From Marinicella sp. (GTDB lineage: Bacteria; Pseudomonadota; Gammaproteobacteria; Xanthomonadales; Marinicellaceae): DNA of 64,000 nt. The notes under the pieces were generated by a model. The model saw only the letters and a list, made by a program, of their open reading frames with translations, was not told the origin of the DNA and did no database searches. The DNA is taken from assembly GCA_965230295.1 (NCBI GenBank), contig OZ246001.1, positions 3,712,001 to 3,776,000 of the forward strand, read 5' to 3'. Below, one piece after another: positions 1 to 64,000 of this stretch. Position numbers and translations under genes: made by a program. The first letter of the stretch is position 1. Every line of letters starts with the position of its first letter.

Positions 1-249
1 GCAAGCTTGGTAAAGATTACACCTGAAGAGCGCAAAACAGCAGTCAAAGCAGCAAGCATCATGGGGCTCAATGTGGCCGGCGTGGACATCCTCCGATCTG
101 ACAACGGGCCATTGGTTATGGAAGTCAATTCATCACCAGGCCTCAAAGGAATTGAAGAAGCGACTGGGAAAGATGTGGCTGGCATGATCATCGATGAAAT
201 TCAAAAAAACGCCAAGCCACACAAAACCCGAACCAAGGGCAAGGGCTAA
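1..249 (+). CDS. rimK: RimK ATP-grasp ligase, 3' end (runs off left edge)
   Basis: [33 protein letters not shown]-terminal RimK signature. Confidence 0.93.
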
Positions 250-345
250 TAACGCCAATAGATTCAGAAGCAACCCCGAATCAAAATCACACTAAACATT
301 TAACCGTAAACGGTTATTCTCGTCATCCCAAAGTTTCAAATTGGG

Positions 346-559
346 CTACTTGGAGTGGCAATCAGGAGCGCAGTAAAAACAACTATCAACTTGAATAAAA
401 TAAGCTCTTGCAGAATTGACTGCACTTTGACAATTTATGTGGTTCCCAAGTTGTATTTTGTTTTCAATATAAGACAAATATTTACAGTCGTTATCTAGAC
501 TATATACTTCATGCTCACCGGTTGGTTGCGTATTTTTATTGATGATATAACCTTGGCAT
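346..559 (-). pseudogene. Small Cys/His-rich protein, +1 frameshift after codon 3; paralogue of 46643-46855
   Basis: ATG CCA AGG T TAT ATC ATC AAT AAA: removing one T gives MPRYIINKN..GEHEV..CQSA..CFYCAPDCHSK, colinear with MPRFCVNKN..CYYCASECHSR. Confidence 0.65.
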
Positions 560-717
560 TCGTATCTCTTATAACTATGACTAAAACATAAAGAATAACA
601 ACGATATAAGTGTATCAATCTTTAAAAAGCTGCAAAAATTTAATGCAAATACCAAGCTGTGATTACTATTTAACAGTTTTGTGTCATAATCTTTTTTGAT
701 TAAAAAGAACTATTCAG

Positions 718-1593
718 ATGCTTGATTTTTTAAATAAACCATTAATTATTCTGAGTGAAAACAACTACATCACTTGGTGGCAAATTATATTGGCAGTTTT
801 GTTGCTGGTTTTGGCTTGGATTCTGAGTAAGTTTATCTCAAAGAAATTGGTAGGTAATATTTTGGGCAGGTCTGGTTTGAACCAAGACAGTGTGGCCATC
901 ATACAGAAAGTCATATTCTTTACCTTCCTTTTAATAGTTGTCATATTTATTTTATCCTTTTTAAGGATTCCTTTAACCGCTTTTGCATTTATCTCTGGTG
1001 GTGTAGCCATTGGCTTTGGATTTGGAGCCAAGACCATCATTGAAAATTTTCTCAGTGGTTGGATATTGATGTCAGAAAGACCCATCAGAATTGGTGACTT
1101 GGTTGAGGTTGATGGGCAATACGGAAGTGTTATTGAAATTGGAAATCGATCCACGATGATTAAACGTAATGATGGTGCTCACATGGCTATTCCAAATAAT
1201 CAAATATTGGAATCCCAGATCATCAACTTAACCATTAAAGACCCTGACATCAGAACCTCGGTGAGGGTAGGGGTTGGGTATGACAGTGACCCTGAACAGG
1301 TTGCAAATTTATTGTCACAAGTGGCATCCGAACATTCATTGGTTCGAGGCACCCCTGAGCCCAAAGTCATATTTGAAGACTTCGGAGACAACGCTTTGGT
1401 GTTTGATTTATTCTTTTGGGTGTCCATTCAATCGGGCAAAGAATTAAGAGAAGTTAGAAGTGAAATCAGGCATCAAATATCGAAGATGTTTAGAACACAT
1501 GGTATTGTGATAGCTTACCCACAACGTGATGTTCATTTATACTTGAAGAACTCAACCACAAATCAACTTTTAAATGAGCAAAACGATGAATGA
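718..1593 (+). CDS. Small-conductance mechanosensitive channel (MscS family)
   Basis: Three TM helices, GFGFGAK..IENFLSG, ERPIRIGD.VEV, IPN, AYPQRDVH. Confidence 0.92.
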   Translation: MLDFLNKPLIILSENNYITWWQIILAVLLLVLAWILSKFISKKLVGNILGRSGLNQDSVAIIQKVIFFTFLLIVVIFILSFLRIPLTAFAFISGGVAIGFGFGAKTIIENFLSGWILMSERPIRIGDLVEVDGQYGSVIEIGNRSTMIKRNDGAHMAIPNNQILESQIINLTIKDPDIRTSVRVGVGYDSDPEQVANLLSQVASEHSLVRGTPEPKVIFEDFGDNALVFDLFFWVSIQSGKELREVRSEIRHQISKMFRTHGIVIAYPQRDVHLYLKNSTTNQLLNEQNDE

Positions 1594-2542
1594 ATCGGCC
1601 AAATCACTTCATTTACAACTGGATGGAAAAGGCAGTGCTGAGCAAGTTAAAAAACTGGAAGTCACCAACCACGTTCGGTGGAGTCATATCAATCCTTTTT
1701 CATCGCAAACCAAAAGCTGGCTGAAACAAATACCAAACCTAACAGAACAAGCCAAATCAATGCTCCTGGCTCGGGAAACCAGGCCGCGTATGGTGCCAGA
1801 AGATAAGTCGATTTCGCTTTGCTTACGAGGAATCAATCTAAATAACGATCAATCTCCTGAGGATATGATTGCGATCCGCATTTGGTTCAGTGAACAAATG
1901 ATCATCACCAGTTGTGGCCGCAGCAGCCAATCCATCACCAGAATAGGGCAAGCATTGGGCCGAGGCGATGGTCCAAAGACAACAGCTGATCTTTTGATGA
2001 CGCTGATTGAGCAGCTGGGGCTACTAACGGTTGAGTTCATTGAGAAAATTGATCACTCATTAGATCAAGAAGAAGATGGTATGGAGGTTAATTGTTTTGA
2101 GCAATTCATTCCTAAAATGAGTCAGCTAAGAAGGCAAATCGCAGCCATCAGGCGATTTATGGCACCTCAAAAAGAAGCACTGGATCGTTTATACCGATCA
2201 AAATCAAAGTTGTTTAACGAAAACTTTTATGATGAGCTGTATGTCCAAATTGATCAGTTTACATACCTTTTAGAGAATCTGGACTTGTTAAAAGAACGTG
2301 CCTTGGTTTTACAAGAACAGTTCATGGCAAACATAAGTCATCAACAGAACAGTCGTTTGTATTTGCTGGCGATCATTTCAGCCATTTTTTTGCCTTTGAC
2401 TTTCCTATCGGGTTTGTTGGGTATGAATGTTGGGGGTATGCCTGGCGTTGATGCACCAACAGCTTTTTGGATCGTATCAGGGTTCTGTTTGGTGGTAATG
2501 CTGGTTTTGATGCTTTGGTTCAAAAGAAAAAACTGGTTTTGA
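1574..2542 (+). CDS. zntB: Zinc transporter ZntB (CorA family)
   Basis: ETRPR, LRGINLN..PEDM, FLPLTFLSGLLGMNVGG (GMN motif), two C-terminal TM helices. Confidence 0.85.
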   Translation: MSKTMNESAKSLHLQLDGKGSAEQVKKLEVTNHVRWSHINPFSSQTKSWLKQIPNLTEQAKSMLLARETRPRMVPEDKSISLCLRGINLNNDQSPEDMIAIRIWFSEQMIITSCGRSSQSITRIGQALGRGDGPKTTADLLMTLIEQLGLLTVEFIEKIDHSLDQEEDGMEVNCFEQFIPKMSQLRRQIAAIRRFMAPQKEALDRLYRSKSKLFNENFYDELYVQIDQFTYLLENLDLLKERALVLQEQFMANISHQQNSRLYLLAIISAIFLPLTFLSGLLGMNVGGMPGVDAPTAFWIVSGFCLVVMLVLMLWFKRKNWF

Positions 2543-2579
2543 ATGAAAGGCTGAATCCATCATATCCACATAATTACTC

Positions 2580-4337
2580 ATGTCACCTATTTCTCAATCA
2601 AAGTGTTTGAAAACTCTACAATGGTTGATTTTATTTTGGGTATTTATGTATGGCAGATCGGTCCAAGCGGCAACGCCTATTGTGATCACTGGTGTCGACT
2701 CAGCACTCAAAGACAACATTGAGTTGTATCTTGAAACACATGCCATGACATGTAACAACAACGATGATGACATCGAATCATTCATAAGAAGTGTCCCCAA
2801 AAAGGTTAAGAAGGCAGTTCGGCCATTTGGTTACTATGACCCATTGATGGCTATGAAGCGAACTGACTCTGATAATTGCTGGTCAATAGAGATAATCGTT
2901 GAACCTGGTGAACAGGTCAAGGTTCGCAAGCTTGAGCTGAAATTGACTGGAGCTGGGGCCAACACTGAACCTTTCGTTCAATTATTGCAAAACAAGCCGT
3001 TTCAAATAGGGCAAGCCATTAATGACAATGAATATGAATTGTATAAATCGAAACTGATCAATGCAGCATCAGAACAAGGGTATCTTGATGCCAAATTCAT
3101 AACTCAAATCATTGATGTTTATCCAGAACAATTGGCAGCTGATATCACATTGTTCTTTGACACAGGCAATCGATACAAATTAGCATCACTTGAGATCAAT
3201 CAGGCGCCTGAAATTCTGAATATTGAATTCATTAAAAGTATGATTCCGCTCAAAGCCGGCCAGTTATTTTCGCAAGCAGATTTGAATGCTGTGCGGAAAA
3301 AGCTTCAAGCCACTGGTTACTTTAAACGCATACAAATCAATTTGGATGTTGAGCAAAGGACAAACGGGGAGGTTCCCATCCAGTTTGAATTGACACCCGC
3401 AGATCGCATCAAATATTCTGTGGGCCTGGGATTTTCAACTGATACCGGTCCTCGAGTTAGTTTGGATTACACCAACAGCCGGATTGGTCAGTTTGGATAC
3501 AAATTCAATGCCAAAACCAGCTTTTCTGAGGTCATTTCTGAAACAGGATTAGGTATACAAATTCCCAGTAAAGACCGTCCTGTGAACAAGTGGTTTCAAG
3601 TCAATTTTGGGCATCGGCATGAGCACACTGATGCAACAAACAGTGATGCCTTGAAGCTGGGAATCAGCCAAACCCGCATCAAAGACAGCAAATGGCAAAA
3701 CATCAACTACCTTGACTGGGTGGATGAGACCTTTGAGATAGGCAAGAATCAATCAAAAAGTACAATGTTTGTGGCAGGAACCAGCTGGTCTTACATCAAG
3801 GCCGACAGCCCAACCCAGCCAAGTAGAGGATACCGACTGCAAGCCGAATTGAAAGGAGCACTTGATAATGTGGTATCAGACACGTCGTTTGCTCAAGCAG
3901 CTTTTTCCTACAAAGGCATTCAATCAGTGGGTGAACGCAATCGCTTTATATATCGTGCTGAGGTAGGCACCACATGGGTGGACGATTTTACTTCTTTGCC
4001 AAGCAGTTACCGGTTTTATACAGGTGGTGATCAATCAATCAGAGGGTTTGATTATGAGACCTTAGCCCCAATAGATTCTGAACAAAATGTGATTGGTGGC
4101 AGGCATAAAGTTGTTGCCAGTATTGAGTATGAGCGCCTTATATCCGGGCCATGGGCTTGGGCCACATTCATAGATGCCGGCAATGCGTTCACCAATGACT
4201 TTAAAATCGAAAAAAGTGTGGGAATTGGCTTGCGTTGGTTTTCTCCTGTTGGATCGGTGCGACTTGATTTGGGATTTCCTATTGATCATGAAGATCAAAC
4301 ATTCCGGTTCCACATAACCATAGGGCCTGACTTGTGA
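2580..4337 (+). CDS. tamA: Translocation and assembly module TamA
   Basis: POTRA-like N-terminus, RFYTGGDQSIRGF, GLRWFSPVGSVRLD, FHITIGPDL end; coupled to tamB. Confidence 0.92.
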   Translation: MSPISQSKCLKTLQWLILFWVFMYGRSVQAATPIVITGVDSALKDNIELYLETHAMTCNNNDDDIESFIRSVPKKVKKAVRPFGYYDPLMAMKRTDSDNCWSIEIIVEPGEQVKVRKLELKLTGAGANTEPFVQLLQNKPFQIGQAINDNEYELYKSKLINAASEQGYLDAKFITQIIDVYPEQLAADITLFFDTGNRYKLASLEINQAPEILNIEFIKSMIPLKAGQLFSQADLNAVRKKLQATGYFKRIQINLDVEQRTNGEVPIQFELTPADRIKYSVGLGFSTDTGPRVSLDYTNSRIGQFGYKFNAKTSFSEVISETGLGIQIPSKDRPVNKWFQVNFGHRHEHTDATNSDALKLGISQTRIKDSKWQNINYLDWVDETFEIGKNQSKSTMFVAGTSWSYIKADSPTQPSRGYRLQAELKGALDNVVSDTSFAQAAFSYKGIQSVGERNRFIYRAEVGTTWVDDFTSLPSSYRFYTGGDQSIRGFDYETLAPIDSEQNVIGGRHKVVASIEYERLISGPWAWATFIDAGNAFTNDFKIEKSVGIGLRWFSPVGSVRLDLGFPIDHEDQTFRFHITIGPDL

Positions 4338-7300
4338 CCAGACGCATCATCAAAGTACTGTTGGGAACCATATTATTGGTGTTATTGGTGGTTGGTATGT
4401 TGTTGGTGACCGTTTTGTATACACAAACTGGTAGTAGGTGGGCCATCAACCTTGCTTTGGGAGACGAAGTCAGTGTTCAAGGTATTGAAGGCACTCTGGG
4501 CAGTGAACTTAATATTCAAAACATTCAATTACAAGTGAATGGATGGCATATTGATGTATTGGGGTTTCGATATCAATTGGAAGACATTCGTTGGTTCTAT
4601 CAAGGAATTTCCTTGGTTCAAGTAGAAATGAAATCAGTCCACATTAAACAACCAGTGGTCACAGGTGAACCAACTGATACAGATCAGTTTGATGGCTTTG
4701 ACTTACCCGTGGCTGTTGAGATTGCAGAATTAAATATTAAAGAATTGGTGTTCATAGACCCGGAATGGAGCGAAAAGGTAACGAACATAGCCACTTCGAT
4801 TCAAGCCAGGAAAGGCCAAATATTCATTGAAGATTTAGTTGTAAATCACCCGAATCTGTCATTGCAAGCCACAGGCTCATTGGGGTTAGGATCTGAACTG
4901 CCGGTCAACATGCATGCACATTGGGAACTGAAGACCAATACCAATCATGTTTCTGGTGATGGCAGGTTAACAGGAGACATGAATCAGTTGTCTATAGATC
5001 AGGAAATAGAGCTGCAACATCAACAGTTACATGCCCCTTTAACAGTGCGAAGTAATGTGAATCTTGAAGAACAGTGGCTGGAAATAACCGTTAATTCGGA
5101 TGCTTTTAATATTAACTTGTCAGATCATGGCCAATCTGAATTGACTGATGTGCAACTGAAACTAGATGGCTGGGTCAATGATTACAGCTCCAATGGTCAA
5201 TTCAATTGGCATGCGAATCAGATTGAATCAGCACTGATCAAGTTCCAAGCAAACGGCAATAAAACCGGCATAGATATCCATTCTCTTTCAGCACATTGGG
5301 GTGATAGTAGCTTGCAGGTACCATCTGAACTGACTTGGGATGCAGGTGCTATTAGAATAATCTCTCAACTTCAATTGATTGATTTCAACCCTGATATGTT
5401 AATTGCTGGTTGGAGTGGTCAGATCAATGGTCAGGGTCAAATCAGCGCAAACTTAAGTGAAATGACTGAAGTGGTGCTGAGTGACTTGATGCTAGAAGGA
5501 AGTCTCAAAGAACAGCCATTCAGTCTGAACACGGCAGGCCAGCAAATGGGACAGACGTGGCAGATCACGCCTTCAACTTTTACTTTAGGCCACAACAAAG
5601 TGAGTTTTGAGGGCGCTTTGAGTGAAAACGATGTCGATGTGAATTTCAGATTTGATCTGGAAGATTTGTCTGGGTTAAGCAGCGATTTAAACGGTGGTAT
5701 TTCTGGGCAACTTGATCTGTCAGGCCCAATTAGAGCAGTTTCCTTGAAGAGTCATATTCAGGGGGATCATTTGAGATATTTTGACCATCAGGTCAATGAT
5801 ATTGACATCAAAGCTGAAGGCATGTGGCCAAATGATATTAAAATCATAGGTTCAACTGGTTTGATAAAGACTGGCCAACAGCAGTTCAATCAGTTTACAT
5901 TCTCTGTGAACGGGACAACCACTCAGCATCGATTACAAGGTCGATTGTCAGGTGATGATGTCAGTAGTGCCTGGAAAGTGATGGGTGGATGGGATACTGT
6001 GAGCAAACAATGGCTTGGTAACATTCAAGAGCATTGGTTTGAGTGGCATACAATTGATCAACGATGGGAGTTATCTGAACCTGCTCAATTAGAACTTGGT
6101 CTTTACAACGCCTTGAGTGAATCGTGTTGGTACACTGCGGATAATGATTCATTTTGTCTCAGTGCCACTTCATATCCAAGTGACTCACAGCACTTAGCCA
6201 AAATCACCATGAACCAAATGAACATTGGACTATTTAGTCCATGGCTGCCTCCTGATTTAAGGGTCTCTGGGCATCTGCAAGGGCATGCAAACCTCAAGGT
6301 CCAATCTAGCACGATCCGCCTTGAATCGGATATTCAGCTCAATAACGGGATGCTACTTTATGCTGAAAACAGTGACAATCCCTACATCACAGACATCACA
6401 GGTGCTCAGCTACTAGCCACCCATGAAGGAGATTCCTCTAGCATTGAAGCCAATGTGACATTAGCAGATGGTTCGTTCTTGCTAAGTAAAGCCAATGTTA
6501 ACGTTAATCAGCAGGGGGAAATTGAGCTGAATTCGACTTTAGCTGGGACAATGCAAAAGTCTCGATACTTGGCTTCGTTGATTCCCCAGGTTGCGACCAT
6601 ACAAGGAAGCCTGGAACTTGAGGGAAATACCAAAGGGGCGGTTACAAAGCCACAAATTGATTTAACGATTCATCAACCCGATGGACATTTAACCCTGGCT
6701 CAAACCGGAACACGCATTGAAAACAATCGCTTTAAACTCAGTCGCCAAGGCTCGAGTCCAGCTGACTTCTCATACCAAGGAAAATCAGGAGATGGAGAAT
6801 TAAACATATCAGGACAATTGGATTGGGGTAAAGCAAATGGTTGGCAGATTAATGCTCATGCTTCAGGCAGACAATTCCCATTGCTGAACCGTCCTGAAAT
6901 CTCTTTAACCGTATCCCCTGAGGTGACGATACAGGCTGATGCTGAGCAAGCGAACATCACAGGTAAAATGAACATCAACCAGGGCAGAGTAGAAATCAAA
7001 CAACTGCCTGAAGCAGCCATTGAAAGCTCGCCGGATGTGGTGGTTCATAGGTCTAAGGAAACTGAAGTTGACACTCCTTATCAAACATATTTCAACATCC
7101 AAACCCAGATCGATGATGTGATGAAAATCGACGCTTTGGGTCTGGTAACGGATCTTTCAGGGGGGTTACGAGTAAGCAATCACAATGCAAACTCTTCAGT
7201 GAATGGATATGGTCAATTAAGCTTGAATAATGGCACCTACAAAATATATGGCCAATCTTTACAGATCAACCAAGGTAATTTAATGTTCAATGGCCCAATC

Positions 7301-7795
7301 GATAACCCCACGCTTGATGTGGTGGCCAGCCGTCTGTCTATAGATCAATCCGTCACTGCAGGCGTTTCATTTGGCGGAACCGTAAACAATTTGGAAACTT
7401 CACTTTATTCAGATCCCACTTTGTCAGACCTGGAAATTTTGTCTTACATATTAACCGGTCGTGGGTTGAATGAAGACAATGATGTCAATTCAGAGCAACT
7501 GGCGCAAGCGGCTTTGCTATTAGGCTTAAAACGCGGTAGCCCGGTGTTCAACGAAATTCAAAACAAACTGGGCATTGATGTATTGGCGATCAAAGAAGGC
7601 GCAACACAAAGTGAAAGTTTGATTGAAGCTGGTAAACAAATTAATGATAAATTATACCTTGGATATAACCACGGCATATTTAATCGGCTTGGGTTTTGGG
7701 TGTTACGCTATCAAATTAACCAGGCATTGAAATTGGAGTCGACCCAAGGTGAAAACCAGTCAGTTGACTTGATTTATCAACGAAAGAAAAAATAA
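4334..7795 (+). CDS. tamB: Translocation and assembly module TamB
   Basis: N-terminal anchor, long beta-rich body, C-terminal YGQSLQI..G.LMFNGP.DNP.LDV, LSYILTG. Confidence 0.9.
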   Translation: MTRRIIKVLLGTILLVLLVVGMLLVTVLYTQTGSRWAINLALGDEVSVQGIEGTLGSELNIQNIQLQVNGWHIDVLGFRYQLEDIRWFYQGISLVQVEMKSVHIKQPVVTGEPTDTDQFDGFDLPVAVEIAELNIKELVFIDPEWSEKVTNIATSIQARKGQIFIEDLVVNHPNLSLQATGSLGLGSELPVNMHAHWELKTNTNHVSGDGRLTGDMNQLSIDQEIELQHQQLHAPLTVRSNVNLEEQWLEITVNSDAFNINLSDHGQSELTDVQLKLDGWVNDYSSNGQFNWHANQIESALIKFQANGNKTGIDIHSLSAHWGDSSLQVPSELTWDAGAIRIISQLQLIDFNPDMLIAGWSGQINGQGQISANLSEMTEVVLSDLMLEGSLKEQPFSLNTAGQQMGQTWQITPSTFTLGHNKVSFEGALSENDVDVNFRFDLEDLSGLSSDLNGGISGQLDLSGPIRAVSLKSHIQGDHLRYFDHQVNDIDIKAEGMWPNDIKIIGSTGLIKTGQQQFNQFTFSVNGTTTQHRLQGRLSGDDVSSAWKVMGGWDTVSKQWLGNIQEHWFEWHTIDQRWELSEPAQLELGLYNALSESCWYTADNDSFCLSATSYPSDSQHLAKITMNQMNIGLFSPWLPPDLRVSGHLQGHANLKVQSSTIRLESDIQLNNGMLLYAENSDNPYITDITGAQLLATHEGDSSSIEANVTLADGSFLLSKANVNVNQQGEIELNSTLAGTMQKSRYLASLIPQVATIQGSLELEGNTKGAVTKPQIDLTIHQPDGHLTLAQTGTRIENNRFKLSRQGSSPADFSYQGKSGDGELNISGQLDWGKANGWQINAHASGRQFPLLNRPEISLTVSPEVTIQADAEQANITGKMNINQGRVEIKQLPEAAIESSPDVVVHRSKETEVDTPYQTYFNIQTQIDDVMKIDALGLVTDLSGGLRVSNHNANSSVNGYGQLSLNNGTYKIYGQSLQINQGNLMFNGPIDNPTLDVVASRLSIDQSVTAGVSFGGTVNNLETSLYSDPTLSDLEILSYILTGRGLNEDNDVNSEQLAQAALLLGLKRGSPVFNEIQNKLGIDVLAIKEGATQSESLIEAGKQINDKLYLGYNHGIFNRLGFWVLRYQINQALKLESTQGENQSVDLIYQRKKK

Positions 7796-7836
7796 ATGTT
7801 ATCTAGTCCACTTTGAAATTGTCATACCGTGGAAAT

Positions 7837-8076
7837 TTAATCAGTTTTGACTGCACCTTTAGGCAGAGTCTTTGCCAGCACAAAGTAACCGGCAACAGCC
7901 GATAGCACAGAACCAACAAGAATCCCTATCTTTTTATCAAAAATCAAATTTACTCCAGTTTCTTGATAGGCAAGGGTGCTAATAAACAAACTCATGGTGA
8001 ACCCAATGCCACACAAAATAGCTATCCCATAAAGTGAGCCATAACTTGCTTTTTCTGGAAGCTTTGCGAACCCAAT
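7837..8076 (-). pseudogene. nhaA: Orphan 3' fragment of Na+/H+ antiporter NhaA (last 79 codons plus stop); island left junction
   Basis: Minus-strand translation IGFAKLPEKASYGSLYGIAILCGIGFTMSLFISTLAY..KIGILVGSVLSAVAGY; homology stops at about 8076; absent from ORF track. Confidence 0.9.
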
Positions 8077-8112
8077 TGGAGAAACGAGTTTGAAAATTAA
8101 ATAAAGAGTTGT

Positions 8113-8541
8113 TTAGACATTAATTATGTCTGGAATCTTATCTTTGGTTCTTGAGGCATCCGCAGCAACCCTTTTCGAAATAATATTGGCACTTGAATCA
8201 TATGATAAAGTCCCGGTATATTTACGAGTAACTTTCAGTATTCTGTTTCTGCTTGCCGGGTTGTCCAGTTTGAGGTATTTATATCTGTCATAGTTACATT
8301 TTGGCAAGAACCTCATCATATATCTTGCTACAGGGATTGGTATTTCACCAAGCATCCTGAATCTGCCAATTCTGTGAAGTGTCTTGATATGAACCAGAAT
8401 TGCAAGTCTTGCCATTGGTTTCCTTGCTGCTTTTAATGCGAAGTCTATCTCATTTTGGGAAGGCTGGAAATATAACTCAATCTCCTTGTTAGTATAAGAT
8501 GCCTTTAAATCCCTGTAAGCTGTTTCGTTAGCTGCCGTCAT
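8113..8541 (-). pseudogene. tnpA: Truncated Tn3-family transposase (N-terminal DUF4158-type region only)
   Basis: MTAANETAY..L...F.P...EI.FA..R....RLA.LV..K....GRF..DIINV then stop; 142 aa of a roughly 1000-aa protein. Confidence 0.8.
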
Positions 8542-8590
8542 TACTTAATTGGTCAAATGTGAACATTATATAGTGACAAATTAGAATAAA

Positions 8591-8627
8591 GTGGTAATGA
8601 CCACATAGGTGTAAGAACGGACATTTG
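8591..8627 (+). repeat. Tn3/Tn4651-like terminal inverted repeat, copy 1 (degenerate GTGG start)
   Basis: GTGGTAATGACCACATAGGTGTAAGAACGGACATTTG, near-identical to the reverse complement of the units at 10401 and 12176. Confidence 0.85.
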
Positions 8628-8946
8628 ATTATAAAAATAGCAGAATAAACAGTCTTTTATTAAATGGGTAGATACCTCATAACTGCAAAATTGGGTATCT
8701 GCACTCTGCAATTAATGACCAGTCTAAAAAAACAAAATAGAATAAAATAAGGTTTCAGTAACATTTTGAACCAGTATGTTGAGCTGTTTCTTTTTGTATC
8801 AATTTTGTTTTAATTTGTTTCATGCCAAATATATCTATTAACAAAAATTATAGGATGTGACCCAGAAGGTGAGAATAGTTTTAAACCATTAAAGTTTTGT
8901 TTACATGGTTTTTTTGTTTTTTTGATGATTTATCACAGGAATTTAT

Positions 8947-10338
8947 ATGAAATTAAAACGTATTCACCTTTTGTTTCTTTTATTTTTTTCTCAACATTGC
9001 ACAGCTGTAAATATTTCTTATTCAGGAGATGGAGAAGTTTTAATTTTTCCATACTATACCGTAAATAATGGATTAAACACCTTGTATACAGTTGTAAACA
9101 CCACGCCGGATACCAAAGCATTGAAGGTTCAATTTTTAGAAGGAGATAACTCCCTTGAAGTTCTTGATTTCAATGTCTACTTGTCAGCATACGATGTTTG
9201 GACAGGTGCTTTAATACCATCAATATCCAATCATGCTGGTCACGTTGGCGAACCTTCGGCTGCTCACATTACCTCTGATTCTTCTTGTGCCCCTTTCTTG
9301 GTTAAAGCGCCTGCTACTCAAGAACTCTTGCCATTTACTATCGACACTGACATTGCAGCGTCAAACAGAAACATGCTTCGTGTAAGAGAAGGTCATATAC
9401 AGATAATTGAAATGGCCACATTCACCGGATCTGCAGTTGATTGGGCAGATCATGGTACTCATGGAGTGACTGTCGGTTGTGGCCATATTCTAGGAGATTT
9501 GGCTGATAATGGAATGTGGGATTCTGGTGGAGAAGAAAGTCCAACAGGTGGGTTGTTTGGATCTGCATCATTGATTGATGTGGCTCAAGGAATCAACTAC
9601 ACGTATGATGCATTGGCCTTGGTCAACTTTTGGCAAGGAAACGCCTATCATACACCACCTGGTGACCTATTACCTAACATCAGTGATGCATACCCAGAGT
9701 CCAAAATATTATTGGATTCTGGCGAAGTTGTTACATCACAATGGAATACAGGTTTTGAAGCGGTCTCTTCAGTATTGATGAGCGCTCATGTCAGGAATGA
9801 ATACGCGCTTGAACCTGCAGCGAATGGACAATCTGAGTGGGTGGTGAGTTACCCAACCAAGCGGTTTCATATTGAAAACGAACACAAAGCCCCTTTTGTT
9901 TCTGACTGGGATGGCAATGAAGCATGTGAAGATTTGAATATTCTTATATTGGACAGAAATCAACAAAGAGAATTCGATTGGACATGTGGTGTTCTATGTC
10001 TCCCAGACGATTACGGACCAAAGCTATGCCATTCTGGCAATGTGGTAGAGTTTCTACTACCTGGTTCCACTGCTGAACAGTCATCTCGTGTTTTGGGGTC
10101 AAGTAACCTACTGCAAGTTACTACACCATCTAATGCAAGTACCCAAAGTGGCTGGGCATTGATTGATTTCCTTGATAATGAGCATATTTTGTCATCTTTA
10201 GAAGGCAACCTGTTCTATGGGCTTCCAACCATTGGCTTTTCGGTTCAAAAATACACCAACGCTCAGGCTGGGGATGGATTGCTGGCGCAGTATGGAGGGG
10301 CTTTTAGTCATAAATTAAAAATGGAAGTTGAGCAATGA
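8947..10338 (+). CDS. Secreted cell-surface/S-layer-like protein
   Basis: Signal peptide; GEVLIFPYYTV..NT...VVNTT..KALKV.F.EG.NS.EVLDFNVYLS.YDVWT; C-terminal GLPTIGF. Confidence 0.7.
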   Translation: MKLKRIHLLFLLFFSQHCTAVNISYSGDGEVLIFPYYTVNNGLNTLYTVVNTTPDTKALKVQFLEGDNSLEVLDFNVYLSAYDVWTGALIPSISNHAGHVGEPSAAHITSDSSCAPFLVKAPATQELLPFTIDTDIAASNRNMLRVREGHIQIIEMATFTGSAVDWADHGTHGVTVGCGHILGDLADNGMWDSGGEESPTGGLFGSASLIDVAQGINYTYDALALVNFWQGNAYHTPPGDLLPNISDAYPESKILLDSGEVVTSQWNTGFEAVSSVLMSAHVRNEYALEPAANGQSEWVVSYPTKRFHIENEHKAPFVSDWDGNEACEDLNILILDRNQQREFDWTCGVLCLPDDYGPKLCHSGNVVEFLLPGSTAEQSSRVLGSSNLLQVTTPSNASTQSGWALIDFLDNEHILSSLEGNLFYGLPTIGFSVQKYTNAQAGDGLLAQYGGAFSHKLKMEVEQ

Positions 10339-10400
10339 GCCTCAGGGTTAGGTGTTTAGTATACAGAGAGCTATCACACCTAGTTGGGTTCTGTTCTTTA

Positions 10401-10447
10401 GGGATAATGCCAAATGCCCGTTTTTACACCTATGTGGTCATTACCCC
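10401..10447 (-). repeat. 47-bp double-ended Tn3-like end unit, copy 2
   Basis: GGGATAATGCCAAATGCCCGTTTTTACACCTATGTGGTCATTACCCC. Confidence 0.88.
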
Positions 10448-10504
10448 TTTATTAAGTATTTCAGCAATCATTCAATCTAACTTCAGCAACTTTAGGGATT
10501 ACAT

Positions 10505-12172
10505 ATGAACATAAAACGTATAAAACTGGTCGTATTGGTGGCTTTTGCTTATCAATCAGCCATTGCACAATTTGACTCAACCATAAATCTATCAAGTCTG
10601 GATGGGACCAATGGCTTTACGCTAAACGGAGGCACAGTGAATGAACACAGTGGCCGAACAGTCAGCACAGCTGGTGATGTCAATGGTGATGGGATAGATG
10701 ATTTGGTTATTGGAGCTATTGACGCTGACACAAATGGTAACAGTTCAGGTGAGAGCTATGTGGTGTTTGGCACTACCGATGGATTCCTCGATACCATAGA
10801 CCTTGCTGACATTGGGGCCAGTGGTTTAACCCTAAGCGGTGTGGCAGCGAATGATCTCAGTGGTTTCTCTGTTAGCACAGCTGGTGATGTTAATGGTGAT
10901 GGGATAGATGATTTGGTTATTGGCGCTCCTGACGCAGACCCAAATGGTGACGACTCAGGTAGCAGTTACGTAGTGTTTGGAAATAGCACTGTCAATGGTT
11001 TTCCCTCTACCATAAATCTATCTGACCTTGATGGGACCAATGGTTTTACCCTAAACGGTGTGGCAGCGAATGATCTCAGTGGTTTCTCTGTTAGCGCAGC
11101 TGGTGATGTCAATGGTGATGGTGTTGATGACTTGATTATTGGCGCTCCTGACGCAGACCCAAATGGTGACGACTCAGGTAGCAGTTACGTAGTGTTTGGA
11201 AATAGCACTGTCAATGGTTTTCCCACGACCATAAATCTTTCTGATCTTGATGGGATTAATGGCTTTACCCTAAACGGTATAGCAGCTAGTGATAGAAGTG
11301 GTTTCTCCGTCAGTGCAGCTGGTGATGTTAATGGTGATGGGATAGATGATTTGATTATTGGTGCTCCTATAGATGATTTGATTATTGACGCTCCTGACGC
11401 AGACACAAATGGTGACGAATCAGGTAGCAGCTATGTGGTGTTTGGAAATAGCACTGTCAATGGTTTTCCCACTACCATAAATCTTTCTGATCTTGATGGG
11501 ACCAATGGTTTTACCCTAAGCGGTGTGGCAGCGAATGATCTCAGTGGTTTCTCTGTTAGCACAGCTGGTGATGTCAATGGTGATGGTGTTGATGACTTGA
11601 TTATTGGCGCTCCTGACGCAGACCCAAATGGTGACGACTCAGGTAGCAGTTATGTTGTGTTTGGAAATAGCACTGTCAATGGTTTTCCCACGACCATAAA
11701 TCTTTCTGATCTTGATGGGATTAATGGCTTTACCCTAAACGGTATAGCAGCTAGTGATAGAAGTGGTTTCTCCGTCAGTGCAGCTGGTGATGTTAATGGT
11801 GATGGGATAGATGATTTGATTATTGGCGCTACTGAAACAGACGCAAATGGTACCAATGCTGGTAGCGGCTATGTGGTGTTTGGAGATAGTACTGTCAATG
11901 GCTTTCCCACTACCATAGATCTATCTGGCCTTGATGGGACCAATGGTTTTACCCTCAACGGTGTAGCAGCGAGTGATGGTACTGGCTTCTCAGTCAGCGC
12001 AGCTGGTGATGTCAATGGTGATGGTGTTGATGACTTGATTATTGGTGCTCCTGACGCAGACCCAAATATTAACCCCAATGCTGGTAGCAGCTATGTGGTG
12101 TTTGGTGATGATGGTATATTTGCTGATGACTTTGATAATGACCCTCTTTTAGCAAGGAGTAAAAACCAATAA
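10505..12172 (+). CDS. Secreted FG-GAP/integrin-alpha repeat protein (7 repeats) with C-terminal DGIFADDFD motif
   Basis: Signal peptide; repeated SGFSVS.AGDVNGDG.DDLIIGAP..SYVVFG units of about 73 aa. Confidence 0.92.
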   Translation: MNIKRIKLVVLVAFAYQSAIAQFDSTINLSSLDGTNGFTLNGGTVNEHSGRTVSTAGDVNGDGIDDLVIGAIDADTNGNSSGESYVVFGTTDGFLDTIDLADIGASGLTLSGVAANDLSGFSVSTAGDVNGDGIDDLVIGAPDADPNGDDSGSSYVVFGNSTVNGFPSTINLSDLDGTNGFTLNGVAANDLSGFSVSAAGDVNGDGVDDLIIGAPDADPNGDDSGSSYVVFGNSTVNGFPTTINLSDLDGINGFTLNGIAASDRSGFSVSAAGDVNGDGIDDLIIGAPIDDLIIDAPDADTNGDESGSSYVVFGNSTVNGFPTTINLSDLDGTNGFTLSGVAANDLSGFSVSTAGDVNGDGVDDLIIGAPDADPNGDDSGSSYVVFGNSTVNGFPTTINLSDLDGINGFTLNGIAASDRSGFSVSAAGDVNGDGIDDLIIGATETDANGTNAGSGYVVFGDSTVNGFPTTIDLSGLDGTNGFTLNGVAASDGTGFSVSAAGDVNGDGVDDLIIGAPDADPNINPNAGSSYVVFGDDGIFADDFDNDPLLARSKNQ

Positions 12173-12175
12173 CAA

Positions 12176-12222
12176 GGGGTAATGCCAAATGTCCGTTTTT
12201 ACACCTATGTGGCCATTACCCC
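12176..12222 (-). repeat. 47-bp double-ended Tn3-like end unit, copy 3 (perfect GGGGTAATG/CATTACCCC termini)
   Basis: GGGGTAATGCCAAATGTCCGTTTTTACACCTATGTGGCCATTACCCC. Confidence 0.9.
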
Positions 12223-12489
12223 AAATTGGGAGTTTCGCATAAATAAATTTTGATGGCCCTGCATCTGGGTATGAAAAATGGAAAGAAATACAAAAAGACA
12301 ACTTAGTCTATGCAGTCGGCCAAGATCATGGCAACTGGGCTAAACTGATAATAAGTAATTACATAGCTTTCAATATCACATGGTTGTAGCCTTGTCTGTT
12401 AATTATAAAATAACTAATATTTGTGAACCATTGATTATGGAATGGGATATGGAGCACTTTATCAATATTTTGTGCTATTATTTACTGCT

Positions 12490-12516
12490 GTTCCACAAAC
12501 GACCGTTTGAGTGACA
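12490..12516. promoter_or_regulatory. Probable resolvase-binding (res) subsite
   Basis: CAAACG-AC-CGTTTG palindrome directly upstream of the resolvase ATG. Confidence 0.5.
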
Positions 12517-12518
12517 CT

Positions 12519-13133
12519 ATGAAAATTGGTTATGCAAGAGTTTCAAAAGCAGATGGTTCTCAGCAACTTGATCTTCAAATTGATGCACTGATAGAAGATG
12601 GGGTTAATAAGAAGCAAATTTACTCAGATAAAGCTTCAGGGAAACTTGATGAAAGACCTGGTCTTGAATCTTGTATTAAAGCATTAAGGAACGGTGATAC
12701 TTTGGTTGTATGGAAACTAGATCGACTCGGAAGAGATTTAAAACATTTGGTGACGACTGTTCATTCACTATCAGAGCAGGGCATCGGATTTAAAGTTTTA
12801 ACAGGGCAGGGGGTAAATATTGACACAAGCACGCCTTCAGGAAAACTTGTCTTTGGAATTTTCGCATCGCTAGCTGAATTTGAAAGGGAGCTAATAAGGG
12901 AAAGAACTATGGTTGGACTTAAAGCAGCAAGAGCTCGTGGCAAAAAAGGTGGAAGAAAATTCCAACTCTCAGTACATCAAGTTAAGTTAGCCCAATCTGC
13001 AATGAAGGACAAATCTACAAATGTTTCAGAGTTATGTAAAGAACTCAAGGTTTCAAGACAAACTTTATATAGGTATATAAATCCAAATGGTAGATTGAGA
13101 GAGTATGGAAAAAAAGTACTCAAAGTAAAATAG
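12519..13133 (+). CDS. tnpR: Serine resolvase/invertase with C-terminal HTH
   Basis: MKIGYARVS (catalytic Ser), GDTLVVWKLDRLGR, AEFERELIRERT, VSRQTLYRY. Confidence 0.93.
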   Translation: MKIGYARVSKADGSQQLDLQIDALIEDGVNKKQIYSDKASGKLDERPGLESCIKALRNGDTLVVWKLDRLGRDLKHLVTTVHSLSEQGIGFKVLTGQGVNIDTSTPSGKLVFGIFASLAEFERELIRERTMVGLKAARARGKKGGRKFQLSVHQVKLAQSAMKDKSTNVSELCKELKVSRQTLYRYINPNGRLREYGKKVLKVK

Positions 13134-13181
13134 TTAATTGATTGCTATTATTTCTAATAGTTTTTTTTAAGATTTATATGC

Positions 13182-14147
13182 ATGGAATACGACGTTAAGA
13201 TCAGCAATATTTTTTTCTCTGGATATTACGGCCAAATCAAGGCACTTAAAGTAAATACGAGTAAGGTTATGTATTTACCTGATGCAAACCTCGTTCTTAA
13301 TCTATTGAGATACTCAAACAACTCAATTAATAAATTACCAAAAACATACAGGGAGTTTTTAAGAGTTTCTAGAAATAGAGTTTTTGTAAACTGGAAGAAC
13401 CGCAAAAGCTTTATTCCAGTTAACCCATGTTTAGCTGTTATGGAGTTAACCAAACAAAGTAAAAGTAAAAACTATTCAGAATATGTTCAGTTATTTAATG
13501 AATTTTTTAAAAATGTATACCAAATTAGCAATTACAGTCATGATTGGGTATTTTCAACATATGAAAGCGTTTATAACATAATCAATAGCTCTTTAATTTC
13601 TTTAAAAAAAACGATCATATTAATTTATTCATCAATCTCCAATAATGAAAAACCAACTGATGATGAAATAATAGACGGTTGCAAGATATTGATTAATTCA
13701 ATTTTATTAAGTAAACATGAACTATCAGTAATTGGTGGCCCACTTCTTTATGTAGGCATCTTTGCAATAGCAGGAAGTCCAGATGCCCGACAAATTTTAA
13801 AATTTAATGCTTTGAAAAAAAAAGAAAGTTCACTAGTTGCCGAGAATGTAGCCTGGGACTTCCTTTACTTAATGCAAGTCGATATCAGTTATTATTCAAA
13901 CAATTATGCTAATACTATTTTGTGTACAAGTGACAAAAACCTAAATAGACTAATCAGTTCTAGAAAACATGAAGGGCCTAGATATTCTTACTCTGAAATA
14001 ATGACAGGAAAAAATTTAATTGCTACAGGAGATTTAATTCCATTTAAGTTGAACAGACTCAGAAATACAAAACTAGAAATTACACTAATGGAATTGATTA
14101 AAGAATTTCATGAAAACATTAATAGTAGTATAAATAGCAATCTATAG
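13182..14147 (+). CDS. Hypothetical protein, possible PIN-like nuclease
   Basis: Long AT-rich ORF with spaced acidic motifs LPDAN, AVMEL, NVAWD, CTSDK. Confidence 0.55.
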   Translation: MEYDVKISNIFFSGYYGQIKALKVNTSKVMYLPDANLVLNLLRYSNNSINKLPKTYREFLRVSRNRVFVNWKNRKSFIPVNPCLAVMELTKQSKSKNYSEYVQLFNEFFKNVYQISNYSHDWVFSTYESVYNIINSSLISLKKTIILIYSSISNNEKPTDDEIIDGCKILINSILLSKHELSVIGGPLLYVGIFAIAGSPDARQILKFNALKKKESSLVAENVAWDFLYLMQVDISYYSNNYANTILCTSDKNLNRLISSRKHEGPRYSYSEIMTGKNLIATGDLIPFKLNRLRNTKLEITLMELIKEFHENINSSINSNL

Positions 14148-14204
14148 AAATTATAACTATCATAAAGAGTATTGAATTTTGCATTTTGTTAAAACAGTTT
14201 AATT

Positions 14205-14963
14205 ATGCTTGATAGATTTTTAAAGGGTGAATTAAGTTATAAACTCTCAAACATAAATAAGATTTTATTAACCAGAATTGAGTCAGAAGATTATGATTAC
14301 TTACTTTCTGTTAATGAGTCAGATTACATTGAGCACTTAGTTTCTGAATACGCAATAGAGCCAATAGATATTCATTTTGACGACATTTATCTATCAACAT
14401 CAGAAGATATGATACCAGCAGAAATGTTTGGTCCTGAATTTAATGTTAGAGCTGGAAAATCATACAAAAAACAAGTCATAAGTTTTCATTTACCCATAAG
14501 TGGAAATACTAGCCTAATACGTAGCCTCTTAGAAAGCACATCTCTAAAACTTGATAGAATTGACATTGAAGATCAAGAAATAGTAATAAATATAATCAAT
14601 TTCAAAAATATTACAGACGAGATTAATTCAACAAAAAATTTGGTAATCTCTAAAATTCAAGAAAGATTGACCATTTTTATAGAACAAATTGAGTCCTTTA
14701 ATGCATCTTTATTCTCGAAAATTGAAAAAACTTTATTCGAACGTAAAAACAATATCCTTCAAATGACAGGAATTCTAAAGTCATTAAATGTACCAATTAA
14801 AAAATCTCCAAATACTCCAAAAACTTTTTCAATATCACCAAAAAGAAAAAAAGTAAAAATAAGGAAACCCAAAGTTAAAAGCGATCAATATCAGCCAGAA
14901 CCAACAATTGACAAAGCTATCTACTTTGAGATGTTAAAGATTTCTTGTTTATCGAATTGTTAA
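14205..14963 (+). pseudogene. Hypothetical protein, apparently C-terminally truncated
   Basis: Ends just after PEPTIDKAIYFEMLKI; recalled homologues continue into a PD-(D/E)xK-like domain (unverified). Confidence 0.45.
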
Positions 14964-15260
14964 AGAGTTTGTTTATTTTTCTGAAGTGAAAGTAAATGTT
15001 TTTCAAGGATTTGACTGGGATGTGTTCGCCTTAGAGTTAACCTCAATTCCAATATTAGAATTAAGAAAATGTCACTTTTATATAAATACATTAACTAAAA
15101 AACTGAAAGTTATTCAAAATAATGAACAACTAAAAATCATAGACAGAGGAGAACACATAAAATCTTTGGATAGAATAACATGTGAGCATATTGATTCATT
15201 AATGTGTTTTGGCACTACTTAGTTAATAACTGGCATCTAGTAGTATTGTATTTTGAAGAA

Positions 15261-15563
15261 ATGAATATCAGGCAATTTAAACCTATTCACCCAGGAGAAT
15301 TCATAAAAAGGATTTATCTTAAACCTTATAATCTGGGCATAAATCAAGTAGCAAAAAAATTATGTGTAAATCCATCAACTTTCAGTCGTTTAGTAAAAAA
15401 ACAATCCAAAGTAGTTCCTTCCATGGCACTAAGACTAGCAATTGTATTTGGTTGATCTCCTGAAAGCTGGCTGTTGATGCAAGCGAATTATGATTTAAAT
15501 TGTGAAATTAAAAAGATTGATCTAAGTAAATTTAATCCCATCAACTTTAATAAGCTTACATAA
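15261..15563 (+). pseudogene. higA: HigA-family antitoxin with in-frame TGA at 15453-15455
   Basis: PIHPGEFIK..MALRLAIVFG*SPESWLLMQANYDL; homology continues in frame past the stop. Confidence 0.85.
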
Positions 15564-15696
15564 ACTTAAAGACAGTGTTCAAAAGTCAATTTAGATTCAT
15601 TTAGAAATAATATGTTTCTTGGTAGTCGATCTGACCGTAAACTGTTGGTGAGGTAGTCGTAGAGGGTAAGTAGAGCCAGGTTTTATTTGTTCTCAA

Positions 15697-16467
15697 TTGT
15701 TTATATTCGTTGTAAAATATACAAATATGTCAATTATATTACCTATGATACTAGATAAAACTAACCCGGCAATTAGAATCAAAAACTTGCTTTCAGCCGC
15801 TAATAAAATTACTAGTGACATTAAGTACCATGAAGTTTGGTGCCAGGTTTTTGAGTTAGGAAAAGATGATATTGAAGGATTAACTAAATGCTTTGGGATG
15901 TACTGGACAGAGTGTAAAGCATTGAGGAATGCTCTCAAGGACCAAGGGAAAGATGTAGATGATGATATTTACTATATTATTCATACCCAAATTGATGAAG
16001 TTGTTGATTATAGTGCTTTGTACCAACCATGGAGATCACACAAACAGAAGTTAATTCCTCCAGAAATGATAGCCGCATTGTCTATGTGTGGCACCTTTTT
16101 GGAAGATGATAACAAACATCTTAATCAAAAAGAGTATGATGAAATTGTAAAAACCATTCAAAAGTTGCAAAAGCAAATTGATGAAGGAAGTTTGTCAGAT
16201 ACTCTAAAAGTTTATTTGATGGGCCTTATTGAAAAATTTCATCATTCAGTAATTTCATACACCATTAATGGGTCAATAGTTTACAAAGACTTTTTGAAAG
16301 AGTTTGTTGGTGACATGTATGTCAATATGGGAACAATTAACGGTGCAAGCCCAGAGATTAGAAAGAGCCTAATGGAGCTGTTGAAAAAAATGTCAGAAAT
16401 AAACGGATATCATGACTTGGCTTTAAAGGTTGCAAGTGTTTTTGGGTTACCCAATCTAAAATCATAG
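15697..16467 (+). CDS. Hypothetical helical protein
   Basis: 256-aa ORF 7 bp upstream of the next ORF; start uncertain. Confidence 0.65.
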   Translation: MFIFVVKYTNMSIILPMILDKTNPAIRIKNLLSAANKITSDIKYHEVWCQVFELGKDDIEGLTKCFGMYWTECKALRNALKDQGKDVDDDIYYIIHTQIDEVVDYSALYQPWRSHKQKLIPPEMIAALSMCGTFLEDDNKHLNQKEYDEIVKTIQKLQKQIDEGSLSDTLKVYLMGLIEKFHHSVISYTINGSIVYKDFLKEFVGDMYVNMGTINGASPEIRKSLMELLKKMSEINGYHDLALKVASVFGLPNLKS

Positions 16468-16474
16468 GTGTTCT

Positions 16475-17038
16475 ATGGAATATGAAAAAGAATTTAGAGA
16501 TGCCATAAAAAGAACTGTCGAATGGGGAATTGGAAATCCAAAATTTAATCAAACCAAAAAAGGATATATTAATAATAAATTTTTATCTAGTTTTCAGGAG
16601 AATGTAAAAGATAGTTTTGGTGTGTTGGGTTCAAAAGATCTGGCATTAAGATGTTTTGAATTTAATCTACAAATAAAACCACTAGTAGAAGACATGCTCG
16701 GAACAGAGGTTTTTTATACTCTTGGCTTCATAGACACTCCAAAAATTTCTTTTTTTAAATCTGATTTAAAACGATTAAAAAGCCACTTAAGTATTGGGAA
16801 TCATGTAAGTCAGCCAGTTCATTTACATTCTTGGTTAACATTGCCGTCACATGAAATAATTGATTCTACTTTTTTTACTTCATATGCAATCAAATACGAT
16901 ACCCCTGAAACAAAGTATAGTGTAGTTGCCAACCATCCTTCACAGCTTCAAGGAGGCATGGTTTATCGTCCTCAATTAGTTGGAGAGGCTTATTTGTTAA
17001 AGTCAGGAATATTGTCTCTTAAATACAACATTGATTAA
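16475..17038 (+). CDS. Hypothetical protein
   Basis: 187-aa ORF; conserved-looking YTLG, LHSWLTLPS.EIIDST, Y.PQLVG motifs. Confidence 0.7.
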   Translation: MEYEKEFRDAIKRTVEWGIGNPKFNQTKKGYINNKFLSSFQENVKDSFGVLGSKDLALRCFEFNLQIKPLVEDMLGTEVFYTLGFIDTPKISFFKSDLKRLKSHLSIGNHVSQPVHLHSWLTLPSHEIIDSTFFTSYAIKYDTPETKYSVVANHPSQLQGGMVYRPQLVGEAYLLKSGILSLKYNID

Positions 17039-17123
17039 TTGAATATGAGGGTCAACTATGAAAAGGACAATGAATGTAATAAATAGAGCTTTTGATACTT
17101 TAATATTCACTGGTGATCAATCT

Positions 17124-17663
17124 CTATTTGATCGATAATACAATGATTGAGAGAGAAATCAAAATAAAGATCAATTGCACTAAAACTAAGGTGCCAACAA
17201 TTTGAGTACACCTTATGGCGGTTCGAGGGGCAAATAAATTTTCTTTTCGATCAAGATACCTTAAAAACCATCTAAGATAGCCTGCCGATGAATCTGTTAT
17301 TGAATTTTTCAATTTTATAAAGTCTACGTTTTCAGACTGGTGCTGGTATTTGATGAAAATTTCATCGAGGTGTTTTGATTGAGAAACGGTTGCTTGTACA
17401 AAAACAATCATGTATTTCTGAATCACCATCAGTATTATTGAAATAAATAAAAAATAGATTGCTATCTTAATATTCGGAAGGATAAAGTATGATTCGATTA
17501 TTTTAAGGTTTGAGACAATCAAAACTATAGCAGCTGATAAACTTACGCCTACCCAATTGATAAATTTACCTAAAGACTCAACAGTATTCATAGACCCATT
17601 TATCAGAATGTCTTTTAGAATACTGACTTCAATCTCATTAAGTTCATTAATTTTGGTCATCAT
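17124..17663 (-). CDS. Hypothetical membrane protein
   Basis: Three hydrophobic segments; AGGAAG upstream. Confidence 0.7.
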   Translation of the reverse strand: MMTKINELNEIEVSILKDILINGSMNTVESLGKFINWVGVSLSAAIVLIVSNLKIIESYFILPNIKIAIYFLFISIILMVIQKYMIVFVQATVSQSKHLDEIFIKYQHQSENVDFIKLKNSITDSSAGYLRWFLRYLDRKENLFAPRTAIRCTQIVGTLVLVQLIFILISLSIIVLSIK

Positions 17664-17817
17664 TCTTCCTATTTCTTTTTATGTTCCATTTTTTAGAATT
17701 TTACTTTCAAACTAGCGGCATCCTTAATAAGTGGCTTTTGTTTGATTTGAGGTGAAGTTGGCGAGCCAGACTGATTCTTCAGGTATGGCTACTAACTCAC
17801 TACCCCTAGATTTACTT

Positions 17818-18708
17818 TTAACTTTGCTTAATTTGTCCACGATGCTTTTCTACCAAATCAAAAAATAATCTCGGTTTTAATTCTTCTTCACTAAAGCCTG
17901 TAAAATCAGATGCCTCTTCAAGATTTAGACTTGGGCATGGTTTAAACAATTCATTCCTTTCTGATACACCCTCAACTTCTGGAAAAACTGTAAGGCCCAA
18001 CCCTAATTTCTTTAAGTATTTTAAGTCAATAATTTTTACTACTTCTTTGGGAAAATTTATTTTCCATGATCTACATTCAATTAACATGTGATCTATATAA
18101 TTTATTATTTGTTCAGTAACATAGAACAAATACGCAGCTTTCAACGGGGTTAAAAGATCAACAACATAATTAGGATCAGCAGTCATTACAGGTTGCCTGT
18201 GTGTATCGCTTAACAATATTTGATTTGCCTCAATCATCATTTCATTCCTTTTGGTAAGCATGTTTTTGACTTGACTAAAGTTGCTATAGATTGACATTAT
18301 CCTTGAGATATCAAGGGCTTTGCGATCTGCATTATTTGTATTACCAGTTGTTAGGAATGTGTATTTTCCTATTTCAATTTCAAAATCTTTCTTATCAAAA
18401 TTGATTGGTGGGAAATTCAGAAACCGGTGTACAGGATGGTTTGGAAATTCGCTAGATTTGATAGTATGGTAATAGTTCGTTTTAGAATTTTGCAACTCTT
18501 GAATGATCTGTTCTATATCCAGAATAACTTTATTTGATAAGTATAATTTTTCTTTTTCATGCTCATGTTTCCAATTTAACTGAATTCCTGTTTTTGCAAG
18601 ATGCCAGCCCACATATAATGCTGTTAATAGTCCTACCATCCAACCTACAGCATTAATGGATAAGTCTGACAGTTTTGAAATAGCTATCATTAGTTCGTAT
18701 GGATACAC
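17818..18708 (-). CDS. Hypothetical protein with N-terminal TM helix
   Basis: 296-aa ORF with one TM then a soluble helical domain. Confidence 0.7.
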   Translation of the reverse strand: MYPYELMIAISKLSDLSINAVGWMVGLLTALYVGWHLAKTGIQLNWKHEHEKEKLYLSNKVILDIEQIIQELQNSKTNYYHTIKSSEFPNHPVHRFLNFPPINFDKKDFEIEIGKYTFLTTGNTNNADRKALDISRIMSIYSNFSQVKNMLTKRNEMMIEANQILLSDTHRQPVMTADPNYVVDLLTPLKAAYLFYVTEQIINYIDHMLIECRSWKINFPKEVVKIIDLKYLKKLGLGLTVFPEVEGVSERNELFKPCPSLNLEEASDFTGFSEEELKPRLFFDLVEKHRGQIKQS

Positions 18709-18923
18709 CCGATAGTTCCTTTTTAAATGTACTTATTATAACACTTTGAAGATAAATAGAATCTTCAACAATTTTTTCTTACTCATCAAGCATTAAATCT
18801 GTGAGTTTGCTGGATAATTTTCTCAGCTTGGGCAGGCCTATTAATATTAAGAATTACTAGTTTTCAGGATAAAGGAACAGAGCTTATAAGCAGTGCTTAA
18901 AATTGTTAGACTGTTGTAATGAT

Positions 18924-19844
18924 TTATTCTGTGACATCAGGTCGGTCACTCCAATTACATACTCCACAACTCGTAAAATACTCTCCATCTTCACCAATAG
19001 AAATATCAAAATGAGATCTAATATTTCTGGATTTACATACTGGGCAACTTTTAATATCGTTAACTTGGTTTCGCTCAAACATCTGAATAAAATGGCCAAT
19101 TACAATCTGACATGAATGAATTGCTATTGATGAGGCAGTATTATCAGCATTTTTAGCATGAGTTAGCCAGTTAACAAGCTGCCAAGTTTCTTTGGCAATA
19201 TTTTTAAGATGTTGTCTAAGACTCTTGTTACTACTTCCACCACAAAGCAAATCCATAAGCAGTACTGACCACAAAATAAAATTCGAATCTTGGGGCGTAT
19301 CAATATCTTTTGGGATATTAATACGCCGTCTCAAGGAACTTATTAAAGCAATAAGCGCTTCTCTCAGAAGCATTCCTACTGCTTGATAGTCTTCAGCTTC
19401 AATTGCATTTGCATGCCTTTTTTCAGCTTGTTCTTCTCTACGCAGAACTTCGTCAAAGGGGCTTGGGTCATCAACATCAACTTCATTTGATCGGTCCCTA
19501 ATTCTCATCATTAAGCCAATATGAAATGAGAGCGTGTAATCAAGACTAGGGAAGTATTTTTGAGAATAGAGATTAGTCAGATTCGTTATCACCCACCAAC
19601 GATCTTTATCGGTAGTTACATCCCAAGTTTCATACACGTAGCCAAGCACAACATCCTTTTTTACTCGTTCTACATGCTGAATACTTTCATCCGACACTTG
19701 GCTTTTCACATAAGAAGCAATGTCAGATTCAGAATATGGATCTCGCTCAACGCTATATCGTGATAATTGTTCTGGAGGCACTGGGTGATCATGGATGACG
19801 CAATCCTCGGTGTTATCAGTATTTTTGCCTTTTCTTGATCCCAT
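18924..19844 (-). CDS. Hypothetical protein with C-terminal Zn ribbon
   Basis: WDVTTDKDRWWVITNLTNLYSQ, VNWLTH, CPVC..CGVC. Confidence 0.8.
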   Translation of the reverse strand: MGSRKGKNTDNTEDCVIHDHPVPPEQLSRYSVERDPYSESDIASYVKSQVSDESIQHVERVKKDVVLGYVYETWDVTTDKDRWWVITNLTNLYSQKYFPSLDYTLSFHIGLMMRIRDRSNEVDVDDPSPFDEVLRREEQAEKRHANAIEAEDYQAVGMLLREALIALISSLRRRINIPKDIDTPQDSNFILWSVLLMDLLCGGSSNKSLRQHLKNIAKETWQLVNWLTHAKNADNTASSIAIHSCQIVIGHFIQMFERNQVNDIKSCPVCKSRNIRSHFDISIGEDGEYFTSCGVCNWSDRPDVTE

Positions 19845-19892
19845 GGTTACTTCCCAAAATTGTATTTTACTGTGCGATTTTTCATGTGATTG

Positions 19893-20567
19893 TTAGGTGG
19901 CATTGTGGACTTTAGTGATATCGTCGATTGTGCCAATTCGTATTAACTTATCAATAGCAGTTCCTTTCACTGTTTCCTTTTTAAAATTGTAACTGTGATT
20001 TAAGACTATTTGTTGCCTTAGCTTAAATCCATTTCTAGTACCAAAAACGAAACGATATTCTTTTTGATTTGCATACATTTCATCCTTTAAAAATGGGAGA
20101 ACCTTAGTGTCTTTTATATTTTCTAGAGTAGGGGAGTTAGGCTTATAATATATAACTTCACGAGAAAGTAAGCCATTCTTATGAGTAGATAGGCGTTGCA
20201 TAATAACTCTACGAAGTCTTCGAGCAAATTCCTCTGGATTTGTTATTTCAACACATGAGTCACATTTAAATTCATCGAAAAGCTCATTAGATAATTCTAA
20301 TGATGTACAAAACATGTATATTAAATCCGAGTCTGTTGAGTTTAAAATTGATGCATCATACTCAGCTTTAAAGTGTTTAGAGAGGTTATTAATTTTAATC
20401 TTGTTATCAGGGTTATCACGATGATGCGCTTCTAAATAATCTCCTCTTATTTTACCCTCAGCTTGCCTAAAATAAGTAAAGTTCCGAAAAAGTATATGAC
20501 CATTAGAAAGTACACTATCAACATACTTCGAAGGTAAATATTTAAACAGTCTTTCCGGATATTTCAT
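19893..20567 (-). CDS. Hypothetical protein, DUF2971/ADP-ribosyltransferase-like motifs
   Basis: LFKY, YMFCTS, K...Y..QKEYRFVF; start reassigned to MKYPERLF. Confidence 0.6.
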   Translation of the reverse strand: MKYPERLFKYLPSKYVDSVLSNGHILFRNFTYFRQAEGKIRGDYLEAHHRDNPDNKIKINNLSKHFKAEYDASILNSTDSDLIYMFCTSLELSNELFDEFKCDSCVEITNPEEFARRLRRVIMQRLSTHKNGLLSREVIYYKPNSPTLENIKDTKVLPFLKDEMYANQKEYRFVFGTRNGFKLRQQIVLNHSYNFKKETVKGTAIDKLIRIGTIDDITKVHNAT

Positions 20568-20634
20568 TATAAAGTGTTTTATCACGAACAATATAAATAT
20601 TGTAATTATCAATACAATGGATGCTGAAGTAAAG

Positions 20635-20662
20635 GTTTTACATAATGCGCTTTTTGTAAAAA
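20635..20662. promoter_or_regulatory. Tyrosine-recombinase core site (11-6-11, dif-like)
   Basis: GTTTTACATAA-TGCGCT-TTTTGTAAAAA about 50 bp upstream of the recombinase; TGTAAAAAGTA recurs at 20733. Confidence 0.6.
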
Positions 20663-20715
20663 GTAGTTGTTCGGTGATACAATAAATTCAATACTTTTAT
20701 AAGCGACTTTATAAT

Positions 20716-21306
20716 ATGCCCAAAAGGCGAAATGTAAAAAGTAAGCAAGAAATGGCTTCAGATTTTCATGAGAGGCCCAAGGATTTTTTAAATGAGCCTG
20801 AAATGGATTTGCTACTAAAAGGAGCAAAGCAGGGGAGACATGGAATTCGTGACCACCTCATTCTACTTATGATGTATAGACATGGTTTGAGAGTCAGTGA
20901 GGCGATCAACATTAAGTTGTCTGACCTTAATTTGAAACAGTCCAGGATATGGATTAACAGATTGAAGAATGGTTTATCTGTAGAGCAACCGATCGATGGA
21001 ATTGAATTAAGGGCCATCAAAAGATACCTGAGCACAAGGAATGATAAGTTGCCATGGTTATTTATCAGTGAACGAAATCAACCATTAACCAGGCAGTCAA
21101 TAAATTACATCATAAAGTCAGCAGGTAAAAGGGCAGGGATAGGCTCCGTAAATCCGCATATGCTCAGACATTCATGTGGATATTACCTGGCGAACAAAGG
21201 ATATGACCTTCGATTAATTCAAGATTATCTGGGTCACAGAGATCCAAAGCATACAGTTCACTACACAAGGATTGCTGGAAAAAGATTTGAAGATTTATGG
21301 AGATAA
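20716..21306 (+). CDS. FimB/FimE-like tyrosine recombinase
   Basis: HGLRVSE (R), RLKNG (K), HMLRHSCG (HxxR), LGH, VHY catalytic Tyr; 196 aa. Confidence 0.92.
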   Translation: MPKRRNVKSKQEMASDFHERPKDFLNEPEMDLLLKGAKQGRHGIRDHLILLMMYRHGLRVSEAINIKLSDLNLKQSRIWINRLKNGLSVEQPIDGIELRAIKRYLSTRNDKLPWLFISERNQPLTRQSINYIIKSAGKRAGIGSVNPHMLRHSCGYYLANKGYDLRLIQDYLGHRDPKHTVHYTRIAGKRFEDLWR

Positions 21307-21324
21307 AATTATTAATTATTAAAT

Positions 21325-22020
21325 ATGAAGTATATTGAAAACAAAGAATTTATTGACTATGAAGTGTCTAAGGATTTCATTTCAGGGTATTCCCTAGATC
21401 AAAAACGTGACTTTATCATTCTTACTAGCATCCACACAGATTTATTGCATCACCTGTTTTACTTTGATGAGCTGATTCCAGAAATTAAAAACAAAGCACC
21501 AGGTAATGAATACAAGAGATATTTATTCCAAAAGAATTTTATCGGTTTAATAAGCACGATGCATGAGGCTATTAAATATTTAAAACGTACAAATAAAGCT
21601 GAATCTATAACTTCTGAGATGGAATCATTTGATAGTCTTCTCGAAAAAGTTAGAAATAATTTAGGTTACCATTATTCTTATGAAAACCATTTCAAAGCAC
21701 TAATTGGGAATGTATTTGACATATACAATTCCAATAATGAAAACGGGTTAGTCGTCTTACTCTGTAAAGAATCCAACATAAATATTTTTACCGATGTAAG
21801 TGAATTAAAATGGAGATTAATTTACTTCATTACGCATAACCCAAATTGGATAGATGAATGCTCTGACAATCCAGCTAGCTACATAAAAGCAAAAATGCAA
21901 GAAATTGAGGATAATCCAGAAGTCTTTGACGATTGGTTCAATGATTTCCTATCAAAGACTGTGTCTACAGCAAAATCAATCGATAGTATATGTGCCAAAT
22001 TTCTAAACAGCCTGATGTAG
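21325..22020 (+). CDS. Hypothetical protein, possible HEPN domain
   Basis: HEAIK..KVRNNLGYHY fits E..Rx4-6H. Confidence 0.55.
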   Translation: MKYIENKEFIDYEVSKDFISGYSLDQKRDFIILTSIHTDLLHHLFYFDELIPEIKNKAPGNEYKRYLFQKNFIGLISTMHEAIKYLKRTNKAESITSEMESFDSLLEKVRNNLGYHYSYENHFKALIGNVFDIYNSNNENGLVVLLCKESNINIFTDVSELKWRLIYFITHNPNWIDECSDNPASYIKAKMQEIEDNPEVFDDWFNDFLSKTVSTAKSIDSICAKFLNSLM

Positions 22021-22036
22021 TAAGGTAATCAAATTG

Positions 22037-22315
22037 TTAAATATCCTTCATTACTTTTACGCCTTTTAAAATTGGCCTGTGACCACTAGCTATTTTATTT
22101 GCAATTGATAGACCAAGTTGAAACCAGTATTCTGATTTATCTTCTCCGAAAAAGCTAAAGCAAAATTCCTTATCATCTGCATCAAATCCACCAATAAGAC
22201 ATCCACTCTGAAACATATCACCAGATTCAATTTCAGACCATTGATCTATAGATTTATTTTCTGCTGAAATCTCTTTACATATAATAATAAGTTCAGAATT
22301 GATTGGTATCTCCAT
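22037..22315 (-). CDS. Small hypothetical protein
   Basis: 92-aa ORF, ESGDMFQ..GGFDA..EFCFS; AGGA upstream. Confidence 0.65.
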   Translation of the reverse strand: MEIPINSELIIICKEISAENKSIDQWSEIESGDMFQSGCLIGGFDADDKEFCFSFFGEDKSEYWFQLGLSIANKIASGHRPILKGVKVMKDI

Positions 22316-22384
22316 AAATTTAATAATCCTAAAAGTGACGAATATACCATATGATTTTCATCTTCATAAAATTGAAAAATTCAC

Positions 22385-22464
22385 TGGACAAAAAATTCAG
22401 CACTTTAATTGGAAATTTACAGGTTTAGTTGGAAAAAGTTCAGCACTTTAGTTGGACATCCACA
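22385..22464 (-). mobile_element. Tn7-like right end (element lies to the left)
   Basis: Reverse complement: TGTGGATG followed by three abutting sites TCCAACTAAAGTGCTGAAC / TCCAACTAAACCTGTAAAT / TCCAATTAAAGTGCTGAAT. Confidence 0.85.
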
Positions 22465-22466
22465 AA

Positions 22467-22630
22467 CATGGGCATACAACTAAAGTGCGAAATCTCATTA
22501 ATTTCTAAGCCATTGATTTTGTTGAGCATGATGAAATTAATTTACAACTAAAGTACGCAACTTTCTCAAATTTCATCAGGAAAGCGGGGCAGGTATGGCA
22601 TTACAACTAAAGAGCTGAACTTATTGTCCA
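22467..22630 (+). mobile_element. Tn7-like left end with damaged terminus (element lies to the right)
   Basis: CATGGGCA then spaced TACAACTAAAG sites at 22475, 22543, 22602. Confidence 0.8.
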
Positions 22631-22817
22631 TTATTCATTAATGATTATGCATGGTTATGTAATTGGATAGGGTAAGGAGAGCCAATAATAAAAGCCTGTT
22701 TCTATTGCCTTTGCACATCAATTTCACCTGCTTTAGAAAATTTTTACGTCTGGCTAAACCGTCGAAATTAAAAACGATAAACAAGTAACGCAGTGGTGAT
22801 CGAATTGAGCTCCTTTT

Positions 22818-23189
22818 TTAACAGTTCACATGTCTCCGCATAGCCACTATGAACAAGATAAAAATGCTTGTTGCAACGATTACTGAAATTATGAGGCCAA
22901 TTTTATCAAAGTGATAGTAGGTAACCCCAGTTTGGATACTCATGAAAGGAATTAATATGCCCAAAAGATTTATTTGCCAGAAAATGGTGCTGCATTTTTT
23001 CTGTCTACTTAAGTAGAAGAACCAGACAGTCGTGATCAACACAATTGGTCCTGTAACGAATAAATGCATAATTAACTGCATTCCACTTGGTTCATGGACC
23101 ACCATCCAACCATGAAGCGACAGGTAGATAAGAGCTGCGTAGACCAGGTTAACTATAGACAGTGTTACTGCTGTTGCAAGACTTAACAT
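22818..23189 (-). CDS. Small four-TM membrane protein
   Basis: 123-aa hydrophobic ORF. Confidence 0.65.
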   Translation of the reverse strand: MLSLATAVTLSIVNLVYAALIYLSLHGWMVVHEPSGMQLIMHLFVTGPIVLITTVWFFYLSRQKKCSTIFWQINLLGILIPFMSIQTGVTYYHFDKIGLIISVIVATSIFILFIVAMRRHVNC

Positions 23190-23360
23190 AATTCATCTGC
23201 TTATTAAGGATAATGGTCACAATTCTATCCTTCGAATTATAGTAAATCACATATATCATCAACTAGTATCACTTGACGATACTTAGTTTGAATCCTACTA
23301 GATTTATCAAATTTCATGGAGGTTTACTTATTTGATTTATTACTTAAATAATTCTGGACT

Positions 23361-23448
23361 AACAACTAAAGTACGCAACTTTTTAATTTCTATCGAAGCA
23401 GTAAGGGTAGGGGTGACTTTACAACTTAAATGCTGAGTTTATTGTCCA
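23361..23448 (+). mobile_element. Partial second Tn7-like left end (inner two sites only)
   Basis: AACAACTAAAGTACGCAACTTT and TACAACTTAAATGCTGAGTTTATTGTCCA, 59 bp apart as at 22543/22602. Confidence 0.75.
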
Positions 23449-23755
23449 TTTTCTTAATAAATCACCATAACCATTTTAAACTTCTTGTTTTCTTTAATTT
23501 ACTAATGAAATTCGACCTTCTATTGTGTTGAAATTAACTTTTTGACAAGATTGAATATATTAATTACGTGTATATAAAATAGAAATTTAACTATTATTAA
23601 AAGGGTGTTTGACTTTAAAGGCCATATCCCAATTACACATTATATATCCATTTTCTAGTAAGTCTCAGGTTTATTAACGTTTAAGGCTTACAATATATCG
23701 TTTACTTTTAAATATTAAGCTATATAATTAGGAAAGGAATCTATAATGTGCAAAA

Positions 23756-24265
23756 ATGAAATTATTAGCTTTTTTATACATATCGCAATTGAGTGCAACA
23801 AATTACAACGATAATTCAGGTTGTGAACTTTTAGCAATGCAATTAAATAAAATTAAGCATGAAGCTTCATCATGGTCAAGCATTCTTAACTATGCAGAAA
23901 GTCTAAATTTTGATTATTCAAATAAGCAATCATGTAAAGAAATTAATTTTGCAGACAGCACTGAGTTACAGATTCAAGTAATTTATGGAAGTAAATATAT
24001 CTGGTATAAAGAAAATTCATGTATTCAGCTTATAGAACCAGAAAATAAAGTTTTAACAAACAGGGAAAGTGAGATCTTCAGTTGTTTAACAAACAGTATA
24101 GTTGTAAATACAAAAAACGAAACTATAAAACTGGCAAACAAAGAACAATATATCCCTGATGAAAATAAATGTGGAAGCACTTATTATTATGCGGAAATAA
24201 TTGATGACAAGGTAGTATATAAAGACTCTTGCGGTAATATCATTAAAAACCCAAATTTCAATTAG
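23756..24265 (+). CDS. Cys-containing, probably exported hypothetical protein
   Basis: Short hydrophobic N-terminus, several Cys; upstream of the large protease. Confidence 0.6.
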   Translation: MKLLAFLYISQLSATNYNDNSGCELLAMQLNKIKHEASSWSSILNYAESLNFDYSNKQSCKEINFADSTELQIQVIYGSKYIWYKENSCIQLIEPENKVLTNRESEIFSCLTNSIVVNTKNETIKLANKEQYIPDENKCGSTYYYAEIIDDKVVYKDSCGNIIKNPNFN

Positions 24266-24326
24266 TACTTTAAACTAAAAGTCAATTTTTCATTTTTTGA
24301 TTGTATTTATTACAAAGGGATTAACT

Positions 24327-27300
24327 ATGCGATACTTATTTTTATTCTTTTTTATTTCATTCACTTCTAACGCCTCCCAATTACTAAAACCTGAAGCGTT
24401 CTCTTGGGAAGAATTAGTTGAATTACAAAAAGATGTAATTAACAACTTTGACGATCACTATTTGTCACCTCAATGCTTTTCTACTTTAGAATCGTATAAC
24501 GGACTGAAAAGATCCCTTACTATACAAACAATACTTTGGAAAACGTATGTATGGGAAACATATGACATGCCAGATAAATATAATTGTATTGTTTTGTATG
24601 AAAACTATGAAAAAAGCAACCAGAGCCATAAAGTACTGACAATCGAAGAGAGTAAATCACTTCTTTCAGCATCAAAAGGGTTCAAATTTAAAGAGAAAGG
24701 ATTGTATGAGTTCTCTAATCACATAAACACTTACAATCAATCAACATACAAAAGTTTAAATAGAAGCAAGACAAATGTCGATGTAGATTATAACAATAAA
24801 AATGTATTTGTATCAGATGAATATACATCGGTTAAATTTCCATTAACGTCAGCTAGAGAAATTGGAAATACTGTCAATACACAAGTCGAGAAGAATGGCT
24901 ATGTACTTAGTGTTGATCATAATCAAACATTTTTGTACCCATATAACAATATAGTATTAACACAATCTGAGCATGCTGCTTGTAACCAGTTCGGGGAATG
25001 GTCTGCGTTCATGGTTCAATGGAATGTATCAGTCACAAACGCACATAATATTTATACTGGCTGTCAATTTGCTAGTTTTCTACAACAGCAAGTCTCAGCT
25101 CATTTAGACCAAAATGTCAGATTAACACACTACCCAATTATGGTTGCTGCAAATGCTCAGGTTGCAAATAATTACTTGCTAAATCCAATTGCAGGCAACA
25201 ATCAAGATTATGGAGCTATCCGATACTATCAAAGTTTTTTCAACCCTTTTTATATCGGATTAACAACTAATCTTGGGTTTCAAAAAGGTGACCGAATAAG
25301 AAATATTGGTTATCCAATGCAGTCAGTACCAAATAACTTAGGAATGAAGGAAGATTTTGCAGATTATACCCCTCTTATAGGAGGAGGGTATAACTTGCCT
25401 CAAGTTGTTTTTGATAAAAGGCCAAATAATAGGGTGTGGCCAGGACAAAGTGGCTCTCCTAGCTTCAGGAATAATGAATCAAATGCATTTGGTATGGTGA
25501 CTTTAGAAATAATCGGTACAGATGGTTTAGGAGTAATTAATGGTTTTACACCAAATCAGGTAACTGACATATTATCTTGGATGAGCTGGAATCCGACAGG
25601 TATCATTAGTTACCCAAATAATCCTGTACAAAACTCAACGTATAACTTAGTAGAAGTTCCAGAGTTTTTGGCAACAGTAACTCCTATTAATAATTATAGG
25701 ATGGATGGCACTATTGAAGAATCAAATAAAAACCTCGAGGATTTAATTACCTGGACTTCAAGTATCGATGGTGAATTTGGTACTGGAGGTTCTGTTACTG
25801 AAGAAGAGTTAAAAACTTCTCTATCAGGTGGATGGCATTTTATAACAACTAAAATTGATTCAAATGGAGAGCAAGCAGAGTCTAATGTTTTTATAAACAT
25901 AATTAAACCTTCAGGACAATTTACATCAAGTGGTTTTTGTATTGTTGACTTAGGTTCAAGTCAAACCAATTCTTGCCAATTAAATATTACATGGTCTGTC
26001 TCAAACACTCCAGCTACTTCTGTAGTATGGAATGAAACAACTAATACAGAGTTTGCAACAGGGAATAATGGGGGTAAATCATATACAGCGACTACAAATA
26101 CAACTACGTTTAAATTATATCCTTCTGATGAAAAAATAATACTACTTGATACAATTAACGCCCAGGCAAAAGTCCCAACTGGTGAGTTGACGGTTCCTTC
26201 TGCTCAATGCTCACTGCAACCTTCACCAATAGCGCCAGATGGAACGATGCGCAATCCCAAAGCCACACCTCCAGGGTGTGGAACAGAATTGTCCTGGTCA
26301 AATGTGCAATGGGCTTCACCTAGTATATTTTACCGACCTGCTACTGGAGGCCCATGGCAGTTATTGTACCAAGTACCTTGCCAACTAAATGGCGATGTGT
26401 GTGCAGGTTCCATCCATACCGATGATTATGCAACACCTGAGCTAATTTCCACTTCAGGGTATGAATTTAAGTTGGTTCAATTTAATGATGCAAATTCAGG
26501 AAATTTAACCGCCCCCTTCACAGTAACAGCCAAACGCTTTGCAGATGCTTATGAGTATGATGATGGATGGTTTGATTTGCCAGATAACTTATACAATGAC
26601 CTAGATGAGAGGTTATTGGCAAATGGAGGTACGATATCCAATCGAGTGGAACTGGGTCAGACTCATGCAAATCATAATTTTCATCGACCTGCTGCATATG
26701 ACTCAGGAATAGATATAGATGCTTTTGATATTTCCACTTCAAGTATGTCTGTTACACCTGCGACACAAGTCAATGCCAAAGTATTCAATATGGCCAGTGG
26801 TCTAGATGTGGATTTTGAAGTTCTGTGTGTTGGTAGTAAAAGGACTTCGATAAATGCTGAGTATAAAGTTGGTGTTTGGGAATTACCCGAAAGTCCCACT
26901 GTCTCAAATACTTCAGGAAGTGGGTTCAGGCAAATTACGTTTAATAGTGTTAAATTCAGAGATTATTATGACGGTAAAAACAATTATGTGGCTGGGTTTA
27001 TATGTGAATTTAACCAAGTGCGCGTTCGAAGAACCACCGGTACACCAGGAGAAAACCTTACATATGACTTTGTGGCAAGCCTTACGGACCAAGGAAATAA
27101 CCCAATTCTTGATAGTGTGGCAGCATTAGATCCATATACCTATAAAATTGAACTACTGGGTGAAAACTTTGGTACAAATCCAAGTGTCAGTCTCAGAGAT
27201 AATGTCTCAGGAAGTCAACCCATAGTTTATTCATCTGATTGGTTCCATAATCTAGGCACTCATGTGAGTACCCATATAAATGCAGGAAAAAACTTTATCC

Positions 27301-29210
27301 GCTTCCCAATTCTTGAGGCAAGTAGACAAGCTACATTTAAAATAAACGGACTGTGTTTCAAGGTTATAAGTGGAACGGATGAAAGTCCTGAACACTGTTA
27401 CAAGATTCCGTCTCGCAGCATTAAACCAAATTTTATGGGTGAACAATTACAAAGCTATATTCCTGTCAACGCAACACCACAGGACATTGATAACGATGCT
27501 TATACTGTAAAAACAAATGGAAATTTAATGAAGCTCTGGGGTAACAGTTGGAAAAAGCTCCCAACCAACTATACAGTGACACCAAATACTGAACTTGAAG
27601 TGGAGTTTAAATCCACACTTACAGAACCTGAGTTTAGTGGTGTTGGTTTCATTCACAATGGACAGTCAAATTTATCTAGCACCAGATTTTGGCAATTTTA
27701 CGGTACTCAATCATGGGGTAAACAAGAACATAATGATTATAATTCTGGATCTGGCTACAAGACATACAGAATTAAGATAGGTGATACGTTTACTGGACAA
27801 ATCTCTCACATGGTTTTTGTGACAGACAATGACAATCAACAAGCCGGTCAAAATGTAGTTTTTCGATTGCCTACTTTAATGGAAGGTTCAGGGTCAAGTC
27901 CTTCAGGAACATTAACGTCCACCAGCCCTTGCTCTTTAACTGGTACAAATACCTACTGTGATGTCACCTTAAGTGTTCAAAAGCAAGACACACCTTATTC
28001 CTGTATATGGAAAACGGCTCCTACACTGCAATTGGTTTCTTGTACTTCTGCGGACAGTTGGAATACCAATTGGCAATGGACCAATGTCAATGGACATACC
28101 ATGCAATTACGAGCTCATGACACAACACCACAGAGTGACCCAGGTTGGCCAGGAAATATGCAGACTTTATTCAATGCAGCTCCATTATTGGATGAAGAAG
28201 TTGTTGTTGCTCAACCAGCTGGATCAAATGCCTCTGGGTCACTAACTTCAAACAGTCCTTGTACTTTAATTGGAACAAATACTTATTGTAATGTCACTTT
28301 GAGTGTACAAAAACAAGACACGCCATATTCTTGCATATGGAAAACAGCACCGACACTACAGTTATTTTCTTGTACTTCTGCAGACAGCTGGAACGCCAAT
28401 TGGCAATGGACCAATGTCAATGGTCACACCATGCAATTGCGGGCTCATGACTCATCTCCTCAGAATGATCCAGGTTGGCCTGGAAATATGCAAACTTTAT
28501 TCAATGCTGCACCATTATTGGATGAAGAGGTTGTTGTTGCTCAACCAGCTGGATCAAATGCCAGTGGTACATTAAGTTCAAACAGCCCATGTACTTTGAC
28601 TGGAACAAACACCAGATGTGATGTCACGTTGAGTGTACAAAAACAAGACACTCCATATTCTTGTATATGGACATCAGCTCCATCAATTCAATTAGTTTCT
28701 TGTACTTCTGCTAATAGCTGGGACACCAATTGGCAATGGACCAATGTCAATGGACACACCATGCAATTACGGGCTCATGACACAACCCCTCAGAATGACC
28801 CCGGCTGGCCTGGTAACATGCTAACTTTATTCAATGCTGCTCAATTATTGGATGAAGAAGTCGTTATTGCTCAACCAGCTGGATCAAATGCAACAGGTTC
28901 AATGACTACTACTAGCCCCTGTACATTAACTGGATCAAACACGAGATGTGATGTAACTATTGATGTTCAAAAACAAGGCACTCCTTATTCTTGTATTTGG
29001 AAAACATCACCTACATTGCAATTGGTTTCTTGTTATGCAGCAGACAGCTGGACTACCAACTGGCAATGGACCAATACAGGTGGTCACACCATGCAATTAA
29101 GGGCTCATGATTCAACTCCACAGAACGATCCAGGTTGGCCTGGAAACATGCAGACTCTTTTCAATGCTGCTCCATTATTGGATGAAAAAGTAGTGATTGC
29201 TGTCCAGTAA
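24327..29210 (+). CDS. Large secreted multidomain trypsin/V8-like serine protease with four C-terminal 110-aa repeats
   Basis: Signal peptide MRYLFLFFFISFTSNA; triad motifs VTNAHN, QDYGAI, GQSGSP; beta-rich middle domains. Confidence 0.75.
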   Translation: MRYLFLFFFISFTSNASQLLKPEAFSWEELVELQKDVINNFDDHYLSPQCFSTLESYNGLKRSLTIQTILWKTYVWETYDMPDKYNCIVLYENYEKSNQSHKVLTIEESKSLLSASKGFKFKEKGLYEFSNHINTYNQSTYKSLNRSKTNVDVDYNNKNVFVSDEYTSVKFPLTSAREIGNTVNTQVEKNGYVLSVDHNQTFLYPYNNIVLTQSEHAACNQFGEWSAFMVQWNVSVTNAHNIYTGCQFASFLQQQVSAHLDQNVRLTHYPIMVAANAQVANNYLLNPIAGNNQDYGAIRYYQSFFNPFYIGLTTNLGFQKGDRIRNIGYPMQSVPNNLGMKEDFADYTPLIGGGYNLPQVVFDKRPNNRVWPGQSGSPSFRNNESNAFGMVTLEIIGTDGLGVINGFTPNQVTDILSWMSWNPTGIISYPNNPVQNSTYNLVEVPEFLATVTPINNYRMDGTIEESNKNLEDLITWTSSIDGEFGTGGSVTEEELKTSLSGGWHFITTKIDSNGEQAESNVFINIIKPSGQFTSSGFCIVDLGSSQTNSCQLNITWSVSNTPATSVVWNETTNTEFATGNNGGKSYTATTNTTTFKLYPSDEKIILLDTINAQAKVPTGELTVPSAQCSLQPSPIAPDGTMRNPKATPPGCGTELSWSNVQWASPSIFYRPATGGPWQLLYQVPCQLNGDVCAGSIHTDDYATPELISTSGYEFKLVQFNDANSGNLTAPFTVTAKRFADAYEYDDGWFDLPDNLYNDLDERLLANGGTISNRVELGQTHANHNFHRPAAYDSGIDIDAFDISTSSMSVTPATQVNAKVFNMASGLDVDFEVLCVGSKRTSINAEYKVGVWELPESPTVSNTSGSGFRQITFNSVKFRDYYDGKNNYVAGFICEFNQVRVRRTTGTPGENLTYDFVASLTDQGNNPILDSVAALDPYTYKIELLGENFGTNPSVSLRDNVSGSQPIVYSSDWFHNLGTHVSTHINAGKNFIRFPILEASRQATFKINGLCFKVISGTDESPEHCYKIPSRSIKPNFMGEQLQSYIPVNATPQDIDNDAYTVKTNGNLMKLWGNSWKKLPTNYTVTPNTELEVEFKSTLTEPEFSGVGFIHNGQSNLSSTRFWQFYGTQSWGKQEHNDYNSGSGYKTYRIKIGDTFTGQISHMVFVTDNDNQQAGQNVVFRLPTLMEGSGSSPSGTLTSTSPCSLTGTNTYCDVTLSVQKQDTPYSCIWKTAPTLQLVSCTSADSWNTNWQWTNVNGHTMQLRAHDTTPQSDPGWPGNMQTLFNAAPLLDEEVVVAQPAGSNASGSLTSNSPCTLIGTNTYCNVTLSVQKQDTPYSCIWKTAPTLQLFSCTSADSWNANWQWTNVNGHTMQLRAHDSSPQNDPGWPGNMQTLFNAAPLLDEEVVVAQPAGSNASGTLSSNSPCTLTGTNTRCDVTLSVQKQDTPYSCIWTSAPSIQLVSCTSANSWDTNWQWTNVNGHTMQLRAHDTTPQNDPGWPGNMLTLFNAAQLLDEEVVIAQPAGSNATGSMTTTSPCTLTGSNTRCDVTIDVQKQGTPYSCIWKTSPTLQLVSCYAADSWTTNWQWTNTGGHTMQLRAHDSTPQNDPGWPGNMQTLFNAAPLLDEKVVIAVQ
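27895..29207 (+). repeat. Four intragenic tandem repeats, 330-bp period
   Basis: SPCTL.G.NT.CDVT..VQKQDTPYSCIWK..NWQWTN..HTMQLRAHD..DPGWPGNM..LLDE x4. Confidence 0.95.
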
Positions 29211-29216
29211 ATTATT

Positions 29217-29258
29217 GCGGGCTTGAATTATGTATCTTTTCAAGCCCGCTCTTTATTT
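29217..29258 (+). terminator. Rho-independent terminator
   Basis: GCGGGCTTGA / TCAAGCCCGC stem followed by a T-rich run after the protease stop. Confidence 0.75.
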
Positions 29259-29347
29259 ATTCATTAATTAACTTTTATCAGCGGTTTTAAAGATTTTAAA
29301 ACTAGTTGATTTGATATAATCCAATTTTATTGTTTCTAATTCTTCTT

Positions 29348-30397
29348 ATGATAGAAAACTATCTAAACCCAACAACAATTCAGCAAATAGATGGATTAAC
29401 ACGTACATTTGCTAGCAACAAACCGTTTAAACATTTGGTAATGGATGATTTCTTTAAACCAGAGTTTGCGGAAAAAATGCTTAATGAGTTTCCTCAGTTT
29501 GAAAAAAAACTTGCCATGAATGAAAACGGTGAAGTGGGGCGAAAAGCCGTCCATGAGAAAGTAACCGGAATAGGGCCAACATATCAGCAGTTGGACTCAT
29601 TAGCCCAAAATAAGGAATTCCTCAAATGGGTTGAGAAAGTTACAGGAATAGAGAATTTGATTTATGATCCCTATTACTTTGGTGGAGGTACTCACAATAA
29701 TTTATCTGGTCAAGATTTAGACCCGCATGTGGACTTTACCCACCATCCAATGACTGGCCATCATCGCAGACTCAATTTAATCGTTTATTTAAATAAAGAA
29801 TGGGATAAAAGCTGGGGTGGTAACATTGAGTTTCATAAAAATCCAAGATTAGAACCTAAGCACGACGAAATTATCAGCGTTGAACCCTTGTTTAATAGGG
29901 CTGTGATCTTTGAGACCAACAACATTTCATGGCATGGCTTTCCTCGTATCGAATTACCAGAAGCTCAAAAAGAGCTTTCAAGAAAATCATTTGCCTTGTA
30001 TTACTACACAGATCAGCGTGAGCAAAAGATAAAACCTCATTCTACAATCTATGTAGAAAGGCACCTGCCATCAAGATATGAAGCAGGGATGAAACTTGAA
30101 GCTACTGACTTGCTTGAAATAAAAACTCTGTTAAAACGAAGGGACCAACATTTAGAAAGGTTGTACAACAATATAACACATCTAATGACTGAGACCAGCG
30201 ACTTGAAATGGAGCCTTAGGCAAGAAAAAGAAAAATCTAAGCTTGCTGAAATTACTCAAAAGGAAGATTTAGTGGTTGATGACAAAGTAGACCAGGAGAA
30301 GCTAATAAATAGAATTCATGAATTAGAAAACTCTACTTCTTGGAAAATCACAGCTCCAATTAGGAAATTAAAGCGTTTGTTTTCAAAAAGCAAATGA
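29348..30397 (+). CDS. 2OG-Fe(II) oxygenase with C-terminal coiled coil
   Basis: PHVDF (HxD), RRLNLIVYLN, SWHGF, RKS; tail ENSTSWKITAPIRKL. Confidence 0.88.
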   Translation: MIENYLNPTTIQQIDGLTRTFASNKPFKHLVMDDFFKPEFAEKMLNEFPQFEKKLAMNENGEVGRKAVHEKVTGIGPTYQQLDSLAQNKEFLKWVEKVTGIENLIYDPYYFGGGTHNNLSGQDLDPHVDFTHHPMTGHHRRLNLIVYLNKEWDKSWGGNIEFHKNPRLEPKHDEIISVEPLFNRAVIFETNNISWHGFPRIELPEAQKELSRKSFALYYYTDQREQKIKPHSTIYVERHLPSRYEAGMKLEATDLLEIKTLLKRRDQHLERLYNNITHLMTETSDLKWSLRQEKEKSKLAEITQKEDLVVDDKVDQEKLINRIHELENSTSWKITAPIRKLKRLFSKSK

Positions 30398-30537
30398 AAA
30401 GGTTTCTGAAACCAAAATGAATTAGTCAAAGTCATTCACAAAAATGTAATCACTTCCAATAAATCTATGGCTTGAAAGAATTGAACTCATATTGTATTTT
30501 CTGTATTCCGTATTTGGTATTTTAAAAAGTGAACAGC

Positions 30538-30711
30538 ATGGATAACAAAGATGATTTGAACAATAAAAGAAAGTCAAAAGTTGACCCAACTGTACTGAAT
30601 CTAAGAGATAAAGCATCTAAGCGAATGTTGCATCTCCTCAACAACCCTCCAGAACCAAATGGGTTCCTAAAACGCACTCAGCAAAACTATAAAGCTAAAG
30701 TTAAAACCTAA
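30538..30711 (+). CDS. DUF1778/TacA-like antitoxin C-terminal half only
   Basis: VLNL....RMLHLLNNPPEPNGFLKR..Y; no RHH N-terminus. Confidence 0.4.
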   Translation: MDNKDDLNNKRKSKVDPTVLNLRDKASKRMLHLLNNPPEPNGFLKRTQQNYKAKVKT

Positions 30712-30754
30712 GGTCTAACCCAACCGCATTGACTGTATAAGGCATTTGAAATAT

Positions 30755-32116
30755 TCACTTACTCCGTAATTTTCTGCGCTCATATTCCAACTCTTGAGGC
30801 AGGATGACATCTATTTGCTTTTTCCTTATTGCAAGGGCTACAGGGAAGTCTACACAAGCAAGTTTTTTGATGATATTTTCTACTGTATCTTTAAACATAT
30901 TCCAACTAACAGTTTTCTTGTCTTGAAACATTTGAGCACTCCATACTATGTCATCTATGAGAGCTGATAGCTCAGCTTGCATCAATAACAAAATAATTTC
31001 ACCTGGTATCTTTATGTAAGTTTGTTGCCCTGAATTTGCACAGTTTTCAATAATCACCTTTTTGTTGAAGTTTCCATCTAGAACCACTGAATGGTTTGAG
31101 TATCGCTTGCGTAAGGCAGAAGCCAGCTGTAGTAGTTCCCACCAATAAATATTTTCACTTCTAAGGAATAACTCACCTTTACCCAAAGCAATCAAATAGA
31201 GCATCCAAGGCATGTATTCAACGCTAACTCCTTCATCTGTAATGTATGTCTCATAATCATTCAACTTATTGGCATCAAGCCGAGTTTGTTGTAGTAGAAC
31301 TTGCTCAAAATGCTTTTCAAGTATCAGTCTTTCTTTTCTTAAGTGGTCATCAGTAAATTTGAAAAGTTGATCATAAGGAACCGGTTTAACGTGACATGAA
31401 ACTGAGCTCATTTCAGGGAGCTTAATTTCCGTTATATGGGTCAATAATTTAAGCTCATTAGAGGTGAGCAAGTTCAACTGCCTCATTACTGCAAAAACCA
31501 CGGGGGATTCTGCATCAATGGCTTGTTTGTAATACTCTTGTTTAAAAAAAGGATGCTGTACACTTGATCGGCCTATAATCACTCTGGAAAGCAGCTTCTT
31601 GGCCCTGGCTTCAACGACTTGATCAACCAGTTCCAGTGCTTGGTATTCAAGCTCATTTGGATCATCATAAAACAAGTTTTTGAATTTCACATGGTAACCA
31701 CAGGTAGAACATTTCCGCAGAGCCACCTCTGAATAAGCAGACCATATTTGAAAGCATTCGGGACAACGATCCACCAGCACTTCTTTATGGACCGGGCATT
31801 GGTGAAGCCAATGACAATCAAAAGCATAGCTGTGGTAACCAGACCTCATACAACTAACGCAACATTTACTCGGCCTGTACCTTGTTTTTATGGGCTGAAC
31901 ATCACCAAAACTTTGCATTTGATTTGACTTTAAAAAATCCTGCTCAACATCACTTCCCAATCGTGCTAAGCCGTATTTACGCATGGAGGATGATTGTTCA
32001 TTATGACTTGGCTTAGATGGCTTCAAGTAAACGCCTCGATTAGCAATCATGAAGCGTCTGAATTTACCATAGCCACTTTCTCCTGGTCTTCGCATCAGTA
32101 ATCCTGTGTTAAGCAT
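30755..32116 (-). CDS. tniQ: TniQ/TnsD-like target-selector protein
   Basis: PGES N-terminal motif; CVSC..GYH..W..CPVH..L..RCPEC..CSTCG zinc motifs; last gene of the tns operon. Confidence 0.8.
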   Translation of the reverse strand: MLNTGLLMRRPGESGYGKFRRFMIANRGVYLKPSKPSHNEQSSSMRKYGLARLGSDVEQDFLKSNQMQSFGDVQPIKTRYRPSKCCVSCMRSGYHSYAFDCHWLHQCPVHKEVLVDRCPECFQIWSAYSEVALRKCSTCGYHVKFKNLFYDDPNELEYQALELVDQVVEARAKKLLSRVIIGRSSVQHPFFKQEYYKQAIDAESPVVFAVMRQLNLLTSNELKLLTHITEIKLPEMSSVSCHVKPVPYDQLFKFTDDHLRKERLILEKHFEQVLLQQTRLDANKLNDYETYITDEGVSVEYMPWMLYLIALGKGELFLRSENIYWWELLQLASALRKRYSNHSVVLDGNFNKKVIIENCANSGQQTYIKIPGEIILLLMQAELSALIDDIVWSAQMFQDKKTVSWNMFKDTVENIIKKLACVDFPVALAIRKKQIDVILPQELEYERRKLRSK

Positions 32117-33063
32117 CAGCTGACCTTCTTAACGAGGTTTTTAACCAGACCTGACACATGAATGCTCTCATGAATCATTGACCTTAACTGTTCTTCATCC
32201 TCAATTCCATAGTTGAGAAGAAAGTCAGTCAGCAGTATTCTGACCATAGCCACAAAATATTGCATGGGCCAGGACCTTAATTTCAATGGATTCATAAAGT
32301 GTTCACGATATTCTTCCCAGATCAAATCTGACAGTGATGCCAGCTTCCAGTTACCTGGTACTACGTCACTCAGAAAAAACTGTGTATATGACAAACCACC
32401 TTCTGGAAACTGACAGGTATCATATTGACTTAAGCACTTTTTAAGTTCATTAAAAGTGCGAATACCATGCAATCTGAATTCTTGAGTAAAGAATCGCCCC
32501 CTGATCAGCTCATACCTGTCTTCACTCAGGCTTTTGATCAGCTTATTGGAAGCAGCGTCGTTGCCAGCAAACAAAACAAACAAGTTGGCACCCACACCAA
32601 CTAAACCATCATAAAGCTCAGCAAAGGCTTCAAATTGGCTCACATTGAGTCTTTGTAGTTCATCAACTATTAAGACCACTTGTCTGGTACTGTTGGTTAA
32701 AGAAAGCTCGCCTAAGTGATGCAAGATCAGATTTGACATGTCATCTGCTGTGGCTTTCACTTTCAAGTCAAAATCAAGTGCATGACAAATATTCTTAAAC
32801 ACGCCGGCAATGGTTCCAACATCCCTGGGTGCCACTGATATGTATCGGGCAGGAATTTTCTCTCCTATACAGTTGGTTAACTGATTCATGATTTGCATGA
32901 GTGCCCGGGTTTTACCAATGCGGAAAGTTCCGTAGATCGCTGAGCCTGATATACCATTCCATAGACATCGGGTAATCTCATTTTTAAGTGCAGTGATCAT
33001 TGGAGTGTGGATAAAAAACTGACTGTTGTTAAAAATAGGGTGCTCTTCAAACGATGTGCTCAT
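32116..33063 (-). CDS. tnsC: TnsC/TniB-like AAA+ ATPase
   Basis: Walker A GTFRIGKT, Walker B LIVDELQ, IRGRF. Confidence 0.85.
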   Translation of the reverse strand: MSTSFEEHPIFNNSQFFIHTPMITALKNEITRCLWNGISGSAIYGTFRIGKTRALMQIMNQLTNCIGEKIPARYISVAPRDVGTIAGVFKNICHALDFDLKVKATADDMSNLILHHLGELSLTNSTRQVVLIVDELQRLNVSQFEAFAELYDGLVGVGANLFVLFAGNDAASNKLIKSLSEDRYELIRGRFFTQEFRLHGIRTFNELKKCLSQYDTCQFPEGGLSYTQFFLSDVVPGNWKLASLSDLIWEEYREHFMNPLKLRSWPMQYFVAMVRILLTDFLLNYGIEDEEQLRSMIHESIHVSGLVKNLVKKVS

Positions 33064-34928
33064 GATCGATTCCCGCCCTTAATGACATTGGCTTGCCATT
33101 TGATTTTTCTCTTTGTAAAAACCGGCGTTTGCAGCTTTGGCACATACTCATCATCATTTGATGCCACAGATGTAGATTGACTGATATCTTTTATCAGTCC
33201 TGTTAAGCTCAGAGACACTGATGGTAAGTTCTTATGAATGCGTAAATACTCAATAACCCCATGCAGCGGGTCTTTTCCAGAAATGAGCTTTTGATCAATG
33301 AGGCCCCTGATGTATTTCCTGCTATCAATGCTGTGTTTGTAAAGCTGCCATGTTCTTGGTGCTTTTAAGGTACCTAGCTTTTTGCCTTTGGTAGTAATGG
33401 CTTCAAGCTGTCTGATGTCTCTGAAATCATATCGGATGATGATGTCTTTTTTGACCATTGAATAATCAAGTACATTTGGTGCTGAATACCTCAAGTCTTC
33501 AAAATGAACATAGGGGATTCTTTTTTCTGAAGCACGCCAACAAACCTTGACTCTTCGCTCCCGGATGAATGGGTTAGGTTGATTAGAAATCAGGTGATGA
33601 TTCATTCGAATCAAACGGTTACTCATTTGGGCCTGTATCATTGATAGGGGAGAGTGACCACATAATCGATTTTGGGGTTTGTTATTATGCTGGGTGATGA
33701 TCACACTCAGAATATCTTCTAGCGCATTGACAGTAAGAATAGGGGGCTTCTTGGTGTTAATCAAAGATTCTTTTTTGGGGTCATTGGGATGTGAACCAGT
33801 AGTACACGAAAACCGATGTATGTACTTGTTGATGCGATTAAATGCATATTCAACCACATTCCTGGTCTTAGGATGAGCAGGTATACCTAACCTCATCGTG
33901 GCACCCATCTCATTGCAGATAAAATCTTTAATTGATTCAGAGTGATGGCATTGAGCATTATCCAAACTGATGGTTCCAATACCCACATTTCGATATTCAC
34001 TACCAAGGCTACTCGGCAAGCAGGACCCTGGTTCATAAGCCAAGCCAGGTGTGTTGAGTTTTCTGGGCTTCCATTCTTTATTAATGCCTATCAAGACATT
34101 CAATAAGTCATATTGCGTTGGGCTATCAGTGAAACACAGTTTATATGACAAAATACAATCTGTGGCCACATCTATAGCAACAAACAAAGTCATCCTCGAA
34201 ACCCGGTGGGGACTCATGATGCCATCAAATTCAAAGTATGCTGTAGTATGAATGTCTAAAGTCTGTGAATCAATTTGTACTTCATCATAAGCTCTGTCAA
34301 TAGGTGGCCCGACACGTACTCGACTGGTTTCGGTTCTGGGGATACTGAACTTGGCTACAAGCTTGTGAAAATACTTTCTGCAGGTTTCATACCCCAACTT
34401 TTTTTGATCAAAAGGGTACCTGTCTTTGGGCCAGTTTTGATCAGATAAATAGGCAAGAAATTGCCGGTGAAATGAGCTAGGTGTTAAGTTCTCCCCATGC
34501 CTGGCTCTTTTAACATATAGCTTCACAATTTCATTCAGGAAGTCATCGAGTCCTGGTACAGTGTCTAATAATAAGTGAAAGGAACAACGAGCACCAATGC
34601 TGTTTTTAAAATCGCTGATTGCGGCCCTTCTTTTGTCTTTATTCAGCTTGGTCATGGGGATTAATGCAGCGGTGAGAGCAGGGGGCTTATCTGCATCACC
34701 AGCAAAAGTCCTTTTCAACAGTTTAGAAACCGCAGCTGGTGAAACGTTGAACTCTCTTGCAACATCTTTCATTGAGTGACCGTTCACAACTTTAGTAACT
34801 ATCTTGATGTTTCTGATAAACAGTTCTCTTTTAGATGCTACCAATGAACATGGATCTATTTCCAACCATTCATTTACTTTTTTGTAACTAGGAGACGACT
34901 CTAGTCTTTGCTGCCAATTTAATCGCAT
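33060..34928 (-). CDS. tnsB: TnsB-like DDE transposase
   Basis: QIDSQTLD, AIDVAT.CILSY, LDNA, VVEYAF; N-terminal HTH; HNNKP..L.G.SP. Confidence 0.85.
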   Translation of the reverse strand: MRLNWQQRLESSPSYKKVNEWLEIDPCSLVASKRELFIRNIKIVTKVVNGHSMKDVAREFNVSPAAVSKLLKRTFAGDADKPPALTAALIPMTKLNKDKRRAAISDFKNSIGARCSFHLLLDTVPGLDDFLNEIVKLYVKRARHGENLTPSSFHRQFLAYLSDQNWPKDRYPFDQKKLGYETCRKYFHKLVAKFSIPRTETSRVRVGPPIDRAYDEVQIDSQTLDIHTTAYFEFDGIMSPHRVSRMTLFVAIDVATDCILSYKLCFTDSPTQYDLLNVLIGINKEWKPRKLNTPGLAYEPGSCLPSSLGSEYRNVGIGTISLDNAQCHHSESIKDFICNEMGATMRLGIPAHPKTRNVVEYAFNRINKYIHRFSCTTGSHPNDPKKESLINTKKPPILTVNALEDILSVIITQHNNKPQNRLCGHSPLSMIQAQMSNRLIRMNHHLISNQPNPFIRERRVKVCWRASEKRIPYVHFEDLRYSAPNVLDYSMVKKDIIIRYDFRDIRQLEAITTKGKKLGTLKAPRTWQLYKHSIDSRKYIRGLIDQKLISGKDPLHGVIEYLRIHKNLPSVSLSLTGLIKDISQSTSVASNDDEYVPKLQTPVFTKRKIKWQANVIKGGNRS

Positions 34929-35569
34929 AATATTACCTCTGTATCTATGTCTATTGGTTTGTCATGAGAGATGCTTAACCTACTTTGATGTATTAGTCTG
35001 TATAGTGCTATTTCATTAAGGTAAGCATTCATTCGATTATTGATCTGTACCACATCTCCGATGCGTTGTTTGGGTCTGAAATAGAACTGACCTAACAACT
35101 CTTGTTCTTGGTTGTTTGTTGAAATTTCGCTGACATTTGAAAGGGTTCTGATGATGAAAAGCATATTCCTTGCTTTTAGTTCCTGGTCAAAAACGCTTTC
35201 ATTAGTGACCACTTTGAAATCAGCATCATGCTTTTGCCTGAAATGCTCGGTTAATGGAACCACCATAGATTCATCAAATTTACCTTCTGGCTTCAGTTCT
35301 ATTACTTCACGTTTGGTTTTGTATGCCACGTAGCAATCAGGGATATATCTTTTGCCATTTACGAACAACTTAAAAGGCTGGGGCACAAATGAAATAACAT
35401 CTGGGTCAGCCTCCAATAAGGCTGCGTAGAGGAGCTCTGCCAGCGAGTGAAATATCCCAATTTGTGGGAATCTAATGAATTTTTGCAAATAGCAATCAGC
35501 ATTTTTGAGTAATTTTGATGCTGTTTTTACCTGCTGTTTGGCGATTAGTTGTCTTTGTTGAATGTGCAT
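34919..35569 (-). CDS. tnsA: TnsA-like endonuclease
   Basis: SLAE..LEADPDV..FVPQP..YIPD..IELKP (PD-(D/E)xK); GGAG precedes ATG 35569. Confidence 0.82.
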   Translation of the reverse strand: MHIQQRQLIAKQQVKTASKLLKNADCYLQKFIRFPQIGIFHSLAELLYAALLEADPDVISFVPQPFKLFVNGKRYIPDCYVAYKTKREVIELKPEGKFDESMVVPLTEHFRQKHDADFKVVTNESVFDQELKARNMLFIIRTLSNVSEISTNNQEQELLGQFYFRPKQRIGDVVQINNRMNAYLNEIALYRLIHQSRLSISHDKPIDIDTEVILCD

Positions 35570-35787
35570 AATTTGCTCCAAAATAGAAAATATGAATTTT
35601 TAAGCTATTAAAAATTCCAAAAACTTATAAAAATATAAGTTAAACCTACTTTTTTACTTATAAAAATTACAATATTATCTATAAATTCAATAACATACGA
35701 GCTTCAAGCCTATAACATGTTCTGGTAAAATACCTAACATGAAATCATATAAAAAATCGCAAGAAATGATATAAAACAAGATTAAGA

Positions 35788-36675
35788 ATGGGAAAATATC
35801 TAACAATATCAAAAGGTTTAAAAGCAGCAGAAGTAAAGCTTTTTTTAGGTGTTGATGATTATGAATATCGAAAAATCAGAGATTTACTTGAATTCGATAG
35901 CTCTAAGGTTTTTTTCTCTACTATCGAACTTTTAGTTTTTTCAATTGTGAAGATTGTTCTTATAAAAAGAAAAAGTGATGTTGAAATGTTTGAAGGTATC
36001 AAATGGGAATTCTTTTTAGAGTGTGTCAAACAAAATGGCATGGATTACTATTTTGGTGAGGTTTTGTATTTGGATGTAGAGGAAAAGAATGTTTTTCTAT
36101 CGAACCCTACAAGCCAATTTGAAGATCAGTTTGAGCCTTCGTATTTGATAAATTTCAGCGATATTTTTAAGAATTTATATGAGTACTTTTTCGACCTTGA
36201 TGATAGCGAACATTATTCTCAAATCATGATCTCTGATTTCCTGGAAACCAAACAGTATTTTCTAAGAAAATGGATCAAAACAGTATATCCAAATATTCAA
36301 AAAGCCAGCTACTCCCGGAATGATATATTTGTTCTTAGGGTTTTTAAAAAAATTATGGCAAAAGGTCATTCACCATCAGATTTAGAAAACATGGATTGGA
36401 GCGTATTAGTTGATACGCTTGAAAACAATAGTTTTTTGGGGCTGTTTAATTTAATTTTGTCAGTAGATTTAAATCCCGCCAAAAAGTGCATAACAACCAT
36501 AAAATCTATAAATGATTTTGATCCCAGCAATGAATATTCACAGCCGGTCTATCTAAAAAAATTAGTAATTGACCACTTTAACACTTTCATTAATTTAGGG
36601 TGCCAAGGTCATGAAACTAAAACACTAGCCTTCTCAGAATCAAATTTTCTTCAACTAATGAAATTAACAGCATGA
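35788..36675 (+). CDS. Hypothetical protein of two similar halves, possibly degenerate MerR-like HTH units
   Basis: FSTIELLVFSIVK..GIKWEFF vs YSRNDIFVLRVFK..NMDWSVL; divergent from tnsA. Confidence 0.55.
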   Translation: MGKYLTISKGLKAAEVKLFLGVDDYEYRKIRDLLEFDSSKVFFSTIELLVFSIVKIVLIKRKSDVEMFEGIKWEFFLECVKQNGMDYYFGEVLYLDVEEKNVFLSNPTSQFEDQFEPSYLINFSDIFKNLYEYFFDLDDSEHYSQIMISDFLETKQYFLRKWIKTVYPNIQKASYSRNDIFVLRVFKKIMAKGHSPSDLENMDWSVLVDTLENNSFLGLFNLILSVDLNPAKKCITTIKSINDFDPSNEYSQPVYLKKLVIDHFNTFINLGCQGHETKTLAFSESNFLQLMKLTA

Positions 36676-36839
36676 GAATTGGGTTGCTTCGCGACCATAT
36701 TTCAGTTTGCTATTAACAAGCTTTAAATATTCAATTTTGTTACTCTTTATAAAACTTTGTATTTGCTCTTGAATTTTTAATATATTACCCAACAAATAAA
36801 ACAATCCTTTTTGGGTTTTCAACTTATATGGAGGACATT

Positions 36840-36902
36840 ATGTTAGCCAAATTTTTGGATATCCCAACTTTTCTCAAACAGTTGCCAATGTTTGATACCT
36901 AA
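36840..36902 (+). CDS. 20-aa micro-ORF MLAKFLDIPTFLKQLPMFDT with FtsZ C-terminal-peptide-like motif
   Basis: GGAGG at 36830-36834, 5 nt before ATG; LDIPTFL core. Confidence 0.55.
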   Translation: MLAKFLDIPTFLKQLPMFDT

Positions 36903-37130
36903 ATCACGGGATTAAATGAGGAATAATTGAACTCAATAATCTGTGACATCGTTGCAGAATTGAACCTTTTGAGTGGCAACGATAAAGGCAAGTAAACTAA
37001 AATTTGAGATGATTTGGGTGGTACCCTGTTTACACTTCGTGTACGTAGGTAAGTATCAAGAAAAGGTCACAAATTGCTCCTCTCTTTCGTTTCAATCCCA
37101 AGTTACACAAATAGTTAATTTAATTAATAA

Positions 37131-38114
37131 ATGGCAAATACTGGAATTGCAAAGGTACAACACTACGTTCCCCAATTTATTTTAAAAAAATTTTGTACAG
37201 GGAAGAAACCTCAGCTCTGGGTTTACGACAAACATAACGACAGGTGTTTTAAGTCTCACGTAAAAAACATTGCATCGGAAACTTCATTTTATGACATTGA
37301 TATAGATGATACGTCTTATACCTATGAGATTGGTCTAGGTGAGCTTGAAACCATATCCGCTCCAATATTAAAGAGAATAGTAAAGGAAGGAAATATTTCA
37401 TTTTTAAGTGATGATGATAGAGCCGTTTTGTCATATTTCTTTTCTATCCAATTTGTAAGGACAAAGCAACACAGACAAATGTTTAAACATATTCATGAGT
37501 CTTTAGAAGAGTTCCTTTTAAGAGATCATAACGATATTAATAACGTAGAAGGGTGGAGTCCTTTAAACGATCAAACACTCAAATTACATGGCATGCAAGC
37601 TATTGAAAATGCTGTTCAATTTATTCCATACTTCCTCAATAAAAAATGGGTGTTAATGAAAGCAAAACCTTCAAACCCTTTCCTCACATCTGACCACCCA
37701 GTCTGCATGCATAATTCAAAAGATTTTGGACCACGAGGAAATCTTGGTCTTGATGTCCAAGGTATTGAAATTTATTTTCCTATTAGCAAGGATTATTGCA
37801 TAACGATGTATTGCCCAAGCATTGAGAGGGAGTTACTTGAAGGATATGAGTACTATAAAAATGCTTTAGATAAACACCCAGAAGTAGTGCCAATGTTTAT
37901 TGATGAACAAAACGATTTAGAACTATTAGTTGATGGGCTCGAAAACGGGGTCAGTGTAGAGGCCATGCCTGAAAATATTTTATTTATGAATTCACTTCAT
38001 GTTAGGAATTCACACAGATTTATTTTTTCACCAAATAAAAACTTCGAAATGGTGAAAGATATTCTAAATGAACACCCAGATCTTAAAACAGGATCTAAAC
38101 CAGTTTCAAATTAA
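37131..38114 (+). CDS. DUF4238-family protein
   Basis: QHYVPQFILKKF, F.SIQFVRT, FLTSDHPV, IYFPIS. Confidence 0.85.
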   Translation: MANTGIAKVQHYVPQFILKKFCTGKKPQLWVYDKHNDRCFKSHVKNIASETSFYDIDIDDTSYTYEIGLGELETISAPILKRIVKEGNISFLSDDDRAVLSYFFSIQFVRTKQHRQMFKHIHESLEEFLLRDHNDINNVEGWSPLNDQTLKLHGMQAIENAVQFIPYFLNKKWVLMKAKPSNPFLTSDHPVCMHNSKDFGPRGNLGLDVQGIEIYFPISKDYCITMYCPSIERELLEGYEYYKNALDKHPEVVPMFIDEQNDLELLVDGLENGVSVEAMPENILFMNSLHVRNSHRFIFSPNKNFEMVKDILNEHPDLKTGSKPVSN

Positions 38115-38169
38115 TTGCTTGCTTGATTTAGGCAGAAGGAGTGTTTATGATTTTGACTTCACAAAATTA

Positions 38170-38423
38170 ATTCATTTTAAATCATCAGCGATAATGTTTT
38201 CATTAAACAAAGCGTATTTGACATTAACTGTTTTTAGGAAAGGATATGAACCATCCCTTACAATAATTTAGCTTTATAGAAGCATGAGGTTCATAGGTTT
38301 TTGTGCGTTTAAAACTACTTTATTAACATTATCAACTTTGTTTTATTCGAGTTCATGTTTTTTTTGATATTTGAATGCAAAGATTGCAGCTCCAGCACCT
38401 AATAAAGCACCTATAAATAACAT
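38170..38423 (-). pseudogene. Decayed TM-anchored ORF resembling 17818-18708
   Basis: MLFIGALLGAGAAIFAFKYQKKHELE*NKVDNVNKVVLN with several stops; left boundary approximate. Confidence 0.3.
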
Positions 38424-38572
38424 TACCTTTGGGTATATTAATTACTTCCTGTTTTCAGCCCTTCTACAGAACTAATCAATTCATCTATCTTGTTTAACAC
38501 AGTTAACACCTTTATGATATATGTACATAATTTACCATATTATTTGAATTTAACCTAAGCAAGGATAGAACC

Positions 38573-39937
38573 ATAAAAGAAATTTATATTGAAAATTTAA
38601 AAGAATTAACTACACAATTAGATCGGTACAGCGAGAATCATCTTTTTCGAGGTCAAACAGGTCATTACCTAGATAAACATGATGAAGTTAATATCCCAAC
38701 ATCCTTTGAACGGCATGGCTGTATTCCTCCTCTCATGCTCAAATGGACTCACTATTCCAAAGCAATTATTCGTGCATTTAGTGGAGAAGATTACCATGAT
38801 ATGGATATTGGCCTCTCTCAGGCAATACTTCAACACTATGGGTGGAGATCATTTTTTATAGACTTGTCTAAAGATGCATATATAGCTTGTTGGTTTGCAG
38901 CTAACAAATATGAAGATGAAATAACTTCATACATGTGTGAGGATTTTGAAGAAAGCCCTGTTATGCTATTTCATAGAAAAGCTTCATATAATGAGTTTAA
39001 AGAAGATGGAAACATTTATATTATTGATACAAGGTACTTTTCAAAAAACAATATTAAAATTCATGATTTAACAGTTTTATCAGACCCTCAAGATAACAAT
39101 AGATTTCAGGTACAATCCGCATGCTTAGTCGAAGCTTTTAATGGTTTTTTACCTGTTGATAGTATAGCTGCACATTTAATAGTAAAACATGAGGTATTAA
39201 AAGAATACTATGTATCCAAGGGTGTAAATAATACTCTTGACATATTTCCTGACAGAAAAAATGATTTTATTTTGAACAGTCTATTATCATTGCCTTGGTA
39301 CAATGTTCCGTCAGGTTCTAATTATTCTATTCCATTTTTTAAACGAAGCTTAGAAATTCCTGAATATGATTTTTCTTTCATAAAACACTTACCTGCTTCA
39401 ATAACACTTTTTAAACCCTTTTGGGTATCTGACCATAAACAGTTAGACAATTTTCCGTTTGTAGACTTTCTATCGTTTAAGGTTAGCGAAAATGACTACT
39501 TTACTGGTAAAAGTGATCAGTTTGATCTGATTGAAGTAAATCAGGTATTACTAGAGAATCCAAAGATTATTATCGAAATCGATGGACTAATAAAAATTCC
39601 TGAGTTTAGTGATAATTGTGAATTTGAAAAGGGGATAGTAGTTGAGAAGATCAACAATAATATTTATTCAGTGTCTGCATTAATAGTAAAACAACTTGGC
39701 CAAGTAGTTACTGGTGTCGGCACAAATAATGGTTGGTTCTATAAAGTTATTAATGGAAACTGGAAAAAGATAAATCATTCAAAACAGTGTCCATGTAATA
39801 ATGATTTAAGACATGAACTTCAATTTTCATTACTAAGAATGTTAAATGAACACTTAAAAGATGAACTAATGATTCCTGAGAAAAATATGAATTTTTCCTA
39901 CAAAGGATTATTAAACTATAGAGGACTATTAAAGTAA
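38573..39937 (+). CDS. FRG-domain protein; frame begins at ATA (non-canonical or lost start)
   Basis: In-frame upstream extension contains LFRGQ; LQHYG..S.FIDLS..IACWFA; AAGGA precedes ATA 38573. Confidence 0.78.
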   Translation: MKEIYIENLKELTTQLDRYSENHLFRGQTGHYLDKHDEVNIPTSFERHGCIPPLMLKWTHYSKAIIRAFSGEDYHDMDIGLSQAILQHYGWRSFFIDLSKDAYIACWFAANKYEDEITSYMCEDFEESPVMLFHRKASYNEFKEDGNIYIIDTRYFSKNNIKIHDLTVLSDPQDNNRFQVQSACLVEAFNGFLPVDSIAAHLIVKHEVLKEYYVSKGVNNTLDIFPDRKNDFILNSLLSLPWYNVPSGSNYSIPFFKRSLEIPEYDFSFIKHLPASITLFKPFWVSDHKQLDNFPFVDFLSFKVSENDYFTGKSDQFDLIEVNQVLLENPKIIIEIDGLIKIPEFSDNCEFEKGIVVEKINNNIYSVSALIVKQLGQVVTGVGTNNGWFYKVINGNWKKINHSKQCPCNNDLRHELQFSLLRMLNEHLKDELMIPEKNMNFSYKGLLNYRGLLK

Positions 39938-40221
39938 GCTGAATTCGATATTATTCAATAAATGATCATTTAATATGGGTTATAACTAATTAAAAATTAT
40001 TGAATAAATTGAAACAATAAATATTGATAAATTAGATGAATAGGGTGTTCATCTAATTTTACAAATAGCTCCTCATGTAGCAATTGAATATTTTGAATGT
40101 CTACAACCGCTAGTTTTCTACCCAATATAAAATACATTATGTGAGTCTAAATTAACTACTTCTTTAGAGCTTAGCTTTAAAGTTTAACTGTTGTATCACT
40201 ACCGGTGCACTTGTTAGCTCT

Positions 40222-41130
40222 TTACTTGGCATGATTTCTAGCTAAATGTTTATTTAGGTTTTTGGGGTTAAGTTTAACGTTACATTCTGGGCACGTTATA
40301 TATTCTACGTTGCGTTCCTCTCTTCCGGCTCCACTAAGTTTCGCCATACTTGTTGTCAACGCGGTATCATTAGTTGTATTACGCTCAGCTGGAGATGGAC
40401 CAACAGTCAGCCTTGTTTTGATACTCTCGAAAGCTTTTTTACATACCGACTCTATTCCTGGACTCAGCTGTATAGCTGTTACCCCCATTAATTCCAAATC
40501 ACGCATTATAACTGGACGTTCTTTGACTGAAATTGTGTACTTAGTTAAGAAATGCATACCATTTTTTTCATTAATTCGGATATGGGCTTCAGGGTCTTGG
40601 GTGTTAGTAAACCAGAAAACACCTTGTTGAAGCATTTGCTTATGATTGCCCCGAAAAGTTGGCCTTAGTAAAGTGACATGTTGGGCTGGGTCGTCAAAGT
40701 TGTAGTTAGGTTTATAATAATTTGACCACAACTGCTGATTAAAACTGTAAATAGCCACTTCATCGGATTGTGGTTCAAATTGGTCTACACCCTCTAAAGC
40801 AAAATATGCAGCAATATATGGAGAAAAGGTCCAATCTAGCAAAGGTGTTGGAAATCCATTATGTTGAAGAAATGCCAAAAATTGAGCCATGTCAATAGGA
40901 TTACTTAAGTCTCTTCTAGTGCCATCCCATGCCTCTACTTGTTCTTGGATTTCCGGAATCAACGTTCTAAAGTAAAAAAGGAAATCTTCAGTTGTGGTAA
41001 TCAGCTTTGTTCGATGAAGAGACGTAGTTAAAAACCATGCTGAATTGGATTGCCCTCGGTATATAAGGTTCTTCCTATCTTGGATTTCCATTCCAACGAT
41101 CTCTTTGTATTTATCCCATGATATTTTCAT
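40222..41130 (-). CDS. FRG-domain protein with C-terminal C2H2-type finger (integron cassette 2)
   Basis: IYRGQSN, LQHNGFPTPLLDWTFSPYIAAYFA, QQGVF; CPEC..HLARNH. Confidence 0.88.
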   Translation of the reverse strand: MKISWDKYKEIVGMEIQDRKNLIYRGQSNSAWFLTTSLHRTKLITTTEDFLFYFRTLIPEIQEQVEAWDGTRRDLSNPIDMAQFLAFLQHNGFPTPLLDWTFSPYIAAYFALEGVDQFEPQSDEVAIYSFNQQLWSNYYKPNYNFDDPAQHVTLLRPTFRGNHKQMLQQGVFWFTNTQDPEAHIRINEKNGMHFLTKYTISVKERPVIMRDLELMGVTAIQLSPGIESVCKKAFESIKTRLTVGPSPAERNTTNDTALTTSMAKLSGAGREERNVEYITCPECNVKLNPKNLNKHLARNHAK

Positions 41131-41145
41131 CCACGATCTCTTTAG

Positions 41146-41217
41146 TGCTAACGCCCGCATTTGCGGCTGATTTGGAGCGCAGCGGATAACCAGTCCGACA
41201 ACATGCGCTTGTTAGGT
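41146..41217 (-). other. Integron attC site (72 bp)
   Basis: Minus strand: ACCTAAC-AAGC-GCATGTTG...CAAATGC-GGGC-GTTAGCA; R''/L''/L'/R' boxes with extrahelical G; R'' overlaps the cassette stop. Confidence 0.92.
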
Positions 41218-42279
41218 TTTACTTTCAATATGGCTCTCACAGTTTGTTGTAATTATATCAACCAATGAATGGATGTCGTCTTCATTGTAATTCACCTGAT
41301 CAAGAACCCATGGGAAAGCTTTGAAGTGCTCAAACATTCCATACTCTCTTTGCGTTTGCTCTATGATAGGTTGAACAGGTAAAGAAGGGAATTGTGGAAT
41401 TATCGAAGTAAGCTCCTGTGGAATGCTTTTGGGGCTAGATATGTCAGCAATAACGAACTTTGCTAAAGACGCTAGAGTAATAATGGTTTCTGTTACATTT
41501 CTACTACTCGGCCCCTCGAAATCAAATAGCACTGGCAGGTAGCCCTTATTCTGAAGTTCTTCTTTTATAGTATCGAGGATGGCCTTACGTTCTTCTGTGA
41601 ACCGTCCAAGTATGAGAACAACTTTTGATGTAATTGTATCTATTACGTCTCTTATCTTTGAATTATTAACCAATAAAGATATAAATTGTGCCAACTCAAT
41701 GGTTGGAACTGTGATGCATGTTCCTACCTCTTCGATGTAGATATTACTCTGCCGACTACCATCTAGAACAAGGTCCCAAGCAGATACACCATAAACCCTA
41801 GCTCCATCAATTACCGTATCTGTAAAATCGGTTTTTACCAAACTCATATTACTTAGTTTTGTGAAAATAAACTTGGAACCTGAGAAATTCGTTTCCTCTG
41901 CACTACAGTATGAAAGATCGGCGTTCGTGAAATCACACTCATGAAATTCTGCTGAGCCTATTTTTGTGACAGCAAGACTAGCACCCTCAAAACTACAGTT
42001 TTGAAAGAATGAAAAGCAAATATCTGAAAAATTGAGATCGCTACCGGCTAGAAAACAGCGTATAAAATATGAATTTCTTGCGGTTACTCGATTTAGATTC
42101 ATGCAGGACAAATTATAACCAGTAAATTCTGGCATGTCGTAAGTTGATTCATAAGTGTGAACGTCTTTCTCGAAATCAATATCCGATAGGTCTGGCTTTA
42201 TGTTAGGATTTCCATTTCTCCAAGCATTCCATACTTGAGGGCCTTTTTTAAATATTTCGACATGTTCTGCTACTGCCAC
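41212..42279 (-). CDS. Pentapeptide-repeat protein with C-terminal TIR/NDT-like domain (integron cassette 1)
   Basis: WNAWR..PDLS, A(D/N)L.. pentapeptides, KVVLILGRF..FDF..FVIADIS.PKSIPQEL; AAGGAGG RBS. Confidence 0.85.
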   Translation of the reverse strand: MAVAEHVEIFKKGPQVWNAWRNGNPNIKPDLSDIDFEKDVHTYESTYDMPEFTGYNLSCMNLNRVTARNSYFIRCFLAGSDLNFSDICFSFFQNCSFEGASLAVTKIGSAEFHECDFTNADLSYCSAEETNFSGSKFIFTKLSNMSLVKTDFTDTVIDGARVYGVSAWDLVLDGSRQSNIYIEEVGTCITVPTIELAQFISLLVNNSKIRDVIDTITSKVVLILGRFTEERKAILDTIKEELQNKGYLPVLFDFEGPSSRNVTETIITLASLAKFVIADISSPKSIPQELTSIIPQFPSLPVQPIIEQTQREYGMFEHFKAFPWVLDQVNYNEDDIHSLVDIITTNCESHIESKT

Positions 42280-42293
42280 TTAACCCTCCTTAA

Positions 42294-42320
42294 ACCCAAC
42301 TATTTATTATATGTGCATTA
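42294..42320 (-). other. attI-like site (GTTGGGT core) with no adjacent intI
   Basis: CATATAATAAATAGTTGGGT directly before cassette 1; core nearly complementary to that cassette's R'' ACCTAAC. Confidence 0.6.
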
Positions 42321-42487
42321 ATGTTATATATCGTCATATTTGTGTATTTATTGTATCCTTAATTTTACTATATTGGGTGATGTGCCAGATTTGATGAAAT
42401 TCACCCATTAAACCAGTTTAACATATTGATTTTATTAATTAAAAAGTTCTTGTTTTTGAAATAGAAGAGTAGGGCAGTTTGATAATC

Positions 42488-45400
42488 CTATCCAGGTGAT
42501 TTGTATATCTTTATATTCATCATATCTTTGATACTTGCAGTAAATGAACTGGTATGCTTATGATCAAAATCATAAAACCCTTTCATGCTGATATGTAACC
42601 ATGATATTACTGACCCTTTCCGAATTGAATCAATGACCTCTATTTTTTCTGCTTTGGTTTTCAAATTATGAATGTGATTGGACAAAAACAGATAATTCCA
42701 GAGCACGATGGCATTTTTGATCAGGGCAGTGCATGAAACTACTTTGAGCATTTCTCTTTGGGAGCCAACAAAAAGTTTCCCTTTCCTGGCAAAGAATACT
42801 GCATCAGATAATTTTTGACCTAACTCTACAATATTGAGCTGTTTTTGGATTGATCTTCTCAATTTTTTACTATCAATGTACTCGAGTATGAATTTCGATT
42901 TAATCAACCTTCCGAATTCCCTGATTGCCTTGTAGAGCTCATTTTGTTTTGGGCTTGAAGATATGATTTTAAAGAGGTGTGATGGTGAATAATCACCTCG
43001 TTTAATGGTGGCCATAAATCTTAAAATGTCATCCCAATTCTTCAATATCAACTTACGATTGATTTTAGTCTTGGGGGCAATTGGCGAATCTGAATATCTT
43101 CTCAATGACTTAGTTTCATAGGCATAAATAACCTGCTTATTAACTTGTTTTATACGTGGGGCAAAAGACACATCTAAAAAATGCATGCCAGCAAATATGG
43201 GCTCCGTGTAACCATGAGTATCAGTTGAGTGGATGTAATCATATTTTCCCTCACGAAAAATTGAAGCTCTTGTTTCAACGATACCATCCATCATGTAAGC
43301 AGCTTCTCGATCTGATGATGTGAGGATATTGACATGGTAAAATGTATGTTTATTGTCAACAAATGAATTCACACTGATGCCTTGCTCTCTTCCATAATAC
43401 TTATACGAATAGTTTGCAAGAATCGAATCAACAGCGACAACCACTTTCTTGCCATCACTGCTCGAATGAATGGTGCCATTAGCATCACTGAATAGGGTAG
43501 GGAGTGGTAGTTTTTTAATAAATTTGCTGATCCTGTTATTAGCTCTTCTTATATTCTTCAACGAAAATCTATTTCTATCCGTTTGTTCAAGAATCTTTTT
43601 TGAAATGCCTCTGGTAGATCTTGACATATCACTATGCCCAATGTTGTTTCCCAAGCTCATCAAAGTGGCATAAATCAGTTTTAAATCAATACTTTCTTTG
43701 GAGTGTTTTCTTGAATGATGCGTGAAACATTCAGAGAATTGAGTGTATTCGTCAATTTCAGCAAGTAGTTCATACAACATTTTAAAACTGGACTCGCTGA
43801 GCAAGTTTGGTATGTACTTAGTAGACTCATAATTAGGCTCATTATCTATTAATCTCCATTTACCACTATCTGAGATTTTCAAGTATTTATTCTTGCCCTC
43901 GATGCAATTCCGGTTGATTCGCTCATAAGTTTTGGTTAGATCTTTTCCAAGTTCATCGAGAACCTTCTCACCATCAGCATATTTCAACAAGCAAACATGC
44001 TCCAATATTTCATTTTTATCTTTATCCCATTGTTCATCAGGTATGAAATATGAGTTGTGTGCTCTGTATTTGTAGGAGTATTTCAAAGTGAGTTCTTTGT
44101 TTCTGATTGCCTCTTTGATATGAGTAAATAGTATGACTTTGAATTTAGTGACGTGTGGATATCCATTGCTGTCATCATTCATATGCTCAAGCTCATGAGC
44201 TGAAAATAAGTGGTTACTGTATTCAATGGTTTCTTCACTTTTTGCATAACTTGCAATTGCGTCATACAAGGCCTCTTTAGAGTTTTCTTGATCAAAAACA
44301 AGGACCTTTAATGATGAAGACAGGGCACTTTGCATTGACTTTGATAATTTAAAAAGCGCAAGATAGTATTCTAGTTTTGATTTTGAGTTTTCAACATCCT
44401 CATGAATCCTGGTTGCATGCTGTTCAAAGTCGGGAAATAACTCTCTGAGATACGATTTAACTTCCATCAAGGCCTCTTGAACTTTCATATCTGAGGAATA
44501 TGTTTCATCCTCCAGTATTCCTTCAATCTTTTCAAATCCTTTCTTTGCACTGAAACCAGTAGCAACCGCAGCTACACTTGATGTATGAAGGTCTTTTTCA
44601 CCTTGCTGTTTGATCTCGACCTCAAGTCTCCTTGCTTGGTGCATATCGCGTATAACACGACGAAGTATTGAATCAACAGCATGATCTTGCCTTTGAAAAA
44701 ACTGATCTTGAACAAATGCGACCAATCGTAACCTCAGCATGGTTTTATTCTTCAAATTTTTGATTTGATATAAATCCGTTTTATAAATCCATTCTGAAAA
44801 GTGTTTCACGGCTTCTGGAGTTATTTCAAGTTTTTTGATCAATGGTTTTATCGTGAAAAAAACCTCTTTGATCGCTCCAAGGATCTTGGCATTTTGATTT
44901 AAATCTCTATTAGCTGGTGATTGGCTGATTCGTTTGTATTCTGTGAATGAATTCACAGCCTCTGGATCTTCTAATAAATTTTTTAGAGCAATCTTCTGTT
45001 TCAAACTGATGTTATTGCTTAATCTTTCCATGATCATGGTTTCGTATTTCAAATAAGCATCATTAACAATAGATTCTAATTTGATGAAGCGTGGAATTTC
45101 AATCTTGCGACCCCACAGAAAATTGATCAATGTAAAAATCGTTTCTTCTTTAGACTTTTGTTTATCGACTTGTATGCTGGCATGTGATCTTAAATCACGG
45201 TCATACTCTTTGCTGAATGATCTCCAGCCTTTTAGCTTAAGGATAATCTTTTGATGCCGTTTGTATGTTTTGTAATCATAATGACTCAAATCAACCGCAC
45301 TCAGAGCTCCTACAATCATTTCAGCCCTTGTAATATCTCGTTTTCTAAGTCTTAGTTTTTTTAGATCAAAAAACCTTCCTTTTGACCTAAAATAAGCCCA

Positions 45401-45562
45401 TTGGAGTAAAAAGCCTACCTTGTTAACCGAGCTACCCAATGAGTAAACAAACTTTCTGTTAACGGCATTTATACAAACATAAACTTTACGTTCTTCTGAG
45501 TTGAATTTGGGAATTTCTCGGAACCTTCTTTCATGACCTTTGGTTAATATTTTATTTGTCAT
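42488..45562 (-). CDS. tnpA: Full-length Tn3-family transposase
   Basis: 1024 aa; SSSDGKK, HSTDTHGYTE..FA, FAPRIK, QLNIVE, NAIVLWN. Confidence 0.93.
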   Translation of the reverse strand: MTNKILTKGHERRFREIPKFNSEERKVYVCINAVNRKFVYSLGSSVNKVGFLLQWAYFRSKGRFFDLKKLRLRKRDITRAEMIVGALSAVDLSHYDYKTYKRHQKIILKLKGWRSFSKEYDRDLRSHASIQVDKQKSKEETIFTLINFLWGRKIEIPRFIKLESIVNDAYLKYETMIMERLSNNISLKQKIALKNLLEDPEAVNSFTEYKRISQSPANRDLNQNAKILGAIKEVFFTIKPLIKKLEITPEAVKHFSEWIYKTDLYQIKNLKNKTMLRLRLVAFVQDQFFQRQDHAVDSILRRVIRDMHQARRLEVEIKQQGEKDLHTSSVAAVATGFSAKKGFEKIEGILEDETYSSDMKVQEALMEVKSYLRELFPDFEQHATRIHEDVENSKSKLEYYLALFKLSKSMQSALSSSLKVLVFDQENSKEALYDAIASYAKSEETIEYSNHLFSAHELEHMNDDSNGYPHVTKFKVILFTHIKEAIRNKELTLKYSYKYRAHNSYFIPDEQWDKDKNEILEHVCLLKYADGEKVLDELGKDLTKTYERINRNCIEGKNKYLKISDSGKWRLIDNEPNYESTKYIPNLLSESSFKMLYELLAEIDEYTQFSECFTHHSRKHSKESIDLKLIYATLMSLGNNIGHSDMSRSTRGISKKILEQTDRNRFSLKNIRRANNRISKFIKKLPLPTLFSDANGTIHSSSDGKKVVVAVDSILANYSYKYYGREQGISVNSFVDNKHTFYHVNILTSSDREAAYMMDGIVETRASIFREGKYDYIHSTDTHGYTEPIFAGMHFLDVSFAPRIKQVNKQVIYAYETKSLRRYSDSPIAPKTKINRKLILKNWDDILRFMATIKRGDYSPSHLFKIISSSPKQNELYKAIREFGRLIKSKFILEYIDSKKLRRSIQKQLNIVELGQKLSDAVFFARKGKLFVGSQREMLKVVSCTALIKNAIVLWNYLFLSNHIHNLKTKAEKIEVIDSIRKGSVISWLHISMKGFYDFDHKHTSSFTASIKDMMNIKIYKSPG

Positions 45563-45831
45563 TATGATATAATCTATTTCTTAGACTTAGTTATTTTAAA
45601 TTAAAAAACAGTCTTTTTCGTTACCGTTTTTCCCATTTTTGGGAAGGCAATATTACAGTATACATAGCCAGAGAGCTGATTTTTTTGTATTGTACAATAC
45701 AATTTTTTTCATCCATATTCTCTCCCAAAGCACTCATCAATTTTTACAAGCCAGTAACATAAGATTGACTCTTGAAGTCTTAATATTTATGCATTGTACA
45801 AAACAATATTATTTGAGTTTATAATGAAAGA

Positions 45832-46629
45832 ATGGAGCCTACATCCGAACTTTACGAATCACTGCAAATTGCGTACAAGCATTTCAATAAGAGACTATTT
45901 GATGAAAGTCTTGTAAAAGTCATTTTTACTGTTCAAAGACAAAAAGGTGTTATGGGCTTTTTCGCTCCTGACAGGTGGGGGAGTTTAGAGGGAACTAAAT
46001 GCCATGAGATTGCCATCAATCCATCATACATCGCAAATGCTCGTTTAATTGAGGTGATGCAGACGCTGGTTCATGAAATGGTTCATTGTTGGCAATTTTG
46101 CTATGGTGACCCAGGACGGAAGTTCTACCATAACAAAGAATGGGCCAACAAAATGATTGAGATCGGTTTAATGCCATCTCACACTGGTAGGCCTGGTGGA
46201 AGGATAACCGGTCAACACATGAGCGATTACATCATTAAAAATGGTGAGTTTCACAAAGCTTTTAAAGTTTTGGATAGGCGAAAAAAATTTAAGTTAAAGT
46301 GGGTTGATCTGCTCTCACTTCCAAGACTAAACGATCCAATAATTGCTGACCCAAGTGTTAAAGATAATAACCAAGCAAATCTGACAACTATCATCAAAAA
46401 TAATCCAGAACTGGATGAATTTGACCTTACTAAATTATCTGAATACGAAATAGAGGATGATGTTTCATCCTTCACCGAGTTGCTCCCAAACAACTTTGTT
46501 ATTCAACAAAAACCGCCCAATAAAACAAGGATTAAATATGTTTGTTACGGTTGTAATGCCATTGTCTATGGTAAACAAAATCTAAACATCAGATGCGAGG
46601 ATTGCAATATCTCGTTTGAGGAAAATTGA
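45832..46629 (+). CDS. SprT-like zinc metalloprotease with C-terminal Zn ribbon
   Basis: EIAINP, TLVHEMVH, YHNKEWA..M..IGLMPS.TG.PGG; CYGC..CEDC. Confidence 0.88.
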   Translation: MEPTSELYESLQIAYKHFNKRLFDESLVKVIFTVQRQKGVMGFFAPDRWGSLEGTKCHEIAINPSYIANARLIEVMQTLVHEMVHCWQFCYGDPGRKFYHNKEWANKMIEIGLMPSHTGRPGGRITGQHMSDYIIKNGEFHKAFKVLDRRKKFKLKWVDLLSLPRLNDPIIADPSVKDNNQANLTTIIKNNPELDEFDLTKLSEYEIEDDVSSFTELLPNNFVIQQKPPNKTRIKYVCYGCNAIVYGKQNLNIRCEDCNISFEEN

Positions 46630-46642
46630 TAGCTAGAGAAGT

Positions 46643-46855
46643 CTATCTGCTGTGGCATTCGCTGGCACAGTAATAACATCCATCTACATTTGCATAATAC
46701 CTTTTAGCCTCAAGAATAGCACTTTGACAATTGGGATGAACACCCAAAAATACCTGATTATGCGGTAAAGGTAACCTGTTGCAGTGTCTGTCTAAATTAT
46801 GAACTTCGTGTTCCCCGGTTGCTTGAGCATTTTTATTTACACAAAATCTTGGCAT
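46643..46855 (-). CDS. Small Cys/His-rich protein
   Basis: VNKNAQ.TGEHEVH..C..LG...CQSA..DGCYYC..CH; paralogue at 346-559. Confidence 0.8.
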   Translation of the reverse strand: MPRFCVNKNAQATGEHEVHNLDRHCNRLPLPHNQVFLGVHPNCQSAILEAKRYYANVDGCYYCASECHSR

Positions 46856-47003
46856 TGAATCAATCCGCTTTAAAAGGTAATAACATAATTGAATTCAATT
46901 AATTTATCTGTCAATAAATTCTTACTTGCATGTAAGAAAATATCAATACTTTAAGAGAATGTGGAGTCTAACATTTAGTTCATTTATTGATTCTCAGAAT
47001 TGC

Positions 47004-47408
47004 TTAATCTTTACAGTCACAATCTTGTAAAGATTTAATGATGCCACAATCGCCAACTTTTTGATTTAAGGGGCATGAATCATTGAGCATTTGTAATTGG
47101 GATTTAAGTTTTCTCAATTCCTTCATTTTGATTGTTACCAACCTGATTTGAGTATTAATGAGTTCATTGACTTCCTCACAAAATGAATCAGGATTATCTC
47201 TCAATTCGTTAATACGTTTAATGTCACTTAAGGATAAATCAAGGTGACGACAGTGTTTAATGAACTCCAGTTGATCGATGACCTTTTTATCATAGACCCT
47301 GAAGTTCCCCTCTGTTCTGCCTGCTGATCTTATTAACTTTTGAGACTCATAGTAACGAATGGTCTGAACGGGGAGGTTGGTTTTTTTGGAAACTTGTCCA
47401 ATTTTCAT
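47004..47408 (-). CDS. cadR: Cd(II)/Pb(II)-responsive MerR-family regulator
   Basis: MKIGQ..TIRYYE..RTEGNFRVY..FIKHCRHLD; Cys in FCEEVN, SCP, DCGII. Confidence 0.88.
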   Translation of the reverse strand: MKIGQVSKKTNLPVQTIRYYESQKLIRSAGRTEGNFRVYDKKVIDQLEFIKHCRHLDLSLSDIKRINELRDNPDSFCEEVNELINTQIRLVTIKMKELRKLKSQLQMLNDSCPLNQKVGDCGIIKSLQDCDCKD

Positions 47409-47416
47409 GTTTATTC

Positions 47417-47447
47417 TTGACTCTATAGTAACTATAGATATTAAACT
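47417..47447 (+). promoter_or_regulatory. MerR-type promoter/operator 1
   Basis: TTGACT, 19-bp spacer with CTATAGTAACTATAG dyad, TAAACT. Confidence 0.9.
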
Positions 47448-47476
47448 GCAAACTTAATAAGAACAAGCATATTTTC

Positions 47477-48364
47477 ATGTCAGATACATGTAACAATAAT
47501 TGCAATGCCGAAAAGCAAAGTACAGACCAAATCACAGACATTCCTGATCATGGCCTGGTAAGTACTTTTAAGGTGACCAAAATGGATTGTCCTTCAGAAG
47601 AAAGAATGATTCGTATGGCTCTGGAAAATTGCCAGTCTTTAAAAGCCATGGAATTTGACATCCCTGAACGGATTTTGAAGGTTTACCATGAAAAAGACAT
47701 CGATCATATCAATCAGAAGCTAACTGATTTGAACTTGGGATCAAAGTTGTTAAAAACCCAAGAAATAACTTCTGAAGCACTTTCTGAAATCGTTGACAAA
47801 GCCAATTCAGAGGATGCCAAGGAATTCAAAGTGCTCATGTGGCTATTGACCATCAATGCTGTCATGTTTGTGGTTGAGTTTACTGTTGGCATAGTGGCTC
47901 AATCTACAGGCTTGATTGCTGACTCCCTTGATATGTTTGCAGATGCTGCCGTTTATGGCACTGCGATTTATGCAATTGGTAAAAGTGATGTGTTGAAATT
48001 AAAAGCAGCTCATTTATCTGGATGGCTCCAAATATTGTTAGGTCTTGGTGCCTTGTTGGAAGTTATTCGAAGATTTATATATGGCAGCGAACCGGTTTCT
48101 GCGTTAATGATTTCAATGGGATTGGTTGCATTGATTGCTAACGTTGCATGTTTGATGCTTATCGCGAAGAAAAAAGATTCCGGGGCACACATGAAGGCCA
48201 GTTGGATTTTTTCAGCCAACGACGTGATTGCCAATGTTGGTGTGATTTTGGCGGGATTTCTCGTTTGGTTTACCGGTTCTGCACTTCCTGATTTATTGAT
48301 AGGACTTGTTATAGTAGCTGTTGTATTGAATGGGGCGCGACGGATCTTACAAATAAAATCATGA
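47477..48364 (+). CDS. CDF-family cation transporter with N-terminal HMA-like domain
   Basis: KMDCPSEE; GLIADSLDMFADA; HMKASWIFSANDV. Confidence 0.9.
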   Translation: MSDTCNNNCNAEKQSTDQITDIPDHGLVSTFKVTKMDCPSEERMIRMALENCQSLKAMEFDIPERILKVYHEKDIDHINQKLTDLNLGSKLLKTQEITSEALSEIVDKANSEDAKEFKVLMWLLTINAVMFVVEFTVGIVAQSTGLIADSLDMFADAAVYGTAIYAIGKSDVLKLKAAHLSGWLQILLGLGALLEVIRRFIYGSEPVSALMISMGLVALIANVACLMLIAKKKDSGAHMKASWIFSANDVIANVGVILAGFLVWFTGSALPDLLIGLVIVAVVLNGARRILQIKS

Positions 48365-48444
48365 GTTAGATACTGCAACAATACTGAACGACTTGATACA
48401 ATATGAGTCAAAACATAAATACGACAATTAGACATTTAGATTTC

Positions 48445-48777
48445 ATGCATCACAAACCGCTCATCATTCTGCTTTTATTGGCTGTTTCATTTCAGTCAAT
48501 TTCTGCAGTGGCTGATGTTCACCAGTCTCACCAATCCGGTGTTGAGCATTTAGAGTTTGAGCACGATCATGATTCAGAACCAGAAATAAAAACTGATGAT
48601 GAGTCGAGTTCCTTTGATTGTCATCATTGTTGTCATTGTCATGGGGGACATGTGTCTTCCTTTTTACATCGAACCTTTAATCTGGTTTTTCAGGAGCTGG
48701 ATCAATCCATTCAAATATATGGCCAGTCCTTTCAGAAGGGTGTCTCTTCCCGGCTATTAAGGCCACCGCAAGCCTGA
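48445..48777 (+). CDS. CzcI/DUF2946-like metal-binding leader protein
   Basis: Signal-like N-terminus, DCHHCCHCH, C-terminal LLRPP. Confidence 0.7.
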   Translation: MHHKPLIILLLLAVSFQSISAVADVHQSHQSGVEHLEFEHDHDSEPEIKTDDESSSFDCHHCCHCHGGHVSSFLHRTFNLVFQELDQSIQIYGQSFQKGVSSRLLRPPQA

Positions 48778-48860
48778 ATCTTTATTAATTAAAAGAACGA
48801 TGTCTCGACACGGCTTTGTGTCGGTGACCTCATTGTATTTTTAAAGATTTAGGAAAACAC

Positions 48861-50164
48861 ATGAACATTAAAAATCAGAGCATGCCTTGGCGCATGTTCA
48901 ATTGGTCGGGTGCCAGCAAATGGTTATTTGCGATTTCGCTGATAGTATCAGGTCAACTTCTTGCCGATGATATCAACCTGGAAACAGCCATCAAACTGAT
49001 GTCTGAACGCAATCCAACTCTTAAGGAGTTTGAAATTCGCAAGCGCATCCTTGGTGGAGCAAAAATAACAGCTGAATTAAATCCTGAATTGGAGGCTGGC
49101 ATTGAAGTTGAAAACTTTGCCGGTACCAACCCATACAGTACATTCAGACAGTCTGAACTGACAGTGGCGCTGTCATCAGTGATCGAGCTGGGTGGTAAGA
49201 AAGAATCCAGGAATAACCTGGTATTAAAGCAGCATGAATTACTTGATGCCCAAAGGAAAGTTCACTCTCTGGATCTCATTTCTGGATTGACCGAGCAGTT
49301 TATTGAAACCCTCGCCACGCAAGAACGCATAAAGTTGGCCCATGAATCTGTCCAGTTAAACGAAGACATTTTTAAATCGGTTAAACGCAAAGCAAATGCA
49401 GGGGCGATCAGCGATGTCGAGGTTAAGCGATCTTTTGCAGCATTAAAGCAGGCTCAATTAACCCTCAATGCTGAACAACTTAAACTTGATCGGCAAAGGG
49501 TTAATTTAAGCCTTCTTTGGGCAGATAAAAACCCAAGCTTTGATCAGCTTTCAGGGTCGCTTTTTAATTTCGGTCATATCAAAGACTTAGAACTGGTCAT
49601 GAGCAATTTGGAACAGTCAAGCCTGATTGCTGTATTGGCTGCAAATCAACGCATGGCTGAGTCACAATTGCAAATTGCTCAAGCTGAGTCAAAGGCTGAC
49701 ATCAGCTGGTCATTTGGGATTCGTAGGATAGAAGAAAGCAATGACAATGCATTAACCGCTGGGTTTTCTATTCCGCTTTTTAAGAAGAAAAGAAATGAGG
49801 GCGCACTGATTGAAGCAGCAGCTGAAATTGAAGCCCTGGAGACAAAACAAAACATCGCTCTGCTTGAATTATTTGGTCAGGCCAATGGGTTGTATTCACT
49901 CAGAACATCAGCACTTGAGCATTATTCGGTTCTTGAGGGTGAAGTCATTCCAGCGCTATCAGAAGCACTTTCTTTGACCACGGCAGCCTATTTGGATGGC
50001 AGGTATGGTTATCTGGAATATTCGGCTGCACGATCAGAGTTGATTCAATCGAAAAAGGCATTGATTGACACTGCCGAAAGCATTTTGAAATATGGTGTTC
50101 AGCTGGAACGAATTACGGCTGAATCTGTTTATGTAGACCCCACAAATAATCAAGGAGCAGGTTC

Positions 50165-50168
<4 letters not shown>
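48861..50168 (+). CDS. czcC: CzcC-type outer-membrane efflux protein (TolC family)
   Basis: NPEL...VENFAG, IELGGK, FSIPLF, Y.DGRYGYLE. Confidence 0.85.
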
Positions 50169-54183
<4,015 letters not shown>

Positions 54184-54194
54184 GTATACCACCC

Positions 54195-54235
54195 TCATAC
54201 TTGGCTTGATTCCATTGGTTTTAAGTCAAGTATGA
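54195..54235 (+). terminator. Stem-loop after czcA
   Basis: TCATACTTGGCTTGA / TTAAGTCAAGTATGA. Confidence 0.55.
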
Positions 54236-54242
54236 AATTCGC

Positions 54243-54273
54243 TTGACTCTATAGTTACTGCAGATATTATCAT
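54243..54273 (+). promoter_or_regulatory. MerR-type promoter/operator 2 (near-copy of operator 1)
   Basis: TTGACT-CTATAGTTACTGCAGATAT-TATCAT, 19-bp spacer. Confidence 0.85.
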
Positions 54274-54301
54274 CTCAGCTTATTAATTATTGAGAGAAAA
54301 A

Positions 54302-55066
54302 ATGAGTGCTAAACCACATATACGTACAGAGAAACTTGATGGTCAATATGAGCTTTTAACTCAAAAAACACCCATTCTAGATTATGAAAATAAACACATC
54401 CAAAAACTTATTGTAGAGCGTGGATGGAAGAAATTAACTGACTATGAAAAGATTGGTGCGGCATATGATTATGTACGCAATGAAATTTTATTCGGGTATA
54501 ACAAAGGTGATGACATATCTGCCAGTCAGGTTCTTGAAGATGGTTACGGCCAATGTAACACCAAGGGGAATCTGTTGATGGCCTTACTTCGAGGTTTAGG
54601 CGTACCATGTCGTTTCCATGGCTTTACAATCGACCAAAATCTGCAAAAAGGAGCCATTCCAGGATACATATTCTGGCTGGCACCAAAATACATCATTCAT
54701 AGTTGGGTTGAAGTACTCCATAGAGGACAATGGGTAAATTTAGAAGGCTTCATTTTGGATAAAACATACCTGAATTCAATTAAGGCAAAGTTTCCTGATG
54801 TAAATGGTTCTTTTTGTGGCTTTGGTGTAGCGACTAAATGTCTGTCCAACCCAGAAGTTGAATGGCTGGGTAAAGACACCTACATTCAAAAAGAGGGCAT
54901 ACATGATGACTTTGGTGTTTATGATTCACCAGATGACTTCTATACAGAAAAAGGAACCAACTTATCTGGTGTTAAAAAATGGCTTTATGAACGCTTCATA
55001 CGACATTTAATAAACAGGAATGTAGCAAAGCTTAGGAAAGAAAACCATGCTGCTGGTCTTGGATGA
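54302..55066 (+). CDS. Transglutaminase-like protein
   Basis: GYGQCNTK..LLRG.G.PCRFH, HSWVEV..W..LEG. Confidence 0.85.
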   Translation: MSAKPHIRTEKLDGQYELLTQKTPILDYENKHIQKLIVERGWKKLTDYEKIGAAYDYVRNEILFGYNKGDDISASQVLEDGYGQCNTKGNLLMALLRGLGVPCRFHGFTIDQNLQKGAIPGYIFWLAPKYIIHSWVEVLHRGQWVNLEGFILDKTYLNSIKAKFPDVNGSFCGFGVATKCLSNPEVEWLGKDTYIQKEGIHDDFGVYDSPDDFYTEKGTNLSGVKKWLYERFIRHLINRNVAKLRKENHAAGLG

Positions 55067-55245
55067 TTTTTTACAGCACCATCTTGTTGAATTTACCATT
55101 CATAATCAATCATTTAAAAAAATATGTGAATTTTCGGGGGAATGTGCACAAAACCCCTACATGGAAGTTATTTGAACAAATTCACTATTTTTATATCTAA
55201 GGAACAGTATTGTTGAGTTATCAGCTTTATTGTAAACTTTACATC

Positions 55246-55599
55246 ATGAGTATTTCACTGCCACAAACAATTGTATTGATAATCAGCCTGGTATTCCAAG
55301 GTGCGATTGCTGATGCCGGTACATGTGATATGCCTATGGAACCCTCAATGTCGGAGGACCATGCATCAATGGATGATCACTCTCATCATGATATGGTAAT
55401 GGATAACGATCAAGTCAAGGAGGACAATTGTTGTGGTGATAATTGTGAATGTCTGATGTTTTCTTGCCAATTGGTATTTTCAATACACAATCGAAGCTTA
55501 AATCTTCATCAGTTCAAATCACAACTTTTCGACTTCACTAGTTCGTCCATTTCATTGGGCATCAAAACATCTATCTATCGCCCACCCATTTTTGCTTAA
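55246..55599 (+). CDS. Met/His/Cys-rich CopL/DUF2946-like leader protein
   Basis: Signal-like N-terminus, MDDHSHHDM, NCCGDNCEC, C-terminal IYRPPIFA. Confidence 0.7.
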   Translation: MSISLPQTIVLIISLVFQGAIADAGTCDMPMEPSMSEDHASMDDHSHHDMVMDNDQVKEDNCCGDNCECLMFSCQLVFSIHNRSLNLHQFKSQLFDFTSSSISLGIKTSIYRPPIFA

Positions 55600-55680
55600 C
55601 ACAGGATAATTGCGTCTGAAATTTGTGGGCTTTGCCCATTTCAGGCATCTTTGTATTTACAGCAAAAATGAGATTTTTTA

Positions 55681-56988
55681 ATGAGGCAATCAATTCTCGC
55701 CATCCTATGTTTGGCGCATTACTCAAACCCATTAGAAGCTGAGTCATTAGCACCAATGGAGTCAAACCTCTTATTTGAGGAAACCATTAAATCGGCAATC
55801 AAGAATGACCCTTGGCTTGAGGGAAGTATTCACAGGGAAAAATCACTTAATTCATTGAGTGTCGCAGCAGGACAACTCCCTGATCCAAAGGTGTCAGTTG
55901 GACTTGCAAACTTGGCTACCGACACGTTTGATTTTGATCAAGAAAGGATGACTCATCTGAAATTGGGTTTTTCTCAAGCGTTTCCTCGCGGCAAAACCAG
56001 GAAGCTTAAACAGGCACAACTGGATTTGCAAAGTCAAAAATATCCTTATTTGAGGGCAGATCGAATTGGTCAGATTACCTTGCATGTGGGCAGTCAATGG
56101 CTTGACTTGTTTGAGACACAAGAAAGCATTCGGATCATCAAAGACAGTCAACGTCTGTTTGAAAATTTGGTTGATGTCGCAGAAAGCAGTTACAGCTCGG
56201 CCATTGCAAAAACCAATCAATTGGACATCGTGCAAGCAGAACTGGAGTTGTCATTGCTAAATGACAGGCTCACGGTGTTAGAGCAGGGCCATCAAATGCA
56301 ACTGGCTCAATTGTCACGGTGGCTCAATCGTGATTTAGGTGAAAACAGTGTTGTTGATAAACAGTTGCCGAACATCGACCTCACTGAAAAAGAAGACATT
56401 GGCTTGAGACAATTCATGCGCCATCCAGCGATTTTATCTGTTGATAAGAACATTGAATCCGAGGCAGTTGCAATCAAGCTCGCTGAGCAACAATTCAAGC
56501 CGGCATGGTCATTGAATGCGGGCTATGGATACAGATCGAATGACCCCTCAGGGCTTGATCGATCTGACTTGCTTTCTGTCGGTGTTAGTTTTGATTTGCC
56601 CATTTTTACCGCCAAAAGACAAGACAAAAACTTGGATGCAGCCGTGCAATCACACAGCGCGTTGTTAACTGACAGGGAAGATGTGATTCGAAAGTTGATG
56701 GCCATTAATGCTGAAAACTCAGAAGCCATTGTGGGTCTGAGAAAAAGAGCCAAACTATATCAAGAAGAACTGCTTCCCCAGACCAGAGAAAGTGTCGAAA
56801 TCGCTTTGAGGGCTTATTCAAGTGATGAAGGCACATTCAATGATGTGATCAGGGCTCAGATTGCTGAATTGGACGCATCGCTACAACTGTTAAAAATTAA
56901 TGTTGAAATACAAAAAAGAATCTTATCTGTCAAATACACTCGCATTAGCGAAACAAACCACATAATTTCAAGAGGAGGGGACTCATGA
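55681..56988 (+). CDS. cusC: CusC-type outer-membrane efflux protein (TolC family)
   Basis: LPDPKVS, QERMT..SQAFPRG, FDLPIFT..RQD; first gene of the cus operon. Confidence 0.75.
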   Translation: MRQSILAILCLAHYSNPLEAESLAPMESNLLFEETIKSAIKNDPWLEGSIHREKSLNSLSVAAGQLPDPKVSVGLANLATDTFDFDQERMTHLKLGFSQAFPRGKTRKLKQAQLDLQSQKYPYLRADRIGQITLHVGSQWLDLFETQESIRIIKDSQRLFENLVDVAESSYSSAIAKTNQLDIVQAELELSLLNDRLTVLEQGHQMQLAQLSRWLNRDLGENSVVDKQLPNIDLTEKEDIGLRQFMRHPAILSVDKNIESEAVAIKLAEQQFKPAWSLNAGYGYRSNDPSGLDRSDLLSVGVSFDLPIFTAKRQDKNLDAAVQSHSALLTDREDVIRKLMAINAENSEAIVGLRKRAKLYQEELLPQTRESVEIALRAYSSDEGTFNDVIRAQIAELDASLQLLKINVEIQKRILSVKYTRISETNHIISRGGDS

Positions 56989-58436
56989 AAAACATCATTA
57001 AATTCGTACTTCCAGGCATTATTTTGGGCGTTGTCATCACCATGGTATTACAAAATCAAGCCAGCCAATCCGTGGATGCCACAGCCGAAGAAAAACCCCT
57101 TTATTGGGTCGCTCCAATGGACCCAAACTTTCGAAAGGATCAACCAGGTAAGTCTCCGATGGGAATGGACTTGGTACCAGTTTATGCATCAGATTTAAAT
57201 TCCGAACAAAGCTCTGCTGGTGAAGTGTCTGTCTCTCCCGTGGTTGCTAATAATTTGGGACTCAAGACTGGCATTGCACGTATGGGAACCTTAAAGGGCC
57301 AGATTAAAACGGTTGGCATCGTTCAATATGATGAGAACAAGCTGTTACATGTTCATCCGCGGGTTGAGGGTTGGATTGAACGGTTACATGTTAAATCGAT
57401 GGGTGATCAAGTATCGAAGGGGCAATTGTTATATGAAATCTATTCCCCTGAGCTGGTTAATGCCCAAGAAGAGTTCGTTTTGGCTCTGAAACGCAATAAT
57501 GCTGCTTTGATCAAAGCCTCTGAAGCAAGACTTAAATCTTTGCAAATTCCCGTCGACATCATCAATTTGGTCAGGAAACAAAGGTCTTCTCAACAGACCA
57601 TTCCATATTACTCCCCACAAGACGGGGTGATTGAGCACATAGAAATCAGAGAAGGTTTTTTTGTTAAACCAGGTACCACCTTGATGTCAATCGCAGATTT
57701 AAGCAGTGTCTGGGTGGAGGCACAAGTGCTCGATTACAACAAGCCTGAATTGATCACAGGTGCTAATGCCATCATGCGTTTGAGGGCATTCCCTTATCAG
57801 TTATGGCAGGGAGTGGTGGAATATATATATCCATCCTTGGATCCCAAAACGCAAACACTGAGAGCCAGATTGGTTTTTCAAAATGACTCTGGGTTGCTTA
57901 AACCCAACATGTTTGTTGATGTTGAAATTGACCAGCCTGAAACTGAAGGTTTGCTTATTCCAAAAAGCGCATTGATTCGACTTGAGAACAGTCAACGTGT
58001 GGTTATGAAAACTGATATGGAAATGTATAAAACAGTTAACGTGACCACCGGCGGTTTCGATACAGAGAATGCGCAGATAACCTCTGGCTTGTTGCCAGGC
58101 GATGTTGTGGTGACTTCTGCTCAATTTATGTTGGACTCAGAATCAAGCAAATCATCTGACTTTGATCGCATGAGTTTAAGTGACGCTGAAGATGTGGCTT
58201 TAACCTATGGCATGATTAACACATTAGATCTGGAAAACAGGGTGCTTAACATCAGCCGGGACGCCATTGAAAAGTGGGGAAGGGCACCTGCAACCTTGGA
58301 TTTTAATGTTCCTCAACGCGTTGACATCAATCGCTTTGAAAGTGGACAAAACATTCGATTCTATTTCCAAGTCGATGATGGTGAGTTTTCCATTCTCCAC
58401 GCTGATGTGGTGACAGCTGGGAGTGCTGATTTATGA
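56985..58436 (+). CDS. cusB: CusB-type membrane fusion protein with C-terminal CusF-like domain
   Basis: PLYWVAPMDP..PGKSPMGMDLVP, YSPELV.AQEE, LKPNMF, AQFMLDSES. Confidence 0.85.
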   Translation: MKNIIKFVLPGIILGVVITMVLQNQASQSVDATAEEKPLYWVAPMDPNFRKDQPGKSPMGMDLVPVYASDLNSEQSSAGEVSVSPVVANNLGLKTGIARMGTLKGQIKTVGIVQYDENKLLHVHPRVEGWIERLHVKSMGDQVSKGQLLYEIYSPELVNAQEEFVLALKRNNAALIKASEARLKSLQIPVDIINLVRKQRSSQQTIPYYSPQDGVIEHIEIREGFFVKPGTTLMSIADLSSVWVEAQVLDYNKPELITGANAIMRLRAFPYQLWQGVVEYIYPSLDPKTQTLRARLVFQNDSGLLKPNMFVDVEIDQPETEGLLIPKSALIRLENSQRVVMKTDMEMYKTVNVTTGGFDTENAQITSGLLPGDVVVTSAQFMLDSESSKSSDFDRMSLSDAEDVALTYGMINTLDLENRVLNISRDAIEKWGRAPATLDFNVPQRVDINRFESGQNIRFYFQVDDGEFSILHADVVTAGSADL

Positions 58437-61400
58437 TAGAAGCCATCATCAATTGGTCGATCAAACAGCGTTTCCTGGTGCTATTGGCCACCTTATTTAT
58501 TGTCATCGGCGGTTTATTTTCAGTTAAAAACACACCAGTTGATGCAATACCGGACTTGTCTGATGTCCAGGTGATTGTCAAAACCAATTTTCCGGGCCAA
58601 TCACCTCAGGTGGTCGAAGATCAGGTCACATACCCTTTAACCACCGCCATGCTGTCTGTGCCTGGTGCTCAAACTGTAAGAGGCTTTTCCTTCTTTGGAG
58701 ATTCTTACGTTTATGTCATCTTTGATGAAGATACGAATTTGTATTGGGCCAGGTCCCGGGTTTTGGAATATTTGAACCAAGCAGCATCTCTATTACCTGC
58801 AGGGGTAAAGCCAGAACTTGGGCCCGATGCGACAGGTGTGGGGTGGGTGTATATCTATGCATTGTCTGATTCCAGTAATCAAACCGACATCAGCGAATTG
58901 CGCAGCATTCAAGATTGGTTCTTAAAGTATGAACTGCAAACCGTTGATGGGGTCTCTGAGGTTGCATCATTGGGCGGCATGGTCAAGCAATACCAAGTTG
59001 AGGTGGACCCCAATGCCATCAGGGCCTTAAACATTCCTTTGAACCATGTGGCCCAAGCCATTAAGAAAGGCAATCAAGAGGTGGGTGCTTCGGTGGTTGA
59101 AATGGCCGAAGCTGAGTACATGATCAATGCCACAGGGTATATCCAAAGCATTGAGGACTTGGAAAGCATTCCCATTGGTTTAAACCACAACGGTGTACCA
59201 TTGCTCTTAAAAGACATCGCCAGCATTCGCCTTGGCCCTCAGATGAGGAGGGGCATTGCGGAACTGAACGGTGAAGGTGAAGTGGTGGGTGGTATTGTGG
59301 TCATGCGCTATGGTGAAAATGCCCAGGAAGTTATTAACCGCGTACAGTCGAAACTGCAAAGTCTGGAAAAAAGCCTGCCAGAGGGTGTCACTGTCACCAC
59401 AGTGTATGACCGAAGTGATCTGATCGTGCGGGCTGTGAACAACTTGTGGGAGAAACTCATTGAAGAGTTCCTGGTTGTGATCGGGGTTTGTGTGATCTTT
59501 TTGTTCCATGTGCGCTCCTCATTGGTTGCGATCATTAGTTTGCCGGTGGGCATCCTCGCCGCATTCATCGTCATGAACTGGCAAGGGCTCAATGCCAACA
59601 TCATGTCCTTGGGTGGCATCGCCATTGCGATCGGAGCCATGATTGATGGGGCCATTGTGATGATTGAAAACATGCACAAACACATGGAAAAAACAGAGTT
59701 AACGAACGAGAATCGCTGGGAAGTGGTGGCAAAGTCAGCTTCGGAAGTCGGACCGGCTTTGTTTTTCAGCTTGTTAATCATTACCGTCAGTTTCTTTCCT
59801 GTGTTCTCCCTGGAAGCACAAGAAGGGCGCATGTTTTCTCCGCTTGCATTTACAAAAACCTATGCCATGGCCGCTGCTGCTGCCTTGGCAATCACACTGG
59901 TTCCCGTGCTAATGGGTTACTTCGTGAGGGGTAAAGTTATGGCCGAGCACAAGAATCCGATCAACCGTTTTCTGCTCAGACTGTACTTGCCGACGCTCAA
60001 AGCTGCATTGCGTTTTCCCAAATCAACTTTGCTTCTGTCTGGTATCATTCTCGCCATCAGCATTTGGCCGGCGCAGCGTATTGGCACTGAATTCATGCCC
60101 CAATTAGATGAGGGCGATCTGATGTACATGCCCACCACTTATCCAGGAATCTCCATTGGTGAGGCACGAGAATTACTACAACAAACAGACAAGTTGATCG
60201 CCACAATCCCTGAAGTCAAAAATGTGTTTGGAAAAATAGGGCGAGCGGAAACCGCAACCGATCCTGCACCACTGACAATGATCGAAACATTCATTCAACT
60301 CAAACCGAAGTCGGAGTGGCGTGCCGGTATAAAAACTGATGACTTAATCCAAGAGTTAGACTCCCTGGTTAACATACCAGGATTGACCAATGCCTGGGTG
60401 ATGCCAATAAAAACCAGAATTGATATGCTGGCCACCGGTATTAAAACACCAGTGGGCATCAAAATTGCTGGACCAGATCTGGATGTCATTCAAGGGATTG
60501 GGCAAGAAATTGAGTTGATGTTGGCTGATGTTGATGGCACCGCTTCTGTTTATGCTGAAAGGGTCTCCGGTGGACGCTACCTGAAAATTGACATTGATCG
60601 TTTGGCTGCCGCAAGGTATGGCTTGAATATTCAAGACATACAACAATTCATCAGTCTGGCAGTGGGCGGTAAAAACATTTCTCAAAGCGTAGAAAAATTG
60701 GAACGTTATCCCATTAACCTGCGTTTCCCACAACACCTCAGAGACACACCTGAATCCATCTTAAACCTGCCATTAATCACACCCAACGGAGAGCACATCG
60801 CTCTGGGTGAGATCGCCGATGTTTATTTAGAAGATGGACCACCTGGGATTAAAAGTGAAAATGCGCGCATCAATGGCTGGGTATTTATTGATATTGAAAA
60901 CATCGATGTGGGTCGGTATGTGGACATTGCAAAGGCCACACTGGAAGAAGGGTTGGCTTTGCCTCCAGGGTATTCAATCACATGGTCCGGCCAATATGAA
61001 TACATGCTGAGGGCGAAAGAAAAGTTAACCTACTTAATCCCAATTACATTGTTGATCATCACTATGTTGCTGTTTTTCAATTTCAAAAGCTTTTTGGAGG
61101 TGGCTATCATTATGGGTACCTTGCCATTTGCTTTGGTCGGTAGTATTTGGCTGATGTATTGGTTGGGCTTTAACTTCTCGGTATCAGTTGGCGTTGGGTT
61201 TATTGCATTGTCAGGTGTGGCGGTTGAAATTGCGGTAATCATGTTGAACTTTCTCAACAACAGTCTTGATGCACTCAGGCAGAAATTAAAAGAATCCAAT
61301 GACACTTTGACTAATGCGCTGTTGAAACAAGCGGTTTTGGAGGGATCCGGATTACGGGTTAGGCCCGTAATGATGACTTCATTGTCCATCATTGTTGGAT

Positions 61401-61546
61401 TGTTACCCATACTGTTCAGCCAAGGCACTGGTTCTGAAGTCATGAGCCGAATCGCAGCTCCTATGGTTGGTGGCATGATCAGTGCTTTGATTTTGACACT
61501 GATAGTGCTACCGGTAATTTACTACCTTTCAAAAAGCCTGGATTAA
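58433..61546 (+). CDS. cusA: CusA-type Cu/Ag RND transporter
   Basis: DAIPDLSDVQVI, GPDATGVGWV, DLMYMP, DPAPLTMIET, GSEVMSRIAAPM. Confidence 0.93.
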   Translation: MIEAIINWSIKQRFLVLLATLFIVIGGLFSVKNTPVDAIPDLSDVQVIVKTNFPGQSPQVVEDQVTYPLTTAMLSVPGAQTVRGFSFFGDSYVYVIFDEDTNLYWARSRVLEYLNQAASLLPAGVKPELGPDATGVGWVYIYALSDSSNQTDISELRSIQDWFLKYELQTVDGVSEVASLGGMVKQYQVEVDPNAIRALNIPLNHVAQAIKKGNQEVGASVVEMAEAEYMINATGYIQSIEDLESIPIGLNHNGVPLLLKDIASIRLGPQMRRGIAELNGEGEVVGGIVVMRYGENAQEVINRVQSKLQSLEKSLPEGVTVTTVYDRSDLIVRAVNNLWEKLIEEFLVVIGVCVIFLFHVRSSLVAIISLPVGILAAFIVMNWQGLNANIMSLGGIAIAIGAMIDGAIVMIENMHKHMEKTELTNENRWEVVAKSASEVGPALFFSLLIITVSFFPVFSLEAQEGRMFSPLAFTKTYAMAAAAALAITLVPVLMGYFVRGKVMAEHKNPINRFLLRLYLPTLKAALRFPKSTLLLSGIILAISIWPAQRIGTEFMPQLDEGDLMYMPTTYPGISIGEARELLQQTDKLIATIPEVKNVFGKIGRAETATDPAPLTMIETFIQLKPKSEWRAGIKTDDLIQELDSLVNIPGLTNAWVMPIKTRIDMLATGIKTPVGIKIAGPDLDVIQGIGQEIELMLADVDGTASVYAERVSGGRYLKIDIDRLAAARYGLNIQDIQQFISLAVGGKNISQSVEKLERYPINLRFPQHLRDTPESILNLPLITPNGEHIALGEIADVYLEDGPPGIKSENARINGWVFIDIENIDVGRYVDIAKATLEEGLALPPGYSITWSGQYEYMLRAKEKLTYLIPITLLIITMLLFFNFKSFLEVAIIMGTLPFALVGSIWLMYWLGFNFSVSVGVGFIALSGVAVEIAVIMLNFLNNSLDALRQKLKESNDTLTNALLKQAVLEGSGLRVRPVMMTSLSIIVGLLPILFSQGTGSEVMSRIAAPMVGGMISALILTLIVLPVIYYLSKSLD

Positions 61547-61565
61547 GAAATAAATAAAAGATGTT

Positions 61566-61601
61566 TATGGTCGTGAACACTTCATTGCGTTCACGACCGT
61601 A
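61566..61601 (+). terminator. Stem-loop after cusA
   Basis: TATGGTCGTGAAC / GTTCACGACCGTA. Confidence 0.6.
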
Positions 61602-61692
61602 AGGTTAATTAGAAGCAAAAATCAAACCCAAAAGACATGTTGTACCAATGGGGTTAGATTTTTTAAATCGAATATTTAAGAAGAAAACAATC

Positions 61693-62394
61693 ATGAACAA
61701 ACAGAAACTATATCGATACAGTCGAAAAATTCATAAATGGGTAGGGCTCTTCATTGCATTGCAAGTGCTATTCTGGATTGTTGGGGGGCTTGTAATGAGC
61801 TCAATACCCTTGGATAAAGTCCATGGCAAGCATCTTCATAAGAACTCAGCTTTGGAGCAAACTACGATTTCTGATTACCAGGTGTCGATTGCCTCTGTTC
61901 TAAATAAGAACTCACACAATCCAACATCTATAACGTTCTACCGAGTCAACCAAGAGCCTGTTTACGAAATTGAAGACCAGAGTAAATATTATTACTCAGG
62001 CATTACAGGGGATCATTTAGAACCACTTTCTAAAACACAAGTACATGAGTTAGCAAAAAAATATTTCACAGGACAAGAGGCAGTTAAAACCTCTGAGTTG
62101 ATTGATCAAATACCACTGGAAGCTTCAAAATTGAAAGCGCCTGTATGGCAAATATCCTTTGATGATTTTGTTAATACTACTTTTTATATTCACCCATACA
62201 ACGGACAACTGTTAACTGTAAGAAGTGACATTTGGCGATTGTTTGATTTTGTGTGGATGCTTCACATTATGGATTACGACACACGCGATGATTTTAACAA
62301 TCCATTGTTGATCACTTTTGCTGCTAGTGCACTCATATTCACAATCAGTGGAATAATTTTATTATTCCAGGTGTTTAGAAGGAGAAAACGTTGA
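61693..62394 (+). CDS. PepSY-associated TM protein
   Basis: RKIHKWVGL..WIVGG, WRLFDFVWMLHIMDY..FNN. Confidence 0.82.
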   Translation: MNKQKLYRYSRKIHKWVGLFIALQVLFWIVGGLVMSSIPLDKVHGKHLHKNSALEQTTISDYQVSIASVLNKNSHNPTSITFYRVNQEPVYEIEDQSKYYYSGITGDHLEPLSKTQVHELAKKYFTGQEAVKTSELIDQIPLEASKLKAPVWQISFDDFVNTTFYIHPYNGQLLTVRSDIWRLFDFVWMLHIMDYDTRDDFNNPLLITFAASALIFTISGIILLFQVFRRRKR

Positions 62395-62575
62395 GAGCAC
62401 ACTGATTAGCGTTTCTCCAAATATCAAGGCCTTAAGCGATTGAACTGGTTATGACTAGCCTTTATGAACTGTTTAAAAAAGGGAATCTATATCCGACCTC
62501 ATTAAATATGCCAAAAACCTCTTGACCACCTCGATTATTTTGATCACAATAGAGGCTTTAAAAATCGAGGTGCGT

Positions 62576-63211
62576 GTGAGCCAAGAATCAAAAACAGTCG
62601 ACGATAAGGTAGAAGTGATCAACAAATTGAGCCTTCTTGGGATTTCTATTGATCAGGTCAAAGAAATTGCTCTAAGAGCAATAACTGCTAAGTACAACGC
62701 TGTCAGCAACCACCCTCAGAATGCAGGAGGTATGTTGGCCTACATTGAAGGTGTCAAAACCTTAAGGGATGAACTCGGAAGAGACAGTGATTGGGAGCTT
62801 GCCAGGCCAAACAACATGGAAACCATTAGGAACTCAAAAACTAAAATTGAATTTGCATATTCTAATGTTGATTATTCTTGCAGGGCAGAGCATAACCCCC
62901 AACCCCTCTCTAAAAAAGGCAAGGCCTCAAAAAAGGCAGTCGACAATAACCAGTTACCTTTGTTTGGGGATGACATTGATTCTACTACGGTTGGAAACTA
63001 TCAACTGTGGTACGTTTTAGTAAGTGAAAAAAATGGACATATAAATGCTGAGGTTTCTCTACCAACATCAATGGAAGACGGTTGTTTTACGTCATTTAAA
63101 GAACGAATATTTTGTGTGATTAACGCCACTACTGATGAGATCGGTGATCTTTACGATGTGTCTAACGATGAATTAGAATACGACGACGAAATCACCATAT
63201 CAAGAAAATGA
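62576..63211 (+). CDS. Putative toxin of RosmerTA-like pair
   Basis: HP..AGG..Y..G...LRD.L..W, KG..S, AEVSLP..F..F.ERI; ATGA-coupled to HTH-peptidase. Confidence 0.55.
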   Translation: MSQESKTVDDKVEVINKLSLLGISIDQVKEIALRAITAKYNAVSNHPQNAGGMLAYIEGVKTLRDELGRDSDWELARPNNMETIRNSKTKIEFAYSNVDYSCRAEHNPQPLSKKGKASKKAVDNNQLPLFGDDIDSTTVGNYQLWYVLVSEKNGHINAEVSLPTSMEDGCFTSFKERIFCVINATTDEIGDLYDVSNDELEYDDEITISRK

Positions 63212-64000
63212 GTCAAACGTTCAATCCAATTAGATTATCTCTGGCAAGAAAGCGAAACAGGTTAACTAAAAAGACCTTGGCGTCTTTAGTTGGATTGACT
63301 CCAGACTCAATTACCAGGCTTGAAAATGGTACCCAGTCTCCACAAGATGAAACGATCAAAAAACTGAGTAAAGCATTGAAATACTCCGTAGAGTTTTTCT
63401 TTAAAGACAGTCCAGACATAATCACAGCTGATAATGTTAACTTCAGAAGCCTTTCAACCATGATTGCAAAAGATAGGGATGCTTTTCTTGCAGTTGGTAG
63501 CTTGTCTTTTGATGTCATTGATTGGGTTGATTCCAAATTTGTTTTACCAAAATTAAAGGTGCCAGATTTAAGTGTTGGATATACTCCAGATTCTGCGGCC
63601 GCTGTGATTCGAGATCAATGGGGAATAGGGCAGCAACCTATTAGTGATTTAATTAAACTGATTGAATCTAAAGGTGTAAGGGTTCTTTCCTTGAATGAAA
63701 GTATTGAAACCGCAGATGCCTTTTCATTATGGCGCAATGGAGTTCCTTACATATTTTTAAATGGAAATAAAACCGCAGAAAGAACCAGGTTTGATATTTC
63801 ACATGAACTCGGTCACATTGTTCTTCACCGAGGTGGCAGGGTTAAGGAATCCCCGATTAAGATTATTGAGAAAGAGGCTGATACATTTGCATCCTGTTTT
63901 TTAATGCCCGAGTGTGACGTCCGCTCCACTGTTAATGGTTTTATCTCAATTGATAAGCTGTTAAGGCTAAAACAAAGATGGAGAGTCTCACTAGCAGCAC
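63208..64000 (+). CDS. XRE-HTH plus ImmA/IrrE (M78) metallopeptidase, runs off right edge
   Basis: MSQTFNPIRLSLARKR..ITRLENG, NFRS, ERTRFDISHELGHIVLH, EKEADTFASCFLMP; absent from ORF track. Confidence 0.9.
   Translation, partial: MSQTFNPIRLSLARKRNRLTKKTLASLVGLTPDSITRLENGTQSPQDETIKKLSKALKYSVEFFFKDSPDIITADNVNFRSLSTMIAKDRDAFLAVGSLSFDVIDWVDSKFVLPKLKVPDLSVGYTPDSAAAVIRDQWGIGQQPISDLIKLIESKGVRVLSLNESIETADAFSLWRNGVPYIFLNGNKTAERTRFDISHELGHIVLHRGGRVKESPIKIIEKEADTFASCFLMPECDVRSTVNGFISIDKLLRLKQRWRVSLAA

Follow-up and report, generated by a model that had tools for sequence, protein, structure and literature searches.

Can a gene be captured and moved by a repeat of only 47 bp that looks like the end of a transposon? 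This question is raised by a block (8591-12222) in the genome of Marinicella sp., a marine gammaproteobacterium. The window analysed here is a stretch of 64,000 nucleotides (GCA_965230295.1 OZ246001.1:3712001-3776000), and positions are counted from its first letter. In the block, two genes for secreted-type proteins are each followed by a 47-bp unit, and an opposed repeat copy lies in front of them. The earlier note had regarded the unit as an active, minimal two-faced end of the Tn3 type, which inserts beside host genes and lets a transposase capture them stepwise. Our results rather favour a different reading: the block is probably a decayed orphan cluster of non-autonomous Tn3-family modules of the MIC or TIME-COMP kind, with the 47-bp unit as a collapsed miniature element.

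Architecture of the block

The features are listed in Table 1. A search with the 47-mer returned two matches, c2 with 3 mismatches and c3 with none, at 0.00 matches expected (100 shuffles), and its 26-nt core has three matches, including one on the minus strand at 8601-8626. The near-identical units and the opposed copy (c1) described in the earlier note are thereby confirmed, with a length of 38 bp for c1. Also its dissection of the unit into one full repeat plus nine nucleotides of the opposite terminus on the inner side proved correct: read as reverse complement, each unit consists of a 38-bp repeat beginning GGGGTAATG, followed by an inverted 9-nt tip (CATTACCCC in c3, CATTATCCC in c2). 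The conservation among the repeat copies stops at 37-38 bp. The outer tip is GGGG in c2, c3 and a further copy, c0, and GTGG in c1, which differs from the 38-mer of c3 at 4 positions; a length of about 38 bp and a GGGG tip are features of the terminal inverted repeats of the Tn3 family. Two tips are mutated, the inner one of c2 and the outer one of c1. The plus-oriented copies c0 and c1 have no inner tip, and the minus-oriented c2 and c3 both carry it.

Table 1. Features of the block and its surroundings in the window
Feature	Position	Strand	Remarks
NhaA Na+/H+ antiporter gene, C-terminal 59-aa fragment	7837..8016	-	covers positions 331-374 of the 374 in the Pfam profile Na_H_antiport_1
Tn3-family transposase gene, truncated to the N-terminal 142 aa	8113..8541	-	Pfam DUF4158, E 5.3e-9
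c1, 38-bp Tn3-family inverted repeat	8591..8628	+	outer tip left (mutated, GTGG), inside to right; E 0.012 in the whole genome with the independent family profile
Tentative second repeat of this family, degenerate	8666..8701	+	E 0.31, profile from this genome's own copies
463-aa secreted-type protein gene	8947..10338	+	without a Pfam or NCBIfam assignment; 12 paralogue matches in the genome, this gene being one of them
c2, 47-bp unit	10401..10447	-	38-bp repeat 10410-10447 (outer tip CCCC, right) and inverted 9-nt tip 10401-10409 (GGGATAATG); family profile E 9.9e-7
555-aa FG-GAP repeat secreted-type protein gene	10505..12172	+	Pfam FG-GAP, 7 stretches, E 6.8e-52
c3, 47-bp unit	12176..12222	-	38-bp repeat 12185-12222 and inverted 9-nt tip 12176-12184 (GGGGTAATG); family profile E 1.2e-5
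Serine recombinase (resolvase-type) gene, just outside c3	12507..13133	+	Pfam Resolvase, E 2e-45, and HTH_7
Only intact Tn3-family transposase gene (TnpA) in the genome	42488..45562	-	Pfam DDE_Tnp_Tn3 and DUF4158; NCBIfam NF033527, 549 bits

The outer boundaries of c2 and c3 are identical, with unrelated flanks on both sides, and the homology between them ends exactly at the GGGG of the tip and at no arbitrary inner point. c2 starts 62 bp past the stop codon of the 463-aa gene and c3, as had been noted, 3 bp past that of the FG-GAP gene. Contigs of the single public sequencing run containing the stretch span c1-gene-c2 and c3-resolvase with 0 differences; this run is not independent because it is possibly the source sample. 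A joint between c2 and c3 is absent from its contigs, and among the runs listed as containing the stretch there is no RNA run. The tentative second repeat behind c1 gave no match at E<5 with a profile of foreign repeats.

Both genes between the repeats are intact, and their N-termini are signal-peptide-like when the translations are inspected by eye. The 463-aa protein has matches in 57 of the 61 genomes searched (G000 included), often in tandem copies; its best paralogue is 65% and its best external homologue 54% identical. Paralogues of the FG-GAP gene elsewhere in the genome show 66-69% nucleotide identity. The two bracketed genes are host-like in GC content (41.7% for the 463-aa gene and 44.9% for the FG-GAP gene, with 44.0% for the genome) and lie between mobile-element genes of lower GC (tnpA fragment 38.5%, resolvase 37.0%; 34-36% at 13-47 kb).

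The NhaA fragment belongs to decayed sequence that borders the mobile region on the left. Its only other tblastn match in the genome is the full paralogue at 2.946 Mb, and it was not found within 1.5 kb of tamB at the loci of 7 relatives. Even the nearest members of the genus have a TamB of just about 50% identity, too distant for comparing empty sites.

The truncated transposase gene lies outside c1, and its membership with the repeats is only putative. Its best relatives are full-length transposases of 1005-1053 aa (32-34% identity); a word search for longer relatives gave none. It shares 16-17% identity with the N-termini of three transposases adjoining the repeat family and of the intact TnpA of the window. 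A tyrosine recombinase lies upstream of two checked relatives. An insertion of c1-c3 into the tnpA-res-tnpR spacer of a single element was also considered and is not supported: a resolvase within 1.5 kb was found at 0 of the 11 loci of fragment relatives, and the two checked loci have the tyrosine recombinase in its place. The resolvase beside c3 is 47-50% identical to resolvases that adjoin the repeat family in other genomes.

The repeat family and its transposases

By sequence comparison, the repeats c1-c3 are terminal inverted repeats of the Tn3 family, as the earlier note had assumed, because a profile made from foreign repeats recovers them and because the family bounds Tn3-family transposons, TIMEs and IR-resolvase-IR units. 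A first pattern scan of genome contigs gave no match; a further one yielded 80 repeats at 73 loci. The independent profile was built from 64 distinct foreign 40-mers only and recovered all four copies from the whole genome, c0 (E 5.9e-9) as well as c1, c2 and c3 (Table 1). Beside the repeats, matches to Tn3 transposases occur at 12 and to resolvases at 17 of the 73 loci. One locus (L085, 2696-6590) is a complete IR-tnpR-tnpA-IR element of 3.9 kb, the transposase of which scores 893 bits on NF033527. Repeats of the same family, though not of the exact subtype, are thus found to bound elements encoding DDE_Tnp_Tn3.

The autonomous members of the family encode both a serine resolvase and a Tn3-family transposase, and the family has its own miniature and resolvase-only derivatives. 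These comprise TIME-like pairs of repeats 246-260 bp apart (L039, L055, L079), IR-resolvase-IR units of about 840 bp (L036, L056) and a unit of 125 bp whose left repeat is damaged (L043). In the Marinicella genome itself, two units of about 395 bp at 1.629 and 2.684 Mb have the features of a TIME, that is, two inverted Tn3-type repeats around a short non-coding unit; their left and right repeats differ. The family, with the consensus GGGGTAGTTACCACATAGCTGCCAAAAGTGCCATCTTCG, ranges over Methylococcales, Nitrosomonas, Paraburkholderia, Pseudoalteromonas, Xylella plasmids and Bacteroidota. It is brought out by the present analysis; the searchable literature gave no description of it, and supplementary tables may name it. 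An association with the three secreted-protein families was seen at 0 of the 73 loci.

With up to 10 mismatches the 38-mer occurs at 6 places in the 4.0-Mb genome and the 26-mer core at 4, and four of the six copies are in or just upstream of the window. The search for the 47-mer that had been proposed found only two copies, both at this locus. The unit was found neither in 60 relatives (0 matches also for the 37-mer at up to 3 mismatches) nor among the 80 related repeats, none of which has the inner tip, nor in two metagenome scans, one junction-specific and one subtype-specific, with 0 matches each. The structure is carried by only one genome. An autonomous element with the subtype GGGGTAATG was not found in relatives, genome contigs, metagenomes or 43 other genomes. 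In those 43 genomes, a family-wide DNA search gave one credible match (G003, 81% over 37 nt), which is the same 603-bp element as that at locus L046 and has no inner tip. Five plasmid records matched a 61-nt unit at E 0.4-5 (Nostoc, Bacillus) and were taken as chance, without Tn3 context in the two regions examined; of the 4.7-kb region only the resolvase gene matched plasmids (11 records, 68-72%). A generic scan for 9-nt GGGG-tipped inverted ends is not informative by itself, since it gave 1 in the genome and 1-4 in five shuffles. The motif GGGTAATG beside the repeat of locus L053 was dismissed as a coincidence and not a repeat.

A cognate transposase for the repeats is absent from the genome. 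The genome has one match to PF01526, the intact TnpA, which was also the sole match (21-24%) when three transposases of the repeat-associated clade were used as queries. This TnpA had been proposed as the mobilising enzyme. The results do not support this role: its identity to the clade is 20-24%, with 47-76% inside the clade, and neither a repeat of the c1-c3 type nor an inverted partner was found at its 3′ end.

Origin of the cluster and competing readings

Between c1 and the opposed c2 and c3 there are only the 463-aa gene and the FG-GAP gene, and no transposase gene. Formally, the arrangement contains two nested transposable units, c1-c2 of 1.86 kb and c1-c3 of 3.63 kb. The comparison with MICs and TIMEs that had been drawn is apt. 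We suggest that the block was built or moved in the past by a transposase in trans, and recombination between repeat copies may have aided its assembly. For the 47-bp unit we assume a TIME or a pair of abutting repeats from which positions 10-38 of one arm were lost, and it would have arrived at both sites as a discrete unit unless the same collapse happened twice. The inner part of the repeat is where a Tn3-family transposase binds. Since only one such part is present, the 9-nt inner tip would be a remnant and no working second end.

Some observations do not fit this picture easily. Exact shared outer ends with unrelated flanks are the usual signature of a moved unit, so that a pure-relic view needs past mobility or two identical collapses. 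Further, a collapse at the obvious GCCA microhomology predicts 48 nt, and 47 nt are observed.

A CTTTA direct repeat around c2 had been noted. No clean 5-bp duplication emerged when the flanks of c1, c2 and c3 were compared. The CTTTA repeat can indeed be read, but it is ambiguous, because the right end has to be taken with three C's instead of four. At c3 a direct repeat is absent under any shift of +/-1. With the flanks ATAAA, TTTAT and AAATT, there is none for the pairs c1/c2 and c1/c3 either, so that an origin of c1-c2 or c1-c3 by transposition has no support from duplications. However, missing duplications weigh little either way, because among 10 in-locus pairs from other genomes only a single pair is flanked by a duplication (AAGTA, around the 260-bp element of L055). 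In addition, the same 5-mer TAAAC was seen at two opposed repeats on one Pseudoalteromonas contig. Without a cognate transposase, with mutated tips and without target duplications, the cluster is an orphan and by now probably immobile.

The orientation of the tips allows another reading, which we regard as unlikely: a parental element would have had an asymmetric right end of 47 bp with a functional sub-terminal tip, for example as a second protein contact, and c2 and c3 would be the right ends of two cassette insertions, with c0 and c1 as left ends that never had a tip. Exactly this distribution is observed, tips in the minus and not in the plus copies, and left and right repeats also differ in the 395-bp elements of this genome. 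Against it, the tip is found in 0 of 80 family repeats elsewhere and is already mutated in c2, and the halt of the c2-c3 homology at the GGGG is more easily understood for a terminus than for a motif inside an end.

The active two-faced end is still less probable. Here, an insertion of such a micro-TIME beside host genes would be followed by movement of IR-to-IR segments by a transposase in trans. The exact 47-bp boundaries between unrelated flanks, the possible CTTTA duplication at c2 and the position of both units just downstream of genes with host-like composition agree with it, and TIMEs are known to capture genes as TIME-COMPs. Nevertheless, there are only two copies, both here, among all relatives, related repeats and metagenomes covered, the duplication is missing at c3 and for both nested units, mutations have altered one tip each in c2 (inner) and c1 (outer), and the genome has no cognate transposase. 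By the biochemistry of Tn3, a 9-nt tip would moreover lack the part bound by the transposase, and ends 38 bp apart could hardly be paired on one DNA. These results do not support the stepwise capture of genes. We equally doubt that the unit is a single transposase-binding repeat with cleavable GGGG tips on both sides, which hops next to genes so that arrays grow gene by gene. If it were, no Tn3-derived mobile element seen so far would be smaller than the 47-bp unit.

Hairpins in RNA or DNA (REP-like elements, terminators or mRNA stabilisers) with a mere likeness to a transposon end are very improbable: c3 folds at -17.5 kcal/mol (z -2.5) and both units are just 3′ of genes, whereas the folding of c2 does not exceed that of shuffles (z -1.2), the two copies differ at three positions in a non-compensatory way that breaks pairs, no T-run terminator or terminator-like site was called at either unit, and six genomic copies in 4.0 Mb, not hundreds, with clear membership of a Tn3 repeat family, are not the picture of a genome-wide REP/BIME or terminator repeat, which the earlier note had named as fatal to its proposal.

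Relation to known systems

The decayed cluster favoured here has a close counterpart in the TnXax1-type MICs of Xanthomonas, for which tandem clusters and solo repeats are described (PMC4337579). In both cases inverted Tn3-family repeats enclose passenger genes without a transposase, a locus with several ends leaves alternative units that could move, solo repeats are nearby and the region is rich in other mobile genes; among MICs, only some have duplications (PMC4337579). The differences concern the repeat, which has a GGGG tip and 38 bp here and a GAGGG tip and up to about 97 bp in MICs, and the passengers, host-family surface proteins here and effectors there (PMC4337579). Compared with the MICs as described there, the block has neither a target duplication nor a cognate transposase in the genome, and two of its ends carry the extra inverted tip.

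TIMEs likewise have Tn3-type repeats of 38 bp and are short non-coding units. Same-orientation units flank the gene in directly oriented TIME-COMPs, similar to c2-FG-GAP-c3, and published TIME-COMPs include some that have three TIME copies and some that lack direct repeats. The repeat family also offers counterparts of its own, with its pairs 246-260 bp apart and IR-resolvase-IR units like TIME-RES. Known TIMEs have two full repeats and a length of 209-262 bp; the 47-bp unit, with a single full repeat and 9 nt, falls outside the class. The flanking direct repeats of MICs and TIME-COMPs are not seen in the block, and its mobility is only putative.

If our reading is true, gene packaging of the Tn3 type extends from plasmid-borne resistance and effector genes to chromosomal genes for surface proteins. 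The 47-bp form shows how far Tn3-type ends can shrink, and it would matter more only if proved mobile.

Integron arrays resemble the block in that genes of the same orientation are each followed by a short imperfect-palindromic unit. In contrast to integrons, there is no IntI-type integrase at the array, the units are Tn3-type ends and not attC, and there are only two of them. The genes flanking the array are the truncated TnpA and the serine resolvase, neither of them a tyrosine recombinase; the nearest one is an ORF of 196 aa at 20716-21306, 8.5 kb off and the only Phage_integrase match among the ORFs scanned. The label 'integron-like' adds little, given the published descriptions of tandem MIC clusters and of TIME arrays with three copies.

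One-ended transposition is known for Tn3-family elements from the older literature on Tn21 and Tn1721, where a single repeat can start the transferred segment. It needs an active cognate transposase and leaves the inner tip of the 47-bp unit unexplained. A likeness to it is seen elsewhere in this genome, in duplicated segments of 1.73 kb whose start coincides exactly with a repeat tip and whose other end lacks a repeat.

Two genes between opposed repeats

The 47-mer of copy 3 (c3) recurs in the window at copy 2 (c2) with three mismatches (expected 0.00 in 100 shuffles) and a third copy of its 26-nt core stands at 8601-8626 on the opposite strand, which bears out the repeats described in the earlier note. 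In reverse complement, each unit starts with a 38-bp repeat, GGGGTAATG(G/A)CCACATAGGTGTAAAAACGG(A/G)CATTTGG, whose outer tip forms the right-hand end of c2 and c3. The 38 bp are followed by the inverted first 9 nt of the same repeat (CATTACCCC in copy 3, CATTATCCC in copy 2), an inner tip that is absent from the opposed copy c1. The latter differs from the copy 3 repeat by four mismatches, among them GTGG replacing GGGG. Repeat detection returned c2/c3 as a 48-nt direct pair and c1/c2 and c1/c3 as inverted pairs. Homology between c2 and c3 ends at the unit boundaries, the flanking sequences being unrelated.

Repeats, bracketed genes and related units (positions in the window unless a genome position or locus is named)
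Feature	Position	Strand	Remark
c0	genome 3702111	plus	26-mer match, about 10 kb ahead of window start
c1	8591-8628	plus	38-bp repeat
463-aa ORF	8947-10338		no Pfam or NCBIfam family
c2	10401-10447	minus	47-bp unit
555-aa ORF	10505-12172		FG-GAP repeats
c3	12176-12222	minus	47-bp unit
Intact TnpA	42488-45562
1.73-kb segment, first copy	genome 1628985-1630707 (L006:6979-8707)
1.73-kb segment, second copy	genome 2683684-2685407 (L007:6677-8407)
Decayed repeat	genome 3699145-3699183 (L005:5145-5183)		E 3.2e-6; tip damaged (the one examined)
Decayed repeat	genome 3855149-3855181		E 0.0022
Repeat pairs	L039, L055, L079		246-260 bp apart
IR-resolvase-IR units	L036:2179-3025, L056:1864-2700		837-847 bp
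603-bp unit	L046		in a Marinicella genome; same unit as in G003
125-bp unit	L043		left repeat damaged

The array consists of two host-type genes between Tn3-type ends, bordering foreign DNA. This follows from their GC contents of 41.7% (463-aa gene) and 44.9% (FG-GAP gene) against 44.0% for the genome, whereas the tnpA fragment (38.5%), the resolvase gene (37.0%) and the stretch from 13 to 47 kb (34-36%) are lower, and from homologues in the own genome and in relatives. The 463-aa gene has 12 matches in its own genome and matches in 57 of the 61 genomes searched (this one included), often in tandem; the best external homologue shares 54% identity and the homologues with names belong to Marinicella. 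Its nearest paralogue (65%) precedes one of the genome's two units of about 395 bp, where an FG-GAP gene follows as well. Comparison of GC content and homologues gave no sign of a recent transfer of the two genes. In the FG-GAP gene, one repeat unit measures 246 nt instead of 219 nt through a 27-nt internal duplication (11360-11400; protein ...GAPIDDLIIDAPDAD...).

c1 is preceded on its left by an N-terminal remnant (142 aa, DUF4158) of a Tn3-family transposase, a 59-aa NhaA fragment and, farther left, tamA and tamB. On the right, a serine resolvase gene 284 bp from c3 is followed by DNA of low GC content, where a tyrosine recombinase, metal-efflux operons and the genome's sole intact Tn3 transposase are encoded. 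Many ORFs at 13000-47000 are without a Pfam family; these include a 1637-aa protein that carries four 330-nt tandem repeats (27891-29180) and a minus-strand block of four genes (30755-35581), one of them for an AAA_22 ATPase. A 46-nt direct repeat of 78% identity, starting GGGCAGG/GGGTAGG, is present at 22587-22632 and 23405-23450. The region 47004-61546 is metal-resistance cargo adjoining the mobile genes: it comprises a MerR-type regulator, a cation-efflux gene and two RND efflux operons with outer-membrane factor, HlyD/CusB-type adaptor and AcrB-type pump, one adaptor bearing CusF and heavy-metal-binding domains.

A family of Tn3-type ends

A degenerate pattern covering both wordings of the repeat, scanned over genome contigs, gave 80 repeats in 73 loci, a few of which look like chance, e.g. 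archaeal MAGs with one common unrelated sequence. By record title, the loci come from Methylobacter, Methylomonas, Methyloglobulus, Nitrosomonas, Paraburkholderia, Pseudoalteromonas, Marinicella, several Bacteroidota and others. By tblastn, Tn3 transposases were matched in 12 and resolvases in 17 of these loci. The transposases adjoining the repeats form one clade with 47-76% identity across phyla, and locus L085 holds a complete element of 3,895 bp, in which a repeat at 2696, tnpR, tnpA (989 aa; 893 bits against the NCBIfam Tn3 model) and an opposed repeat at 6590 follow one another. A profile made solely from 64 distinct foreign 40-mers recovered c0 (E 5.9e-9), c2 (9.9e-7), c3 (1.2e-5), c1 (0.012) and the remaining local copies in the whole genome. 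Together with the enzymes found beside family repeats, this confirms the Tn3 identity proposed before: the window repeats are members of this end family. A repeat from a Nitrosomonas MAG also had matches in plasmids, 27 records in all (Xylella 22, Pandoraea 3, Methylomonas 1, Nitrosomonas 1). Target duplications are uncommon within the family too: one (AAGTA, L055) accompanies one of ten in-locus opposed pairs of other genomes, and TAAAC is common to two opposed repeats on one Pseudoalteromonas contig. No description of the family was found in the main texts of papers searched by its tip sequences.

The repeat is not dispersed genome-wide: in the single contig of 4,008,074 bp, the 26-mer occurs at four sites with up to 3 mismatches (c0 to c3) and the 38-mer at six with up to 10, and the 37-mer with up to 3 mismatches was found in none of 60 relatives, 23 of them of the same genus. 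The two additional sites, 1629379 and 2684076, are mutually identical and each has an opposed, differently worded partner (GGGGTAGTTACC...) about 395 bp off, the pairs being TIME-like units (TIME, miniature Tn3-derived element) ahead of a beta-helix protein gene. There, a 1.73-kb segment is present in two copies of 90% identity; it starts exactly with the tip of the GGGGTAGTTACC-type repeat, continues over about 310 bp to the opposed repeat and the gene for the secreted beta-helix protein, and ends about 25 bp past the stop codon without a repeat, which resembles a one-ended or TIME-plus-gene duplication. Including two decayed repeats, most copies of the genome fall within 3.70-3.86 Mb.

The 47-bp form

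None of the 80 foreign repeats has an inverted tip copy (up to 1 mismatch) within 120 nt inside, and c2 and c3 both have it at offset 38. Since a 9-nt match at a fixed position is expected by chance at about 4e-6, the inner tip is real, and common to c2 and c3 by descent. RNA folding gave -17.5 kcal/mol for copy 3 (z -2.5) and -11.2 for copy 2 (z -1.2); the units differ at three positions in a non-compensatory way and no terminator was called at them, so no selection for a hairpin is seen.

The unit is best read as a miniature element in which one arm has lost positions 10-38. Had its parent consisted of two abutted repeats (a 76-bp palindrome), a deletion from the centre of symmetry would account for a break that coincides with the inner edge of the intact repeat. 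The fit to such a collapse is imperfect, as GCCA microhomology predicts 48 nt and the unit has 47 nt. The 125-bp unit of L043 shows by its damaged left repeat that decay of one arm does happen within the family. The exact common boundaries of c2 and c3 leave three possible explanations: past movement of the 47-bp unit, or of its parent, as a discrete piece; an identical collapse on two occasions; or recombination of a resident unit with a circle that carried another unit together with the FG-GAP gene, a route already proposed for MITESen1 arrays.

Mobility and known systems

The earlier note regarded the unit as a two-faced end that lets a TnpA acting in trans capture genes stepwise, with the intact TnpA as candidate. 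This enzyme shares only 20-24% identity with the repeat-associated clade, and at the end of its gene there is no family repeat and no inverted partner for that end, which speaks against it as mobiliser. Three clade transposases as queries found no genome match beyond it, and PF01526 has one match in the whole genome. The truncated TnpA lies outside c1, with 16-17% identity to other transposase N-termini aligned with it; its relatives have an upstream tyrosine recombinase in the two checked. No possible unit has a 5-bp duplication (flanks ATAAA, TTTAT, AAATT), and CTTTA stands on either side of copy 2 only when the right tip is read as CCC. Active capture is thus not supported; because a cognate enzyme is missing and the tips are mutated, we infer that the cluster is an orphan.

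The Xanthomonas study (PMC4337579) describes mobile insertion cassettes (MICs) bounded by ends of the Tn3 family, clusters of MICs in tandem and solo repeats beside genes, and raises the idea that neighbouring ends are usable in different combinations. PMC4133298 and PMC13367494 include TIMEs of 209-262 bp, TIME-RES, TIME-COMPs (genes flanked by TIMEs) with direct or inverted TIMEs, a three-copy plasmid and cases without direct repeats. The window block fits the MIC/TIME-COMP kind except for the missing duplications, whereas the 47-bp unit fails the definition of a TIME because it lacks two repeats; this form is the one structural oddity within an otherwise known kind of gene packaging.

In other loci, resolvase-only units of about 840 bp with two opposed family repeats (L036, L056, L057) are much like the published TIME-RES. 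L079 carries two oppositely oriented miniature elements of about 248 bp (205-451, 6351-6599), separated by about 5.9 kb and with identical 12-nt outer flanks; either a TIME-COMP or an inversion through intramolecular transposition could account for them. Repeat pieces (e.g. GTAACCACATAG) directly outside or inside full repeats (L046:5170-5200 and 5715-5760, also L119; L006:6920-6985) make family elements seem to land in or beside one another's ends. In two further genomes the outer repeat tip borders directly on 5' resolvase coding sequence, at L087:690 from residue 7 and at L088:1456 from residue 44; with the resolvase gene 284 bp from c3 in the window, this may mean that resolvase or res regions are preferred.

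Follow-up and report, generated by a model that had tools for sequence, protein, structure and literature searches.

FtsA, ZipA and other partners dock at the conserved C-terminal peptide of FtsZ. Small blockers of Z-ring function are encoded by mobile elements, namely T7 Gp0.4, Kil, DicB, SulA and MciZ; to our knowledge neither these nor KilR copies the FtsZ tail. Oligomerisation is said to give the FtsZ tail its high avidity, a point attributed to Du et al. 2015. In the available text of a study on tail peptides, E. coli FtsZ fragments 354-383 act as growth inhibitors with predicted binding to FtsA, FtsZ and, weakly, ZipA, and the KD of ZipA for a tail fragment is given as about 20-35 μM (PMC10769210).

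The window, i.e. the whole stretch of 64,000 nucleotides analysed, comprises bases 3,712,001-3,776,000 of the single 4.0-Mb contig of a genome of 4,008,074 bp. It contains a 20-codon open reading frame (micro-ORF) whose predicted product resembles the FtsZ tail. The features at and around this frame are, in positions of the window:

30755 to 35581, minus strand: four overlapping genes, tniQ-like, tnsC-like, tnsB-like and tnsA-like, a putative Tn7-like core by gene order and sizes.
35788 to 36675, plus strand: orphan gene for a 295-aa protein, upstream of the gap and divergent from the tnsA-like gene.
36676 to 37130, no strand: AT-rich gap of 455 bp with the micro-ORF.
36830 to 36834, plus strand: GGAGG, resembling a Shine-Dalgarno sequence and separated by the 5-nt spacer ACATT from the ATG at 36840.
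36840 to 36902, plus strand: 20-codon ORF plus stop (ATG at 36840, TAA at 36900-36902), product MLAKFLDIPTFLKQLPMFDT.
36855 to 36884, plus strand: codons for LDIPTFLKQL inside the micro-ORF, the match to the FtsZ C-terminal peptide.
37131 to 38114, plus strand: DUF4238 gene, candidate anti-phage (Pfam DUF4238, E = 7.4e-46; PADLOC DUF4238-Pers, E = 3.2e-12).

An earlier note on this DNA had described GGAGG-N5-ATG opening a 20-aa peptide in an otherwise empty intergenic gap. The first statement is exact and can be read directly from the sequence, which provides the micro-ORF with a ribosome site and a start at a workable spacing. An alternative in-frame ATG at 36828 would give a 24-aa ORF; no ribosome site is present there. 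From stop to stop the frame has just 48 open codons. The second statement is borne out as well, since 36676-37130 carries no ORF of at least 90 aa, no tRNA and no Rfam family at the gathering score. We found neither a consensus promoter nor a terminator in the gap, and no copy of it elsewhere in its own genome. Profile searches assigned the micro-ORF product to no Pfam or PHROGs family, and at 20-24 aa it bears no FtsZ domain; the only FtsZ_C match of the genome is located elsewhere. If the frame is a coincidence, the spacer would probably have a usual role, that of leader of the DUF4238 transcript or of its promoter region.

Other accounts of the gap were tried and rejected. A structured RNA was dismissed with a fold z-score of -1.54 (7/100 shuffles were as good) and, in Rfam at E <= 1, two snoRNA-model noise matches only. 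A transposon end was dismissed as no repeat array was found; a comparison of the gap with the candidate left-end regions by 11-mers turned up nothing but scattered AT-rich matches and a single 12-mer that includes a mismatch. Read-through into the DUF4238 gene was rejected, for the two share a frame, yet 7 stops lie between them.

The host encodes a single FtsZ of 392 aa, adjoining lpxC, with the C-terminus ...NDDYLDIPTFLRNQLD and the tail DDYLDIPTFLRNQLD. All seven core residues (LDIPTFL, 7/7) are identical in the micro-ORF. In the flanks, the residue ahead of the core is F where the host has Y, and the one behind it is K where the host has R, so that LDIP[AT]FL plus a basic residue reads LDIPTFLK in the micro-ORF and LDIPTFLR in the host FtsZ; the Q-L that follows the basic residue in the micro-ORF matches the host tail once one residue (N) is skipped. 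The resemblance to the FtsZ C-terminal peptide that the earlier note had claimed from E. coli and B. subtilis is thus real, and it is closer than claimed, the host-genus tail having the same T and Q-L. Within the host genus the ftsZ tails read were DDYLDIPTFLRNQLD in 23/23 cases; in the seven tails read from two other genera of the family, T is replaced by A and Q-L by Q-A. The micro-ORF therefore carries the host-genus variant (T, Q-L). In a six-frame translation of the genome the patterns LDIP[AT]FL, DIP[AT]FL and IP[AT]FL[RK] occur twice each, in ftsZ and in the micro-ORF. Across the family, LDIP[AT]FL was matched in 40/44 genomes, in nearly all of them once and in ftsZ; the extra matches are the micro-ORF and an FDIPAFF in a broken frame of genome G018, and G013 and G023, assemblies that are less complete or more contaminated, have second matches on other contigs.

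Despite the shared residues, the micro-ORF is, judged from its bases, not a recent copy of the host gene, because 5/7 core codons differ synonymously from host ftsZ and the flanking DNA is unrelated to 29 ftsZ tails (6-17/30 bases identical upstream, 4-11/30 downstream). The host encodes FtsA and a ZipA C-domain. As a separate observation, MinC_C was not found in the 98%-complete host genome (G000), with the same search matching 6/14 control genomes; a Min system may be absent from this organism.

We determined how often such a configuration would arise by chance. Nothing about the match stands out by ordinary alignment statistics: a tblastn search of the genome with the FtsZ tail scores it at E = 1.7, level with an unrelated sequence. 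Judged from the 2,520 permutations of its seven residues, LDIPTFL is expected 0.018 times per genome, and LDIP[AT]FL outside ftsZ about 0.036 times. At random positions the fraction with an in-frame ATG within 12 codons and no stop between is 0.19; it falls to 0.0087 with an ATG plus a 4-mer ribosome site and to 0.00052 with an ATG plus GGAGG. For a scan taken as about 250,000 windows, or about 4,000 genome equivalents, these figures amount to about 145 chance motifs, of which 27 would have a start; requiring a loose ribosome site as well leaves 1.25, and requiring GGAGG leaves 0.075. The ribosome site by itself is weak evidence for a gene, because 187/331 of the GGAGG-N4-8-ATG sites genome-wide open frames of <50 aa, and four control pentamers precede such short-frame starts in the same range; a Shine-Dalgarno sequence and an ATG before a short frame are common by chance in this genome and have low predictive value.

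We lean towards the view that the micro-ORF is an unselected and probably untranslated frame lying where an AT-rich spacer separates two cargo genes of a mobile-element island, its likeness to the FtsZ tail being a coincidence that a very large scan would have picked out. Several observations run counter to this. The full GGAGG cuts the scan-wide expectation to the 0.075 given above; T and Q-L are the host-genus variant, invariant in the 23 tails read; and viral contigs, as described below, have an excess of the motif that includes N-terminal cases spaced from Met as in the micro-ORF. The flanking aromatic and basic residues would by an estimate from residue frequencies lower the chance about 100-fold, these flank features having been chosen after the match was seen. 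Overall, the odds of chance over a genuine origin for the micro-ORF configuration come out at about two to one, in a weighing that assumes about 1 real motif gene per gigabase of viral DNA (an estimate) and few of these as stumps or free peptides. Most likely the micro-ORF is no real gene, though there is an appreciable minority chance that it is something new.

Relatives of the locus were searched for in several collections. The 2.6-kb region around the gap has no DNA relative in 43 other genomes of the family, and the gap had no match in plasmids (blastn). For the peptide there was no candidate among the 26-84 aa proteins of a library of 5.8 billion clusters, 0/17 candidates at E <= 10 among its 85-2000 aa proteins, and no relative at E <= 0.001 among 1.84 billion representatives, with a query of 30 aa that included 10 upstream codons; tblastn at E <= 10 found none in phages or plasmids. 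The pattern [LF]DIPTFLKQ occurs at 6 places in 185,579 species genomes (3 in long unrelated frames, 3 in tiny frames), where by a rough estimate about 7 would be expected by chance; none of the 6 is syntenic with the micro-ORF locus and none is an FtsZ. In metagenome contigs F[LF]DIPTF[LF] was found in at least 118 stretches; among the matches listed (81 in 80 loci) a single one belongs to an FtsZ tail, the others being random frames, and none of these 81 resembles the micro-ORF beyond the motif. The earlier note had suggested a tBLASTn and synteny search for conserved micro-ORFs, and this came back empty in family genomes, species genomes, metagenomes, plasmids and phages. Such a result is weak evidence, an absence of evidence and not evidence of loss, because none of the loci seen was truly homologous.

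The gene upstream of the gap had been called regulator-like, a label that we could not substantiate: the 295-aa protein has no match in Pfam, NCBIfam, PADLOC or PHROGs, and its best Atlas score is 0.87. One relative was found in the 5.8 billion clusters (P0002, 80% identical, on a contig of 4,756 bp). The locus of the gene was found neither in the metagenome collection scanned nor in plasmids (tblastn). An extension of the protein into the gap was considered and rejected, as both homologues end at the same residue. The claim that this gene is divergent from a tns operon holds for its orientation to the tnsA-like gene, whereas the tns labels themselves score weakly. Between the two divergent genes, at 35620-35670, lie two copies of ACTTATAAAAAT, 33 bp apart and the first of them within a palindrome; the pair may be an operator for divergent promoters.

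Downstream of the gap lies the candidate defence gene. In the available text of PMC9122126, a single DUF4238 protein protected E. coli against T7, and the published DUF4238 system is a single gene. A search of 400 other genomes of the class with the DUF4238 protein of the window gave nothing at E <= 1e-10. The evidence is against the micro-ORF being a partner gene of DUF4238: a relaxed FtsZ-like motif occurred within about 1.5 kb of the DUF4238 gene in 0/6 related loci of the family.

The mobile-element setting is well founded, the window being a mosaic of mobile elements from about 8 kb on, with a Tn3 transposase fragment, a resolvase and an integrase. In the Tn7-like core, the tnsA-like protein matches the TnsA-like N domain with 24.9 bits, below the cut-off of 26.5; the 315-aa tnsC-like protein matches AAA_22, the 622-aa tnsB-like protein has an IS481-like match at E = 2e-5, and the tniQ-like protein matches TniQ_IF at E = 5.7e-4 and PDB TniQ.1 at E = 0.065. 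The tnsB-like and tnsC-like proteins had no PDB match, and no TnsB relatives were found in genome contigs. A plausible left-end repeat array for the element lies at 22475-22615, and no inverted right-end partner was found right of the tnsA-like gene in the window or in the 100 kb beyond its right end.

Further observations concern the island at large. Repeats of about 20 bp with the core TACAACTAAAGTGC form arrays in both orientations at 22390-22625 and 23355-23443, which meet at about 22465 and resemble adjoining ends of Tn7-like elements; the forward array is a candidate left end for the element with the tns-like genes at 30755-35581. An ORF of 1,637 aa at 24297-29210 belongs to no Pfam, NCBIfam or PADLOC family and contains four copies of a 330-nt tandem repeat (27891-29180, 78-83% identical); next after it comes a 2OG-Fe(II) oxygenase gene, both lying between the tniQ-like gene and the candidate left end. 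A Tn3-family element at 40043-46745 is bounded by 35-nt inverted repeats (40043-40077 and 46711-46745, 71% complementary), with a Tn3 transposase (42488-45562), a pentapeptide-repeat gene and an SprT-like gene, and with an FRG-domain gene (40222-41160) that matches the candidate defence family PDC-S15. A metal-resistance block at 47004-61546 encodes a MerR regulator and a cation-diffusion facilitator alongside two outer-membrane/HlyD/RND efflux operons; CusF-like and heavy-metal-binding domains occur in one of the two operons.

An unplanned result came from viral contigs, in which motifs of this kind were counted:

[LF]DIPAF[LF]R (CGN codons): 46 viral-contig loci; reversed-peptide control 5.
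[LF]DIPTF[LF]R (CGN codons): 34 viral-contig loci; reversed-peptide control 8.
[LF]DIPTF[LF]R (AGR codons): 3 viral-contig loci, two matches being in a true FtsZ.
[LF]DIPTF[LF]K: 9 viral-contig loci.

The FtsZ-tail motifs are 4-9 times commoner than the reversed-peptide controls (46 vs 5; 34 vs 8). They are located at N- or C-termini or in linkers, on MT-A70 methyltransferases, a helicase-like protein, a DUF6900 protein and several unknown small proteins. The motif-bearing loci run from L177 to L273 (e.g. L181, L186, L215, L179, L210, L208, L205 and L214). Among the 46 [LF]DIPAF[LF]R loci, 12 share ...DDGLDIPAFLR... near the C-terminus of long frames, and all three of these 12 that were scanned (3/3) matched an MT-A70 DNA methyltransferase. 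In five of the 46 the protein ends 4 residues past the motif (two homologous proteins of about 110 aa, one of about 68 aa, one of about 72 aa and one DUF6900 protein). Two of the 46 carry the motif just after the start Met, one matching helicase families in PHROGs and the other phrog_11903, and six carry it elsewhere in frames of at least 75 aa. Sixteen form three recurrent groups of short frames that look like wrong-frame readings, and five are other short frames. The 34 loci with T and R include 11 with LDIPTFLR in frames of at least 79 aa, and here an N-terminal motif is found in L252, L258 and L269; L252 and L269 share residues after the motif, and L258 repeats the start of L252, its locus ending 4 residues past the motif. 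The residues that follow the viral motif vary (RR, RRQ or RKQAD). In the viral proteins with an N-terminal motif, the distance from Met to motif is that of the micro-ORF.

The over-representation against reversed controls indicates that mobile elements do use the FtsZ-tail motif, N-termini included. A second micro-ORF suspected in L224 was rejected as a chance match, sitting inside a 328-aa frame in another phase. No named phage relatives were found for two of the small tail-bearing viral proteins. In literature outside subscription journals we found no description of phage FtsZ-tail motifs, no occurrence of the string IPAFLRR and nothing relevant on an FtsZ tail mimic, decoy, prophage or short linear motif; the string DIPAFLR occurs, among the matches listed, for the division machinery itself and in a review of bacterial degrons.

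The viral proteins suggest an origin that is unlikely but credible: the ribosome site, start and 20 codons could be what is left of a larger mobile-element gene with an N-terminal FtsZ-tail motif, the body of which was lost in an exchange of cargo modules. The stump might still be translated and would not be under selection. Viral proteins with the motif 4-8 residues after Met provide candidates for the kind of gene, i.e. L191 (helicase-like, phrog_16), L188 (phrog_11903), L252, L269 and L226; L252 and L269 also have an HPDC stretch in common, and in the tblastn alignment of L191 with the micro-ORF the two Met residues coincide. The strong ribosome site would be accounted for if a real gene once stood here; the island itself is a modular patchwork. 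However, the gene body has left no trace. After 36902 all three forward frames are broken, none downstream being joinable to the micro-ORF, and the only longer frame, 36973-37182, begins 70 bases downstream. Nine viral motif proteins compared with 36600-38800 by tblastn matched at the motif only, and no full-length protein with the N-terminus of the micro-ORF was found in two protein libraries.

The earlier note had favoured a decoy, which we consider unlikely: the 20-aa peptide would be translated and would compete with FtsZ for FtsA and ZipA, slowing or blocking division when the island genes are expressed. The core LDIPTFL is complete, its flanks are conservative and its variant is that of the host genus; the targets FtsA and ZipA are encoded by the host, GGAGG stands at a workable spacing and the micro-ORF adjoins a candidate defence gene (DUF4238). 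If the peptide is made, the mechanism would be straightforward and, by analogy, partly precedented, because free C-terminal FtsZ fragments inhibit growth of E. coli. On the other hand, the searches revealed no conservation and no promoter consensus, 0/6 related DUF4238 loci have the motif, and the viral motifs ride on larger proteins, with no viral short frame demonstrated as a free peptide. A monomeric peptide would also need high levels, because ZipA binds tail fragments weakly (KD about 20-35 μM). In a broader version, of which we are equally doubtful, the translated micro-ORF would be the minimal form of a wider and apparently undescribed copying of the FtsZ docking peptide by phages and mobile elements, perhaps matched to the host, with the free competitor stalling division. 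A link of such a decoy to transposition or defence, as the earlier note had proposed, is pure conjecture.

That the micro-ORF is the captured 3' end of ftsZ from a related bacterium, now decaying in the island, is very improbable: 20/21 core bases equal the ftsZ tail of one genome of the same genus (L022) and the peptide has the genus-specific T and Q-L, but the core codons fall within the synonymous scatter of the genus, so that 20/21 is not diagnostic, identity to the 29 ftsZ tails collapses outside these 21 bases to the 6-17/30 upstream and 4-11/30 downstream given above, none of these tails aligns over its last 60-100 bases with 36800-36950, the ORF begins 5 codons ahead of the motif and extends 8 codons beyond the FtsZ stop, and none of the 6 matches to LDIPTFLKQ in 185,579 species genomes is an FtsZ.

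With coincidence as the preferred reading, the micro-ORF is at present a singleton without support, and its value is that of a lead. An active peptide, if one is made, would be the first natural inhibitor to copy the partner-docking tail of FtsZ, and it would offer a ready-made, host-tuned probe for the FtsZ-FtsA/ZipA interface, an antibiotic target. The excess of the motif in viral contigs is the more solid by-product and would matter for how phages engage the division machinery.

In comparison with the FtsZ C-terminal peptide, the core LDIPTFL is common to host FtsZ and micro-ORF, and the flanks are conservative. FtsZ carries the motif at its extreme C-terminus behind a tubulin-like domain and a disordered linker, whereas the micro-ORF has neither and places the motif 5 residues from the N-terminus of its 20-aa frame; the acidic residues before the FtsZ motif are replaced by A-K, and one residue (N) is absent after it. 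The phage carriers of the motif (MT-A70 methyltransferases, a helicase-like protein, DUF6900 and unknowns) share with the micro-ORF LDIP[AT]FL plus a basic residue. They are larger proteins of roughly 68 to over 600 aa, and several are conserved as families, whereas the micro-ORF stands alone and is without relatives. KilR, as far as the available source text describes it, is a small protein encoded by a mobile element that blocks Z-ring function, as the micro-ORF peptide would. The laboratory C-terminal fragments of FtsZ are, in the available text of PMC10769210, short free tail peptides, as the micro-ORF product would be; those fragments are man-made, 30 aa long and expressed from plasmids, whereas the predicted micro-ORF peptide would be natural and 20 aa long.
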